Part shown: positions 1 through 60,862 of the stretch, piece by piece
How positions within the stretch are numbered: the stretch's first letter is position 1
Layout of the letters: each line of letters begins with the position of its first letter
Source of the DNA: Bacillota bacterium
GTDB lineage: Bacteria > Bacillota > Limnochordia > Darwinibacteriales > Darwinibacteriaceae
Assembly: GCA_012521335.1 (NCBI GenBank)
Contig: JAAYMM010000017.1
Coordinates: 1 to 60,862, forward strand
Direction: 5' to 3'
Length of the DNA stretch: 60,862 bases
Translations under genes and position numbers: made by a program
Notes under the pieces: model-generated
Databases searched by the model: none
What the model saw: only the letters and a program-made list of their open reading frames with translations
Told to the model about the DNA's origin: nothing

Positions 1-634
1 ACGAAGGTGGTCATGGCCGGCATGAACACCATGGTGATCCCTGAGATCACCCCAGGCAGGCTGAGGGGCAGAATCACTTTGATGAACACCTGGAAGGGAT
101 TGGCCCCCAAGTCTCCCGCTGCCTCCACGACTCCCTTGTCTATTTTGCTCAGAACCGAGTAAATCGGCAGCACCATAAAGGGCAGGAAGTTGTAGACCAT
201 GCCGAGAACCACGGCGGTGTTGCTGTACAGGATGTTCACCCGCGGCAGGTTAAAAAACGAAAGCACCGCATTGATAAAGCCGTTGCGTTCCAAGATGGTG
301 AGCCAGGCATAGGTTCTCAGCAGGAAGTTCATCCACATGGGTACCACAAAGAGCAGCATGATCACGTGTTTGCGCTTAAAGGCATTACCTGCCATAACCA
401 TGGCTGCTGGATAGCCCAGAAGCAGGCAGATAGCTGTACTGATCACTGCCAGGTACAGAGAGCGGAGGAAAACCCGCAGGTAAATGGGCTCAAAAAACCT
501 GGCGAAATTCTCCAACGACCAGGTGGCGCCGCCCTCGGTGGGGACAGTGAAAGCGTAGTACAGCACCAGCACCATGGGCACAACTGTGAACAGCACCATC
601 CAGACCAGATAAGGTATGAGCGTTGCCCGTTTCA

Positions 635-635
<1 letters not shown>
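1..635 (-). CDS. potB: Spermidine/putrescine ABC permease, partial (3' end beyond window)
   Basis: Not in the ORF track. Manual translation from GTG at 635 gives VKRATLIPYLVWMVLF...WMNFLLRTYAW...VVEAAGDLGANP (EAA loop). The start overlaps the potA stop (TAGTG). Confidence 0.92.
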
Positions 636-1684
<1,049 letters not shown>

Positions 1685-1703
1685 AGTTCCCCCTTTCTAC
1701 TCT

Positions 1704-2243
1704 CTAGAAGCTAGGTGGTGAAGCAACCCAGAGTACAACCGCAGGCCTCTTGCCCGCGTTAGAGATATAATGGCCGGCTTGCGCCGGGAAATAAAATGAC
1801 TCGCCTGTCCGCACTTTGACTACCGCCGAGCCAAAATGAAGCTGGATCTGCCCTTTGATCACATAACCAAACTCTTCCCCATCATGGGGATCATCGTAAG
1901 GCGTTTGGCCCCCGGGCTCCAGATGAACCACGATGGGCTCCATGACGTTTTTCTGGGCGTTGGGCACCAGCCAGCTGATCTCGCTTTTCAATTCGGGATC
2001 GCTTTTGACCGCCACATCGTTTTTGGTAAAGACCAGTTTCTCGGGCACGTCCTGGTTGAAAAAGTCCTGCAGGTTCGTTCCCAACGACTCTAGAATATCG
2101 ATGAGGGTTGCGATGGAGGGCGAGGTGAGTTCACGTTCCACTTGAGAAATAAAGCCTTTGGACAGTTCGCAGCGGTCTGCAAGTTCTTCCTGGGTTAGGT
2201 TGTGCTGAATGCGCAGACGCTTAATTTTCTCGCCGATCTTCAT
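1704..2243 (-). CDS. XRE-family HTH + cupin transcriptional regulator (PuuR-like)
   Basis: N-terminal HTH (LTQEELADRCELSKGFISQVER), C-terminal cupin (HDGEEFGYV...H); first gene of the pot operon. Confidence 0.9.
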   Translation of the reverse strand: MKIGEKIKRLRIQHNLTQEELADRCELSKGFISQVERELTSPSIATLIDILESLGTNLQDFFNQDVPEKLVFTKNDVAVKSDPELKSEISWLVPNAQKNVMEPIVVHLEPGGQTPYDDPHDGEEFGYVIKGQIQLHFGSAVVKVRTGESFYFPAQAGHYISNAGKRPAVVLWVASPPSF

Positions 2244-2272
2244 CCTTTCCCTCCTTTCCCGAGTTTCGTGAT

Positions 2273-2301
2273 ACTAAACTTGGGGTTTAGGAACACTAAA
2301 C
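2273..2301. promoter_or_regulatory. Candidate operator: three CTAAAC boxes phased 11 bp apart
   Basis: CTAAAC 2274-2279, GTTTAG 2285-2290, CTAAAC 2296-2301, just downstream of the -10. Confidence 0.5.
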
Positions 2302-2307
2302 AAGTGT

Positions 2308-2336
2308 ATTGTACCGACAGGGGGGGTGCCTGTCAA
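2308..2336 (-). promoter_or_regulatory. sigmaA promoter of the regulator-pot operon
   Basis: On the minus strand TTGACA (2336-2331), 17-nt spacer, TACAAT (2313-2308). Confidence 0.8.
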
Positions 2337-2431
2337 TACCCTGCAAACAAGAATTTTGCTGGGAAAATGAAATAATTGCCCACCTCCGGAAATAGGCATG
2401 TAGAGGGCGATTGCCGAGGGGAGGAAAGGCA

Positions 2432-3151
2432 ATGTGGCACTTGGCGAGAGTGGTGTACTTGGGCAGCATGGCGGGAATGCTGGGCACAGGGGCAGGTGGA
2501 CTCCTCCTTGCCCTGGGCCGCAGGCCAAAGGGCGCGGAGCTCAGTTTTCATCTGGCCCTATCCAGCGGGGTGATGCTGGCTGTAGTCTTTCAAGACCTGC
2601 TGCCTGAAGCGTTGGCCCTGAAGGGCTGGGAAGCCACCTTCCTCGGGCTGATGCTGGGTATAGGCGCGCTGCTTGTGCTCAAACCCATCTTCTCCCATGA
2701 GGGAGCCAAGGGCTTGATTCAAACCGGGCTCTTTCTAGGCCTGGGAATCGCCGCCCACAACTTCCCCGAGGGCCTGGCCATCGGCGCCGGTTACCTGGCT
2801 TCCGAAGAGCTGGGCTTAGGCCTGGCCTTGGCCCTCTGCCTGCACAACATTCCGGAAGGCATGGCCATGGCCGCGCCCCTCTTGGCCGGCGGTGCCGGGA
2901 AGAACTCCACCGTGCTCCTAACCCTGGCTGCGGGGCTGCCCATGGGGTTAGGCGCTCTAGCTGGCGGCCTTTTCGGCCAGCTGAGCCCCACAGCTTTAGC
3001 CGGCACCTTGGGTTTTGCCTCAGGCGCCATGCTCTTTTTGGTTTTCCATGAACTCCTGCCTGAAGCCAACCGCCTGGATTACCCCCTGATCACCACTCTG
3101 GGCGCTATTGCCGGCATCTGCCTGGGCCTGCTGCTTTTGGTTGTCTTCTAA
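2432..3151 (+). CDS. ZIP (ZupT/GufA) family divalent metal transporter
   Basis: Twin metal motifs AAHNFPEG and CLHNIPEG, multiple TM segments; ATG 2432 follows a GAGGAAAGG SD. Confidence 0.9.
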   Translation: MWHLARVVYLGSMAGMLGTGAGGLLLALGRRPKGAELSFHLALSSGVMLAVVFQDLLPEALALKGWEATFLGLMLGIGALLVLKPIFSHEGAKGLIQTGLFLGLGIAAHNFPEGLAIGAGYLASEELGLGLALALCLHNIPEGMAMAAPLLAGGAGKNSTVLLTLAAGLPMGLGALAGGLFGQLSPTALAGTLGFASGAMLFLVFHELLPEANRLDYPLITTLGAIAGICLGLLLLVVF

Positions 3152-3176
3152 AGAACGGAGCTTCTTAAACCGATAA
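3149..3176 (+). promoter_or_regulatory. Candidate sigma28/sigmaD promoter for flagellin
   Basis: TAAA (3149-3152), 16 nt, ACCGATAA (3169-3176); consensus is TAAA-N15-GCCGATAA/T. Confidence 0.6.
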
Positions 3177-3205
3177 TGAAGTGTGATGAGGAAGGGGGTG
3201 GCGCG

Positions 3206-4042
3206 GTGAATCATTTCTACATAGCCGGGCTGCGCGCGGTCAGCGCGTACCATGCGGCTGCCAAAGCCTACTCCACATCCCTGGAACGCATAGCCACCGG
3301 GAAGCGTATTAACCGCGCCGCAGACGACCCTGCCGGCCTGGCCATTTCCGAGCGCATGAAGGCCCAAATCCGCGGACTGCGCCAGGCTTCCCGCAACGCT
3401 CAGGATGCCATCTCCCTCTTGCATGTGGCTGATGGAGCTCTAGGTGAAATGCAGTCCATCCTCCACCGCCTGCGGGAGATTGCTGTATACTCGGCCACGG
3501 GCACTCTCACTGAATCGGAGCGGAGCGCCCTGCAGATGGAGTTCAACGAACTGGTTGAGGCCCTCAATGATATGGCTCGCAATACGAACTTTAACACCAT
3601 CCCCCTCCTGGACGGCAGCCACGATGAACAGAACCCGCTGCTGATCCACATCGGCGCCAATGCGGGGCAGAACATGGACATCGCCTTGGGAGACATGAGT
3701 GCAGAAGCCCTGGGGCTAGTGCGCGATGGCCAGATCGTATCGGTGTCCACTCAAGAAGATGCCGACGCAGCCATTGGCCTTGTGGACGACGCTTTGGCCA
3801 AGGTTTCGTCCCAGAGGTCGTACGTTGGAGCCAAAGTGAGGCGGCTGGAACACACCGTGAGCAACCTGGAAAATATGGCCCTCAACCTCACCGAGGCTGA
3901 GTCACGCATCAGCGACGCCGACATCGCTTTGGAAGTCTTGAACATGGTCTCGGCGCAGATCCGCATGCAGGCGGCCCTGGCCATGATCGCCCAGGCCAAT
4001 GCCGCGCAGCAGATGATCCTGCAGCTGCTCTGGCCCGCATAG
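3206..4042 (+). CDS. Flagellin-family protein (short, divergent termini)
   Basis: SLERIATGKRINRAADDPAGLAISERMKAQIRGL, NTNFNTIPLLDG, C-terminal SRISDADIA...AQAN; GTG start at 3206 after a GGGGG SD. Confidence 0.92.
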   Translation: MNHFYIAGLRAVSAYHAAAKAYSTSLERIATGKRINRAADDPAGLAISERMKAQIRGLRQASRNAQDAISLLHVADGALGEMQSILHRLREIAVYSATGTLTESERSALQMEFNELVEALNDMARNTNFNTIPLLDGSHDEQNPLLIHIGANAGQNMDIALGDMSAEALGLVRDGQIVSVSTQEDADAAIGLVDDALAKVSSQRSYVGAKVRRLEHTVSNLENMALNLTEAESRISDADIALEVLNMVSAQIRMQAALAMIAQANAAQQMILQLLWPA

Positions 4043-4063
4043 TAAATGAAGAAGAAGATGAAG

Positions 4064-4090
4064 AAAAGGCTGCCCCCAGCAGCCTTTTTT
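4064..4090 (+). terminator. Intrinsic terminator after flagellin
   Basis: AAAAGGCTGC-CCCCA-GCAGCCTTTTTT. Confidence 0.85.
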
Positions 4091-4139
4091 GCATGTATGA
4101 GGCTTAAGCCCTGTTTCTTAACACCCACTCCCAATAGCA

Positions 4140-4241
4140 TCAAAGCAAGCACAGCCACTGCCGCCAGTTAAGGTCAGGCGGGTCTTTTTTCTTGATGTGA
4201 ACCAGCACAACATCGACACCGGGGCGGGGATGAAAATCCTC
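4140..4241 (-). pseudogene. Possible fragment of an Erm/KsgA-like rRNA adenine methyltransferase
   Basis: Minus-strand frame EDFHPRPGVDVVLVHIKKKDPPD resembles the FHPxPxVDxxL segment of Erm-family enzymes; no start codon or rest of the gene. Confidence 0.4.
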
Positions 4242-4318
4242 CCAGGAAGTATTCAGCCCACCTCGAAAGGAAGCATGTTCCCCTGAAGCGAATACTACAG
4301 CAGCTTTAGCGAAAGGTA

Positions 4319-5767
4319 GTGACAGACGTGATCAAATTCGGAACTGGCGGCTGGCGTGCAGTAATCGGCGACGAGTTCACTTTCAGCAACGTGCGCCGTG
4401 TGGCCCAAGCGGCTGCCTTATACCTCAAAGAAATCAAGCAGGACCATAAGCCCGTGGTAGTGGGCCACGACCTGCGCTTCTTGTCGGGCCGGTTCTCCCG
4501 GGCTATCGCCGAAATTCTAGTGCACAACGATATTCCCGTCTGGTTCATTGAGCAGGTGGTGCCCACCCCCATGCTCATGTTTGCCGTAGAGCAGGAGCAG
4601 CTGGCCATGGGCCTCATGGTCACGGCCTCCCATAACCCCTCGGAATACAATGGGATCAAAGTGATTGTGGAAGGGGGCAAGGATGCTCCAATCCAGGTTA
4701 CGAACCGCCTAGAAGAGCTCTGCCGCTTGATTCCTCCCCTGCAGGCGCCGCCCCTGACCTTTTTCGATGCCCTAGAGCAGGGGAAAATCGTGCTCTATTC
4801 CAACAAGAACGCCTACATCGACTCCCTGCTGCAGCAGATCGATGCGCCCGCGGTGCAGGAACTCAACCTGAACGTGCTGTTCAACCCCATGTTCGGTGTG
4901 GCTAAGGATATCATGGCCATGTGCCTCGCTTCGCTGCGCTGTTCGGTGGATCTGATCAACGCCCAGAGGGACACCATGTTCGGGCAGAAGGCACCCTCCC
5001 CCTCCCGCGAGGCGCTGCAGGACATGGAATATCTTATGAAACAGGGCAAATACCATATTGGAATCGCCACCGATGGAGATTCAGACCGCATCGGCCTATA
5101 CGATGAAAAGGGCAACTACATCACAGCCAACGACATCCTCAAGCTCCTCTACTACTACCTGAAGCAGTACCGGGGCGAACGAGGCGGGTTGGTGCGCAAC
5201 ATTACCACAACCCACATTTTGGACCGCATCGCCCACTCCTTTGGGGAACCGGCCTATGAAGTGCCCGTGGGCTTCAAGCACATCTCCCAGAAGATGGATG
5301 AGGAGAATCTGCTCCTGGGCGGGGAAAGCAGCGGCGGCCTGAAGATCAGGGGCCATGTGAACGGCAAAGATGGCATTTTGGCCGCGCTTTTGGCCGTGGA
5401 AATGTTGGCCAAAACAAGAAAGAGCCTCAGCCAGCTCTTGGAGGAAATTAACGCGCGCTACGGCACACTGTACTTCGGCGAGATCAACCTGCGCTACCGC
5501 GCCGAGGACCGCAGCCGCCTGGAGAAAATCCTCCTGCAGGATCGCTATGTTCCTGCCTTCCCCTGGAAGATTGAAAAGGCATCTTACATCGACGGCGTCA
5601 AGTTTTACTTCCCCGAGGACAACTGGTTTTCCATCCGCTTCTCCGGTACGGAACCGGTTCTGCGCTTAGCCTGGGAAACCGCCGCGCCGGAGCAGGCCGA
5701 GGAACTAAAGCGGGTGATCATGGAGGACAGCACCCTCCAGCTGCCCTTCCACAGAGGGGATCTGTAG
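4319..5767 (+). CDS. Phosphoglucomutase/phosphomannomutase family protein
   Basis: KFGTGGWR, phosphoserine loop TASHNP, metal loop DGDSDR, sugar-binding GGESSGG. Confidence 0.93.
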   Translation: MTDVIKFGTGGWRAVIGDEFTFSNVRRVAQAAALYLKEIKQDHKPVVVGHDLRFLSGRFSRAIAEILVHNDIPVWFIEQVVPTPMLMFAVEQEQLAMGLMVTASHNPSEYNGIKVIVEGGKDAPIQVTNRLEELCRLIPPLQAPPLTFFDALEQGKIVLYSNKNAYIDSLLQQIDAPAVQELNLNVLFNPMFGVAKDIMAMCLASLRCSVDLINAQRDTMFGQKAPSPSREALQDMEYLMKQGKYHIGIATDGDSDRIGLYDEKGNYITANDILKLLYYYLKQYRGERGGLVRNITTTHILDRIAHSFGEPAYEVPVGFKHISQKMDEENLLLGGESSGGLKIRGHVNGKDGILAALLAVEMLAKTRKSLSQLLEEINARYGTLYFGEINLRYRAEDRSRLEKILLQDRYVPAFPWKIEKASYIDGVKFYFPEDNWFSIRFSGTEPVLRLAWETAAPEQAEELKRVIMEDSTLQLPFHRGDL

Positions 5768-6466
5768 ATGCGCGGCGTTATTCTAGCTGCGGGAAAAGGA
5801 ACCAGGCTGGGGGCCCTGGGGGCGGTTATGCCCAAAGCTCTGCTCCCTGTGGGCAAGATTCCGTGCCTGGAGCATATAATTCTAGGGATGAAAGAGGCAG
5901 GCGTACAGCGCTTTGCTGTGGTCATCGGCCACCTGGGGGAGATGATCCAAAGCCGCTACGGCGATGGAAGCTCCCTGGGGGTGGAAATAACCTATCTGCA
6001 GCAGGATTTGGCTAAATACGGGACGGGAGCCGCCGTGCTGCTGGCTGAAGAGTTCACCGGAGGAGAACCGTTCTTTGTCTCCTATGGGGATATCGCGCTC
6101 CATCCCGCGAACTACCCGGCCATGGCCGCGCTGTACAGGGAGCACCAGACCATGGTCAGCTCTGCCAATTGGGTGGCTGACCCAACCTTAGGCGCGGCCG
6201 TCTACCTGGACGAGCGGGGGTTTTTGGAGCGTCTGGTGGAAAAGCCCCCGCGGGGTACGTCCGCAACCAATTGGAATAATGCCGGAGTGTATATCCTCCT
6301 GCCCCAGGTCTTCGACTACCTAAAAAAACTCACCCCGTCGGCGCGGGGTGAGTACGAGCTTACTGCAGCAGTGGCCCAAATGGCCGCAGAGGGCGTGCCC
6401 ATCATGGTCCACCGGATCACCGGCTTTTGGCAGGACGTGGGCAACCCAGGAACCGAACAGATTTAG
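5768..6466 (+). CDS. Sugar-phosphate nucleotidyltransferase (NTP_transferase family)
   Basis: ILAAGKGTRL...PKALL, VSYGD, VEKP, RGEYELT, WQDVG; abuts the phosphomutase stop. Confidence 0.9.
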   Translation: MRGVILAAGKGTRLGALGAVMPKALLPVGKIPCLEHIILGMKEAGVQRFAVVIGHLGEMIQSRYGDGSSLGVEITYLQQDLAKYGTGAAVLLAEEFTGGEPFFVSYGDIALHPANYPAMAALYREHQTMVSSANWVADPTLGAAVYLDERGFLERLVEKPPRGTSATNWNNAGVYILLPQVFDYLKKLTPSARGEYELTAAVAQMAAEGVPIMVHRITGFWQDVGNPGTEQI

Positions 6467-6957
6467 CTCTGCTGGCGCGTTTTGCGCAGATACTTGAGGA
6501 CGGAGATGATGGTCTTGGCGTCGTTGATTTCGCCGCGATCGATCATGGCTTCCACTTCTTCCAAGGGTATCCAGCGCACGTCGATGTCCTCGCCCTCCTC
6601 CAGGCGCTGTTCACCCTTGGTGAGCCCACTTGCGCAGAAGAGATGCAGGACTTCGTTTGTGTAGCCTGGTGTGGGATAGATGTGCCCCAGCACCTCCCAG
6701 TTTTCCGCGCTGTAGCCGGTCTCCTCTTCCAGCTCCCTGCGGGCGCAGTCCAGAGGTGATTCACTGCGGTCGATGGTCCCCGCGGGAAGTTCCAGCATCT
6801 GGCGTCCGGCGGCGGGGCGGTACTGCTCCACCAAGAGCACCTTGCCGTCTTGGACGACCAGGACAGCTGCAGCACCCGGATGATCCACCATTTTAAACTG
6901 CCTTACTCTACTGCCAACCCATACATCTTTTGTTATGAACCTGAACAAAACTATCAC
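6463..6957 (-). CDS. NUDIX hydrolase, ADP-ribose pyrophosphatase-like
   Basis: Nudix box LELPAGTIDRSESPLDCARRELEEETG, HPGAAAVL, DAKTI; N-terminus short and exact start uncertain. Confidence 0.88.
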   Translation of the reverse strand: MIVLFRFITKDVWVGSRVRQFKMVDHPGAAAVLVVQDGKVLLVEQYRPAAGRQMLELPAGTIDRSESPLDCARRELEEETGYSAENWEVLGHIYPTPGYTNEVLHLFCASGLTKGEQRLEEGEDIDVRWIPLEEVEAMIDRGEINDAKTIISVLKYLRKTRQQS

Positions 6958-7091
6958 CTCACGTCTCTAATTCTGGCAAAACGGGTAGACTCCTGTTGCC
7001 CGCCGGCAGAGTGCCGCCTTTCTTTTCCACTTACAGTAATCTGGGAGGACAAGGTGGTTATACTATTCCCAATCACATGTGTTGGAAGGGA

Positions 7092-7562
7092 ATGGTGCTG
7101 GTGACTACCCAACTGCTGGTCTATCCCGTGTTAATCCTGCTGGTGGGCGCGTTGGTACTGCTTACCGTACCCCGGGAGCACCTGCGTACTCTCCTGCCCT
7201 ACGGAGCAGTGCTGGGTGGGTTGTTTGACTACCTGGAGAGCTTGGTCACAGGGACGCTTAAGCTCACCGCGTTCAAGAACCTGGGTATTCTCCAAGCCGG
7301 AGGCCATCCCCTCCTGGGCCACCTGGCCTGGGTGCCGATTATCGTCCTCTTCCTTTATTATTGGCCCCGGGGCAAGATGAGCTTAGGCTATCTCTACACG
7401 GCAGCCTGGGCCCTCTTGGCCACAGGGTTCAGCCAAGTGGTCAGGCAGGCTGGCATCTTTGAGTACGTATCCTGGTACTACCCGATACCCATGTTTCTCC
7501 TCTTTCTGGCCCGTTTTGCCTTAGCAGCCTGGGTGGCTCACCGCCAGGGCATTCTCGGCTAA
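7092..7562 (+). CDS. Hypothetical integral membrane protein
   Basis: Several hydrophobic helices; ATG 7092 after a GGAAGGG SD. Confidence 0.7.
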   Translation: MVLVTTQLLVYPVLILLVGALVLLTVPREHLRTLLPYGAVLGGLFDYLESLVTGTLKLTAFKNLGILQAGGHPLLGHLAWVPIIVLFLYYWPRGKMSLGYLYTAAWALLATGFSQVVRQAGIFEYVSWYYPIPMFLLFLARFALAAWVAHRQGILG

Positions 7563-7660
7563 GCCCCAGCAGTACAATTTGTTCCCTCCCGGAAGGAACC
7601 CCCTCTCACTTTGGAGAAGTGAGCACATGAAGCTAGTTACTTCCTCACGGGGTGGGACAC

Positions 7661-9598
7661 ATGAAAAGACGAAGCGCACCAGTGGTTCTTCTAGCACTAA
7701 TGCTCGTAGCCTCTACCGCTTTTGCCCAGAGCGGCAGCCTGCAGGACATCACTGCTCTAGAGGCTTTCTTAGACGGCGTGTTCGCCATCCAGCTGGCCCA
7801 AAACAACGTGCCCGGCGCCGAGGTTGTGGTGGTGGCCAACGGCGAGATTCTCCTTTCCAAAGGCTATGGGTTTGCCGATCTGGAGAAAGAAATGCCCATG
7901 ATTCCAGGAACCACGCTGCACCGCCCCGGTTCGGTTTCTAAGATCCTGGTGTGGCTGGCTGTGCTGCAGCTCGCGGAACAGGGCCAGTTAGACCTCTATG
8001 TCGATGTGAACACCTACCTGGATTTCACCCTTCCCACGCACACCACTGCCAGCAGAGACGTTCCCCCTATTACGCTTCACCATCTCCTTACCCATACAGC
8101 CGGCTTTGAAGATGAGGTGGCCGGGATGATTGTCTCCCAGCCTGAACTGCTCAAGCCCTTGGGGCAATATGTGAAGGAACATCTTCCTGAACGCGTGTTT
8201 ACACCCGGTTCGGTCATGGCCTACTCCAATTTCGGAACGGCGCTGGCTGCCTACATCGTGGAGCTGGTGAGCGGCCAGCCCTTTGCCGTCTACGTGCAGG
8301 AACACATCCTCGATCCGTTAGGCCTGACTTCCACCACCTATGCTCAGCAGCTCCCCAGCCCTTTGGCTCAAAGAGTGAGCCCGGGCTACCGCTACGCAGA
8401 GGGGCGCTTTATTCCAGGGGAGTTTGAACTTGTGCAGAACTACCCCGCGGGGGGCTTGACCACTAGCAGCCTTGACATGGCGCGGCTGATGCTGGCCCTG
8501 CTCAACCTAGGAGAACTACCGGCCGCATCGACCGATGAAGACGGCGAAGATGAGGCCCAAGAGGCGTCAGATGCCCCGCAGGGCCGCCTGTTGACTGAGG
8601 ACACCGCGAGGATCATGCAGAGCCGACAGTTTACGGCGCATCCTCAGCTTCCCGGGATGACCTATGGGCTGCTGGAGTGGGAATATAATGGCTATAGGAT
8701 TCTAGGCCATGTTGGTGACACTTTCCTGTTCAGCACCGGCTTTTACTTCCTGCCGGAGCAGAATGCAGGGCTGTACGTGGTGTACAACTCGCCTGTGGGC
8801 AGCGAGCTGCGCAGCGCTCTGCTGGAGGGATTTATGGATCGCTATTTCCCCAGCCAGAGCCCGCGGCTGGAGCCGAGGCCCATAACAGCAGGCACAGAAG
8901 CTAATTATCGGGGATATTATTATAACTCCCGGTCTAATTTTACGGGGATCGAATCTGTCCTGCGCCTGCTGCAGGCTCTCAAAGTAGATGTGGATTCCGA
9001 CGGTTTCCTCCTGCTGCAGGCCGGTGGCGAAATCCTGCGCTTTGGAGAAATCGCCCCGGGAGTGTTCCAAGAGCTGAACGGAGGCGCCAAGATCGCCTTT
9101 GCTTTCCAAGACGGCAAAGCTGAACGCATCCTGGTGCCTGGCCCCACTGCCTGGCTGCGCCTCCCCTGGTTCCAGACTCCTCCGTTCCTGTTAGGCGTAG
9201 TGGGCGGCGCTGTGCTGTTTATGCTGCTCACCTTGATCGCTTGGATCAAAGGCCTGTTTAGAAACCGGCCCAGGCAGAAACCGCCGGTTTTGCCCAAAGT
9301 CTTGGCTGTGCTGTTCATCGTCCTGCTGTTTACGGCTGCGGTTGTGGGAGGAGAGCTCATCGCCGCGATCCATCCTGCCTACAATGTACCTCTGGTAGTC
9401 TTAGAACCATCGTCGACCCTTAATGTCCTGCTGCTTCTCTCGAAAACTCTGATGGGACTGGGCATCCTGATTCTGATCACAGCCATCTATCTTGTGGCGG
9501 CCAGAAGGGGAACCCTCTGGCAGAGAGTCCACTACGCGCTGTTTACCCTGAGCGTGCTGGGTGTGAATGCGGTGTTGTGGCAGCTTAACCTCTGGTGA
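7661..9598 (+). CDS. Serine hydrolase (beta-lactamase class C-like) with signal peptide and C-terminal TM helices
   Basis: SxxK motif GSVSK, LLTHTAG, YSN, GHVGDT; about 3-4 C-terminal TM helices. Confidence 0.9.
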   Translation: MKRRSAPVVLLALMLVASTAFAQSGSLQDITALEAFLDGVFAIQLAQNNVPGAEVVVVANGEILLSKGYGFADLEKEMPMIPGTTLHRPGSVSKILVWLAVLQLAEQGQLDLYVDVNTYLDFTLPTHTTASRDVPPITLHHLLTHTAGFEDEVAGMIVSQPELLKPLGQYVKEHLPERVFTPGSVMAYSNFGTALAAYIVELVSGQPFAVYVQEHILDPLGLTSTTYAQQLPSPLAQRVSPGYRYAEGRFIPGEFELVQNYPAGGLTTSSLDMARLMLALLNLGELPAASTDEDGEDEAQEASDAPQGRLLTEDTARIMQSRQFTAHPQLPGMTYGLLEWEYNGYRILGHVGDTFLFSTGFYFLPEQNAGLYVVYNSPVGSELRSALLEGFMDRYFPSQSPRLEPRPITAGTEANYRGYYYNSRSNFTGIESVLRLLQALKVDVDSDGFLLLQAGGEILRFGEIAPGVFQELNGGAKIAFAFQDGKAERILVPGPTAWLRLPWFQTPPFLLGVVGGAVLFMLLTLIAWIKGLFRNRPRQKPPVLPKVLAVLFIVLLFTAAVVGGELIAAIHPAYNVPLVVLEPSSTLNVLLLLSKTLMGLGILILITAIYLVAARRGTLWQRVHYALFTLSVLGVNAVLWQLNLW

Positions 9599-9632
9599 CG
9601 GGAGGTTAAAATCTGACGGATAGGAGAGCGCC

Positions 9633-10910
9633 ATGGCTTTAATCAGAGAGTTCATCGAAGACTACAGGGGTAAGATCAGTCACTTTCAGCACCTCGCTGA
9701 AGTGTGCGCCTACCAATGTGAAAGTGCACTGAAAAGACAGGGCCTGAGGGTCCTGGTTACCTCTAGGGCCAAACGGCTGGATAGTCTCGCCTCGAAAGTT
9801 GAGGACAGGGCGCAGGAGAAGAACTACCAGAGTATAGAAGAGATCTATGAAGACATCGTTGACCTGGCCGGGGTACGCATTGCCCTATTCTTCCCCCAGG
9901 ATCAGCGGGAAGTGGATCAGTTCATTCGCTCCAACTTTACTGTGGAAAGCGTCAAGGACTTTCCCGAAGCACTGGGACATCCCGGGGCTTATCCTAAGCA
10001 GTTCTTAGGTTACGTGGGGCGCCATTACCGCCTCTACCTGAAACCGGAATCCCTGCCCCCTGAGGAACGGTATCTGGCCAATTACGTTATAGAAGTACAG
10101 GTGGGCACGGTTTTGATGCATGCCTGGGCTGAGGTGGAACATGATTTGGTGTACAAATCCACGGGAGGGTTTCTCTCCCAGGATGAGTATGCCATTTTAG
10201 ATGAGCTCAACGGGCTCATGTATGAGGGCGAGATGGCCCTGGAACGCCTGCAGACCGCGGTGAAAAAACGGGTCACCACCGAGCATCACCCCTTTTCTAA
10301 CCACTATGAGCTGGCCGCCTATCTCCATGAGCAAAAGCGCCGGCTCCTCCCCGGCCCCGACTGCCGGTTTTCCATCGGACGCACTGATGTCTTATTTCAG
10401 TTTTTGAAGATGATCGGCCTCAACTCAGTGCCGGCCTTGAGGCCCATTTTGCAATCCTGCAGCTTCAACCCCGAAGATGATCCGCTCTCCCAGCAGATCG
10501 TCAACCATCTGCTGCTCAGCGATCCCAACTTATACACCGAATACGATCAGGCCAGAACTATGGTTGGTGCCTATGACCCCTTCGGCACCCCCTACGAAAC
10601 AGTGTCTTTTTTCTCAGAAGAAGGCGGCCTTGGGCCTTTCATGCGCAGCTGGATCGCGGTTGAGCAGGCCCTAGGAGAATCTCTGCACCAAGCTCTCGCA
10701 GGCGAGCCCTCAGATCTGGTCTTGGCCCCCCATGTGTACGAGAGCCTCAAGCAGGCGCAGAACCTGCGCAATCAAATCCTGTTTGGCTGTAAGCCCCCCA
10801 GCGAGCAGGAGCTGGACCGGGGAGCAGACTTCCTCGGCGGTTTCCTGGATTTTCTCAGAACAGAGGAAGCTGAACCCGGTGTCCCCGCGGGAAAATCCCT
10901 CAAGGCATAA
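9633..10910 (+). CDS. RelA/SpoT nucleotidyltransferase-domain protein with C-terminal extension
   Basis: RAKRLDSLASK, DLAGVRI, GYVGRHY, EVQVGTVLMHAWAEVEHDLVYK. Confidence 0.85.
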   Translation: MALIREFIEDYRGKISHFQHLAEVCAYQCESALKRQGLRVLVTSRAKRLDSLASKVEDRAQEKNYQSIEEIYEDIVDLAGVRIALFFPQDQREVDQFIRSNFTVESVKDFPEALGHPGAYPKQFLGYVGRHYRLYLKPESLPPEERYLANYVIEVQVGTVLMHAWAEVEHDLVYKSTGGFLSQDEYAILDELNGLMYEGEMALERLQTAVKKRVTTEHHPFSNHYELAAYLHEQKRRLLPGPDCRFSIGRTDVLFQFLKMIGLNSVPALRPILQSCSFNPEDDPLSQQIVNHLLLSDPNLYTEYDQARTMVGAYDPFGTPYETVSFFSEEGGLGPFMRSWIAVEQALGESLHQALAGEPSDLVLAPHVYESLKQAQNLRNQILFGCKPPSEQELDRGADFLGGFLDFLRTEEAEPGVPAGKSLKA

Positions 10911-11011
10911 TATTTCACAGCAGAGGCAGAAAAAAGTAGGAACCAGGTACTCCTTGTGGAATGTACTTCGTGTTCACAAGCAAAAGATGCCAGACAAAAG
11001 GAGGAGACTTG

Positions 11012-12178
11012 ATGAACGTATATGCAAAAGCACTGGAAGAACACAAGAAGTGGCGCGGTAAGGTGGAAATCACCAGCAGGGCTCAGGTCAAAAACTCCGC
11101 TGAGCTCAGCCTAGCCTATTCTCCAGGCGTTGCAGAACCGTGCAGGCAGATCGCGGCCAACCCCGAACTAGTATGGGACTATACCTGGAAGGGCAACACC
11201 ATCGCTGTAGTATCTGATGGCTCCGCAGTCTTAGGCTTGGGCAACATTGGCCCCGCGGCAGCGCTGCCCGTTATGGAGGGTAAGGCCGTTCTGTTCAAAG
11301 AGTTTGCCAATGTCAATGCCATCCCGCTCTGCTTGAACACCCAGGATGTGGATGAAATCGTACGCATCGTTAAAGCCTTAGAGCCCACCATCGCTGGAGT
11401 CAACCTGGAGGACATTGCCTCGCCCCGCTGTTTCGAAATTGAGGAAAGGCTCAAAAAAGAGACGGATATGTTCATTTTCCACGATGATCAGCACGGCACC
11501 GCAGTGGTCACCCTGGCAGGCCTGATCAACGCTCTTAAGGTTGTGGGCAAGGGCAAGGACGTCACCATCGTTGTAAATGGGATTGGCGCCGCCGGAGCTG
11601 CCATCATCAGGATCCTGCTGGAAGATGGCTACACCAATATAAGAGCCTGCGGCCGCCACGGCAGGCTGGTCCCCGGAGATGAGCAGAACAATCCGGCCCA
11701 AGAGGGGATCGCCCAGATCACCAATCCGCAAGGACTCAGGCAGACCCTGGCCGAAGCCATGCAGGGGGCAGATGTGTTTATCGGTGTCTCTGCAGCCAAT
11801 GTGGTAACCCCCGAGATGGTAAAGAGCATGAACGATCAGCCCATCATTATGGCCCTGGCCAATCCCGAACCCGAGATTTCTGTGGAACTGGCTTTGGAAG
11901 CAGGCGCGGCCATTGTGGCCACCGGACGTTCAGACTATCCCAACCAGATCAACAACGTCCTGGGCTTCCCCGGCATTTTCCGCGGCGCTTTGGATGTACG
12001 CGCCAAGGACATCAACTATGCCATGAAAATCGCGGCCGCCAACGCCATTGCCAACCTGGTGGAGAACCCCACCCGCGAGTGCATTATCCCCTCGCCCTTT
12101 GATCCGCGGGTCGCTCCGGCTGTGGCCGATGCCGTTGCCCAAAAAGCAAAGGAAACCGGAGTAGCTCGGGAGGTGTAG
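11012..12178 (+). CDS. NAD(P)-dependent malic enzyme
   Basis: YSPGVAEPC, PVMEGKAVLFK, NLEDI, HDDQHGTA, ATGRSDYPNQINN; ATG 11012 after a GGAGGAG SD. Confidence 0.93.
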   Translation: MNVYAKALEEHKKWRGKVEITSRAQVKNSAELSLAYSPGVAEPCRQIAANPELVWDYTWKGNTIAVVSDGSAVLGLGNIGPAAALPVMEGKAVLFKEFANVNAIPLCLNTQDVDEIVRIVKALEPTIAGVNLEDIASPRCFEIEERLKKETDMFIFHDDQHGTAVVTLAGLINALKVVGKGKDVTIVVNGIGAAGAAIIRILLEDGYTNIRACGRHGRLVPGDEQNNPAQEGIAQITNPQGLRQTLAEAMQGADVFIGVSAANVVTPEMVKSMNDQPIIMALANPEPEISVELALEAGAAIVATGRSDYPNQINNVLGFPGIFRGALDVRAKDINYAMKIAAANAIANLVENPTRECIIPSPFDPRVAPAVADAVAQKAKETGVAREV

Positions 12179-12180
12179 GC

Positions 12181-13353
12181 ATGGGGTGCCCCTTTGACCA
12201 GGTGGTGGACCGCCGCAACACGGCATGCGTTAAATGGGACGGTGTCCTGGAGGCCTACGGATGCGCCGATCTGCTGCCCATGTGGGTGGCAGATATGGAC
12301 TTCCGTCCCCCGGAGACCGTCGTCCAAGCGGTAACAGAACGGGCTGCACACGGAATCTATGGTTACGAGTACCGTCCCGCCCGTTTCAGCCAGGCTGTCC
12401 TCAACTGGTACAAAACCCGCCAGAACTGGGAAATTCATCCTGACTGGCTCATCCACACTCCCGGTGTGGTGGTAGGCCTTACTTTAGCCGTACTGGCCCT
12501 CACTGAGCCAGGAGAGCGGGTGGTCATCCAGCCGCCTGTCTATCCCCCCTTCTTCAGGGTTCTGGAAGCCAACGCACGCACCGTGGTGCAGAACCCCCTA
12601 GTTGAGGTGGAGGGTAGATATGTGATGAACCTAGCCGAGCTGGAAGAGATCTTCCGGTCCGGCGTGAAAACTATGATCCTCTGCAGCCCCCACAACCCCG
12701 TGGGCAGGGTGTGGAGCAGGGCGGAATTAGAGAGCCTGGGCAAGCTGGTGGTGCAGTACGGTGTCACCGTGATCGCCGATGAAATCTGGTCTGATCTGAC
12801 TTTTCCCGGCGTAACGCACACCCCTTTCGCCAACTTGTCACCGGAGATCGCCCAGCAAACTGTAACCTTCAACGCCCCCACCAAGACTTTCAACATCGCG
12901 GGCCTGTACGTCTCCAACGGGATCATTCCCAACCCAGGCTACAGGGAAAAGGTGTGTCAGGTGATGGAGCGCCTGAGTATGGGCGCGGTGGGCTTTTTCG
13001 GGCTGATTGCCGGGGAGACGGCCTACAACACCGGTGCCGAGTGGCTGGATCGCCTTGTGGCCTATCTCGAGGAGAACGCGCGGTTCGTCCAGGCCGAGCT
13101 GGCCAAAAGGGCGCCTCAGCTTAGGGTCAACAAGCCTGAGGGCACCTACGTACTCTGGCTGGACTGCCGGGAACTCGGGATTCCCTATGAAGAGCTGAAC
13201 CAGTTTTTTGTGCGCGAAGCCGGCATCGCCTTTAACGAAGGCTCCGCCTTCGGCCCGGCAGGGCTGGGGTTCCAGCGCATGAACATCGGCTGTCCCCGGA
13301 GTTTGATCGCAGAGGCCCTGAACAGAATAGAAAAAGCGCTGGCTGCGCTGTAG
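12181..13353 (+). CDS. patB: MalY/PatB family PLP-dependent cystathionine beta-lyase
   Basis: LPMWVADMDF, LCSPHNPVGRVW, IADEIW, PLP lysine in APTKTFNIAGL. Confidence 0.9.
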   Translation: MGCPFDQVVDRRNTACVKWDGVLEAYGCADLLPMWVADMDFRPPETVVQAVTERAAHGIYGYEYRPARFSQAVLNWYKTRQNWEIHPDWLIHTPGVVVGLTLAVLALTEPGERVVIQPPVYPPFFRVLEANARTVVQNPLVEVEGRYVMNLAELEEIFRSGVKTMILCSPHNPVGRVWSRAELESLGKLVVQYGVTVIADEIWSDLTFPGVTHTPFANLSPEIAQQTVTFNAPTKTFNIAGLYVSNGIIPNPGYREKVCQVMERLSMGAVGFFGLIAGETAYNTGAEWLDRLVAYLEENARFVQAELAKRAPQLRVNKPEGTYVLWLDCRELGIPYEELNQFFVREAGIAFNEGSAFGPAGLGFQRMNIGCPRSLIAEALNRIEKALAAL

Positions 13354-13366
13354 GCTTAACGTTCAG

Positions 13367-13400
13367 AAAAGCGCCTGGAGGAGCTGCTCCAGGCGCTTTT
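13367..13400. terminator. Bidirectional intrinsic terminator between patB and aguA
   Basis: AAAAGCGCCTGGAG-GAGCTG-CTCCAGGCGCTTTT. Confidence 0.88.
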
Positions 13401-13407
13401 GTGTTTC

Positions 13408-15441
13408 TCAAGGGTATATTTTCCGTCCGTGGATATCGGGGATGTGGGTAAGGCGGTAGAAGTAGGTGTTGAGCACATCGCGCCACTCCTTGGCATCCAC
13501 CAGCTGGCCCTCCAGGCGCTCCAGCACGTGAAAGAAAGTCTCCGGGTTGATCTTCCCTTCGAGCCCCTTCCATTTCTCGATCATCTCTTCCACCTGCTCT
13601 ACTCCCAGGAAGTGAGTGTCGTAAATGTGCTGGATCAGAGTCTTCCCCGACTTGAGCACGTGCGTATAGGGAATGCGGTGGAAAAAGAGCAGCAGTTCTT
13701 CCGGGCAGGTCTCCACCGTTTCATACCGTCGAGCGTTTTCCGGCCGGTACTGCCCGGCGAAACCAGTACCGCTCCTCACGCTCCTGTCCACGCCGATAGC
13801 CGTGCGATCGGCCCGGTGGTAGGTGCCCCAGCGGGAATACTCATACCCTTCCGGGCTCGGCCCGTAGTGATGGCCGGGATTGCACATCCAACCGATTCCT
13901 AACGGTACGGTGTAGTTCTCGTAAACCTGCCAGGAACCCAAAAGCAGCTCGCTTACCGTTGCCACCACCTCTGGGTCGTGTCCGAAAGTGAGAACCACCC
14001 ATTCCCTGGTGATCTGCTCGGACGTCAGCTCAGGGTCCCAGGCCAGACGGCCGTAGCCGTAGAGATTTGCTTGGGCCAAAGTGTGGCCTGTCCAATTGGG
14101 ATCATCGCCTATATTAGCCACTGCTGCCAAGCCGCTCCAGCGCTGGGGAAAAACAGAGCCCGTGACGATCTTGGCCACTGTGGTTCCCGGCCCCTGCGCA
14201 TAGGTATCGAAAGCGAGGATCTCTTTCCACTGGGGAACTAAGTAACAGAGGTGCCGCTGCTGTCCGGTGTACTCCTGAGTAATCTGGAGTTCCAAGACTT
14301 GATTAGTGCGCTCCAAACCTCCGAACAGAGGGGAGACAGGTTCCCGTACCTGGAAATCCATGGGGCCGTTTTTGATCTGCAGGATGACGTTGTCCCTAAA
14401 CAGGCCATCGAGGGGCATGAAGTGATCGTAGGCCGCCCGGGCCCGGTCAGTCTTGGTATCGCGCCAATCCTGCGCGCAGTTGTAGACAAAGCAGCGCCAA
14501 ACCACAATTCCTCCGAAAGGCTCCAGAGCTTCGGCCAGCATATTGGCCCCCTCCGCATGGCTGCGGCCGTAGGTGAAAGGCCCCGGCCGGTTTTCCGAGT
14601 CGGCCTTGACCAGGAAACCGCCCAAATCGGGAATCACCGAGTAGATCTGGGCCGCCCTGTCCCTCCACCACTCCCGCACCTCGGAGTTCAGGGGATCCGC
14701 TGTATCCAGCCCGAACTCTAAAGGGGTGGCGAAGTTGATGCTGAGGAACAGCCGGATTCCGTACTCCCGGAAAATGGAACTGATCACCCTGACCAGCTCC
14801 AGCTTGGCCGCGATGAGCTGCGTCTCTTCCCGATGCACGTTTACGTTGTTCACCGCAACCCCGTTGATCCCCAAGGAAGCGAGCAGCCGAGCGTAATCGC
14901 GCACACGGTCCAGGTCTTCCACAAGATCGTTATCCCTGAAGAAGATGGATCGACCTGCGTACCCGCGCTCTATGCTGCCATCCAGGTTGTCCCAGTGGTT
15001 GAGCAGGCGCAGGGGCGTGCGCGGCCAGTCTTCCCGCTCTAGGCCGGCTGCAATTTCCCCCAGCTGCAGGGCACGTAAGAAGGCAAAGGTGCCGTAGAGC
15101 AGCCCCTGTTCACCCGGGCTGGCAATGACCACCCGCAGCGCGCCCTGTTCCTCGCGCACAGACAGGCGAAAGCCCTCTGGGTTCATGCTCTCCTCAGAGC
15201 GTTCCACCAAGCGTACTTCCACTGCGGCCTCGGCCGCTTGTTCCACCACTCGCGGCTCCTGCCCCAGTAAGCCCCTGAGGCCCCGCCTCAGCTCTGCAGT
15301 AATCGCTTGGGTCAGCGTCTCGGCACCCACAACGGCTGTGGTCTGCAGCTGGCCCGCGTACCTCGCCAGCAGTTCTGGCGGAAGCAGGTCGTAGTTCAGC
15401 CAACAGCCGTAATCCCTTAGTTCCTTGTAGTTTGCTGCCAT
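13408..15441 (-). CDS. aguA: GH67 xylan alpha-1,2-glucuronidase (no signal peptide)
   Basis: [40 protein letters not shown]; ATG 15441 after GGAGGG. Confidence 0.95.
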
Positions 15442-15479
15442 ATCCGGCCCTCCCAGTTCTTCAGCTTTCGAGAATACTA

Positions 15480-15488
15480 TGGTACAAT
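15480..15488 (+). promoter_or_regulatory. Extended -10 promoter candidate for the GH3 gene
   Basis: TG-G-TACAAT in the 86-bp divergent intergenic region. Confidence 0.45.
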
Positions 15489-15527
15489 TTAACAATAACC
15501 CATGTTCGGAAAGACGGTGATAACAAA

Positions 15528-17687
15528 ATGCTGTTCAAGCGCAGTGATCTGCCTTTAGAGGAACGCATCGCGGACCTAATTTCCCGCCTGACCCTGGAGG
15601 AAAAAGTGTCCCAGCTGGTTTATGATTCCGCTGCCATCCCCCGCCTGGGCATTCCCGAGTACAACTGGTGGAATGAGTGCCTGCACGGTGTGGCACGGGC
15701 CGGCACAGCCACCGTTTTCCCTCAAGCCATCGGTATGGCTGCCTCCTTCAATGCCCCGCTGCTGCACAAGGTGGCCCAAGTGATCGCCGCAGAAGCTAGG
15801 GCCAAGCATCACGAGGCCGCCCGCCGCGGGGATCGCGGCATCTATAAAGGCCTGACTTTTTGGACTCCCAACATCAACATCTTCCGCGATCCCCGCTGGG
15901 GCCGGGGCCAGGAAACGTACGGAGAAGACCCCTACCTCACCGCCACCCTGGGCATCGCCTTTGTGCGCGGCCTGCAGGGCGATCATCCAAGGTATTTGAA
16001 GGCAGCGGCCTGTGCCAAGCACTTCGCGGTGCACAGCGGCCCGGAGAGCCTCCGCCACAGCTTCGATGCCCGCTGCAGCCAGAAGGACCTCTATGAAACC
16101 TACCTGCCGGCGTTCCGCGCCCTGGTTACCGAAGCCCAGGTGGAAGCGGTGATGGGAGCTTACAACCGCACCAATGGCGAACCGTGCTGCGCCAGCCCAA
16201 CGCTGCTGCAGAAGATTCTCAGGGAGGACTGGTCGTTCCAGGGCCATGTGGTCTCCGACTGCGGAGCCATTTACGATCTCCACGCCCATCACCAAGTGAC
16301 AGACAGCCCTGAAGAATCTGCGGCCTCAGCCGTGAAACACGGCTGTGACCTCAACTGCGGGCGGGTGTACCCCGCCTTGGTAGAAGCTGTGGCCCAAGGG
16401 TTGATCTCTGAGGAGGAGATCGATCAGGCTCTGGCGCGCCTGCTGCGCACCAAGTTCAGATTAGGCCTGTTTGACCCAGAGGAAGAGGTACCCTACGCGC
16501 AGATCCCCTATGAAGTGGTGGCCTGCCCTGAACACCGCGCTCTCAGCAGGGAGATGGCTCGCCAGTCCATGGTTCTCCTGAAAAACGACAACAACCTGCT
16601 GCCCCTGGCCAAAGATCTGAACACGGTAGCCGTCATCGGCCCCAATGCCGATGCCCGTGGAATCCTCCTGGGCAACTACTACGGCACCTCCGCGCAGCTG
16701 GTTACGGCCTTAGAAGGCATCCGCCGCAAGTTAGAGCCCCATGCCAGAGTGCTCTATGCCCAGGGCTGCGATCTTTTCTCCACCAAACCCAGTTATTGGG
16801 GCAACAGCCCCAAGGCAGGATTTGCCGAAGCCCTGGCAGCAGCAGCCCGGGCCGATGCGGTGATCATGTGCCTGGGCATCTCACCTGAGCTGGAGGGAGA
16901 AGAAGGGGCGGCAGCCAACTCCGACGGCGGAGGGGACAGAACTTCTCTGGAGCTCCCGGGCATGCAGAACGAGCTGCTGAAAGAAGTGGCCGCCCTGGGC
17001 AAGCCACTGGTTCTGGTCCTCTTCAGCGGAAGCCCCCTCACCATCACTTGGGCTCAGGAGCATGTGCCCGCCATCATCCAAGCCTGGTATCCCGGGGAAG
17101 AAGGCGGGAATGCGCTGGCGGATCTCATCTTCGGCGACTACAACCCCGCAGGCCGCCTACCCGTCACCTTCGTTAAGTCGGTGGACCAGCTTCCTCCCTT
17201 CACAGACTACTCCATGGAGGGCCGAACTTACCGCTATCTCAAAGAGGAGCCCCTCTATCCCTTCGGCTACGGGCTGAGTTACACCACCTTCAGCTACAGC
17301 AGCCTCCAGGCCCCAGCTGAGCTGGCGGTCGGCCAGGAGCTTGTGGTGCAGGTAGAGGTGGAAAACACAGGTGCCCGGGCAGGCGATGAAGTGGTGCAGC
17401 TGTACATCAAACACCTGGACGCTGCCGTGCCCACTCCCCACTTCTCGCTGCAGGGCTTTGCCAGAATCCACCTGGAGCCGGGGGAAAGGCGCACTGTCAC
17501 CTTCCAGCTCACCCCCAGGCAGCTGGCGGTGTTCGCGGAAGACGGCCGCTGCCTGGTGGAACCTGGCTCTCTGCAGATCTTCGCGGGAGGCAGCCAGCCC
17601 GATGCCCGGAGTCAAGAGCTTACTGGGCAGAAACCCCTTTCTGCTCAAGTCAGGCTGATAGGAGAGGCTCTAGAACTCCCACGCTGA
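15528..17687 (+). CDS. GH3 beta-xylosidase-like glycoside hydrolase (cytoplasmic)
   Basis: [33 protein letters not shown], nucleophile in VVSDCGAI, FnIII-like C-terminus. Confidence 0.92.
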
Positions 17688-17693
17688 CATGGG

Positions 17694-18560
17694 CTACTCC
17701 CCGGCGATGCCGGATGTGCCCATGGTCTGGACAATCCTGGATTGGTTGATCACGAAGACCGTGATGGGCACGGTCATGAGCAGCACGGACACCGCGGCGG
17801 CGACCCCGGCGCGGCCGACGCCTCCGCCGATAATCTGCCCCAGCGCATAGGGCAAGGGCTTCAACTCTTCAGAGTAGATGAACAGCGCGCCTTGATCTCC
17901 CCAGAGCTGCTGAAAGTTTAGGATGATCAGGGTGAGCCAGGCGGGTTTCACGATGGGCATCACAATCTTCCAGTGGATGTACCATTCCGAAGCTCCATCA
18001 ATGCGCGCTGCTTCCAGCAGAGAATCATGCACCATATGGGTGATAAAATTGCGCATGAGGAACACTCCCAGGGTAGTCCCCCAAGCAGGGATAACCAAGG
18101 CCGCGTAGGTGTTGATCCAGCCTAGGTAGGAGATGATCAGATAGCGGGGGATGACCAGCACCGAGCCGGCAAACATGAGCGAGAACAGAATCAGGTTGTT
18201 GATCAGCTGCCTGCCCCTGAAGTCGTGTTTGGCGAGAGCATAGGCGCAGAGTGAACCCAGGATCACGTTGCCCGCGCTGCCCGCACCCACGATAAACAGG
18301 GAGTTAAACAGGTAGCGCGACACGGGAACCCAGGATTGCGCCATGAGCAGGAACAGATCGCTGAAGTTGCTCAGCGTAGGATGGCGCGGCAGGAACTGCG
18401 GCGGAAAGATGAACAGCTCGTTCAAGGGCTTAAATGCCTGGCAGATGGCATAGAACATGGGCAGCGCCATGTAAATGGCACCAAGGGCCAGCAGTGTTAA
18501 GATGGCCGCATCCCCTGCGGTGGAACGGGCTAGACGGCGGTTGCTGATTCGCAGACGCAT
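17694..18560 (-). CDS. Carbohydrate ABC permease (MalG-like)
   Basis: EAA motif LLEAARIDGAS, about 6 TM. Confidence 0.92.
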   Translation of the reverse strand: MRLRISNRRLARSTAGDAAILTLLALGAIYMALPMFYAICQAFKPLNELFIFPPQFLPRHPTLSNFSDLFLLMAQSWVPVSRYLFNSLFIVGAGSAGNVILGSLCAYALAKHDFRGRQLINNLILFSLMFAGSVLVIPRYLIISYLGWINTYAALVIPAWGTTLGVFLMRNFITHMVHDSLLEAARIDGASEWYIHWKIVMPIVKPAWLTLIILNFQQLWGDQGALFIYSEELKPLPYALGQIIGGGVGRAGVAAAVSVLLMTVPITVFVINQSRIVQTMGTSGIAGE

Positions 18561-18577
18561 TGCGTTTCCCTCCCCTG

Positions 18578-19468
18578 CTAAGCTATGCGGCGCAGAAGCC
18601 TCTGCACCAGGCGCTGCACCAACACCATGGTGATAAACAGGAGTACGGCCATGGCAGAGGCATAACCCATCTCATAGCGCACATAACCGTAATCGTTGAT
18701 GTGCTGCACGATAGTCCAAGTGGCCCAGTCCGTGGGGGCAGTGCCCGTGAGGGCCTGGATCTGGTCGGCAGCTGCGAAAGAGTTGGTAATACTGATAATG
18801 GCCCCGAACATCAAGTGGTGCTTCATCATGGGCAGGGTTATGTACCACAACTCCTGCCAGCGGTTGCGAATGCCGTCGATGGCTCCCGCTTCATAGTAGA
18901 TGGGGTCGATGCCCTGCAGGCCCGCGATAAAGGTTAAAAAGCTCACGCCCAGACTCATCCACAGGATCACCACGATCACAATGGGCATCATCCATCTAGG
19001 ATCGACGAGCCATTGGATGGGCTTGTCAATGATGCCCCAGTACAGCAGGATGCCGTTGATATACCCGTAGGCGTCGCCGCTGAACAGTACCGTCCAGATC
19101 ATGAAGGCATTGGCGGAAATGCTGGGCGCATAGAAGAGCAGCGTGAGTATGGCCCGAATCCTCGGTTTGAGCTCGTTGATCAGCCAGGCAAAGATGAAAC
19201 ACAGAGCATAGCTCAAGGGGCCCGTGATGGCTGCAAAGAGCAGGGTGTTCTTCACCGCGATGAGGAACACATCGTCTTCCAAGAACAGGGCCAGGTAGTT
19301 AGACCAACCCACCCAGCGGGGAGGCTCCACCATGTTGAAGTAGGTAAAGCTGAGCCCCATGGCAATAAGGATGGGCGCCAGCACGAAAACGGTGAACACC
19401 AGCAGGAACGGCGCCACAAACAGATATGAAACCCGCTTTTCCCTCAGTTCCAGCCAGAATGCCTTCAC
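18578..19468 (-). CDS. Carbohydrate ABC permease (MalF-like)
   Basis: YYEAGAIDGI motif; GTG 19468 overlaps the upstream TGA (GTGA). Confidence 0.92.
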   Translation of the reverse strand: MKAFWLELREKRVSYLFVAPFLLVFTVFVLAPILIAMGLSFTYFNMVEPPRWVGWSNYLALFLEDDVFLIAVKNTLLFAAITGPLSYALCFIFAWLINELKPRIRAILTLLFYAPSISANAFMIWTVLFSGDAYGYINGILLYWGIIDKPIQWLVDPRWMMPIVIVVILWMSLGVSFLTFIAGLQGIDPIYYEAGAIDGIRNRWQELWYITLPMMKHHLMFGAIISITNSFAAADQIQALTGTAPTDWATWTIVQHINDYGYVRYEMGYASAMAVLLFITMVLVQRLVQRLLRRIA

Positions 19469-22400
19469 GGCCCCTCTCCCCCTTCCACAAGCCCGTAACG
19501 CTCCAGGATGCCCCGATACTCTTCCCCCAGTTCCGGTGGATCCCAATCCAAGCGCCAGACATGGGTGTAGTGATCCCAAAACAGCTCCTTCCAGCGCTCA
19601 TCCAGCTCTTCCAGTTCAGTCTCGTAGCCAAACTCCGAGCGCTTACGGGCGATCTCTTTGTCGATCTCCCGGGCATAGTCCAGGACTGATTCCCGCACGG
19701 GAGCATTGTGCAGCACTACGGCCCTGAACAGCCAGTCAAACTGCCTGGTTACGTAGTACCCGCCCAGAACAGGCGGCACTCCTTCCACCCAATCCCACTG
19801 AGTGTTGAGCTGTTCCCGCTCCTCTACCCTCCAGGGCAGCTCCTGCATAGCCTCCACATTAGCTGTGGCATAACGGGCACTGGCGCCAATCAAGGCTTCC
19901 AGTTCCCGGCCGAAGCGGACCTGGGTCTCTTTGCTGGTCCACCACTTGAGGAACTCCCAAGCTTCCTGTTTGCGCTCGGATTTTTCCAAGATGATGGAAC
20001 CCGTTGTTCCGCTGGGCATGATCACCGCCCCCAGCTGATCGGTGCGGATCTGCAGGGCGTCCTGGGCCACGGGCACAGCCCGGTTAATGGTGCCATCAGG
20101 CTGCAGCGTCCCAGGGATGGGAGCCATACCCCACTGCCCCCTGAGTTCGGTGGCAAAAACCGAGAGGGTGTTGAACTCGGCGTAGTTGGCGATGGCCAGC
20201 GGCATCTCGCCCATGCGGAAACGGTTGATGAAGTTGTACTGCAGGGGCAGGCCCGATTGGGTAAAGAGATTGGTCATTTGGGCAAAAATGTCGATGGCGG
20301 CATGGGCTGTGAGGTTGGTTTGAATCACATCCTCTTTGTAGAGGCTGATCCCATTCTGGTACAGAAACTGCACAAAAGTGTACATACTTGGCCAGATGCC
20401 GAACTCCAGGTGATGATTCTGCAGCTCGGGCAGAATGCGCAGAACATCATCCCAGGTCTGGGGAATCTCCAGACCCAGTTCGTCAAGAATATCCTTGCGG
20501 TAGAACAGAATGGGGAAGCTCTGCACTTCCGGCAGGGCGAACACCTTGTCCCGGAAGCGGAACGCCAGCAGGGCCGATTTCTTAAAGCGTTGAGCCACTT
20601 CGGGGAAGTCGGGAAACTGGGTCAGATCAGCCACAGCGCCGCGGAAAGCCAGGTCCATATTGGCCGCCCCGATGGCCACATCAGGCTGGTTGCCGGCAAT
20701 GGTAGCCGGGACCAGCAGTTGATCCATATACGTAATCAGCTCCAGATCAACGTGGATGCCTGTCGCGGGCGTGAAGCTGTCCTCGATCATCTGCTTGAGG
20801 ATCTGGGCCTGGTCCCGGCCGAGCCCGATCCACACCTTAATCCGCTTGGCGGGTTCTGCGCTCGCCGCGTCCCCGCTGATATCATGGATGGTGGTGTAAT
20901 CGCGGACAAAGGAAGATAGAAAAGAGCGGACTTCGTGCACCACCACTTCCCAGAAGGTTGGTTGGGCCCTGGGCATCTCCTGCTCGGGAGAAGCCACCAC
21001 CAAAAAGTCGATCTGCAGGGGCTGGCGCCGGGAGGTCATGATCCAGGTGCCCAGCTGTCCGATGGCATCACGGTATTCCTGGAGCAGATTGGGGATGGCA
21101 TCAGGCTTCTCATACATGCGCTCCAGCATGCGGGCAAAGTCCAGCAGAGCCGCGGAGTGGCCCAGATGCTGAGTGATCCGCTGGACTTCCCCAGCTAGCA
21201 AACGCAGATCATCGGCCCCCGCCTTGATCCGCTCCAAGAGCTGCGGCACGCGCTGTTCCAGCTGGTAGCTGCGCATGGGGTCTGGTGTGGGCGAGGTGAT
21301 CATGATTATGCTGCGGTAGATACCGTTGAGCCCATAGAGCAGCTCTTCGGCAAACTCAATCAGGGGGCCCAGCTCACCCAGGACCGCTTCGAGGCGGATT
21401 TCGTGCCGCCCTTTGGTGAGGTAAAACAGGTAGGGCTCGCCCTGCTCCTCTTCTCCCAGCTGCTTCATCTCATAGCGCGAGGAAAAGCGGAAGGGGATCG
21501 CGGCCACCTCGGCAAAGGGCACTTCTCCATCGATAAGCAGCCTGCGGTGGCTCACATCACCCCTGTTGATGTTCTGCTTGGCCTTAATGGCGATCTTGTA
21601 GTAGCCGTCCTGGGGAATATCCACCTGCCAGGCGATCCAGTCGCCCACCTCCGTCCAGCGGTGGCCGCCTATGGAATTGAGCCTCGTTTCTGCGTGGTGA
21701 TAGGGCACTACGGTGGGATCTCCTGGATCGGCCACGGCAAACAAGGAGGGGCTGGAGCGGTAGCTGGACGCTTCCCCTTCGATCTGCAGGAAAATGCCCC
21801 GTACGTCCGCAGCCTCGGGCTGCTGAACCCGCACCTGGGCGTAGGGCTGAGGAACCGGCGCCTGACACAGCCGTAGGTGCCCAATAATCATGGGCTCCGC
21901 TCGGGAATGGAGGCGGATGGTGTTCCAACCCCGCTGGAAGTAAAAGAAGAAGGGATTCTGCTCATAGCCCTCGGCATCGCTGAGAAAAACCGTCTGCCAC
22001 ATGGGCTGTTCTACCTGGCGCGGCCGAATCTCATTGCCCGCGGCGTCAAAGCGGGAGGGGCCTGCATCGCCGAACACCCGCCGAAAAACTAGGTACTCCG
22101 CGCTGGCGAAGGGCAGCTGCCCGTTCACTTCTATGCTGCGTTCAATGGCCGTGCTGCGCCCGGGAGCGGGATAATAGCAGAGTTCAATATTGTACAACCC
22201 TGCTTCCTCCACCCAGACGTTCCATTCGATCATGCCCTGTTCATCGACCCAAACGGCCAGCCCGGGATAGCCCTCATACTGCGGCAGCACTTCCGTGCGG
22301 GCGGTGGCCCGGCGAAAGGAAACTGCCGAGATGGGCACGGCGTGTTCAGGGAAAACCGGCTCAGGGACAGCGGCCAGATACTCACGATAGGTGGGCGCTG

Positions 22401-22503
22401 TCTGGGCAGCTCTAGCTTGCTCCCCACAGCCTACCAGGGCAGCTAGGAACAGCAGGCCGCCGAGGATGAGAATGAACTCTGGTCGCAGGCGCCTGGCGAG
22501 CAT
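19465..22503 (-). CDS. Giant (1012 aa) extracellular solute-binding protein with N-terminal CBM-like beta-sandwich domains
   Basis: Lipobox-like LVGC; beta-rich repeats (WNVWVEEAGLYNIELCY, IAWQVDIPQDGYYKIAIK); C-terminal sugar SBP (WIGLGRDQAQIL, LFYRKDILDELG, AWEFLKWWTS). Confidence 0.85.
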   Translation of the reverse strand: MLARRLRPEFILILGGLLFLAALVGCGEQARAAQTAPTYREYLAAVPEPVFPEHAVPISAVSFRRATARTEVLPQYEGYPGLAVWVDEQGMIEWNVWVEEAGLYNIELCYYPAPGRSTAIERSIEVNGQLPFASAEYLVFRRVFGDAGPSRFDAAGNEIRPRQVEQPMWQTVFLSDAEGYEQNPFFFYFQRGWNTIRLHSRAEPMIIGHLRLCQAPVPQPYAQVRVQQPEAADVRGIFLQIEGEASSYRSSPSLFAVADPGDPTVVPYHHAETRLNSIGGHRWTEVGDWIAWQVDIPQDGYYKIAIKAKQNINRGDVSHRRLLIDGEVPFAEVAAIPFRFSSRYEMKQLGEEEQGEPYLFYLTKGRHEIRLEAVLGELGPLIEFAEELLYGLNGIYRSIIMITSPTPDPMRSYQLEQRVPQLLERIKAGADDLRLLAGEVQRITQHLGHSAALLDFARMLERMYEKPDAIPNLLQEYRDAIGQLGTWIMTSRRQPLQIDFLVVASPEQEMPRAQPTFWEVVVHEVRSFLSSFVRDYTTIHDISGDAASAEPAKRIKVWIGLGRDQAQILKQMIEDSFTPATGIHVDLELITYMDQLLVPATIAGNQPDVAIGAANMDLAFRGAVADLTQFPDFPEVAQRFKKSALLAFRFRDKVFALPEVQSFPILFYRKDILDELGLEIPQTWDDVLRILPELQNHHLEFGIWPSMYTFVQFLYQNGISLYKEDVIQTNLTAHAAIDIFAQMTNLFTQSGLPLQYNFINRFRMGEMPLAIANYAEFNTLSVFATELRGQWGMAPIPGTLQPDGTINRAVPVAQDALQIRTDQLGAVIMPSGTTGSIILEKSERKQEAWEFLKWWTSKETQVRFGRELEALIGASARYATANVEAMQELPWRVEEREQLNTQWDWVEGVPPVLGGYYVTRQFDWLFRAVVLHNAPVRESVLDYAREIDKEIARKRSEFGYETELEELDERWKELFWDHYTHVWRLDWDPPELGEEYRGILERYGLVEGGEGP

Positions 22504-22516
22504 GTTGCTTTCCCCC

Positions 22517-23644
22517 TTAGTCTTCCTGTGCAGTGCTGTACTGCCCTTGGTTCTCCTTCCAAGGTGTGGACGGATCCACTATGGCCCAGAAACTGGGCTT
22601 AGGATTGCCCTGCCGGTCAAAAAGCAGCGGATAATCAGGGCGGTTGGGGACCGGGAAGTGGTTCTTCCAGCTGTGGTTGTCCTTCACACCCCAGAAAGTC
22701 ACCCGTTCGATCACGTGAGAATAGTCCTTAAACAGCCTGAAGAGAGCGGCATAGCGGTTGGCCTGCTGCTCCTGCACAGCCTCTGGCAGACCGTTGGGAT
22801 AGCGGTTGCTGCGATCATTCCAAGTGTAGACGCTCACGTCCAGCTCGGTGATGTGCACCTTTACTCCCAGGGAGGAGTAAAGCTCAATGGCTTCACGGAT
22901 AGCCTCAATGCTGGGATGCTGGAGATCCCAGTGCCCCTGCATGCCGATGCCATCAACACGAATTCCCTTGTCCAAAAGCCCCTTGACCAAGGCGTAGATG
23001 GCATCCCGTTTGGGAGCGTCTGCAGCGTTATAATCGTTGTAATAGAGCTCCGCATCGGGATCCGCTTCCTGAGCAAACCGGAAGGCGTGTTCAATATAGT
23101 CATCGCCGATAATCCGCCGCCAGGGCGTATCCCGCAGCTCCCACTTCCCTGTGGCCGCATTGTATTCGATAGCCTCGTTAACCACATCCCAGCCCTTGAC
23201 CCTGCCTTTGAAGCGGCCCATTACGGTCTTGATGTGCTCCTCCATCCGGGCCAGCAGGGCCTCACGGCTCACTTCCCTGCCGTTCTCATCTTTGAACACC
23301 CAGTCTGGAGTCTGGTTGTGCCAGATCAGGGTATGCCCGATCACCTGCATGCCGTGTTCTTCAGCGTAGCGGATGAGGTTCTCGGCTTGGACAAAGCGGA
23401 ACTCGCCCGGCCTGGGCTGCAGCGCCTCCCACTTCATCATGTTCTCCGCTGTGACGGCATTGAAATGGTCCAGCAGCGGTTCGTCCAGCCAGTAGTCGGA
23501 CCGGGCCGCAAAACCGATCAGGAAATCATTGGCGTAAATCTCTTTCAGCATAGGTATCCCTCCAACTTCTGCCCTTGCCGGGCTGTAGAATGCACAAAGC
23601 ATCAGCAGCAGCAGCAAACTCCACACAGAAAACCTGGCCTTCAT
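22517..23644 (-). CDS. GH10 endo-1,4-beta-xylanase with Sec signal peptide
   Basis: TAENMMKW, GHTLIWH, acid/base WDVVNEA, nucleophile ITELDV, PLLFD. Confidence 0.96.
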   Translation of the reverse strand: MKARFSVWSLLLLLMLCAFYSPARAEVGGIPMLKEIYANDFLIGFAARSDYWLDEPLLDHFNAVTAENMMKWEALQPRPGEFRFVQAENLIRYAEEHGMQVIGHTLIWHNQTPDWVFKDENGREVSREALLARMEEHIKTVMGRFKGRVKGWDVVNEAIEYNAATGKWELRDTPWRRIIGDDYIEHAFRFAQEADPDAELYYNDYNAADAPKRDAIYALVKGLLDKGIRVDGIGMQGHWDLQHPSIEAIREAIELYSSLGVKVHITELDVSVYTWNDRSNRYPNGLPEAVQEQQANRYAALFRLFKDYSHVIERVTFWGVKDNHSWKNHFPVPNRPDYPLLFDRQGNPKPSFWAIVDPSTPWKENQGQYSTAQED

Positions 23645-23661
23645 CACACACCTCCCGTGTA

Positions 23662-24606
23662 TTACCCCACAATTCCCGTACGCTCCACGCTCTCCACGAA
23701 GTAGCGCTGCAGGAAGACGTAGAGGATCAAAAGGGGCAGGATCACCAAAAGCATTCCGGCATTGTTGATCAGAGAATAGAAGTGATCGTCGAGGAAACCG
23801 CTGGTTGACGCCAGCGCATCGGCCTCGTCGATGGCTTTGGCCACGCGCGAGGCCGCGCCTTCCAGGGCTTGGGGCAGGAAATTGCGCCCGGCCATAAAGG
23901 TGGTTACATACAGGTAGTCATTCCACTGCCAGACAAAGGAGAAGAGAAATGTGGTGATCAAGCCCGGGACAGCACCGGGAATCATCACCCTCCAAAAAGC
24001 GGCGAAGGGGCCCGCCCCATCGATGTAAGCCGCTTCTTCCAGCTCTTTGGGCATGCCACGGAAGAACTGGCGCATGATGAAGATGTACAAACCGCAGCGG
24101 AAACCCGTACCGGTTAAGCTCATGAGGATGAAAGGCCAGTAGGTGCCGATCAGGTTGAGCGAGCGGCCCTTGAGCAGACCCAAAAAGTCAAAGAAGCGGA
24201 AACTGAGATAGGTTGGGGTCATGATCAGCTGAGGCGGGATGATCAAGGTAAAGATGGCCAGGCCAAAGATGAGTTTGCTTCCGGGAAACCGAAAACGGGC
24301 CAGGCCGTAGCCCACCATGGAACAGGTAATCAGCTGCAGAGCGCTGGTTAAGGCCGTCAAAAACAGCGACCTCATGAAAGCACGGGGGTATTCCATATGC
24401 TCCCACACCAGCCTGAAGTTGCGCAGAGTTGGATTCCTGGGTATCCAGCGCACGGACTGATCATACAAGTCTTCGATGCTCATGAGCGCCGTGGACAGCC
24501 GATAGATCAGGGGCAGCAGGATCACGTAAGCGATGCCGATCAACAACACCGTGCGCAGCAGGGCCACCACGCGTTTTCTCCACTTTTCCTTGGCTGCTAG
24601 GCTCAT
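23662..24606 (-). CDS. Carbohydrate ABC permease (MalG-like)
   Basis: ELEEAAYIDGAG motif; ATG 24606 has the best SD spacing. Confidence 0.92.
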   Translation of the reverse strand: MSLAAKEKWRKRVVALLRTVLLIGIAYVILLPLIYRLSTALMSIEDLYDQSVRWIPRNPTLRNFRLVWEHMEYPRAFMRSLFLTALTSALQLITCSMVGYGLARFRFPGSKLIFGLAIFTLIIPPQLIMTPTYLSFRFFDFLGLLKGRSLNLIGTYWPFILMSLTGTGFRCGLYIFIMRQFFRGMPKELEEAAYIDGAGPFAAFWRVMIPGAVPGLITTFLFSFVWQWNDYLYVTTFMAGRNFLPQALEGAASRVAKAIDEADALASTSGFLDDHFYSLINNAGMLLVILPLLILYVFLQRYFVESVERTGIVG

Positions 24607-24621
24607 ACTCATACCTCCCTG

Positions 24622-25521
24622 CTAGACGTGATAAAACCCCCGGCGCGAGAGCAGGCCAAACACCGCGAGCAGCACCAGGCCGATGGCGGCAAAATAGATC
24701 ATGGCCATGGCCATGCTGACCCCGTAACCGGCACCGCGCAGCATGGTCTCCCGGATGAGATCCACCAACTTGTTGTTCATGGCTGTGAAAGAGTCGATGA
24801 TCGTGTAGATGATGTTCACTAGAATCAAGGGGCCCATCATGGGGAAGGTGATCAGCCAGAAACGCTCCCAGCCCGTGGCCCCCTCCACGCTGGCTGCTTC
24901 GTACACTTCCCTGGGGATGGACTGCAGCCCCGCGAGGAAGATCAAAATCTGCACGCCGGACGCCCGGATCACTGTGGGCAGGGCTTGGATGGCATCGGCG
25001 ACGTAATCCACCATGCCCGCGGGAAAGCGCGCCGCATCGAAAAAGCTCTGCACGGCAGCCCCGCCGAAAAAGGGAGCACTCTGCTGCAGATGGGTAACCA
25101 TGATCTGGGCGTAGTCTTTCATCTCCATCTTCAGCACCACACCGGCGCTGAGGATGACCGGCAGGAAAAACAGGGTCCTGACGAAAGTGCGCCCCCTAAA
25201 GTCGCTGTTGAGGATGGTAGCGGCAAAGAAGCTGAAACCGATGATCATGGGCAGCTCCGTTGCCAGTTTCACCAGCACTTCAGTGAACGTCTTGGAAAAC
25301 TCCGGATGCACCTGCAGGGCATAGCCATAATTTGCCCACCCTTTCCACTGGAGCTCAAAGGTTTCTGGTGTGAGCACTAGGTCGCTGAAGCTGATCACCA
25401 CTGCTTGATAGAAGGGGACGGCAAACAGGAAGATAAAGCCCACCAGGAAGGGGACGGTAAACAGAAACCCAACCAGCTTCTGCCGGTGCGCGAAGGCCAT
25501 GGGCCGTCTTTTCCTCTTCAT
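24622..25521 (-). CDS. Carbohydrate ABC permease (MalF-like)
   Basis: VYEAASVEGATGW motif. Confidence 0.92.
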   Translation of the reverse strand: MKRKRRPMAFAHRQKLVGFLFTVPFLVGFIFLFAVPFYQAVVISFSDLVLTPETFELQWKGWANYGYALQVHPEFSKTFTEVLVKLATELPMIIGFSFFAATILNSDFRGRTFVRTLFFLPVILSAGVVLKMEMKDYAQIMVTHLQQSAPFFGGAAVQSFFDAARFPAGMVDYVADAIQALPTVIRASGVQILIFLAGLQSIPREVYEAASVEGATGWERFWLITFPMMGPLILVNIIYTIIDSFTAMNNKLVDLIRETMLRGAGYGVSMAMAMIYFAAIGLVLLAVFGLLSRRGFYHV

Positions 25522-25522
25522 C

Positions 25523-28264
25523 TTACTTCCCCCCTTGCACAACCACGAAGCCCACTCCCGGAACCGCAACGTCCGCAGAGAGCTGATAGGGCTGCGCGGT
25601 GTAGTTCACCACTAGCTGAAGGCCGTTGTGGTAAGTCGTAGCACACACATTGGGGGCCAGCACCTGGTGATCGGTGATCACCAGGGGCCATTGGCTGCCC
25701 AAGACATCCCGCACCTGGTTGTAGACGGCGAGCAGTTCCCCCTTGATCTCCCGGAACTGCGTGGAGAGGAGGTAGTCGAAATCTGTGTTTTTGGTGGCAG
25801 ATGACGGTTCCCAGGAAAGGGCGAAATAAGGAATGGCTCCCGTCTCCAGCAGCTTGAGCAGGTAGAAAGCTCCCCTGTGGTCAGATAGGTTGAAAGGTTC
25901 TCCCGCATACTCCACCAACCCGCTCACCACGAGGGCATAGAACGGTACAGTCTGATGGAGAATGGCCTCGCCGCGGGCAAACAGGGGCGCTTCCACCAAC
26001 ACCTCGGCGTAGGGCAGCAGATAGGCGTTGCTGCCTGCGATCATGAGCCCTCTGTCCGCGGACAGCCTGCTCACTTCCTGAGCAATGATTTCTGCGGCCA
26101 TCACCCGGTCTACCAAGGTGGCGGGGTTAAGGCGGTAGTCGCCGTAGAGCAGCAGCCCCAAATCGCCCAGGGCCAGCCTGGAAAGGCCGTAGGAGTTGTA
26201 CTCCTTGAGGAACGCGTCGATCACCCCGGATAGCCGGGCCGGAGATAACAAGGGTATCTGCCGCTGGTCAATGGGCTGGTAGGTGGCAATGTGGAATGTG
26301 TTGAGCACAGCGGCACTGCGATCCAAGCCCCTGGGAGCATGGATAAATTGAACATAAAGGTCCAAAAGGTTGTTGCGGTGCACGCGCAGGAAGTCTACGC
26401 TGGGGTATAAGGCTACACCAAGCTCCTCCAGGGACCTGCTCAATTGCTGCCAGGTGCGCTGAGTGCCGGCGGCCTTCTCCAGAAGCGCTCCCCGGGGGTA
26501 AACATGGCGGATGCCGCCGCGCAGCCAACCCAGGTAGCGCACTTTGAGCTCGTCGACTCCCGCAGCCAGCAGATCATCCACGATCAGCCGCACCTGTTCG
26601 TGAGTGGTGAGCGGCTCCACCACGTTGGTGGGTATGCCCAATACGGGCTTGATCTGGTCAAACGATCCCAAAACATCCACCAGCAGAGGCAGCCCAGATC
26701 TGGATGGCAGCAGCGTTAAGCCGTGCTTCTCCATGAGATAATGCCGATAGGCTCTGGCCATGCCTGCATAACTGGTGTCTTCTTCTGGGAGGAACACGTA
26801 ACGCAGGACAATATCATTCTTGTTCAGACGGGCCTGGTACATCAGGATGGACAGCCGCCTCAGGTGGATGAGCTCACCCTCGGCCTCCATGTTCACCCGG
26901 GCTGAAGAACGGACCTCAAAGGATGCCCAGACTCTGTTGTAGGAATCGCGCATGCCGGGCAGCATGGCTTCAATCCGGGCCGAGGCATCACCCTCTTCAA
27001 TGATGGCCAGAAAGGCCTGTCCGTTGTTCACCATCCCGAAGACGGGAAGATAAATCTGCTCTTTGAGCATCGCGGAATATTCCCTCAGGGGCACAGCCGC
27101 GTAATCCTGACCGTACACCCTGCGGCTGTAAGGTTCCGCCAGCGGCGTGGGGCGGTTGAAGTAGATCAGTGCCCCCGAACCATCAGGGACAAACATGTAG
27201 CCTGCATCCTCTGCGCCGCCGGCGCCAAAATAGGGCAGCACACTGAGGGTGGTCAGGGGATAAGATACCTCCCGCTCATTCTTGGCATCCCACACCCGAT
27301 CAGGAAAAGTGATTTCCTCCGCAGGGATCCGCACAAGCAGGTCTCCTCCATCCAGGAGGTATTCCACCACAACTGTAAACTGGCGGAGATCGGGATAGGG
27401 CGGAGCGACATTGTAGTACTCATGATCGAAGGCCACGTCTTCCGGCGTGTAGCCAGCTGCCTTGACCAGTTGGATAGCATCCTCTATGTCCCACTGCATC
27501 ACATTCCATTTCAAAAGCAGGGTGGGAGTATTGCGCAGGGCCACGATCTCTTCCGGCTTTACATCCCCCAACGAAGCGTACTGCTTGTGATCCCTGATCA
27601 ACACCAGGTACTCTTGGAACAGACGCCTTTTGTCTGCGGTGCGGAACCGGGGCTCATCGACCTTGATGCCCCAACCGTCCAAAAGGCGGTCGAAGTCCAC
27701 GCCCATAATGCTCAAGTCTTCACCGCTGTCATAGCCCTCTTCTAAACTAAAGAGGCCGTACATGTCGCGCAGAAAGGCGCGATCCTTTTCCTTGGCGATG
27801 TTGGCCAGGATCAGCTCGTTGAACCGCTCTTCGGAAATGATGGTAGGCAGGTAATCCCGATCCTGCCAAGTCTTGCCGAACTTGTATTCTACCCGCAGCC
27901 CTTGCTCCAAGGGGATGATCGTGTACTGCCCGTGGGCCACGCTGTCGTTGAAGCTGTCCATCTGCTGCTGTTGGTTGGCCGCGTAGTAGGTAATCACCAG
28001 CTGCGAGCTCAACCGCGCCTTAGCGGCGCCCCTGGCCAGCGTCTCCTGCTGATCTCTCCCGGGAGGATTGGAGAACCAGAGCGCACCCGTCTCCTTGTGC
28101 AGCAGGGCGATCTCAGCGGTATCCGGCTTGAAGTACAGCTCCAGGAACTCGTTTTCTGCTCCCTTTTGGAAACCGGGAGGCAGATCGGCAGCGCCTGCTG
28201 TGGCTGTCCAGGCGGCCAGGGCCACCAGGAGCGCAGCCAACAGGACAAGCAGTCTCGCACGCAT
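25523..28264 (-). CDS. Large secreted uncharacterised protein, DUF5696-like (913 aa)
   Basis: Signal peptide; segments YMFVPDGSGALIYFN, VYGQD, LPVFG, RYLGWLRGG recalled as typical of proteins in this conserved ABC neighbourhood. Confidence 0.7.
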   Translation of the reverse strand: MRARLLVLLAALLVALAAWTATAGAADLPPGFQKGAENEFLELYFKPDTAEIALLHKETGALWFSNPPGRDQQETLARGAAKARLSSQLVITYYAANQQQQMDSFNDSVAHGQYTIIPLEQGLRVEYKFGKTWQDRDYLPTIISEERFNELILANIAKEKDRAFLRDMYGLFSLEEGYDSGEDLSIMGVDFDRLLDGWGIKVDEPRFRTADKRRLFQEYLVLIRDHKQYASLGDVKPEEIVALRNTPTLLLKWNVMQWDIEDAIQLVKAAGYTPEDVAFDHEYYNVAPPYPDLRQFTVVVEYLLDGGDLLVRIPAEEITFPDRVWDAKNEREVSYPLTTLSVLPYFGAGGAEDAGYMFVPDGSGALIYFNRPTPLAEPYSRRVYGQDYAAVPLREYSAMLKEQIYLPVFGMVNNGQAFLAIIEEGDASARIEAMLPGMRDSYNRVWASFEVRSSARVNMEAEGELIHLRRLSILMYQARLNKNDIVLRYVFLPEEDTSYAGMARAYRHYLMEKHGLTLLPSRSGLPLLVDVLGSFDQIKPVLGIPTNVVEPLTTHEQVRLIVDDLLAAGVDELKVRYLGWLRGGIRHVYPRGALLEKAAGTQRTWQQLSRSLEELGVALYPSVDFLRVHRNNLLDLYVQFIHAPRGLDRSAAVLNTFHIATYQPIDQRQIPLLSPARLSGVIDAFLKEYNSYGLSRLALGDLGLLLYGDYRLNPATLVDRVMAAEIIAQEVSRLSADRGLMIAGSNAYLLPYAEVLVEAPLFARGEAILHQTVPFYALVVSGLVEYAGEPFNLSDHRGAFYLLKLLETGAIPYFALSWEPSSATKNTDFDYLLSTQFREIKGELLAVYNQVRDVLGSQWPLVITDHQVLAPNVCATTYHNGLQLVVNYTAQPYQLSADVAVPGVGFVVVQGGK

Positions 28265-28295
28265 ATGCTTTCAGCCCCTCTCAGAACGCTTCCAG

Positions 28296-30455
28296 CTAAG
28301 TACGATGGATGGCCTCAGTGATCAACTGGCGGACGAACAGAACCACCTGTTCGGTCAGGGCGATAAACAACAACCCCAAAAAGAGGGCGAAGGCCATGCC
28401 CAACAGGGTAGAAATGCAGGTGAAGATGGTCTTGCTAAAGTCATACTCATGGGTGACCATGGTGGCGCCTACTACCAAAAGCACAACGGCCCAGCCCAAC
28501 CCCAAGGACATGAGCATGTAATAGAAAGCTCCTTCTTCGGCGATGAGGAAGTTGCTGATCATGGTCAAGGGCACAACGGTCAGGATGACAGGAATGAGGG
28601 CAAAGGCACTGGCGATGTAGACATCCCGCAGCGTTCCCTTGCCTTCCATCAAGGTGGTCAGAGCCCAGTTGACAAAGGTCCAGAGCAGGAAGGGCAGCAC
28701 AACACTGCCGATCTCCACCAAGAGATTGATCTTACTCAGATCTGCCCTGTTGAAGATGAAGCCCGTGTACTGGCGAGCAAAGACAAAGGTAAGCACAACC
28801 AGGGCTAAGATAATGGTGGCGGCCAAGGGTGTCCCCCTCTGTTCTTTCTTCAACCTTTCGAAACCGTCAAAGGGATGGAAGATGATGTATAACCCGAAGC
28901 GCAGGCTGTTTAGCGTCTTTCGGCCAAACCGGGCCCACTTCGCCTGGGCTGCGGCTGCCTCCTGCGCCGCGGGCAGGCTGGGCCTGCCAGGCCTGAACCT
29001 GCGGAAGAGGAAAAACGCGGCGAGCAAAACCGCGCCTGAGGCGAAGGCTTGGGGGAAGTGGGCATAGACCAGTTCTTTTCGATACAGCTCGAACGCCTCA
29101 GAATACTCAGCACGGTTGTTGCCCAGCCTGAAGTTTTCCATAGCCTGGGCGTATTCGCCCCTTCTAAGCAGCGCCCGGCCGATGCCAGTGTAGGCCACAT
29201 CGAAGTTGGAGTTGAGCACCAGAAGCTGGCCCCAGATTCTTTCAGCCAGGTGGTAGTCGCCCCGCTCGTAAGCATCCAGGGCAGCCCAGATGAGGAGCGC
29301 ATAGTCGGTGGGCTCGAAAACCACGATACCTCCACGCTGGGCATCCAGGACAAGCATCGTTTTGCCCAGATGGTCCAGGGCCACGGGACTGGCCACCTGG
29401 CCGTGCCCTGAACCCCAGTAGCCAAAATCGTAAAGAAGGTTGCCGTTGTTGTCGTAGGTGAATACCCGCCCCCGATTGCCGTCGAGCACGCTATACACTC
29501 CGTAGGGTTGTACCGTGATATCCACCAACATGGAGGATGTGCGCCGGGTGGCTGTGGACCAGCGGTCGGGGAACTCCACATCACCCATGGGATCGGCAAA
29601 GCCCAATCGCCTCAGCAAGTCTTGGCCCTTGGCGTTAATTTTACGGACCTTGATGGCGATTCCGCCTTGATCTTCTTCCTTATCCTCAGCATGGCTGGTG
29701 GCGTAGATGAAACCCTCCGAGTCCAAATCGAAGTTGGTATACTCTGTGGGCAGAAAAGCCCGGATCCTCTGGCGCTGTTCCTTGGTGGCGAAGCGGCTCC
29801 ACAGGTATTCGGCCAAACTGGGCGTAACGCGGGGCGCGCCCAAAAAGCCGCGAAACTGACCGTCGGCACTAAAGCTGATGAATCCTTCGTATAAGTCTTG
29901 GGCGATCACATAAATCCGGCCGTGCTGATCCACGCCCACCTTCAGGGGCCGGTAGTTGAAATTGGCGGGAAGGATCCCCTCAAACTGTGCCTGGGGAGCA
30001 GGCACGATCCGGTTGAGAGTCCCGTCTGGATTGAGGTGTACAATGCGGCCGTTGCCCGTATCGGCAACGTAAATGTGGCCCTCGGGAGTGACAAAAAGGC
30101 CCATGGGAGAGTTGAAGCTGTCGTCATCGCCAAAACTGGAGATCACGCGCACCAGCTGGAAACTGCCATCGGCCACAACCAGGCGGTTGTTGCCCGTATC
30201 GGCGATATAAATCTCGCCCTGCGCGCTGACAAACAGGTCATTCGGATTCTTCAGCGGCCCCACCTGCAGATCGTCCCCCAGGATGATCCGAGACGGGAGA
30301 TAGGCCTGGGGGCTGGGTACCGCCTTCTGCCAGAAATCATACAAATAGCTGGTGTATGGAACAGTGAAGTTGGTAATTGAGGTGCCTTGGGCGTAAGCAG
30401 AGCAGCAAGCCGCCAGCACGGCCACCAGCACTGCACACACCTTGCGCCACATCAT
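28296..30455 (-). CDS. NHL-repeat / TPR / Yip1-domain membrane protein (719 aa)
   Basis: Signal peptide, repeated YIADTGNNR / YVADTGNGR (NHL), TPR-like helix pair (AYTGIGRALLRRGEYAQAM), C-terminal multi-TM Yip1-like domain (HPFDGFERLK...). Confidence 0.8.
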   Translation of the reverse strand: MMWRKVCAVLVAVLAACCSAYAQGTSITNFTVPYTSYLYDFWQKAVPSPQAYLPSRIILGDDLQVGPLKNPNDLFVSAQGEIYIADTGNNRLVVADGSFQLVRVISSFGDDDSFNSPMGLFVTPEGHIYVADTGNGRIVHLNPDGTLNRIVPAPQAQFEGILPANFNYRPLKVGVDQHGRIYVIAQDLYEGFISFSADGQFRGFLGAPRVTPSLAEYLWSRFATKEQRQRIRAFLPTEYTNFDLDSEGFIYATSHAEDKEEDQGGIAIKVRKINAKGQDLLRRLGFADPMGDVEFPDRWSTATRRTSSMLVDITVQPYGVYSVLDGNRGRVFTYDNNGNLLYDFGYWGSGHGQVASPVALDHLGKTMLVLDAQRGGIVVFEPTDYALLIWAALDAYERGDYHLAERIWGQLLVLNSNFDVAYTGIGRALLRRGEYAQAMENFRLGNNRAEYSEAFELYRKELVYAHFPQAFASGAVLLAAFFLFRRFRPGRPSLPAAQEAAAAQAKWARFGRKTLNSLRFGLYIIFHPFDGFERLKKEQRGTPLAATIILALVVLTFVFARQYTGFIFNRADLSKINLLVEIGSVVLPFLLWTFVNWALTTLMEGKGTLRDVYIASAFALIPVILTVVPLTMISNFLIAEEGAFYYMLMSLGLGWAVVLLVVGATMVTHEYDFSKTIFTCISTLLGMAFALFLGLLFIALTEQVVLFVRQLITEAIHRT

Positions 30456-30477
30456 CGCCCACCTCCCTGCTGTGAGA

Positions 30478-30507
30478 AGGTCTGTGAGCCTTGAGGCTCA
30501 CAGACCT
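30478..30507. other. Intercistronic 13-bp hairpin without U-tract
   Basis: AGGTCTGTGAGCC-TTGA-GGCTCACAGACCT. Confidence 0.75.
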
Positions 30508-30523
30508 AAACCGCTTCCCTGCT

Positions 30524-31831
30524 TTACTGCTTGAGGTACTCGTCGATCATGGCCTGGCCTTGCGGCTTGAACTCGTTGACGATGGTGGAAGCCACTCCGC
30601 CGCCCTTGATACCCTCGATCACGCCGCCATAGGGCGTCTGATTCTCGTACCAGGCACCAAGGAAGTTGTGGTAGTAGGCGGCGTCGCCGTTCACCTCGGC
30701 AAAGGCCCTCTGGAATACTTGATACGAGGTGCGGTCATAGGCACGATCGCGGATCATATCTTCCATGGCCTCGTAGTAGTCCTCCAGCGGGAAGAGGAAG
30801 TTGTCCAGAGCGATCAGGCCCAGGGGATAGGCGGCATTTCTGGGTATGAAGATGGCATCGGCCACCCCAGGTGCGAAGACATAGTCATCGACATCATCGC
30901 CCATGGGCAGGGGCAGGATTCCGTGCCTGAATTCGTACTAGCTGGGGTTAATCTGCCAGAACGGCATGATGCCGATGGCTGTGCGGCCGGTGATGAACTC
31001 CCTCATCTGCCAGTCACCGTAGGAAATGCCCAGCACGTTTTCCCACTCAGCCAGTTTGCGCAGGGCGTTGATGGCCTGAGGCTCATCCAATGCATAATAG
31101 ACTCTGCCGTCATCGCCCAGCCTGGTGATGGCGCCTCCGTTGCTGAAGATCATGAACATGGGATCGATGAAAGCGAGCGCCCACTGGTCCACAACCCCAT
31201 CACCATCTGTATCACGGGTGACCTGGCGGCCGATCTCCTCCACGATCTTCCAGTTCCATTCATTGTTCTCATAGAGTTCGTAAGGATCCGGCAGGCCTTC
31301 CCGCTCGAACAGGTCGAGATTGACCACAGCAAAAGGCGCATGGCCGAAGTCGTCGGGAACACCTACGGAGAAGTGGAAGACATGCCCGTCATAGGACAGG
31401 CGCTCATTCTTCTCGCGCGTAATTGGTGAGAGCTGTTCAAAGTACTCGGGAGGCAGAATCTCGTCCACTGGGTAGAACGCGCCGCGGGTAGCCAGGGTGA
31501 AGAAATCCCTGTGGGGCAGGCGCCAGATGTCATACTGCGAGTCGCCCGACAGATAGCGGTTGAGAGCCAGTTGTCCGACTTCATCCCAACCTGCCGTGAT
31601 CAGCTGGATGTCACCGATATTGAACAGCTTCTTAGCCTCTTCCAGCCGTCCCGCGCGTGCTCCGCCTTCGTAGAAAGCGGATAAGTTGTCGAAGTGTGCT
31701 ACATAGGTTACTGTTGCGCCTTGGAAGTCAATGGGTCCGAAGTCCATGCGGTCAGATTCATAAGCCAATACGACGGGCGATATTGCCGCTGCTACGAGCA
31801 GCACAGCAGTAAGCAATCCAATCTTTCTCAT
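30524..31831 (-). pseudogene. Sugar ABC solute-binding protein interrupted by one in-frame TAG (30938-30940)
   Basis: ORFs 30938..31831 and 30524..30904 share a frame: ...FWQINPS*YEFRHGILPLPMGDD...; joined length 435 codons; Sec signal peptide. Confidence 0.8.
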
Positions 31832-31912
31832 TGACTTATGTCCTCCTTTGCTTTTCCTTCCTTACTCCCATCCTCCGGTGCAAAAGCAATCTCTTCTAGG
31901 AGCCCCCTCCCT

Positions 31913-33139
31913 TCATTCCCCTGTGGTGTGATCTGCCCAGCGATCATTGGGCAGCAGCGGATACCAGCCTGGTCTTCTGGAATCTCGGTCGTATGGGTAG
32001 TTGCCCAGCTCTTTGTACAGCTCAGCATACTGCTGTACTTTATCCCGATCGAGCCTAACTCCCAACCCCGGTTTATCAGGCACTTGGATCTTGCCATCAA
32101 CGATCCGGAACTTGCCTCCTTGCACGATATCATCCCGCAGGTGGTGATAGTGGGCATCGATGGCAAAGGATAGACTGGGCAGCACGGCACCAAGGTGCAG
32201 CATGGTAGCTAACTGAATGCCCAGTTCACCTGAGGAGTGCACTGCCACGCCCAGCTGAAATGTCTCACATACATTGGCCGCTTTAATGCAGGCTCGAATT
32301 CCGCCCCAGAACGTGGTGTCCAGCAGGATCACATCAACGGCAGGATGGAGGACATTCTGCGCCAGCTGCTCGAAGTTGACCACAACGGTGTTGGTGGCCA
32401 GGGGTATGCGCGTGTTCTCCCGCACCCGCCGCATTCCGTTTAAGCCCCAGGTGGGGTCCTCTAGATAATCATTGCGCAGATCCTCAATTTGCCGGGCAAA
32501 CCAGATGCTCTCTTCCACACTCCAGCAGGCATTGGGGTCGATCCGGAAGGCATCCCCGGGAAACTCCGCTGCTAAGGCGCGGTAAGCTTCCAGCTCGTAT
32601 TCGGGCCTGAATACGCCCGCTTTCAGTTTGTGGGTACGGAAACCATAGCTCTCCTTGAGGTGCTGGGTGTGGGCGAGGAGTTGGTCTATGGTGCGCACCT
32701 CATCGTAAAGCCCATCTTCACTGCGGTAGCGGAAGAAAAGGTAGCTGGCTAGGGGGATCTCATCCCGCAGTTTGCCGCCTAAGAGCTTGTGCACAGGCAG
32801 CCCCAGTTTTTGGCCGATAATGTCTAGGCAGGCAAACTCAATGGCCGCCATGAGCTGGGTGCGGTTGTTGTACAAGCTGGCCGTGGGATTGCAGATTTTG
32901 AAGCGCAGTTCTTCCAAAGCAAAGGGATCGTGGCCCACCAAGTAGGGCTTGAGGCCCAGAAACTGCAGCTCTGCGCTCTCGCCGCCGCCTCCCATCTCGC
33001 CCAAGCCGATGATCCCTTCATCCGTTTCCACCTCAACGATGGTGCGGACAAATCGTCCCCAGTGTTCACCATTGCTGTGCCGCAGGGGTGCTTCGAGCGG
33101 TACTGTAACTGTGGTCGGCCGAATGTCCACGATTTTCAT
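31913..33139 (-). CDS. Enolase-superfamily acid-sugar dehydratase, glucarate-dehydratase-like subgroup
   Basis: HKLKAG (KxK), RIDPN, YLEDP, LATN, AVHS: the D/E/N metal-ligand pattern of the GlucD subgroup; ATGA overlap with the GntR stop. Confidence 0.88.
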
Positions 33140-33870
33140 AACGACCATCCTTTCGCTGTGCCGACGCGTGACGCTTGGACAAAATAGCCGGGATACTGGG
33201 CCAGCAGCTCATCCTCTTCCACCATGATCATGCGCAGGTGGTCGGTCATGATTTTTCTCGCCTCTTGGGCCTTTCCCTCTCTTAAGGCTTGGAAGACGGC
33301 TTGATGCTGCCTGAGAATCTGTTCCCAATTCGAGTCATGGGATAAACGGAGTACTCTCACTCGGTAAAAGTCTAGATTCAGCTGCTTAACCATGTCATAG
33401 GTCAGCTGCTTGCCGCAGGCGCGGAAAATAGCGGCGTGAAACTCGTCATCTAGGGCCAGCATGCGCAGGTAATCCTGGTTCTGGCAGCACTGCTCTTGCG
33501 CAGCCAGATTGTACTCCAGCTCCCGGATGTGATCGTCAGATAGACGCCCAGCCGCTTCCTCAACCACTGCCGTTTCCACAATCTCCCGTACCCAACGCCC
33601 TTCTTCCATCGACTCCAAGTTGATTAAAGACACATAGGTGCCGCGCTGAGGGTAGATCTCCACTAGACCATCTTGATGGAGGTGAACAAATACTTCGCGC
33701 ACGGGTGTGCGGCTCACTTTGAACTCCTCAGAAATCTCCTGCTCGGACATCTTCGTGCCCGGCTTCAAATGCAGATGAAGAATACTATGGCGCAGGGTGT
33801 TGTACACGAACTCCTTTGCCGACGCCCGCCTGCGCGGGGGGCGCCGCGCCGCAAATCTAGGTATGCTCAT
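33136..33870 (-). CDS. GntR-family regulator with FCD domain (RspR/YdfH-like)
   Basis: w[21 protein letters not shown]...YPQRGTYV; FCD motif DDEFH...H...H. Confidence 0.92.
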
Positions 33871-33885
33871 CGCCTCCCGAGGATA

Positions 33886-33940
33886 ATACTACCATGGTAG
33901 TATGCTTTAATATTAAATAACATTTTCCTAAAAGTCAACC
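33886..33940 (-). promoter_or_regulatory. sigmaA promoter + 18-bp palindromic operator for the GntR operon
   Basis: TTGACT-N17-TAATAT, 6 nt, then the perfect palindrome ATACTACCATGGTAGTAT (33886-33903). Confidence 0.85.
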
Positions 33941-33955
33941 TTGTTTTTACTCATT

Positions 33956-36900
33956 TCAATCTCCAGGCGGTTTGCTCGGAGCAACCGGCAGAAACTGCAG
34001 CCAGGCCAGATCGAACCGGGAGCCTGGCAGGAAGATCAGCCGCACCTGCGCCCTACCCTGAACAGGCTCAAGGTCAAACACCCGCTCCGTATAGTCCTCC
34101 GCGTAGGCAAACTCCACCTGCCGGCGGTCTTCCCTTTCATCCTGGATCAGGCTGAGCTGCACCGGGGCTATGGCCAAAGGGGTGCGTCCGCAGAGAACCA
34201 GCCCTGCCGCGCCTTCAGGCCCGAAGTCAAGTTCGCCAAAATCTATGGTGACGTTGTTGCCGATCCCTTCAAGGCAGTCTCCCTTAAAGGCAAACTGGTC
34301 GCCGTAGATGCGGCTGCAGTCGGCCGCGGGGATCCTGGCAAAGGCCCTCCGCTGCTGCACGAATCTGAAGCCTTTGATGTGCATCTTGTCCTGGGTGACC
34401 ATCCAGAGCGAAGTCACGCCCTTTAAGCGCTTAGCGAGCTGGTAAGTCTCACTCTGGTACACATTCCATCTTGTCGGCTTTTGGTAGACCGTGTCCAACA
34501 AAAGCACGCTGCCCTTTTCCCCGGGCCGTCCTTCCCACAGCTGCAGGGGATAGGGGCGACTGGTCAGGGCGAAAATTGGGATGGTGATGGTATCCGAACC
34601 ATCGGGGCCGAAATCCAGGGCGGTAAAGCCCACCTGCGTTTCCGCTCCCCTGGCCGTGGCCACCCCCCTCTCGTTGCCCGGGCCCACTTCCCCCACCACA
34701 GCATCATAAAGGCTTCCCGCTGTGAACTGGTAAGGATCTTTGCACAGCGTACCCAGGCCCACCGCCTCAAACTCCAGTTCAGCAAAGAGCCGGACAGCAG
34801 CAGTACCATTGGTGCTCAGGCAGCGCAGGCGAAACTGGCCGTCCCCGAGCGCCTGCAGGCGTACCCAATCCTCGCCGGCCTCCACGATCTTGGCCAGAGG
34901 TGAGTACGCTCCCCCAGGGTGCACCACCCGCCAGTCAAGGCTGCGGTAGGAGGTGTCCGGGGGATACAGCTTAGCCTGCACCGTAAGCTCCTTGCGGTCT
35001 GGCGTGAATACCCGGCTTCCCTCGGCCCGCAGCTCAATCTTGCGCAGGGGCACCTCTCCCAGGCGGCCCGTGTGGATTGGCCGCGGCTGGTTGCGCTCCT
35101 GGGCCGCGACTCCTTGGGGCGGCCCGCCAGCAGTGGGCCGGCTGAAGAAGTGCGCTTCCGCCTTGGGCAGGCTGGGGGAGACAACCTCCAGTTTGATTTC
35201 TCCCGGTTCCCGAATGGCGGCGATTATGGCGCGCAGCTTGCCGCTGAACAGCCTCCTGCTGATTCCCTTGAAGGAATCGTAATCGGTGCTGTCTCCGTTA
35301 TCCAGGCCCACCAGACGCCCAGCGCCGCTCACGAACACCTCCACCCGGTTTTGGGCGTTTTCCACCGGATTGCCTCGGGCATCTTCCATGGAGATTTCCA
35401 CGAAGATCAGGTCTGAGCCATCAGCCTGCAGGTCGGTTTTGTCAGCTTGGATCCTGATCCTGGCCGGATCCCCAAAGGAACGCCGCACCGCGCAGGCCAA
35501 AACGGTGCCGTCCTCATCTAGGGCTGTAGCCTTCAACTCGCCGGGTTCAAAGGGTACCTTCCAGCTGGTGACGTAGAGGTGCTCAGGCTCACGCAGGTTC
35601 CTCCATCCCACCTCCTTACCATTGAGCTCCAGCTTGACCAGGGGCGCGTTGGAGGCCACCCGCACATCGATGATCTGGCCGGGACTGAAATCCCAGTACG
35701 GGTAGAGGTGCACCATGGGGTGTGTCTTATAATCAGTCCACGCAGCTTGGTAGATATAGTAAGAATCCTTGGGAAAAGATGCAGTATCTAACTGGCCGAA
35801 GAACGAGTTCTTGCTGTGGTAAGGGGTGGGCTCGCCTAAGTAGTCAAAGCCCGTCCAGATGAACTGGCCCAGAGAATAGGCAGCCTTCCGCTCCACATCC
35901 AGGCAGGCTTGGGTGCTGGCGGCCCCCCAGCTTACGGGACTGTTGCCCAGGGCTGAGCACTGGCCATCATCCTCGCCCAGGATAGTCACCTCCAATGGGA
36001 AGTGGTAAATACCCCTGCTCTGCACCACTGAGCTGGTTTCGCTGCCGTAAAGAACCCAATTGGGGTGTTCTGCCCGGTGGCTGGCATACAGATGGGCTCC
36101 GTAATTGTAACCCACGGCATCCAGCAGCTCTGCGCAGCGCTGGGTGTTTTCCCACTGCAGGTAGTTGGAACCAAAGGTGAGCAAGCCGTTACCCCGCGGG
36201 TCGTGGCGGCGCACCAGGGAGATGAGCTGACGGGTCAGTTCCAGTCCCCGTTCACCCAATTGGGTGTCTAGAATCTCATTGCCGATACTCCACATCAGCA
36301 GGCTGGGATGATTGCGGTCTCGGCGGATCCAGCTGGCTACATCGCGCTCCACCCACTCTGGAAAGAAGCGGGCGTAATCGTAGGTGGTTTTGGGTAGTTC
36401 CCAAACGTCGAAGGCCTCACTGATCACCAGAAAGCCCAGCTCATCCGCGAGTTCCATAAACCCCTTCGCCGGCACGCTGTGCCCAGTACGGATGGCATTC
36501 ACTCCCATGGCCTTCAGCAATTGGAAGCGCTTTCTCAGGGCATTTTTGTTGAAGGCTGCGCCCAAAGCCCCCAGGTCATGGTGCTCGCAGACACCGTGGA
36601 GCTTGAGCCTGCTGCCGTTGAGGACCAATCCCTGATCCGGGCTTAAGGCCACTTCCTTGAAACCAATCTTCTGCAACGTGCTGTCCAGCACCTGTCCCGT
36701 CCGGGCATCAAGCAGCTCAGTAAGGAACGTGTACAGCTTGGGCCGCTGCGGGCTCCAGCGCTCCACTCCCTGCACAATCAGCTCCTGAGTGTTTGTCACT
36801 AGGCCCTCAGCGCCATCCAGCCGCGCTTGGGATTGGGCTTTCACCGTTTGCCCCTGGTAGATGGTGTGCACTACCGTCAGGGGCGTTCCTGAACCTGCCT

Positions 36901-37408
36901 GCACTTCACATTCCACGCTCACCTGCCAGGAGTCTGCCTGCCCCAAAGGTCGGCTGTGGACGTAAAGGCCATCCGTAACGAGATAATCCAAGCCTCTCAT
37001 CTTCAGCCATACGTTGCGGTAGATGCCTGCTCCAGAATACCAGCGGCTGTTGGGCGCTTGGTGCACCACCTTAACTAGGACTTCATTGCGGCCTGGCCTG
37101 AGGGCATGGGTGATTTCGTGTTCAAACGAGGTGTAGCCGTTTTTCCAGTCTCCGATCCAGGTACCGTTGACCAACAGGGAAGAGTCCATGTAAACGCCTT
37201 CGAAATAGAGGAAGATGCGCCCAGTCCCACTATAATCCACATGACGCCTGTACCAGCCGATGCCGTCTGCATAGAGGTTTTTGCAGTCGTAAATCAGCCA
37301 GTCATGGGGCAGATCGACGCTGCTAAACTCCAGCCCAGCAGGGCCGCTCTGATCTAGTGGCCCGAGGGCAAACTGCCAACCGTCATTGAGCAAAATGGTC
37401 TTCCCCAT
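33956..37408 (-). CDS. GH2 glycoside hydrolase (1150 aa) with C-terminal accessory domains
   Basis: GVCEHHDLGALG, NAIRTGH, RDRNHPS, acid/base WSIGNE, YGSET, WTGFDYLGEPTPY. Confidence 0.92.
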   Translation of the reverse strand: MGKTILLNDGWQFALGPLDQSGPAGLEFSSVDLPHDWLIYDCKNLYADGIGWYRRHVDYSGTGRIFLYFEGVYMDSSLLVNGTWIGDWKNGYTSFEHEITHALRPGRNEVLVKVVHQAPNSRWYSGAGIYRNVWLKMRGLDYLVTDGLYVHSRPLGQADSWQVSVECEVQAGSGTPLTVVHTIYQGQTVKAQSQARLDGAEGLVTNTQELIVQGVERWSPQRPKLYTFLTELLDARTGQVLDSTLQKIGFKEVALSPDQGLVLNGSRLKLHGVCEHHDLGALGAAFNKNALRKRFQLLKAMGVNAIRTGHSVPAKGFMELADELGFLVISEAFDVWELPKTTYDYARFFPEWVERDVASWIRRDRNHPSLLMWSIGNEILDTQLGERGLELTRQLISLVRRHDPRGNGLLTFGSNYLQWENTQRCAELLDAVGYNYGAHLYASHRAEHPNWVLYGSETSSVVQSRGIYHFPLEVTILGEDDGQCSALGNSPVSWGAASTQACLDVERKAAYSLGQFIWTGFDYLGEPTPYHSKNSFFGQLDTASFPKDSYYIYQAAWTDYKTHPMVHLYPYWDFSPGQIIDVRVASNAPLVKLELNGKEVGWRNLREPEHLYVTSWKVPFEPGELKATALDEDGTVLACAVRRSFGDPARIRIQADKTDLQADGSDLIFVEISMEDARGNPVENAQNRVEVFVSGAGRLVGLDNGDSTDYDSFKGISRRLFSGKLRAIIAAIREPGEIKLEVVSPSLPKAEAHFFSRPTAGGPPQGVAAQERNQPRPIHTGRLGEVPLRKIELRAEGSRVFTPDRKELTVQAKLYPPDTSYRSLDWRVVHPGGAYSPLAKIVEAGEDWVRLQALGDGQFRLRCLSTNGTAAVRLFAELEFEAVGLGTLCKDPYQFTAGSLYDAVVGEVGPGNERGVATARGAETQVGFTALDFGPDGSDTITIPIFALTSRPYPLQLWEGRPGEKGSVLLLDTVYQKPTRWNVYQSETYQLAKRLKGVTSLWMVTQDKMHIKGFRFVQQRRAFARIPAADCSRIYGDQFAFKGDCLEGIGNNVTIDFGELDFGPEGAAGLVLCGRTPLAIAPVQLSLIQDEREDRRQVEFAYAEDYTERVFDLEPVQGRAQVRLIFLPGSRFDLAWLQFLPVAPSKPPGD

Positions 37409-37424
37409 ACCCTGTTCTCCTCTC

Positions 37425-37442
37425 GTAAGCTGACCAGCTTAC
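37425..37442. promoter_or_regulatory. Second palindrome just upstream of the GH2 RBS
   Basis: GTAAGCTG-AC-CAGCTTAC. Confidence 0.4.
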
Positions 37443-37497
37443 TGTCCTGTTCCATTATTTTCATGGAGTTAAAACAAATAACCCGCCGTAAATTATG

Positions 37498-37553
37498 GGT
37501 TGACTTTTATCAAAATGTAAGATATTATCCAAGTATACTACCATGGTAGTATA
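37498..37553 (+). promoter_or_regulatory. sigmaA promoter + palindromic operator for the third ABC operon
   Basis: TTGACT (37500-37505), N17, TATTAT (37523-37528), then TATACTACCATGGTAGTATA (37534-37553). Confidence 0.88.
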
Positions 37554-37574
37554 AAGAGGGGCGGAGGGCAAGAG

Positions 37575-38513
37575 ATGAAAGGCAGATTGACGATCAACCG
37601 CAGACGAGTAATCAACTACCTGCGCAAGTACTGGTCCTTATATGTCATGCTGTCCATCCCCATCGCGTATTTCATTATTTTCCGATACATTCCCATGACC
37701 TATATCCAGATCGCCTTCAAACGCTACAGCATCGTGCAGAGCCCGTGGGAGATGCCCTGGGCCGGCGACAACGGTTTTGAGTATTTTATCAAGGCGTTCC
37801 GCAACCTGGATTTCCTCTATGCTCTGAGAAACACCCTCCTGCTGAACTTCCTCGATCTGATCATGGGCTTCCCCGCGCCGATCATCTTGGCTCTGCTCCT
37901 CAACGAACTGGCCTTTCCGCGGTTTAAGCGCCTGACGCAATCCGTGGCCTATCTGCCCCATTTCCTGTCCTGGATCATCATCGCCGGCTTGGCCAAGCAG
38001 CTTTTTGCCCCCACCTCCGGCTTGATCAACATTTTCCTGAACAGGCTGGGCTTTCAATCCATTCCGTTCTTGAACGATCCCACCCATTGGGTGTTTACGT
38101 ATGTGTTCCTAGGCATCTGGCGCAATGTGGGCTGGAACACCATTATCTACTTAGCGGCCCTCACCAATATCAACCCGGAACTCTACGAGGCTTCAGCCAT
38201 CGATGGAGCTAACCGCTGGCAGAACATCTGGTACATTACTCTGCCTGGGCTGCGCCCAACCATTTTTACCCTGCTCATCCTCAGCCTGGGCAACATCTTA
38301 AGCAGCGAGTTTGACCGCCCCTATGCTCTGAGCAACCCCTTGGTCAACAGCGTGTCCAACGTAATCTCCATCTTCGTGTACCGTTACGGTATCAGGGGCC
38401 TGCAGTTCTCACTCACCACGGCGGTGGGCCTGTTCCAGTCGGTGGTGTGCGTGATCTTCTTGGTTGCAGCTAATGCACTGGCCAAGAGGTTCGGAGAACG
38501 GGGTATTTGGTAA
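37575..38513 (+). CDS. ABC permease (LplB/YteP-like)
   Basis: LPHFLSWII, WNTIIYLAAL, ELYEASAIDGANRW. Confidence 0.92.
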   Translation: MKGRLTINRRRVINYLRKYWSLYVMLSIPIAYFIIFRYIPMTYIQIAFKRYSIVQSPWEMPWAGDNGFEYFIKAFRNLDFLYALRNTLLLNFLDLIMGFPAPIILALLLNELAFPRFKRLTQSVAYLPHFLSWIIIAGLAKQLFAPTSGLINIFLNRLGFQSIPFLNDPTHWVFTYVFLGIWRNVGWNTIIYLAALTNINPELYEASAIDGANRWQNIWYITLPGLRPTIFTLLILSLGNILSSEFDRPYALSNPLVNSVSNVISIFVYRYGIRGLQFSLTTAVGLFQSVVCVIFLVAANALAKRFGERGIW

Positions 38514-38532
38514 GAGAAAGCGGTGATGAACT

Positions 38533-39405
38533 GTGGTTAAGTCCAAACGGACCAAAGCAGGAGATCTGGCCATCGCCTTTGTCTGCGTACTGCTGATCCT
38601 TGTGTGCTTATTGCCCATGCTCAACGTTCTGGCCAGGTCTTTGAGCTCAACCGAATACATTATCCGCAATGAGGTCCTGCTCTGGCCGAAAGGCTGGAAC
38701 GTGGAGGCTTACCGCCTGGTGCTGTCTGACAGCAAGTACACCTGGTCCCTGGCCTGGACAGCCATCCTCACGGTGATCTGCGTGGCTGTGTCCATGACCA
38801 TGACCATTCTCTGCGCTTATCCCCTTATTTACCGGGATCTTAAGGGCAGGCGCTTCTTCAACACCATGATTCTCTTTACTATGTACTTCAGTGCGGGCAC
38901 CATCCCCCATTACCTGCTGTACAAAGACCTGGGGCTGCTCAACCATCCCTTGGTGCTGATCATCCCCAACAGCTTGTCCGTGTTTTACATGATCATCATG
39001 CGCACCTTCTTCTACTCTATCCCAGACAGCCTGCGGGAATCTGCAGAGATCGACGGGGCGGGCCCTGTGCGCATCCTGTTCTCCATCTACCTGCCGCTCT
39101 CCAAACCGGTTCTGGCCACTCTGTCGCTGTTTTACGCCGTGGGGCGCTGGAACGGATTCTCTGATGCCTTAATGTACATGAACGATCGCCGCTACCATCC
39201 CATCCAGCTTCTGCTCTACAACATCCTCAATGCGGTAACCAGCATCGAAATCCAAACCCAGGAGGGCTTTGCCAGCGCACCGGGCATCTCCGATACCATT
39301 CAGGCTGCCACAGTCATGTTCGCGACTGTGCCCATCCTAATCGTCTACCCCTGGCTCCAGAAGTACTTCATCAGCGGAGCCACCTTAGGGGCCCTTAAGG
39401 ACTAA
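38533..39405 (+). CDS. Carbohydrate ABC permease (LplC/YtcP-like)
   Basis: SLRESAEIDGAG, YAVGRWNGF, YPWLQKYF. Confidence 0.92.
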   Translation: MVKSKRTKAGDLAIAFVCVLLILVCLLPMLNVLARSLSSTEYIIRNEVLLWPKGWNVEAYRLVLSDSKYTWSLAWTAILTVICVAVSMTMTILCAYPLIYRDLKGRRFFNTMILFTMYFSAGTIPHYLLYKDLGLLNHPLVLIIPNSLSVFYMIIMRTFFYSIPDSLRESAEIDGAGPVRILFSIYLPLSKPVLATLSLFYAVGRWNGFSDALMYMNDRRYHPIQLLLYNILNAVTSIEIQTQEGFASAPGISDTIQAATVMFATVPILIVYPWLQKYFISGATLGALKD

Positions 39406-39475
39406 TTCCATTTAACGAGGCTGCAATGCACTTCGGTGCTGAAAAAAACAAGAGAAAAGGAAGGGATTACTGGCC

Positions 39476-41083
39476 ATGCGAAAGAGACTGTTTGTCGTGC
39501 TGTGCTTGTCCCTGCTGGTGTTAGCCAGCTCGGTCCTGGCGTTCGCGGCGGATCCAGGGTTTGTGAACGGACGTTTCACAACCACCCGCAAGATCACCGT
39601 GGAAGTCTATGACCGCAGCAACCCCGGCGGCTCCACCCCGGAAGACAACTTCTGGACCGACTTCATCAAGAAAGGCATGCTGGAGAAGTACAATGTGGAA
39701 GTAGAGTTCAAGCCGGTACCCCGCTGGACAGAGGTTGAAGTAATCAACAACCTCTTGGCTGCCGGCGATGCCCCCGATGTCTGCGTCACCTACAGCTATC
39801 CCACCATCCAGACCTATGCCAACATGGGCGGCGTCCTGGATCTGGCGCCCTATCTGGAAGAGTACAGGGAATACCTGCCCAACCTGTTCGACCTCCTGGG
39901 TGAAACCAACATTTACTGGAACCAGGATCCCAACACCGGCACCGTCTGGGCCATTGAAGCCCTGCTCTTCCAGAACAAGAAGATCAACACCTTTGTCCGG
40001 GAAGACTGGCTGAAGAAGCTCGGCCTGGAAGAACCCAGGACCATGGAAGAGTTTGAAAACATGCTGCGCGCCTTCCGCGACAACGCCGAGCTACTCCTGG
40101 GACCCGATGCTGACAAGATGATTCCCTTCTCCCTCAGCTTCGACGTGGGCTGGAGAGCAGACCATGTGATCATGTCCTATGTGCCCAACGACATGTCCGA
40201 TCGGGATATGTGGGTCTACGGCTTTGATGATCGCCATCTCTTGTGGCCCAACTACAAAGAAGGCGTGCGCAAGCTCAACCAGTGGTACAATGAAGGCTTG
40301 ATCTGGAAAGACTTCCCGCTCTACGGCGCTGGCGACCGCACCGAAGACAACCTGATCAAAGCCGGTTATGTCGGGTCCTTCATCCACAACTGGGACTATC
40401 CCTATCGTGATGGCCAGGAAGGCATCCACGCCCAGCTGAGAAACATGGTGGGCGAAGATGCGGCCTTCATCGCTGTGGAGTGCTTCCCCAACGATGCCGG
40501 CATCTACCGCAAGTACCTCAGCGCTCCCGTGGACAGGAAGGTCTTCTTCCCCGCCACCAACAAGGAACCGCTGGCTTCCCTGCTCTATCTCGACTTCATC
40601 TCCAGCCTGGAAGTCCGCCGCTTCCTGCAGATTGGTGAAGAGGGCGTGCACCATATCGTCCACGAAGATGGCGCCGTTGAAATGCTGCCCGTGGTGGGCG
40701 AGAAGATCATGAACTCGCCGGCGAACATTGACTACACCATCACCATCAACGGCCTTGACCTGGGTGATCCCGTCCTCACCGCCCGGTCCATTGCTCTCAA
40801 CTATGCCGGCGTGGAAGCCAAGTACATTGAACGGGCTTACCAGATCACCAGCAACGAAGCCCGCTACGGCATCAACGTCCAGGTTGGCGAGATCAAAGCT
40901 CAAGAGGGTATGGACACGGCTCTGGCGGAGAAACGGAACAACCTCTTGGCCCAGGCCATCGTAGCTAAACCCGAAGACTTCGATACAGTCTGGGATCGCG
41001 GTTTCAATGACTACCTCCGCTCCGGCGGCCAGGCCATCATTGATGAACGGGCCCAGAAGTACGATGCCATGTATGGCAACTAA
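39476..41083 (+). CDS. Extracellular solute-binding protein (LplA-like), Sec signal without lipobox
   Basis: Signal ...VLAFA-A, NLLAAGDAPD, FVREDWLKKLGL; follows the permease pair. Confidence 0.9.
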   Translation: MRKRLFVVLCLSLLVLASSVLAFAADPGFVNGRFTTTRKITVEVYDRSNPGGSTPEDNFWTDFIKKGMLEKYNVEVEFKPVPRWTEVEVINNLLAAGDAPDVCVTYSYPTIQTYANMGGVLDLAPYLEEYREYLPNLFDLLGETNIYWNQDPNTGTVWAIEALLFQNKKINTFVREDWLKKLGLEEPRTMEEFENMLRAFRDNAELLLGPDADKMIPFSLSFDVGWRADHVIMSYVPNDMSDRDMWVYGFDDRHLLWPNYKEGVRKLNQWYNEGLIWKDFPLYGAGDRTEDNLIKAGYVGSFIHNWDYPYRDGQEGIHAQLRNMVGEDAAFIAVECFPNDAGIYRKYLSAPVDRKVFFPATNKEPLASLLYLDFISSLEVRRFLQIGEEGVHHIVHEDGAVEMLPVVGEKIMNSPANIDYTITINGLDLGDPVLTARSIALNYAGVEAKYIERAYQITSNEARYGINVQVGEIKAQEGMDTALAEKRNNLLAQAIVAKPEDFDTVWDRGFNDYLRSGGQAIIDERAQKYDAMYGN

Positions 41084-41101
41084 AGCAGAATAGGCAAACT
41101 A

Positions 41102-41141
41102 AAGGGGCTGCACTTGATTTTGGTGCAGCCCCTTCTTTTTT
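41102..41141 (+). terminator. Intrinsic terminator
   Basis: AAGGGGCTGCAC-9 nt-GTGCAGCCCCTT followed by CTTTTTT. Confidence 0.85.
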
Positions 41142-41149
41142 GGTGCTGG

Positions 41150-43036
41150 TTACAGACTGGCCCTAAACGGCGAGGCAGGCAGGCCTTGGGCATTGTACAG
41201 GTTGGCTCCTTCGGGATTGTCGCGCCAGGCGTAGCGCACACCGCAGGGTTCAGGCACGGCAGTGCTCCACACCTTCACCGTCTCCCCATCAATCTGGGCC
41301 TGGGCCGGATGGAACACTCCGTCTGCGCCGCAGATCTCGAACCAGCGCAGTTCTCCGTCTTTGGCCACCAAGCCTCCCTCCGTGCCGGTAAAGTAGACCC
41401 GCAGGGCACCGTTATCCCGCTCCAGGCGTTCATAGAGGGGTCCCTGGAAAGGAACGGGCTCTCCAAAGATCATGTTGCGAGCGGCCCGGTGCAGCCGCAA
41501 GGCAATGTCCTTTTTGTTCTGGGGATGCAGATCGTTGGCTTCTCCCACATCAATGGTCACCGCCATGGCTGTGTTGGGAACAGTGAGTGTCTGCAGCTGG
41601 GCTTCCCTAACGAGAGCCCACCGCTCCGGATCATCATCTTCATAGGCAGACGTATCATAATTGGTCAGCTGCACGAAGAAGAAGGGCAGGTTGGGGTTTC
41701 CAAAGTGCTGGCGCCATTCTTCGATGAGCAGAGCAAAGCGCTGGTGGTAATGCTCTGGGTTGTGGGAGTTAGACTCGCCCTGGTACCACAGCACCCCGCG
41801 TACGGCACAGCCCCGCAAAGGAGCGATCATGGCGTTGAACATGCCGCTGGGTTTCTGATGCGGGCGCGTCATGTAGGGCAGAGCCTCCGCGGAGCAGCCG
41901 ATCTTGTACTTCCACTCCCCAGCAAGGTCAATGCACTTGTCGCCTATCTCCAAAACGTAACGCTTGCCAGGCACCAAGCCCCCTGTCTTCCTGACCACAA
42001 CCACGCGCACGGCAATGGTGTTAGTCCCCGGCCGCAGTACTCCCGCGGGCACGCGGTATTTGCGGGGCGGATATTTATAGCCTGTATTGCCCACAAGAAT
42101 ACCGTTGATGTAGGTGTCGTCGGCATCAAAGACGGCCCCTAGGCGCAGCAGAGCAGCGCGTCCGGCAAGCTCTGCGTCCAATTCCACCTCCCTGCGCAGC
42201 CAGACCACCCCGTGACAGTGCTCCAGTTCTGTACCTTTCCAGATCTGGGGCAGAGTGATCTTGGACCACTGGGAGTCATCCAGCTCGCAGCTGTACCAGG
42301 GAACTTCGCCCTGGCACCCTGGATCCCGGGCAGCCAGCTCCCGCAGCCACTGCTCGGCCTGTTCTTGTTCAGTCTGCAGAATACTCTCCATGTAACCAGG
42401 CTCTTTTAAGCGTGCCACTATGTCCTCAAAACCGCCCAGGGACTGGATGGTCTCTTCGCTGAGCCAGGCCTCCACGTGGCTGCCGCCCACAGCGGTGAGC
42501 ACCAGGCCTACGGGCACTCTGTACCTGGCGTAATGGGCTTGGGCGAAGAAATAGCCGAGGGCGCTGAACTCCAGAACTGTCTGGGGATTGACCTCCTGCC
42601 AAGTACCTCCGGGCAGGTCACGCTGCGGCCCTTGGAAGTTGTACGTGATGGGTACCCGAAATTGGCGGATCCAAGGATTTTCCACGGCCCGCACTTCTTC
42701 TCCGTACAGATCCAAGGTGCGGGCAATGGGCATCTCCATGTTGGACTGACCGCCCAAAAGGAACACATCACCGATGAGGATATCACGAATGACAAGCTTC
42801 CCGCTGGCCCCCTCGATCACAAGCTCAAAGGGCCCCCCCGCCTCTTGGGGCGGCAGTTCCAGCGTCCACGCGCCTTCAGCGTCGCTTTGACAGAAGTAGG
42901 CAGCACCTCTGAACCTCGCTTCTAGACGCTCGTTGGGACGGGCCTTGCCCCAGATGCGCAGGGGTACTTCGCGCTGCAGCACCATGCCGTCGGAAAAGAT
43001 GGGTGCCGCTTGCAGACTAAACTCCTCTTTGACCAA
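41150..43036 (-). CDS. Sialate O-acetylesterase-like SGNH carbohydrate esterase
   Basis: GGQSNM, WYQGESN, DLHPQNK; central beta-sandwich insertion. Confidence 0.88.
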   Translation of the reverse strand: MVKEEFSLQAAPIFSDGMVLQREVPLRIWGKARPNERLEARFRGAAYFCQSDAEGAWTLELPPQEAGGPFELVIEGASGKLVIRDILIGDVFLLGGQSNMEMPIARTLDLYGEEVRAVENPWIRQFRVPITYNFQGPQRDLPGGTWQEVNPQTVLEFSALGYFFAQAHYARYRVPVGLVLTAVGGSHVEAWLSEETIQSLGGFEDIVARLKEPGYMESILQTEQEQAEQWLRELAARDPGCQGEVPWYSCELDDSQWSKITLPQIWKGTELEHCHGVVWLRREVELDAELAGRAALLRLGAVFDADDTYINGILVGNTGYKYPPRKYRVPAGVLRPGTNTIAVRVVVVRKTGGLVPGKRYVLEIGDKCIDLAGEWKYKIGCSAEALPYMTRPHQKPSGMFNAMIAPLRGCAVRGVLWYQGESNSHNPEHYHQRFALLIEEWRQHFGNPNLPFFFVQLTNYDTSAYEDDDPERWALVREAQLQTLTVPNTAMAVTIDVGEANDLHPQNKKDIALRLHRAARNMIFGEPVPFQGPLYERLERDNGALRVYFTGTEGGLVAKDGELRWFEICGADGVFHPAQAQIDGETVKVWSTAVPEPCGVRYAWRDNPEGANLYNAQGLPASPFRASL

Positions 43037-43132
43037 TGCAACTCACCTTTCTTCGCCATGTTTGTCCCGGAGACAGAACGCCACCGGTTTCCTGGTGAAG
43101 AATTCCTCTCCCTTGAGGCTATTTCCTGCAGT

Positions 43133-43157
43133 AAAAAACCGCCCTGTTCCTGGGCGG
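43133..43157 (-). terminator. Intrinsic terminator after tlp
   Basis: Minus strand CCGCCC-7 nt-GGGCGG-TTTTTT. Confidence 0.75.
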
Positions 43158-43165
43158 CTTGCTCC

Positions 43166-43405
43166 TCACTCCTCCTGCCTCTGCTGGAAGGCATATTCAT
43201 CGCGGATTTCTTCCCGTTTGGCCTCTATAGCCTGCTCACGGCGGCGGTTTTTGGCTCGGATGGCCTCCTTCTGCTCTTCCGGCAGGTTCATCTGCAGAGT
43301 CTTGTGGGCTTCTTCCAGGTTTTCAATGGTGTTCACCACCTGCTCCCGGAGCTTCTCCACATTGTCACTGCGGTCGTCAGGTTTGGGCCCCTGTCGTTTG
43401 GTCAT
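43166..43405 (-). CDS. tlp: Small acid-soluble spore protein Tlp
   Basis: KPDDRSDNVEKL...NTIENLEEA...KNRRREQAIEAKREEIRDE; ATG 43405 after GAGAGGAG. Confidence 0.9.
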   Translation of the reverse strand: MTKRQGPKPDDRSDNVEKLREQVVNTIENLEEAHKTLQMNLPEEQKEAIRAKNRRREQAIEAKREEIRDEYAFQQRQEE

Positions 43406-43435
43406 GCTATCTCCTCTCTCCTTTTTGCTCCCTTC

Positions 43436-43465
43436 TAGCATGGCCTCGGCTCTCGATTTTTATCC
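43436..43465 (-). promoter_or_regulatory. sigmaG/sigmaF-type forespore promoter of tlp
   Basis: Minus strand GGATA-N18-CATGCTA. Confidence 0.7.
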
Positions 43466-43475
43466 GCTGTTCAGC

Positions 43476-43504
43476 TTGACAAAAGACCCCAAGACGCCTA
43501 CGCT
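43476..43504 (+). promoter_or_regulatory. Candidate sigmaA promoter for the patatin gene
   Basis: TTGACA-N17-TACGCT. Confidence 0.45.
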
Positions 43505-43578
43505 TTCACTATACGGTGCTCGCCAAAAAGAGCGCCCCAGATGCGAACTGATCTACTGCTGACATGTTCGCTTAGGAG

Positions 43579-45234
43579 TTGAGGTTGATGCATAGAAGAA
43601 AACTTGCCAGCGGCCTGCTTGTGGCAGTCCTGCTGCTGAGCTTGGCCTCCCCTGGCCTAGCCGCCGAGCAGACCAGGCCCACGGTCGCCCTGGTCCTGGG
43701 CGGAGGCGCCGCGCGGGGCTTCACCCACATAGGGCTGATCAAGGCCTTGGAAGAACACGGTATTCCCATCGACATGATCGTAGGCACCAGTATGGGCAGC
43801 ATCGTGGCTGGGCTCTACGCCGCCGGTTATTCCGTAAGCAACATGGAAGAGGTGGCTGTTCATCTGGATACCTCCAAGCTGTTTGACATCCCCTTCCCGC
43901 CCACCGGCGGCGTGGTCGACAGCACAGGCATTCAGCAGTTCCTGGATGTGCTCCTAGATGGGAAGACCTACGCGGAACTGCCCATCCCCTTCAAGTCGGT
44001 TGTAGTCAACCTGGGCACCGGCCGAGAACTGGCCTTGAGCGAAGGCAAGGTGAGTGTGGGAATCCAGGCCAGCATGTCCATTCCCGGTGTGTTTCCCCCG
44101 GTGCAGATCGGCGAGAACTACTACGTGGACGGAGGCCTGAAAAACCAAGTACCGGCCAACGTGGCCGCGGACATGGGAGCAGATGTGATCATCGCGGTAT
44201 CCCTGGAACCGGACTACGTGAACCCAGACTACAACAGGATAATGAACAACCTGCGCATGTCCTTAACCGCGATGATGGAAGGATACACCGAGATCAACAC
44301 GGCCATGGCCGACGTACTTATCGTGCCCGAGGTGGGGTTGGATTCCTCGTGGGAGTTCCAAAAAGCCGCCTATTTCATCCAACAAGGCTACCAGGCCGGC
44401 CTCAAGTACATGGAACAGATTAAGGCCGTGATCCTGGCCAAGGATCCCACCTTCCAGTTCCACCCCTATCGCCAGCCGGGCTTAAGTGCTGGTGAACTGA
44501 AGGCCATCGTGCAGAAGGCGGAGCGGCGCGTAGCTAACCTGCCCAAACGCTTCACCTTTAAGCCGGAACTCCAGTTCGACAGCGACTACAACTTCCCCAA
44601 AATCGGCTTCAAGTTCACCCACGGCCCCCTTTCCTGGTTTGGCATTGGTTACCGCTACGGTTTTGACCCGGACAACGGAGGCCACGAGCTGTTTGTGGAC
44701 TGGGGACGGGCCCAGTGGGGTTCCGTGGACCTTTTCCTGCGCAAAAGTGAAAACCGAGAACGGCCCACTTTCGGCGTATCGGTCACCGGTCCAAGATTTG
44801 ACAAGCTGATGCTGGAAGCAACCTGGGTCTCCCAGGGTGAACGGGCCTGGCAGGTAGCGGCCACCAACAGCAAACTGGTTGATTATTCCCGGGCTGTGGC
44901 AGGGCTTTCCCTCAAGGTGAGCGGCCTGCGGCGTGAAGAAGACCAACCCATTGAAGAGACGCTCCGCCTGGCCTTGGCTCCGCAGGTGCAGGTCTACCCC
45001 TGGGGCGATGAGCACTTCCCGGTGGGCTTTGCCCTGGTGCGTCCCTACCTGTTGGGCGGTGTAACGGTGGAAACCCCCGTTACGGAGCTGAACGTACAGC
45101 CCAGCCTGCGGGTGGGCATCGGCAGCGAACTGCACTTTTTCGGCCTCTACCCCACGGACATCTCCTTAGGGGTGGAGCTGGACAGCAGCGCCAAAGCTAC
45201 AGTGCACTTTGGCATCACCGGGCTTAAGTTCTGA
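43579..45234 (+). CDS. Patatin-like phospholipase with C-terminal beta-strand-rich domain
   Basis: Signal peptide, GGGAARG, GTSMG, DGG; C-terminal ~230 aa amphipathic strands ending in Phe. Alternative start ATG 43588. Confidence 0.88.
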   Translation: MRLMHRRKLASGLLVAVLLLSLASPGLAAEQTRPTVALVLGGGAARGFTHIGLIKALEEHGIPIDMIVGTSMGSIVAGLYAAGYSVSNMEEVAVHLDTSKLFDIPFPPTGGVVDSTGIQQFLDVLLDGKTYAELPIPFKSVVVNLGTGRELALSEGKVSVGIQASMSIPGVFPPVQIGENYYVDGGLKNQVPANVAADMGADVIIAVSLEPDYVNPDYNRIMNNLRMSLTAMMEGYTEINTAMADVLIVPEVGLDSSWEFQKAAYFIQQGYQAGLKYMEQIKAVILAKDPTFQFHPYRQPGLSAGELKAIVQKAERRVANLPKRFTFKPELQFDSDYNFPKIGFKFTHGPLSWFGIGYRYGFDPDNGGHELFVDWGRAQWGSVDLFLRKSENRERPTFGVSVTGPRFDKLMLEATWVSQGERAWQVAATNSKLVDYSRAVAGLSLKVSGLRREEDQPIEETLRLALAPQVQVYPWGDEHFPVGFALVRPYLLGGVTVETPVTELNVQPSLRVGIGSELHFFGLYPTDISLGVELDSSAKATVHFGITGLKF

Positions 45235-45266
45235 AAAGCACGGGCCTCAGTTGGCCCGTGCTTTTT
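45234..45266. terminator. Bidirectional terminator overlapping the eda stop
   Basis: AAAAGCACGGGCC-TCAGTT-GGCCCGTGCTTTT. Confidence 0.85.
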
Positions 45267-45894
45267 GCACTGCTTGCACGTATTGGCCGGCCAGCTCAGT
45301 GAGGGCTGGCCAGTCTTTTTTGGCCACAATGTCCTTGCTCACCAGGGCAGAACCAACGCCCACAAACACTGCTCCGGCCTTGAGGAAATCCCCCAGGTTG
45401 TCCAGGTTTACTCCGCCGGTGGGGGTGAGTTTCACCTGAGGCAGCGGGCCGCGCACATCTCGGAAGAACTCCGGCCCCAGTTTGGTGGCGGGGAAAACCT
45501 TAACAACATCGGCCCCGGCTTCCCAGGCTGTGAGTATTTCCGTGGGCGTGAACGCGCCAGGAATCACGATCTTGCCGTAGCGCTTGCACATGGCGATGAG
45601 TTCTTTGTTGAGAACCGGGGAGACGATGAAATCGGCCCCCGCCAGCATAGCCACCCGGGCCGTCTCGGGGTCTAATACCGAGCCGGCGCCGATGACCGCC
45701 TTACCTTTCAGCACCTGCGCAGCCCTGTAGATGGCTTCAGTGGCACCGGGGGAAGTCATGGTAATCTCCACCGCGATCACCCCGCCGGCCACCAAGGCTT
45801 CACAGATGGAGACCAGCTCATCTCCGCTCTGGGTGCGGATTACCGCCACGATTCCGCACTCTTCGATCCGCTTCAACTGCTCCTCCTTGGTCAT
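45247..45894 (-). CDS. eda: KDPG/KHG aldolase
   Basis: VAVIR, VEITMTSP, GAGSVLD, KVFPA, PTGGV; ATG 45894 has the best SD spacing. Confidence 0.93.
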   Translation of the reverse strand: MTKEEQLKRIEECGIVAVIRTQSGDELVSICEALVAGGVIAVEITMTSPGATEAIYRAAQVLKGKAVIGAGSVLDPETARVAMLAGADFIVSPVLNKELIAMCKRYGKIVIPGAFTPTEILTAWEAGADVVKVFPATKLGPEFFRDVRGPLPQVKLTPTGGVNLDNLGDFLKAGAVFVGVGSALVSKDIVAKKDWPALTELAGQYVQAVQKARAN

Positions 45895-46012
45895 GTGCAA
45901 AACCTCCCGTACTATGGCTTACAACACTCCGCTGTCTTCCTTAGGTTTTTCTCCACTGCTACCCGGCAAATCCTGCCCTGGCGGCAGCAGGTGGCATTTT
46001 TTCCCGAGAATG

Positions 46013-46047
46013 GGAAAGCCGGAAGTGGCGGCTTCTTCCGGCTTTCC
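46013..46047. other. 13-bp hairpin downstream of the MMPL operon
   Basis: GGAAAGCCGGAAG-9 nt-CTTCCGGCTTTCC, no U-tract. Confidence 0.6.
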
Positions 46048-46060
46048 TGAACACTTGCGG

Positions 46061-47335
46061 CTAGAACTGATACTTAAAGGCCAGCCTAGCCTGGGTGGGA
46101 ATATGCTTGAAACCTCCCTTGTCTCCGAAGGGCTGCAGCAGGCTCAGCTCCAGCTGGACGCCCTGCGCCAAGCGGTGGGTATAGGATGGGCGGATAATAC
46201 CCGCCTCTTCTTTGGTCCCATACAGGACTACCAAGGCGGCGCTGCTGTCGGGGTTGAAGTCATAGGACAAGCGCCCGTACAAGTAGTGGGCCCCCTCAAT
46301 ATCGCCCGCCTGCGGCGGTGCATCGGGCAGCAGTTTGGGTGCTGTATACGGGGCCAACAGCGCTCCCTGGCCTCTGTACACGTATTGGGCCTGCACCAAG
46401 AGCCCGTTGCCCACGTTAATGGTATAGTCTCCGCCCACAACGGCCTGGAAGTACTTTTCGTTTATGGACATGGGGATGCGGAGTTCCAGAGGATTGTCAG
46501 ACTCGGCAAACGGCTGCGGGCCTCCGTAGGCCGCCTCAGCCCAGAACCCGGCCTGCCCCAACGTACCGGCCAGAGCTAGTCCGAAGAGGTGCTGGCGGCG
46601 GTATGTGCCTTCAATCTTCGGGTTCGGCTGAGCGGTCAGATCCAATACCATCTCTAAGCCGGGCAGAGGTTCGTAGCCCCAGAAGTAGCTGGCCTGCAGG
46701 TCAAAGCCGGCGAGTTGGGTCTCCAATCGGAGAGCCACTTCGGGATTGCCCAAACCGGGCTTTTTGGTGTCTTTGATGGCCTGCAGCACCAGGGCTCCTT
46801 GAGGATCTGCTCCCAGCAGCATCTGCTCCATGAGCTCGTCGATTTCCTGGGGGGCAAACACGGGGATGAGCACCCCCGTGGCCGACCACGCAGGCGCGTA
46901 ATACTCCACCCTGCCGGCCCACACCGGGTCGCCGCTGAGTTCACCGCTGAACAGAGAACTGCTGCTCAAGCGGGCAAAGTAATTGGTGGGGTTAAAGCCA
47001 TCGGCGGTGCCCCAGCTGATCAGCTGGCGGCCAATTTGGTAGTCGAAGTCGCCGGAGTAGCCTTTCAGCCACACTTGGTCCACCGCGATGCTTGCATCCT
47101 TGAGCTTCCAGTCCAGCCAGCCCTTGGTGGAGAAATGCAGTTTGCCCAGCTTATCCAGCTCATCTTCCACCGCGACCCTAAAGCCGGTGCGGAAGGATGT
47201 GAGCTCTCCTGTTTTTTCATCACGGTCCCAGTCATAGCTGATACTGCCGTACAGCTCCCCCGTTGGCGTCACCGCCCAGGCCGGCAGAGCGCAGAACAGG
47301 ACAAGGATGGCTGTCAAAATGTACACGCGTTTCAC
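46061..47335 (-). CDS. Probable outer-membrane beta-barrel protein (uncharacterised)
   Basis: Sec signal, GRQLISWGTADGFNP (porin-like motif), alternating amphipathic strands, C-terminus RLAFKYQF. Confidence 0.65.
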   Translation of the reverse strand: MKRVYILTAILVLFCALPAWAVTPTGELYGSISYDWDRDEKTGELTSFRTGFRVAVEDELDKLGKLHFSTKGWLDWKLKDASIAVDQVWLKGYSGDFDYQIGRQLISWGTADGFNPTNYFARLSSSSLFSGELSGDPVWAGRVEYYAPAWSATGVLIPVFAPQEIDELMEQMLLGADPQGALVLQAIKDTKKPGLGNPEVALRLETQLAGFDLQASYFWGYEPLPGLEMVLDLTAQPNPKIEGTYRRQHLFGLALAGTLGQAGFWAEAAYGGPQPFAESDNPLELRIPMSINEKYFQAVVGGDYTINVGNGLLVQAQYVYRGQGALLAPYTAPKLLPDAPPQAGDIEGAHYLYGRLSYDFNPDSSAALVVLYGTKEEAGIIRPSYTHRLAQGVQLELSLLQPFGDKGGFKHIPTQARLAFKYQF

Positions 47336-47365
47336 AGTAGTCACCCTCCTCTATGGCTCTCCATG

Positions 47366-48136
47366 CTAACGGCGCAGATTACGCAGGGTAAAGATCTCGG
47401 CATCCACTTCTTCCTGGCTCACCGCTGCCAGTTCCAAGATAGTGCGCGTGCCTTGGGCGTTGTTAGCCATGATCACATGATGCGGTATGAGCTCACCGGC
47501 AACAGGTTTAAAATCGCTCAAAGTAAGGGTTTTGCTCAGCGCATCACCGGAAGTGTAGAACTCAATCTTCACCGGTACCATCTGTTCCTTCCAAACCCAC
47601 ATGCGCACCTTGTGGTAGGGAGCCTCGGAGCCCTTCGCGGTCAGTTCCAGCACGTAGCAGTCTACTCCCTGTTCCGCCTGGTCCTGGAGGCGCTGCACCG
47701 CATAGTTATCTTCGTAGTCGAAGTTGCCGCCGATCTCATCATAGGTGAAGTCTGTACCCATGAACGAATCGCCGGTCATGTGCGCTGCAATCCTCCGTTC
47801 CCTGCCCAAGGCGGGCATGTAGAGCCACATCTGGCTTTCGCCATCCTTGGGGTTCAGGGAGAGGAACTTGGTCCCCCGCACATCGGCGGGAGCTAAGTAC
47901 TCCAAGAACTGGGCATCTCCCTCATCATCCATTTTCACATAAACCCGCAGGGAGTAGCTGCGCTGCGCACCCTTCGCGTTTTCAGTGATCATAGTCAGTT
48001 CGGCACTGCCAGAACCACTTAAGATGGTGCGGAAGCTCAGCTCATCTAGAATTTCCTGGCCGGTCGGGCTCTGGGCGCAGACTGTTGAGCTTACGGCCAG
48101 CAGAAGCGTCAGAGCAAGCAAGAACACCCTTTTCAT
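47366..48136 (-). CDS. Outer-membrane lipoprotein-sorting (LolA-like) protein
   Basis: Signal peptide, PADVRGTKFL, WLYMPALGRERRI, FMGTDFTYDEI. Confidence 0.85.
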   Translation of the reverse strand: MKRVFLLALTLLLAVSSTVCAQSPTGQEILDELSFRTILSGSGSAELTMITENAKGAQRSYSLRVYVKMDDEGDAQFLEYLAPADVRGTKFLSLNPKDGESQMWLYMPALGRERRIAAHMTGDSFMGTDFTYDEIGGNFDYEDNYAVQRLQDQAEQGVDCYVLELTAKGSEAPYHKVRMWVWKEQMVPVKIEFYTSGDALSKTLTLSDFKPVAGELIPHHVIMANNAQGTRTILELAAVSQEEVDAEIFTLRNLRR

Positions 48137-48140
48137 CTCT

Positions 48141-50426
48141 TTACCCCTTTCTGAGTTGCCTTTGCGCAGAATAGTTCAATAAGAGCGGAATCACCAAAAG
48201 CGCCGCTAGGGAGCTGACGATCATGGCTGCGGAAATGAGCAGCCCGAACACCGCGATGGCGCGGAAGTGGGAGAACACCAAGACCAAGAACCCCACAACC
48301 AGTGCCAAGGCATTGTAGATGATCGCCCGGCCTGCTGATCTGCTGGTCAGGCGCAGCGCGACGGCACTGTCCTGTCCGCGTTCCAACTCCCAGCGATAGC
48401 GGCTGATATAGTGAACGGCATAATCCACACCGATGCCGATGGCCACACTGGAGATCATGCTGGTCACCGCATCGAGGGGCAGGCCCGCAAAACCCATGAT
48501 CCCAAAGTTGACCACAACGGTGAAGATCAGGGGGATCATGCTGAACAGCCCCAAGGACACAGACCTCATGAGGAGGCTCACGATCACGCCAACCATGATA
48601 CTGGAGCTTATCAGGCTGGAGACCTGAGTCTGCACATAGCGGTTCATCAGGCGCTGCATCACTTTCGGCGTACCGGAGAGATGCGCCTTCAGCTTGGAAC
48701 TGCCATTGTAGCGGGTGGCCAGGAAGTTTTCCACCTCACCGATCACATGAGCCATCTGCTCCGCATCCAGCGTCTTCATCTGGGCAGTAACGAGAGCCTT
48801 GCTGTAATCATAAGTCACCAGGGAATCGATGCCAGAACCGCCCTGCATAGTAAAGAGGAGCAGCTGCTGCGCTACGGCTTCCCTGCTGTCAGGAATGGTG
48901 TAAGCTTGCGGATCACCATCCCACAGCGCCTGGTTGAGCTCTCGGATCACGTCCGCTATAGATGTGGCGTGGTTGATGGTGTCCCAAGAGTCTAGGTATT
49001 CCTGGATGGCCACCAGCTCCTGGAGTACCTCAGGGTCTTTGACGCCATCCTCTTCACCTGTATCCAGCACCACTGAAATCTGCATGCTTCCGCCAAATAC
49101 TTCCTCGATGACCGTTGTGGCCTGGCGCACCGGGCTGGAAGCCCCAAAGTAGTTGACGATGTTGCTCTCCAGCGTAATCAACCCAGCGCCCAGAGCAAAC
49201 ACTACCAACAGAACCACAACCACGGCGGTGAGCTGTTTGGGGCGAGCCACGGCCCAGGTGACAAAAGCCTGGAGGAGGCAGCTGAGCGGCCCCTCCTTTT
49301 CTGGCGTATCCTCGGCGAGGCGCACTCGCGGCTCTCTAACCAGAATCAAAAGAGCGGGCACAAGGCTCAAAGACAGAGCCATGGCCAGCATCACGCCGAT
49401 GGCGGTGAGCACCCCGAATTCGCGGATGGGATGCACAAAAGCGGTGATCAGCGAAGCAAAGCCGGCTGCTGTAGTCAGGGCTGCCATGGCCACAGGGGAG
49501 GTAATGGCTGCAAAGGTTTCCTCCAGGGCTTCCCTTTTGGCCAGGCCCCGGGCCAGCCCTTCTTGATACTTGTTCAAAATGTGGATGCTGGAGGCGATGC
49601 CGATGGTGACAAGAATCACGGGCATCACCATGGAAATCATGGAAACGGGAATGCCCCGCCAGATCATGAGCCCCACGGTCCAGATCACGCTCATGCCCAC
49701 TGTGACCAAGGGTATGATGATGCCCAGCACCGAACGCAGAGTAGCGTAGAGCACAGCCCCAATAATCACCACTACGAAGGGCACCAGTTTGACCAGGTCT
49801 TCTTTCATGGCTTGTTCAGTGTAGTAGAGGATATAGGCATCGCCCACCACATGGATCTGTTCGGGCCCACGGTATCCTTCCACGATGGCTTCAACTTGCG
49901 CCATGAGCTCGTTGCGTTCCGGCCCCATTACCAGACTGTCCAGCTCTAGGAACAAGGCAGCACCCCGTCCGTCCAGAGTAACCAGACGGCCGGCATAGGG
50001 GCTGCCGAGAATGTCCGCCTTGAACTGGGCAATGGTCTCAGGGCTCTGGGGCAGTTCTGAGGTCATTGGCGCGATCTCGATGCCGAAAAAGCCGCTTTCC
50101 ACCTTTTGGGCGTTAAAGGGGCTCTGCACCTCCACCACACCTGGCAGCGCCGCCAACGCCGCTGCTAGATCATGAATCTTGCGCAGAGTAGCTGGGCTGA
50201 ACACATCCTCGCCCTGCACTGCGATGAGAAACAGGTCCTGGGTGCCGAAGTCTTCGACCACTTCCATCAGTTCCACCAGAACCGGGTCGTCTTCAGGGAT
50301 CATGGCATCGATACTGGCGTTGAAGGTGATGTGGGGCAGAAGGCTGCCGGAAATAACGGTGATCAGCACCGCAACAGCGATCACCGCCCAAGGATGATCC
50401 AAAACTAGCTTGAACCAGCGCTGCAA
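48141..50426 (-). CDS. MMPL/RND-family transporter
   Basis: Two-fold repeat of TM1 + large periplasmic loop + 5 TM; GIGVDYAVH in the second repeat. Confidence 0.9.
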   Translation of the reverse strand: MQRWFKLVLDHPWAVIAVAVLITVISGSLLPHITFNASIDAMIPEDDPVLVELMEVVEDFGTQDLFLIAVQGEDVFSPATLRKIHDLAAALAALPGVVEVQSPFNAQKVESGFFGIEIAPMTSELPQSPETIAQFKADILGSPYAGRLVTLDGRGAALFLELDSLVMGPERNELMAQVEAIVEGYRGPEQIHVVGDAYILYYTEQAMKEDLVKLVPFVVVIIGAVLYATLRSVLGIIIPLVTVGMSVIWTVGLMIWRGIPVSMISMVMPVILVTIGIASSIHILNKYQEGLARGLAKREALEETFAAITSPVAMAALTTAAGFASLITAFVHPIREFGVLTAIGVMLAMALSLSLVPALLILVREPRVRLAEDTPEKEGPLSCLLQAFVTWAVARPKQLTAVVVVLLVVFALGAGLITLESNIVNYFGASSPVRQATTVIEEVFGGSMQISVVLDTGEEDGVKDPEVLQELVAIQEYLDSWDTINHATSIADVIRELNQALWDGDPQAYTIPDSREAVAQQLLLFTMQGGSGIDSLVTYDYSKALVTAQMKTLDAEQMAHVIGEVENFLATRYNGSSKLKAHLSGTPKVMQRLMNRYVQTQVSSLISSSIMVGVIVSLLMRSVSLGLFSMIPLIFTVVVNFGIMGFAGLPLDAVTSMISSVAIGIGVDYAVHYISRYRWELERGQDSAVALRLTSRSAGRAIIYNALALVVGFLVLVFSHFRAIAVFGLLISAAMIVSSLAALLVIPLLLNYSAQRQLRKG

Positions 50427-50431
50427 TTAGT

Positions 50432-51007
50432 TCACCTCTTTCTGAGCCGAAAGACCATGTTCAGTGCTTCGAAGCTGAGATAGGCGGTTTCTTTGGGCTC
50501 GAGCAGAATCTGCACGGCAATGCCGAAGATGCCCCCTAAGAACAATCCCGATAAGACTTCTGGCGAATAGGTATAGCCCAGCTCTTCCAACAAATCCCCC
50601 GTGAAAACCTCGGTGGCAAATAAGTTGATGATCACCTGGAAAATCTCCCGCACCTGCTCCCGCAGGGGTTCCGAGCGCAGAGCCAGCCCCACCAGATCGT
50701 AAAGCACCCTAAAGAGTTCTGGCTCTTTGGTGAGGATCTCCTGGTAGAGCCTGAGGAAGCACTCACCTTTTTCCCAGGGGGTCATGTCAGGCTGCAGCTC
50801 CTGCACAAACTCAGAGTAGCGGTCGGCCACCCTGCGCCCTACAGCCAGCAGCAGCCCTTCTTTGTTCTGGAAATGATAGCTGATTTGGCTGAGGGCCACT
50901 TGGGCCTCTTCGGCGATCTGGCGCAACGACGTTTGAGCGTAGCCTTCCCGGGCGATCACGTTGTAGGCTGCATCGAGAATTTTTTCCTCCTGCGATTTTT
51001 CCAGCAC
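50432..51007 (-). CDS. TetR/AcrR-family regulator
   Basis: ILDAAYNVIAREGYAQTSLRQIAEEAQVALSQISYHFQNKEGL. Confidence 0.92.
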   Translation of the reverse strand: MLEKSQEEKILDAAYNVIAREGYAQTSLRQIAEEAQVALSQISYHFQNKEGLLLAVGRRVADRYSEFVQELQPDMTPWEKGECFLRLYQEILTKEPELFRVLYDLVGLALRSEPLREQVREIFQVIINLFATEVFTGDLLEELGYTYSPEVLSGLFLGGIFGIAVQILLEPKETAYLSFEALNMVFRLRKR

Positions 51008-51022
51008 TAGCTCACCCCTTCC

Positions 51023-51062
51023 TTCGATCGGACGACCGTTCGAAGAAACTAATCATATTATA
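51023..51062 (-). promoter_or_regulatory. -10 box and candidate TetR operator
   Basis: TATAAT on the minus strand (51062-51057); imperfect 22-bp palindrome TTCGATCGGACGACCGTTCGAA (51023-51044). Confidence 0.55.
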
Positions 51063-51147
51063 GCGCTTCTTGGCGCAAAATGCTACGGGTGCCAGAAAAA
51101 AGGATCAGCTCCCCGACAGAGCGAAACTAGGGGCAGGAGGTGAGTGT

Positions 51148-51654
51148 GTGTACGACTTCTTCATCGGCATCCGCCTGCCCAAGAAACTGGAGGAGACCTG
51201 TGAACACTACCGGCGGGCCTTTCGTGCTCCCCGCACCCCTGCCCATATTACCGTTATCGCTCCTTTCGCCTGGGAGCAGAGCACGGAAGAACTGCACGAA
51301 CTGCTGCGCAGGGCAGTGGAGCCTATTTCCCCCTTTCAGGTTCGCGGTACGGGCTTGGGTTCCTTTGGCACCAGGGTCCTGTTTGTGAACGTAACCCTCA
51401 GTGATGAGCTGCGCGAACTTCACCGCGCACTCGCAGACAGCCTCAGGCAGGCCGGCGTACAAGTGGAGCGACGGCCCTATCATCCCCACATTACCCTGGC
51501 GACTAGGCTGAGCCCGCCCCAATTTGCCCGGTACAAAAAAGAACTGGAAGGCTTCTCCCCCAGTTACGCTTTTCCCTGTGAAGCAATCAGCTTATTTGAG
51601 TTCACCGCGGAGAGGAGATGGCTGGAACAGACGGAATTTGCCCTCAGAGGCTGA
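51148..51654 (+). CDS. 2H phosphoesterase (2'-5' RNA ligase family)
   Basis: Two HxT motifs, PAHITV and PHITL; GTG 51148 after AGGAGG. Confidence 0.88.
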   Translation: MYDFFIGIRLPKKLEETCEHYRRAFRAPRTPAHITVIAPFAWEQSTEELHELLRRAVEPISPFQVRGTGLGSFGTRVLFVNVTLSDELRELHRALADSLRQAGVQVERRPYHPHITLATRLSPPQFARYKKELEGFSPSYAFPCEAISLFEFTAERRWLEQTEFALRG

Positions 51655-51664
51655 ATCCATAACC

Positions 51665-51693
51665 TTGTCTTTACATTGATCATCTGATATTAT
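51665..51693 (+). promoter_or_regulatory. Candidate sigmaA promoter for fprA
   Basis: TTGTCT-N17-TATTAT with TG extension. Confidence 0.5.
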
Positions 51694-51720
51694 CTCCCTA
51701 AAAGGAAAAGGGGTGTTTCT

Positions 51721-52914
51721 GTGAATACTGCGAAAAAGCTGACTGACAAAGTCACCTGGGTCGGCAAAGTAGATTGGGAACTGCAGACCTTTCACGGCCA
51801 TGAGTATTCCACCCGCAGGGGTTCTTCGTACAACTCTTACCTCATCCGCGATGAGAAAAATGTGCTGATCGACACGGTCTGGCTCCCTTACGACCGGGAG
51901 TTTGTGGAACATCTCCGCTCCGAAATAGATCTGCACGAAATCGACTACATTATCATCCAACACGCGGAAATCGACCACAGCGGCGCCCTGCTGGAGCTGA
52001 TGAGGGAGATCCCCGATACACCCATTTACTGCACCAAGAATGGGGAGCGCATCCTCAAGGGCCACTTCCACGAGGATTGGAACATCGTCACCGTCAAAAC
52101 CGGTGATACCCTAGACATTGGCCAGTCCAAACTCGTTTTCGTGGAAGCCCCTATGCTGCACTGGCCCGATACCATGTTCACTTACATGACCGGCGAGAAC
52201 ATCCTTTTCAGCAACGATGCCTTCGGGCAGCACTACGCCACCGAGTCGTTGTACAACGATGCCGCAGATCAGTGTGAACTGTTCGCGGAGGCCATGAAAT
52301 ACTACGCCAACATCCTCACCCCGTTCAGCGCTTTGGTGAAAAAGAAGATCAACGAGGTCCTGGCCATGGATCTGCAGGTTGATCTGATCTGCACCAGCCA
52401 CGGCGTGATCTGGAGGGACAACCCGGCCCAGATTATCCACAAGTACCTGGAGTGGGCCGACGACTACCAGGAGAACCAGATCACCATCGTCTACGACACC
52501 ATGTGGAACTCCACCAGGCTCATGGCTGAAGCGATCGCCACAGGCATTCAGGCCGCGGATCCGGAAGTAACCATCAAGGTGCTCAATGCGGCGAAGTACG
52601 ACAAAAACGACATTGTGACTGAGATTTTTAAGTCAAAAGCAATTTTGGCCGGCTCATCCACCGTGAACAACCGCTACCTGTCCGCCATGGGCGGGCTGCT
52701 GGAGATGGTCAAGGGCATGAAGTTCAAAAAGAAAAAAGCCGCAGCTTTCGGCAGCTACGGCTGGAGCGGCGAGGCGGTGAAGCTGCTCACGGAAGATCTC
52801 ACTACGGCCGGCTTCGAAGTCGTGAATGACGGCTGCAGAGTCCAGTGGGTGCCAGATGAGGCAGCCCTCCAGGCATGCCAGGAGTTCGGGCGCAGCTTCG
52901 CGCGCAGCATCTAG
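51721..52914 (+). CDS. fprA: Class A flavodiiron protein (O2/NO reductase)
   Basis: [23 protein letters not shown]; C-terminal flavodoxin ([17 protein letters not shown]). Confidence 0.93.
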
Positions 52915-52935
52915 ACGTTTCCGAACCCAGTGTAG

Positions 52936-52963
52936 AACCGCAGGCTCAGTGCCTGCGGTTTTT
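52936..52963. terminator. Intrinsic terminator between fprA and the MCP gene
   Basis: AACCGCAGGC-TCAGT-GCCTGCGGTTTTT. Confidence 0.82.
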
Positions 52964-54876
52964 CACATCTGAGGTTCCAATTCAAACCGGGCGGCCAGCG
53001 CCCTCAGTTCTTCCACCATCGTCTCTACTGAAGCGGAAACATCCACCACTTCTGCGATGGAACTCTTCTGGCGCTCCGTGGCCGCGGAGATCTCACCGCT
53101 GCCCCTGGCCAGTTCTTCCGTGGCCCGGGCCACATCCTCAAAGCTGGCCACCGTCTGGCGGATGGTGGCGGCGATGGAGTTGAAGGCCTGGCGCGTTTCG
53201 GCCAAGGCGTGCACACCTCGATTCACTTCCCGGTCGTTGGCGGCACTGGTCTGCACCGCATATTCCGCCTGCTGCATCACCAGGCTCATGGTAGCCCGTA
53301 CATCGCCTACCAGCGCCTGGGTCTGCTCTGCCAGCTTGCGCACCTCTTGGGCCACTACGGCAAAGCCTCGCCCTTCGTGTCCCGCCCGGGCCGCTTCAAT
53401 GGCCGCGTTCAAAGCCAGCAGATTGGTCTGCTCGGCAATATCCGCAATGGAATCGAGCATCTCCCCAATGCGGGCGGTTTCCTGCTTCAAGGCTTCGATA
53501 GCCTGTACCGCTTCTTTGGCTGTGGTGTTGATGCTGTTCATCACCTGCTCCATCAGGCCGATCTGCCCCATGCCCCGCTCTGTGAGGACCAATGACTCGC
53601 CGGCCTCCGCACTCATTTTGGTGGCGTGGGCACTGGACTGCTGAGCTGTAGTGGCAAACTGCACGGCCGTAGACGCCACCTGGGCCAGGGCGGTAGAGTT
53701 ATCCTCGGCGATGTTGGTTAGTGTCTGCACGTCCCGGGAGATGGCGGCAATGGCTCCATGCACTCCCCGCACCATCTCTTCCAGCGTGGCCAGCATGGCA
53801 TTGTAGCACTTGGCCATCTGCCCCAGCTCATCCCGGCGGGGCAGGTGCACAGGCTGGCCCAGCTTGCCTTGGGACACCAAGCTGAGCTGCGCGGCCATGA
53901 GTTTCACCGGCCGGGAGACACTGCCGGCCATATACGTGGCCACGACAAACACGGCCACCAGAAACAGGCCAAAGGCCAGCAGAGAGAAGTTCCTCAAGGC
54001 ATTGGCCCGGGCTAAGATAGCATCTAAAGGCAGGCTGATGGCCAGCGTCCAGGAAGAGGCGCCGGGAACGGGCTGGAAAAAGGCTAGGGTTGGCGTACCA
54101 TCGGGCCCGGTGATCCGAGCACTCCCTCCCTCACCCTGGGCTGCCCTTGCTCCCAGCTCGGCCAGCCCAGCATAGCCTGCCCCATCGCTGCGCACATTTA
54201 AGGCCAGCTCCAGATCACTTTGGGGATGGGCGATCACTAGTCCCGACTGGTCCACAAGCCAGCCGTAGCCCTGCTGGCCAACGGAAGAAGCCACGGCCAG
54301 TTCCCGCAGGGGGGCAAAGGGTACGGTCAGCCCTAAAAGCCCCACCTTTTCCCCTTTATCGTTGCGCACCTCATGGGCCACTTGGAAGACCACTTCTCCC
54401 TCGGGGTTCACAAAGGGTGCGCCCACGGCCGCCTTACGATCTGCCACCATGATGGCCTGGAAGAATTCACTGTCCTCGGCCTGCTCCATGGTCACCCCGT
54501 CACCCGCGTAGAGGGTGCCCATGGTGTCCACAAAGAAGACATTATGGAATCCAGCGCGCAAGCTGCGCTGGCGTGTCGCGATATCACTGCGCACGAGGCT
54601 CTGGTAATGGGTGAAGCGATTGGCGTCCAGAGTCTGCATATCAACCATGTACCCGCCGAAAAACTGCTTAGAGATGACTTCCGCCTCACGGATGTACTCC
54701 TGGAGGCGGGTATCAATCTGGACTGCCCTGTTGGAGACAACCTCCCCGATCATCTCCTCAGTCATGGGCAGGATGGTGTTTTGAATCCGGTTGGTGAACA
54801 CGTAAGCAAAAATCATCAGCAAAATGGCTACTGGGATGGAAAAGGCCAAGACCATTTTGGCTCTGAATGATTTCAC
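52963..54876 (-). CDS. Methyl-accepting chemotaxis protein (Cache sensor, HAMP)
   Basis: Two TMs, Cache-like region ([16 protein letters not shown]), HAMP (RRDELGQM), signalling hairpin [20 protein letters not shown]. Confidence 0.94.
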
Positions 54877-55117
54877 TGTCTGTCCCCCTCATGAATTGAG
54901 ATACCTTTTCTATTCGTCAATATTTTATTAAACCCTATATTTCTTTCAGCCTGCACAGAACTTCTGGGCAAAAAAATTAAGAAAGAACGCGGCATCTTTC
55001 TTTTGTTTCAGGTAAATGCTATTAATAACCCTTAGCATCACAGCAGGAAAACTATACCGCGTGCAGAAATGAGTGTTTTAATGGAATTTTACGGAATAAC
55101 ACGGCGGAGGACATTCC

Positions 55118-55930
55118 ATGCGCAGGATAAAGAACGCGGGGCTTTGCTTAGCCGCTATACTGATCATCTCTCTCTCAGCCATACACCCGACAGCAGCTGC
55201 CCAGTTCTACCTGAACGAACTGTTGGAAAGTTTTCCGCCCATCCAAGTGATCAAGGAAGGTCCGCTCATGCGCAATCTTGAACTGCACCTGGAAGAACCA
55301 GCCCCAGAACCTGAACCTGAACAGGAACCGGAACCTGAACTCACCCCGGCGCCCGCTCCCCTGCCCGCGCGGAAAATCGCGCTCACCTTTGACGACGGCC
55401 CCGACCGCATCAACACCCCTAAACTTTTGGACATTCTCCGGGACGAACAGGTCCCGGCCACGTTCTTCGTCCTCGGAGAAAAGGTGGAGCGTTACCCAGA
55501 GATGACCCGCCGCATCTTTGAGGAAGGGCATTTGATCGCCAACCACTCCCGCACCCACGTGGATCTGTCTGAGCTCACCAATGAAGACATTCTGGCCTTG
55601 GAGCTCGAGCCAACTTCGCAGGCGGTGGAAAGGCTCACCGGGTTTTACCCCACCATCATGCGCCCGCCCTACGGCTCGCTGCGCCAGGATTCAGTAATGT
55701 TCCTGCGGGAAAACGGCTGGCAGATTGTGCGCTGGTCCCTGGATACGTTCGACTGGGACAGCACGCGCAACTCACCGGAGGAGATCATTGAACGCATTCA
55801 GAAGGGGCATCACCACAAAGCCGTTGTGCTCATGCACTGCAACGGCCCCACAACCATCCAAGCCCTGCCGGAGATCATCGCCATCCTGCGCAGCCTGGGC
55901 TATGAGTTCGTCACCGTAAACCAGCTCTAG
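55118..55930 (+). CDS. Polysaccharide deacetylase (CE4/NodB) with signal peptide and PE-rich linker
   Basis: TFDDGP, HSRTH, RPPYG, DTFDW, VLMH. Confidence 0.92.
   Translation: MRRIKNAGLCLAAILIISLSAIHPTAAAQFYLNELLESFPPIQVIKEGPLMRNLELHLEEPAPEPEPEQEPEPELTPAPAPLPARKIALTFDDGPDRINTPKLLDILRDEQVPATFFVLGEKVERYPEMTRRIFEEGHLIANHSRTHVDLSELTNEDILALELEPTSQAVERLTGFYPTIMRPPYGSLRQDSVMFLRENGWQIVRWSLDTFDWDSTRNSPEEIIERIQKGHHHKAVVLMHCNGPTTIQALPEIIAILRSLGYEFVTVNQL
55307..55340 (+). repeat. Degenerate hexamer tandem repeat (GAACCN) encoding EPEPEQEPEPE
   Basis: GAACCT GAACCT GAACAG GAACCG GAACCT GAAC. Confidence 0.8.
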
Positions 55931-55936
55931 AAACAG

Positions 55937-55974
55937 ACCCACTGCCTTCTGACCAGAGGGACAGTGGGTGTTTT
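55937..55974 (+). terminator. Probable terminator after the deacetylase
   Basis: ACCCACTG...CAGTGGGT followed by GTTTT. Confidence 0.55.
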
Positions 55975-56725
55975 GCGTTTCCAACAGGGAAGAAGGAGTC
56001 AGGATGAAGCCTTGACCTTGACAGCGCTCCCCCGCAGGCTGGGTTACTCTGAGTTCCACACCACACGGAAGTTTAGGGAAATAGCGGGCATGCCCTTTCG
56101 GGACTATCTGCGCCGCAGAAGGCTGGCCTTTGCCTTGATCGAAGTGCGGGACAGCAGCAAGAGCATCCTGGAGATTGCGCTGGATCACGGTTTTTCGTCA
56201 CACGCAGCCTTTACGCGGGCTTTCAAAGAAACCTACGGAGTCACTCCCAGTGAGTACAGGAGGAACCCCAAACCTGTGGTCCTGCGCACCAAAATCAACC
56301 CGTTCGACCCCCACTTCTTAGGCTTAGGGGAGATTGGTATGATGGAGTCAAGCGGCGAGATCAAGATCTACTTCGTAACCATCCCTGCGCACAAGTTCCT
56401 GCACATCAGGAACTACGAGAGCGACGGCTACTGGGGTTTTTGGGCCAAGCAGGAACAGATTCTAGGTCAGGACTGCGACACCATCTGCGGCTTGCTGGAC
56501 AGCATCAAAGGCAAGCTGGACGACTCAGGGGTGGCGGATCCCAACAGCGGCAGCGGTCAGTGCATGGAAAACGAGGCTGTGTATAAGAAGCTGGAACAGG
56601 CCATGGCTGAGTTCGATTTTGCCGATACCGGCTACTGCTTCGACTATACCACCGGGCGGGCTGCCTACTTCTACCATGATCCCGAACGGTTCTGGAAGTA
56701 CATCAGGCCCGTGCGGAAAGCATAG
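55964..56725 (+). CDS. AraC-family regulator, apparently 5'-truncated and internally deleted (possible pseudogene)
   Basis: HTH region LGYSEFHTTRKF...IALDHGFSSHAAFTRAFKETYGVTPSEYR; the only start lies inside the upstream terminator and lacks an SD. Confidence 0.75.
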   Translation: MGVLRFQQGRRSQDEALTLTALPRRLGYSEFHTTRKFREIAGMPFRDYLRRRRLAFALIEVRDSSKSILEIALDHGFSSHAAFTRAFKETYGVTPSEYRRNPKPVVLRTKINPFDPHFLGLGEIGMMESSGEIKIYFVTIPAHKFLHIRNYESDGYWGFWAKQEQILGQDCDTICGLLDSIKGKLDDSGVADPNSGSGQCMENEAVYKKLEQAMAEFDFADTGYCFDYTTGRAAYFYHDPERFWKYIRPVRKA

Positions 56726-56872
56726 GCACCCCCAAAACCGCAACTCCTCTCTGCGCTAGCAAAGCCCCGCGCCGAGAGGAGTTGGCGCGCTGGTTTACTG
56801 AGTAGTACACAAGGGGTTTGCGGTTCTGTGGAGAACTCCAGGTTATCTGCAAGTGAAATGGAGGCTTGATTA

Positions 56873-58498
56873 GTGCTGCACGCTCCGGGAACCCTAACTG
56901 TTTTTCTCAATGCTCGCATCCTCACCCTGGATCCCCGCCGGCCCACTGCCGCAGCCATGGCGGTCCAGGACGGCCTTATCCTGGCGGTGGGCACCCAGGA
57001 AGAAATGCTCGCGCTGGCAGGCCCAGAAGCAGCCCTGGTAGACCTGCAGGGGCAGGTGGTGCTCCCTGGCTTTCACGACAGCCATATGCACCTGCTCAGC
57101 TGGGGTCTGACCATGGACGGAGTGCAGCTTACGGGCGTTCGCTCTATGCGGGAGCTCATTGCAGAGGGCCAAGCCTATATACGTGACAATCCCGGCCGGC
57201 AGTGGATCATAGGTAGGGGATTTAGCGATGAGGTTTTCACCCCCCGCCGGCTGCCCACAAGGGAAGATTTGGATCAGATCTCAACCGTGCACCCCATTAT
57301 CTTCACCAGAGTGTGCGGGCATATCTGCAGCGTGAACTCGCGGGCTCTGGAACTCGCTGGAATCAACGGGGAGACTGCCGATCCTGCCGGCGGCCGCATT
57401 GACCGGGATCCAGCCACAGGCCAACCCACGGGAGTACTGCGGGAAAACGCCATGGATCTGGTAACGAGGCTTCTGCCCTCCCCCACGGTGGAAGACTACA
57501 AGAGGGCAATCTGCAGGGCCGGCACGGAAGCAGCTGCCCTGGGGCTAACCACAGTGCAGACCAATGACCTCCACGGGGCTTCCGGTCTGCAGGACAGGCT
57601 GCAGGCCTACTTGGATCTTGATCAGGCAGGGCAGCTGCCTCTGCGCATCATCCTCCAGGCGTCCACTCCAACCCTGGAAGACCTCCGCGCCTACGCGGAG
57701 ATCTACCGCAGCTGCCAACCGGGCGCGCAGCTGAAACTCGGCCCCGTCAAGCTCTATGCCGACGGGTCGCTGGGCGGTAGAACCGCGGCCTTAAGCCTGC
57801 CTTATGCCGATGCTCCGGAGACCGATGGCGTACTCATCTACCAGCAGGCCGAACTAGACGCCTTGGTGTGCACCGCGGCCGAGTATGATCTCCAGGTTGC
57901 GGTCCATGCCATCGGCGATGCGGCCCTCGATCAAGTACTGAACAGCTGCGAGCGGGCCCGGGAACGCCACCCGAACTGGTCTTGGCGCCCCCGGGTGATC
58001 CACGCGCAGATCACCAGATACGATCAGCTGGAGCGCATGGCCCGCCTGGGTGTGGTCGCGGATATCCAGCCCATCTTCGTACCCACGGACCTGCACTTTG
58101 TAGAGCGGCGGGTAGGCGCCACACTGGCCCAATACGCCTATGCCTGGAAAACCATGCAACGCTTAGGCATCCGCACAGCGGGCGGTTCCGACTGCCCAGT
58201 GGAACCCTGCAACCCGCTCGCTGGCCTGCATGCCGCCCTAACCAGGCAGGATGGCACCGGGTATCCCCCGGGAGGCTGGCAGCCCCAGGAGCGTTTGACT
58301 ATCGAGGAAGCGCTGCAGCTGTTTTCTTCCGGCCCGGCTTATGCCGCGCATGAAGAGCACCTCAAAGGCACCCTCAGCCCCGGCAAGCTGGCGGACTTCG
58401 TGGTGCTGCCCGCAGATCCTGCGGCACTAGACCCCTGGGAGCTGCTGGACCTGAAGGTTTCCGCCGCCTATGTGGGCGGCCTGCAGATGAGCCCATAG
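56873..58498 (+). CDS. Amidohydrolase family 3 (YtcJ-like)
   Basis: PGFHDSHMH, KLYADGSLGGRTA, VHAIGD, IHAQ, GGSDCPV. Confidence 0.92.
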   Translation: MLHAPGTLTVFLNARILTLDPRRPTAAAMAVQDGLILAVGTQEEMLALAGPEAALVDLQGQVVLPGFHDSHMHLLSWGLTMDGVQLTGVRSMRELIAEGQAYIRDNPGRQWIIGRGFSDEVFTPRRLPTREDLDQISTVHPIIFTRVCGHICSVNSRALELAGINGETADPAGGRIDRDPATGQPTGVLRENAMDLVTRLLPSPTVEDYKRAICRAGTEAAALGLTTVQTNDLHGASGLQDRLQAYLDLDQAGQLPLRIILQASTPTLEDLRAYAEIYRSCQPGAQLKLGPVKLYADGSLGGRTAALSLPYADAPETDGVLIYQQAELDALVCTAAEYDLQVAVHAIGDAALDQVLNSCERARERHPNWSWRPRVIHAQITRYDQLERMARLGVVADIQPIFVPTDLHFVERRVGATLAQYAYAWKTMQRLGIRTAGGSDCPVEPCNPLAGLHAALTRQDGTGYPPGGWQPQERLTIEEALQLFSSGPAYAAHEEHLKGTLSPGKLADFVVLPADPAALDPWELLDLKVSAAYVGGLQMSP

Positions 58499-58524
58499 AA
58501 AACGCCCGGCGTGCAGCCGGGCGT
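58499..58524 (-). terminator. Terminator for the ltaE transcript
   Basis: ACGCCCGGC-5 nt-GCCGGGCGT with a U-tract on the minus strand. Confidence 0.75.
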
Positions 58525-58529
58525 CTGCA

Positions 58530-59564
58530 TCAGTGATTTCGCAGCAGCTCTGCACAGCGGGCGACAAACCTCTCCGCCACCTCTTCTGGAGTGGCCCAGG
58601 AGGTGACCAGCCGGACCACGGAGTGGTCTGCATCCACCTTCTGCCAGATCAGAAACGCATAGTCTTTCTGAAGCTCAGCAATGAGCCAGTTGGGAAAGAC
58701 GGGGAAGATCTGGTTGGTGGGGGAATCCAGCAGAAAACGGCACCCCAAAGCCCGCAGGGCTTCCTGGATCTTGGCCGCTAGGCGGTTCGCATGGTCAGCC
58801 AGCTGGAAGAAGAGATCATCCCTGAACAGCTCCCGGAACTGCAGGCCTAACAGCCGGCCTTTGGCCAAGAGCGCTCCCTTCTGCTTGATGTGAAAGCGGA
58901 AGTCTTCCTTGAGCTGATCGCTGCAGATCACCAAGGCCTCCCCGATGAGGGCCCCGTTTTTGGTGCCGCCGACGTAAAAGGCATCGGTTAGATCAGCCAA
59001 ATCCGCCAGGGTGAGATCATTTCCCGGTGCAGTGAGGGCGGACCCCAGGCGCGCCCCATCCATGTAGAGCAGCAAGTTGTGCTCCCTGCAGAACCGGCTC
59101 AGTGCGCTGAGCTCCTGTTTCGTGTAGATGGACCCCAGCTCTGTGGCGTTGGATATGTAAACCAGCCTGGGTTTGACCATATGCTCGTCCAGGTGGAAGT
59201 CCACAACGGCCTGCACATCCTCGGGCCTGAGCTTACCCTCTTTACCGGGGGCGGTGACCACCTTATGGCCCGTTGCTTCGATCGCCCCAGCCTCATGCAA
59301 CTCGATATGCCCTGTCACTGCAGATACAGCCGCTTCATGGGGGCGCAGAAAGGCAGAGATGGCGATCATGTTCGTTTGGGTGCCGCCGGGGATGAAGTGG
59401 ATATCCACTTCACTGCGGCCAATTCTTGCTCGGAGCAGATCTGCCGCCTCTTGACAGAAGGGATCCTGACCGTAGCCTGCAGTCTGCTCTAAATTGGTGT
59501 CCAGCATGGCCTGGAGGATTCTGGGATGGGCGCCTTCACTGTAGTCATTCATCAAGCTGTACAT
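58530..59564 (-). CDS. ltaE: Low-specificity L-threonine aldolase
   Basis: NDYSEGAHP, GGTQTN, YMDGARLG, PLP lysine in GGTKNG. Confidence 0.92.
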   Translation of the reverse strand: MYSLMNDYSEGAHPRILQAMLDTNLEQTAGYGQDPFCQEAADLLRARIGRSEVDIHFIPGGTQTNMIAISAFLRPHEAAVSAVTGHIELHEAGAIEATGHKVVTAPGKEGKLRPEDVQAVVDFHLDEHMVKPRLVYISNATELGSIYTKQELSALSRFCREHNLLLYMDGARLGSALTAPGNDLTLADLADLTDAFYVGGTKNGALIGEALVICSDQLKEDFRFHIKQKGALLAKGRLLGLQFRELFRDDLFFQLADHANRLAAKIQEALRALGCRFLLDSPTNQIFPVFPNWLIAELQKDYAFLIWQKVDADHSVVRLVTSWATPEEVAERFVARCAELLRNH

Positions 59565-59618
59565 CTTCCTATCCCCTTCACTGTAGATTGTTTAGTAACA
59601 GTAGAACCAGTCCGTCTA

Positions 59619-60005
59619 TCAACCTTGGGCTTTGGCTCCGCGCAGCAGGGATTTGCCCCCGGAGTAAAGCAGCACCGCCACAGCTGCGGAAGTGCCCAGG
59701 CGTCCCCCAATCCCCACCAAGATACCCTGGCCTGCGTAGATGATCACAGCACACAAAGCGCTGATGGTCAGGATCTCCTTGTAGCTGCAGCAGCGCTCCA
59801 GGCTGCACATGGCGGCATAGGACACGGCCGTGCAGGTGAGGGCAAAGAGACCACCGGAAGCAAACAGCCCGGGGAGCACCAGGCCAGCAGTTAGGGCCAA
59901 AAGAGCCGAGACTTCCACAACAGTGAGCTTAGTGTTCCTCCGCAGCCAAAAACCTGCTGCGCCCCACACCAAGGCAAGGAGTATATTGGCCAGCAAAGTC
60001 TGCAT
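59619..60005 (-). CDS. Hypothetical membrane protein (paralog of the upstream gene)
   Basis: ATG 60005 overlaps the upstream TAA (TAATG); hydrophobic; GIGGRLGTSAA. Confidence 0.75.
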   Translation of the reverse strand: MQTLLANILLALVWGAAGFWLRRNTKLTVVEVSALLALTAGLVLPGLFASGGLFALTCTAVSYAAMCSLERCCSYKEILTISALCAVIIYAGQGILVGIGGRLGTSAAVAVLLYSGGKSLLRGAKAQG

Positions 60006-60502
60006 TAGATCCCTCCCATCACCGAGAGCACCACCAGCACCGCGGCCGCGGCAATGGTGCCCAAACGTCCTCCCACTCCTACCCACAGCTCATCGGAGAG
60101 CTCAAACAGAGCCCCTCCCAAGAGCCCCGCGATCAGCAGCGGGCCTAAGGAAGGGAACCGCAGCGCGGAGCTCATGCCTACAAAGGCACCCAAGTACATC
60201 ACCAGCTGATCCCTGTCCTTGAGCACCTGGGCTCCCAGCAGCCCCACTAGACCGGAAGCCACCACTGCCCCCAGCTCCAGCCGGGTACTCAGCAAAAAGG
60301 TGACCAGCGCAGCGGCGCCGCTGATCGCCGCAGAGCGGACCAGCCGGGCCGTAACCCTAAAACCGGGACGATTCACCGCCGCCCAGAGCCCCACAAGCAA
60401 AACGGCCAGCACCACCAGCCGGCCCGGGGTTGTGGAAAGCAAACCAAACACATCTAGAGCCGCTGCCAACAGCGGCAGGAGAATCAGGATTTGGTACCGC
60501 AT
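60005..60502 (-). CDS. Hypothetical membrane protein
   Basis: ATG 60502 after a GGGGGG SD; hydrophobic; YLGAFVGMS and GVGGRLGTIAA. Confidence 0.78.
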   Translation of the reverse strand: MRYQILILLPLLAAALDVFGLLSTTPGRLVVLAVLLVGLWAAVNRPGFRVTARLVRSAAISGAAALVTFLLSTRLELGAVVASGLVGLLGAQVLKDRDQLVMYLGAFVGMSSALRFPSLGPLLIAGLLGGALFELSDELWVGVGGRLGTIAAAAVLVVLSVMGGI

Positions 60503-60525
60503 CTGTTCTATCCCCCCAGTTTTCT

Positions 60526-60645
60526 CTAAGAAGAATTGGCTGCAGCACCCGTGTTTACCTCCTGTCCTGACCTGGGACAGTGGGGCAGCGCAGAGCTCAC
60601 TCGACGAAAACAAGCAGTTGCTATCCGATATTCGTAAGTGATCAT
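60526..60645 (-). CDS. 39-aa small ORF resembling a degenerate FmdB-type zinc ribbon
   Basis: GGAGG SD 5 nt before the ATG; MITYEYRIATACFRRVSSALPHCPRSGQEVNTGAAANSS. Confidence 0.3.
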   Translation of the reverse strand: MITYEYRIATACFRRVSSALPHCPRSGQEVNTGAAANSS

Positions 60646-60727
60646 CTTAACCTCCAACAACCAGGCCGAGCAGATCCAGGGTCTAATCGTGATATGAAGG
60701 CATTTTTGCTCGCAATGCAGGTAACCG

Positions 60728-60756
60728 TTGACAATTACTGTAAGTTGGACTATGAT
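60728..60756 (+). promoter_or_regulatory. Near-consensus sigmaA promoter pointing out of the window
   Basis: TTGACA-N17-TATGAT. Confidence 0.75.
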
Positions 60757-60862
60757 AATTTTACAACTATCTTTTATCTCATCTCAAGTCAACTGGATGT
60801 GGTGAACACACCGAACACCTAGGACTGCACAACGTCAGACCAATATTTCCAGCCGCCCATTC

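Follow-up and report, generated by a model that had tools for sequence, protein, structure and literature searches.

The passage of hydrophobic molecules through the periplasm is poorly understood in bacteria without Lol and Mla systems, and hypotheses on the origin of the outer membrane give diderm Firmicutes a central place. Limnochordia have a diderm envelope (PMC11456536), and the window studied here (the whole analyzed stretch of DNA, 60,862 nucleotides long, from a member of this lineage) carries on its minus strand four genes in the same direction, encoding a TetR-family repressor, an RND pump, a LolA-like protein, and a beta-barrel protein, in that order. We consider it probable that these genes encode a TetR-repressed, three-component exporter of a hydrophobic compound, spanning both membranes of a diderm Firmicute. 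A previous sequence-only reading had proposed an inner membrane-periplasm-outer membrane pathway for lipids; the architecture was borne out by the RND pump, the LolA-fold protein, the barrel model, and the TetR regulator. The lipid nature of the cargo found no support; experiments on related systems point to monoterpenes and Nile Red (AmeABCD), to fatty esters or a "cell-wall component" (fitness data from Pseudomonas and Shewanella), and to induction under haem or iron limitation and NO stress (P. gingivalis). The label of a Firmicute system stands for the host, since the closest homologues belong to Limnochordia and Bacillota MAGs and a gene for a Tlp spore protein lies 2.6 kb from the last operon gene, but the cassette itself is neither Firmicute-specific nor a new kind of system.

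The longest form of the fourth open reading frame covers positions 46061-47344, with an alternative GTG start at 47335. A ribosome-binding site, AGGAGG, read from the sequence at 47345..47350 (minus strand), abuts the GTG at 47344 and lies 9 nt before that at 47335; the latter, which had been assumed previously, is therefore almost certainly the start of the barrel gene, in agreement with a 99%-identical database protein (P0001) of 424 aa. With this start, the gaps between successive genes are 5, 4, and 30 nt, just as earlier described. Downstream of the last gene, a stem-loop found by repeat search and sequence inspection (46013..46047, minus strand) likely marks the end of the transcription unit; its arms (46013-46025 and 46035-46047) form a perfect 13-bp stem with a 9-nt loop, followed by a poor T-tract. 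A simple terminator scan did not call this hairpin because the T-run is absent; the conserved promoter likewise escaped the companion promoter scan, and neither scan was counted as evidence. A metatranscriptome (X11), the only RNA run in which the locus occurs, was rejected as operon evidence: the flat coverage and long contigs (14-65 kb) point to DNA carry-over and make it uninformative on co-transcription.

The operon is led by a gene for a TetR-family repressor of 191 aa (50432..51007, minus strand), with an N-terminal helix-turn-helix domain (PF00440, E 1.7e-14). Upstream of it, the -10 box TATAAT (51057..51062, minus strand) is invariant in 17/17 aligned orthologous upstream regions, across which its flanking sequence has diverged. 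At 17 nt upstream of this box, a -35-like hexamer, TAGCAT, was read from the sequence (51080..51085, minus strand); it was not called by a simple sigma-70 scan, and its position is semi-conserved in the 17-locus alignment, with TGGCAT in most orthologues. An inverted-repeat search and the alignment revealed a putative TetR operator at 51019..51048 (minus strand), an imperfect palindrome with the core TTCGAACGGTCGTCCGATCGAA and two 13-nt arms (51019-51031 and 51036-51048) that are 85% complementary and separated by a 4-nt spacer, upholding the palindrome near the promoter noted from the sequence alone. This element, with the TATAAT box on its upstream side and the TetR ribosome-binding site on its downstream side, covers about +2 to +31 of the transcript. 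The near-invariant sequence TTCGAACGGTCGTCCGAT stands directly downstream of TATAAT in 20 orthologous loci, and the operator core, near-invariant in the 17 aligned loci, occurs exactly once in each of these 20, always upstream of the TetR gene. In the window, one copy was observed against 0.05 expected, and neither there (up to 3 mismatches) nor in the 20 loci was a second copy found. The operator sequence is restricted to the Limnochordia lineage; moreover, an Rfam scan of positions 45800-51300 returned sub-threshold chance matches only, so the conserved 5′ element corresponds to no known RNA. From this conservation we infer that TetR binds the palindrome, which overlaps the transcription start, and that it would let go of the DNA on binding an inducer, probably either the cargo itself or another hydrophobic molecule akin to it. 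Such an arrangement, in which a local TetR acts at a promoter operator and an RND pump uses protons to export across two membranes, resembles that of AcrAB-TolC-type (HAE1) systems under AcrR/TtgR; by contrast, the RND protein here is of the small MMPL/HAE3 type, and neither the operon nor the DNA on either side of it has a gene for a membrane-fusion protein or a TolC-family channel.

The pump is an RND permease of 761 aa (48141..50426, minus strand) that matches PF03176 (MMPL) in two stretches (E 2e-49; 168.8 bits, cut-off 20.5). HAE3 (TIGR00921) was its best-scoring NCBIfam subfamily (E 1.3e-87), with 294.5 bits under a trusted cut-off of 351.9, and hence the protein is HAE3-like rather than a certified HAE3 member. 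Its hydropathy clusters (residues 7-33, 211-363, 399-417, and 625-746) are consistent with two sets of 1+5 helices and two periplasmic loops. The contrast between GIASSIH in the first repeat and GIGVDY in the second had drawn attention from sequence alone; both motifs are present, at residues 276-282 (TM4) and within GIGVDYAVH at 664-672 (TM10; GIGVDY 664-669), and TM4 has Ser-Ser-Ile-His and lacks an Asp. His282 in TM4 and Asp668 and His672 in TM10 are invariant in 40/40 RND orthologues, so the asymmetry is typical of this RND subfamily rather than anomalous. For comparison, MmpL3 has Asp-Tyr pairs in TM4 and TM10, of which the window pump keeps the one in TM10 only. [quoted passage not shown] Driven by the proton gradient, the pump would move a hydrophobic or amphiphilic small molecule from the inner membrane to its periplasmic domains, with a likely proton path through Asp668/His672 and His282.

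Following the pump, the third gene (47366..48136, minus strand) encodes a secreted soluble protein of 256 aa of the LolA superfamily, identified by PF17131 (LolA_like/TP_0789-like; E 1.4e-53; 181.8 bits, cut-off 30), with a further partial match to PF07044 (DUF1329; E 5.6e-9; 36 bits, cut-off 23.1). Its N-terminal signal peptide is of the signal-peptidase-I type, with an AxA-type site (VCA/Q), and since Cys20 is not conserved in orthologues the protein is not a lipoprotein. Together with the PF03176 match, these data confirm the pairing of an MMPL/RND pump with a LolA-like protein bearing a Sec signal. Solved relatives include LolA3 of P. gingivalis (9TP6; 3e-28), 3BK5 (8e-28), 4Z48, and 3BUU; a Bacteroidales cassette protein (L044) was not markedly closer to 9TP6 than the window protein (7e-31 vs 3e-28). 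The LolA-fold protein would receive the cargo in its hydrophobic groove, acting as a shuttle or, more likely, as an adaptor docked beneath the barrel.

The last gene (46061..47335, minus strand) encodes an outer-membrane beta-barrel of 424 aa, assigned from AlphaFold2, Foldseek, and family profiles to the DUF1302 superfamily, of which it is a short and divergent relative. The fold had been set beforehand as a test of the barrel assignment, and the protein was indeed modeled with confidence as a large barrel, with 21 strand segments (pLDDT 91.3, pTM 0.84); Foldseek placed the 18-stranded AlgE (E 1e-10, TM 0.55), OmpM1, and OccAB (TM 0.52) at the top of its matches. AlgE and OccAB are likewise the nearest folds of DUF1302, for which an 18-stranded barrel has been reported (PMC13499233). 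An N-terminal signal peptide with an AxA-type cleavage site (AWA/V) is present, the loop WGTADGFNPTN (residues 108-118) is invariant, and the C-terminus, KYQF, includes the YQF ending already noticed, with a terminal Phe in almost all orthologues. Taken as a single sequence, the barrel protein had no match in Pfam or NCBIfam, and none to PF06980 at E ≤ 1, and family-level scans were therefore needed. At that level, PF06980 was matched by 25/51 aligned family members and by 8/10 distant profile-search relatives (six of them above the 23.2-bit cut-off), and the barrel profile matched 7,483 cluster representatives at E ≤ 0.001. Through this DUF1302-type barrel the cargo would enter the outer membrane or be carried beyond it.

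In nearly all of the ~50 loci with enough flanking sequence, the genes for the RND pump, the LolA-like protein, and the barrel sit side by side in the same direction; a lack of such joint conservation would have refuted the sequence-only reading. These loci belong to at least six phyla (Bacillota, Spirochaetota, Deltaproteobacteria/Myxococcota, Bacteroidota, WOR-3, and Acidobacteriota), and the trio is closely packed or overlapping, often with stop/start codon overlaps, in unrelated flanking contexts. In the Limnochordia loci, as in L006, L031, L043, L047, L049, and L058, the RND gene is preceded by one for a TetR, and the TetR-led cassettes include three Deltaproteobacteria/Myxococcota loci and Porphyromonas. 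The recurrence of the gene set in ~50 independent loci, together with the rarity of the operator core, places this set of features beyond chance. Limnochordia therefore carry a compact RND/LolA-like/barrel cassette that is widespread in other two-membrane phyla.

Among described systems, the AmeABCD type, represented by Castellaniella defragrans and by the DUF1302/DUF1329/BNR/RND clusters of Pseudomonas and Shewanella, likewise combines an HAE3-type RND protein, a LolA-superfamily protein, and a DUF1302 barrel. It has been proposed to export through both membranes with neither a membrane-fusion protein nor TolC (PMC6394551; 10.1101/072470). Cells deleted for ameABCD are less tolerant of monoterpenes and accumulate more Nile Red (PMC6394551), the genes for DUF1302, DUF1329, BNR, and RND proteins are cofit (10.1101/072470), and an AF-Multimer DUF1302-DUF1329 complex reached an ipTM of 0.84 (PMC13499233). 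The two differ in size (AmeA, 605 aa, and AmeB, 451 aa with DUF1329, vs 424 aa for the window barrel and 256 aa with PF17131 for its LolA-like protein), in gene order, which is reversed here with RND first, and in the regulator, a TetR in the window vs a LuxR type reported in Pseudomonas. Furthermore, the COG4447/BNR (Ycf48-like) component of the AmeABCD type has no counterpart in or beside the window operon. The window cassette is a compact relative of AmeABCD that would work like the Ame system and stands outside that subtype. AupA/AupB of Marinobacter was dropped as a further DUF1302/DUF1329 comparison, AupA being FadL-like according to its own paper.

Closer in organization is the PG1181-PG1178 unit of Porphyromonas gingivalis, whose genes, all on one strand, correspond in type and order to the four of the window operon. 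HMMs built from the window orthologues matched Porphyromonas for the RND (7.6e-148), LolA-like (3.6e-70), barrel (3.1e-33), and TetR (7e-13) proteins; its LolA-like proteins are 32-34% identical to that of the window, and the P. macacae barrel orthologue (411 aa) is PF06980-positive. Unlike the window operon, Bacteroidota cassettes have two ABC exporter genes downstream (also PMC10434189), and that of P. macacae has a methyltransferase gene and a 136-aa ORF inserted; the Porphyromonas TM10 motif is VDD vs VDY in the window pump, and the TM4 motif pattern found no match in either Porphyromonas RND protein. PG1178-81 is a single transcription unit induced 13- to 136-fold under iron limitation and 84-fold by NO (PMC10434189, PMC10470040, PMC11018363), a conditional expression that is as expected of a repressor-controlled exporter. 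The contig that encodes the exact 9TP6 sequence also has perfect matches to the primers published for PG1178, PG1179, and PG1180; PG1179 is the crystallised LolA3. A link between LolA3, an MMPL protein, and DUF1302 is found stated nowhere in the LolA3 papers cited here; it suggests a role for LolA3 and makes P. gingivalis a tractable genetic model for the family. One family with one testable architecture joins AmeABCD and the DUF1302/DUF1329 clusters, the PG1178-81 unit, and the LolA3 structure. In P. gingivalis the regulatory signals are haem, iron, and NO and not solvents, an observation against the favored exporter reading; also counted against that reading were a barrel below Pfam thresholds on its own, the HAE3 score below cut-off, the missing BNR/COG4447 component, a silent lolA3 deletion, and the barrel paralogue without an RND gene.

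A different cargo, the cell's own structural lipid (a phospholipid, a hopanoid-like lipid, or another), could be carried from the inner to the outer membrane in place of Lol/Mla-type carriers, with the neighboring outer-membrane patatin phospholipase serving the same lipid homeostasis; we regard this as rather unlikely. HpnN and MmpL3, among the nearest solved RND relatives, transport envelope lipids; HpnN functions without operon-encoded periplasmic or outer-membrane partners (PMC6394551). Terrabacteria lack Lol, and Mla occurs in few Limnochordia only (PMC10665443); moreover, "export of a cell wall component" was proposed for the DUF1302/DUF1329/BNR/RND genes by Price et al. (10.1101/072470). 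A patatin-barrel gene is the immediate convergent neighbor in ~17 Limnochordia loci, and its product has an intact GxSxG/DGG dyad and a PlpD-like fold. The functional tie to this gene suggested by the sequence-only reading survives as synteny within Limnochordia, which hints at it weakly: the gene has the opposite orientation, an aldolase gene lies between it and the operon in the window, it has no operator copy, and it is missing from distant, non-Limnochordia loci. A dedicated repressor with a conserved operator also argues for conditional rather than housekeeping expression, the P. gingivalis unit varies ~100-fold by condition and a mutant in it has been made and studied (PMC11018363), and acetate supports normal growth of the ameABCD mutant (PMC6394551). 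A broader and unlikely version holds that MMPL, LolA3-like, and short DUF1302 proteins form an ancient, Lol/Mla-independent envelope route for hydrophobic compounds common to Terrabacteria and Gracilicutes, which in diderm Firmicutes, where Lol is absent and Mla mostly so, would act with the patatin phospholipase to provide lipids for the outer membrane or to reshape those in it; if so, the orphan LolA3 structure (9TP6) gains a function.

Improbable in our judgment is transport in the opposite direction, in which the barrel and LolA-like protein would capture at the outer membrane, and pass inward, a hydrophobic nutrient such as haem, a porphyrin, or a long-chain fatty acid or ester, with the RND protein as inner-membrane acceptor. 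As far as we know, the RND/MMPL pumps characterised to date move substrates outward from the membrane or periplasm, and TetR-led RND operons are typically efflux systems, both of which count against uptake, as does the absence of cytoplasmic importer and catabolic genes from the operon. Further, the sole characterised relative of the cassette acts as an exporter (PMC6394551). Uptake would nevertheless fit the co-induction of the P. gingivalis unit with the hmu haem-uptake genes under haem or iron limitation (PMC10434189, PMC10470040, PMC13096392), the fitness defect of P. putida DUF1302/DUF1329 mutants given fatty esters or Tween 20 (10.1101/2020.07.04.188060), the similarity of the barrel to substrate-specific channels such as OccAB, and the lipid-rich habitats of the organism (manure, digesters, and compost).

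The exporter that we favor recalls LolCDE-LolA-LolB, in that an extractor in the inner membrane and an acceptor in the outer membrane are bridged by a periplasmic LolA-fold protein whose groove is hydrophobic, and it is very improbable that the LolA-like protein carries lipoproteins to the Firmicute outer membrane as a true Lol component. Beyond the superfamily fold, its only match to a LolA model is a weak one to LolA1_Flavo (24.9 bits vs a cut-off of 100), and an RND pump and a barrel take the place of the LolCDE ABC transporter and the LolB acceptor, so that it does not belong with the true lipoprotein carriers. LolA3, its nearest relative of solved structure, neither binds LolB nor has the signature Arg and Leu (PMC13103446), and F. 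johnsoniae deleted for lolA3 showed no phenotype in the assays applied, with lipoprotein-dependent traits unaffected (PMC11885536). Finally, that the four genes are unrelated neighbors and the barrel a general porin, as the paralogous barrel (L003/L004) without RND and LolA-like genes might suggest, is very unlikely to the point of being hardly tenable, because the trio stays together across the loci and phyla surveyed.

Comparison with the AmeABCD system of Castellaniella defragrans and with the PG1181-PG1178 unit of Porphyromonas gingivalis identifies the minus-strand operon at 46061-51007 as a Limnochordia (diderm Firmicute) member of a cassette family that can already be recognised in published work. 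The operon is made of four same-direction ORFs, which encode a TetR regulator (50432-51007; PF00440, E 1.7e-14), a 761-aa RND permease (48141-50426; PF03176 MMPL, E 2e-49, two matched stretches), a 256-aa LolA-superfamily protein (47366-48136; PF17131, E 1.4e-53, with a partial DUF1329 match, E 5.6e-9) and a fourth protein (46061-47344 as called) for which its own sequence gave no Pfam or NCBIfam match. The permease also matched sterol-sensing/Patched models in the Pfam scan, and its top NCBIfam subfamily was HAE3 (TIGR00921; 294.5 bits, under the 351.9 cut-off). The fourth gene probably starts at GTG 47335, since AGGAGG (47345-47350) abuts the upstream GTG yet lies 9 nt from this one, and a database protein 99% identical to its product has 424 aa. 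With this start, the gaps of 5, 4 and 30 nt given by a sequence-only reading of this DNA are recovered. The KYQF C-terminus of the fourth protein, the permease motifs GIASSIH (residues 276-282) and GIGVDY (664-669), the signal peptide of signal-peptidase-I type on the LolA-like protein and a palindrome near the tetR promoter (13-nt arms 51019-51031 and 51036-51048, 85% complementary) are likewise present; as a whole, the four-gene operon described there is confirmed. A perfect 13-bp hairpin was further found after the last stop codon (46013-46047, minus strand) by repeat search and sequence reading. Cys20 of the LolA-like protein varies among aligned orthologues, and consequently the protein is predicted to be soluble and periplasmic rather than a lipoprotein.

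In the AlphaFold2 model of the fourth protein, built on a 51-sequence alignment (pLDDT 91.3, pTM 0.84), a signal helix and 21 beta-strand segments were observed, and the chain is predicted to fold as a barrel, as had been proposed. An aromatic last residue, usually Phe, is kept in nearly all orthologues, such a C-terminal residue being the usual signal for BAM-dependent barrel insertion, and the loop W108-GTADGFNPTN is the best-conserved element of the alignment. Foldseek against the PDB ranked AlgE, an 18-stranded alginate channel, highest (E 1e-10, TM about 0.55), then OmpM1, porins and OccAB; the same nearest folds, with similar scores, are reported for DUF1302 (PF06980), a family with no solved structure (PMC13499233). 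At sequence level the window protein itself falls short of PF06980, which was reached by 25 of its 51 aligned homologues (best 2.6e-12) and by eight of ten relatives sampled from a profile search. This search returned 7,483 cluster representatives at E<=0.001, of which 3,457 reached E<=1e-10 and 420 reached E<=1e-30; the 150 matches listed were mostly 400-480 aa long. The protein thus probably belongs to a large, poorly annotated 'short DUF1302' branch. A 953-aa protein from the same search (P0330) carries PKD, He_PIG and Big_2 domains fused to a C-terminal DUF1302-like barrel, which suggests that some family members display surface domains. On two other contigs (L003:7562-9257 and L004:5276-6971), a paralogous barrel with 43% identity was detected without RND or LolA-like genes; ahead of it lies only one 140-aa ORF with no Pfam match, whose product might be a minimal partner, and a patatin gene is located about 6.5 kb away.

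Regarding the permease, His282 in TM4 and Asp668 and His672 in TM10 were invariant in 40 of 40 orthologues, while position 669 was Tyr in 36 and Asp in four. On this pattern, a TM4 without Asp is a trait of the RND subfamily, and the arrangement suggests a proton path formed by the TM10 Asp/His pair and the TM4 His.

A survey of one genome per GTDB species yielded 49 loci, and in almost every one with enough flank the RND, LolA-like and barrel genes adjoin on the same strand (tblastn and HMM), usually in the order RND, LolA-like, barrel and frequently with overlapping stop and start codons. The cassette was found in Limnochordia and other Bacillota MAGs (barrel identity 28-78%), Spirochaetota (30%), Deltaproteobacteria, Myxococcota and Desulfobacterales, and Bacteroidales, WOR-3 and Acidobacteriota (23-30%), and the gene set is repeated on metagenome contigs with unrelated flanks (L005, L006); thus, the trio is conserved together across phyla, and both grounds on which the sequence-only reading was to be rejected, lack of a barrel fold and lack of joint conservation, fall away. 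A tetR gene heads the cassette in the close Limnochordia set and in L006, L031, L043, L047 and L049. Exceptions were the L003/L004 barrel without RND, reversed order in L045 and L048, and a divergent RND gene in L055 and L056. Cassette contigs were also recovered under names of lineages expected to be single-membraned (the 1.8-kb L021 in a Natronincola sp. bin; L020 and L022 as Clostridiaceae); since these are short MAG pieces, an error of binning or an automatic name is a likelier explanation than a single-membraned bacterium with an outer-membrane barrel.

AmeABCD combines an HAE3 RND pump with a 605-aa DUF1302 outer-membrane protein, a 451-aa DUF1329 LolA-superfamily protein and a COG4447 BNR protein (PMC6394551). 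Genes of these four families show cofitness in Shewanella, Kangiella and Pseudomonas (10.1101/072470) and, during growth on fatty esters, in P. putida (10.1101/2020.07.04.188060). In contrast, the window cassette has no BNR gene, a PF17131 protein instead of a full DUF1329 protein, and a shorter barrel. Among solved structures, the LolA-like protein is nearest to 9TP6 (E 3e-28), which is P. gingivalis LolA3 (PGN0947). No function was assigned to LolA3 (PMC13103446), and deletion of lolA3 in F. johnsoniae gave no phenotype (PMC11885536); neither account mentions the gene context. The exact 9TP6 sequence lies on a P. gingivalis contig (L057), flanked by an MMPL gene and one further gene; the same contig carries exact matches to the qRT-PCR primers published for PG1180, PG1179 and PG1178 (PMC11018363). 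PG1179 is therefore LolA3, and within the PG1178-81 unit its gene has the MMPL gene on one side and a gene for a short DUF1302 barrel on the other. PG1178-81, described as a single transcription unit (PMC11018363) and named an 'uncharacterized transport system' (PMC13096392), is induced 13- to 136-fold by iron limitation (PMC10434189) and ranks among the genes most repressed by excess haemin (PMC10470040), and PG1181 rises 84-fold under NO stress (PMC11018363). Profiles of the window orthologues matched the Porphyromonas proteins (RND 7.6e-148, LolA-like 3.6e-70, barrel 3.1e-33, TetR 7e-13). The P. macacae locus (L058:2883-12556) reads TetR, MMPL, two inserted genes, PF17131, PF06980 (411 aa), ABC, ABC; unlike the window cassette, those of Porphyromonas include two additional ABC exporter genes, joined in P. 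macacae by a methyltransferase gene. The most useful by-product of this comparison is that it connects LolA3, until now an orphan structure, with the PG1178-81 operon and its haem/NO regulation and with the AmeABCD/DUF1302 systems.

Alignment of 17 orthologous upstream regions (mean column identity 52%) revealed two conserved islands, an invariant TATAAT (51057-51062), with a TGGCAT-like -35 element 17 nt upstream, and, about 12 nt downstream, the near-invariant TTCGAACGGTCGTCCGAT. The 15-nt operator core occurred exactly once per locus, at the same position, in 20 of 20 loci, and as a single copy in the window with up to three mismatches allowed. The putative operator, which we infer to be bound by TetR, overlaps the predicted transcription start, a classic repressor position. 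No Rfam family matched in the operon region. The divergent LigT-like 2'-5' RNA ligase gene (51070-51654, plus strand) was called from TTG 51070 and as such would overrun the operon promoter region; its orthologues have 168 aa, so its start probably lies near 51148, and the two divergent units would then share about 140 nt of intergenic DNA. A sequencing run labelled as metatranscriptome and covering the operon locus (X11) gave flat coverage of about 100-160x over 43000-53000, and its contigs reach 65 kb; this DNA-like behaviour makes it unsuitable as evidence of expression.

In Limnochordia, a class of Firmicutes, electron microscopy and genomic markers show a true outer membrane (PMC11456536), and hence an outer-membrane barrel is plausible in this host. 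The operon is tight, its operator is conserved, its gene set recurs across phyla, and its four secreted or membrane components carry fitting localisation signals; we consider it reasonably probable that the operon serves a TetR-repressed route for a hydrophobic compound. TetR would keep the operon off until it binds an inducer; the RND pump would use the proton gradient to extract a hydrophobic or amphiphilic compound from the inner membrane; the LolA-fold protein would shield it, probably as a partner docked on the barrel, given the AF-Multimer complex of DUF1302 and DUF1329 (ipTM 0.84; PMC13499233); and the barrel would pass it into or through the outer membrane. In AmeABCD, deletion lowered monoterpene tolerance and raised Nile Red accumulation (PMC6394551). 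Housekeeping transport of an envelope lipid is a distinctly less probable account, in a class where Mla components occur in just a few members and in a clade, Terrabacteria, from which Lol is absent (PMC10665443). That the cassette takes up a hydrophobic nutrient, for instance haem or fatty acids, seems unlikely. True lipoprotein sorting is very improbable, LolA3 not pairing with LolB (PMC13103446), and a set of genes with no functional link, beside the recurrence of the trio, is more improbable still. Of the trans-envelope lipid pathway proposed from sequence only, the architecture is supported; the lipid cargo and the link to the nearby patatin-barrel gene are not.

This gene (43579-45234, plus strand) encodes a secreted patatin-like phospholipase, and its name proved correct: the model (pLDDT 86) places a patatin domain ahead of a C-terminal beta-barrel of about 220 aa (approximately residues 323-543), the domain is nearest the PlpD passenger domain (5FYA; 37% identity, TM 0.85 on target), and the Ser-Asp dyad motifs GTSMG and DGG are intact. 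Its barrel is shorter than that of PlpD, and a search for a POTRA domain found none. In about 17 Limnochordia loci the gene directly adjoins the operon's barrel gene in convergent orientation; in the window and a few other loci, an aldolase gene intervenes. It lies on the strand opposite to the operon, has no operator copy in the window and 20 loci, and is unlinked to the cassette in distant lineages; a functional link, for which the evidence is synteny within one class, is possible. In L015 (8313-10209) the patatin homologue matches in three separate pieces, which may reflect a pseudogene or frameshifts introduced when this MAG was assembled.

In the database search, the fourth protein's close homologues all derived from Limnochordia/Bacillota MAGs, and near-identical copies of the operon locus occur in metagenomes from manure, anaerobic digesters, compost and biogas. 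The window also encodes a Tlp small acid-soluble spore protein (43166-43441, minus strand; PF19824, E 5e-25), an endospore marker here in an organism with an outer membrane, as well as xylan/sugar-degradation genes. A polysaccharide-degradation cluster (13408-37408) includes GH67 alpha-glucuronidase, GH3, GH2 and DUF5696 genes, an unusually long solute-binding-protein ORF (1012 aa) and an NHL-repeat/Yip1 fusion protein at 28296-30455.
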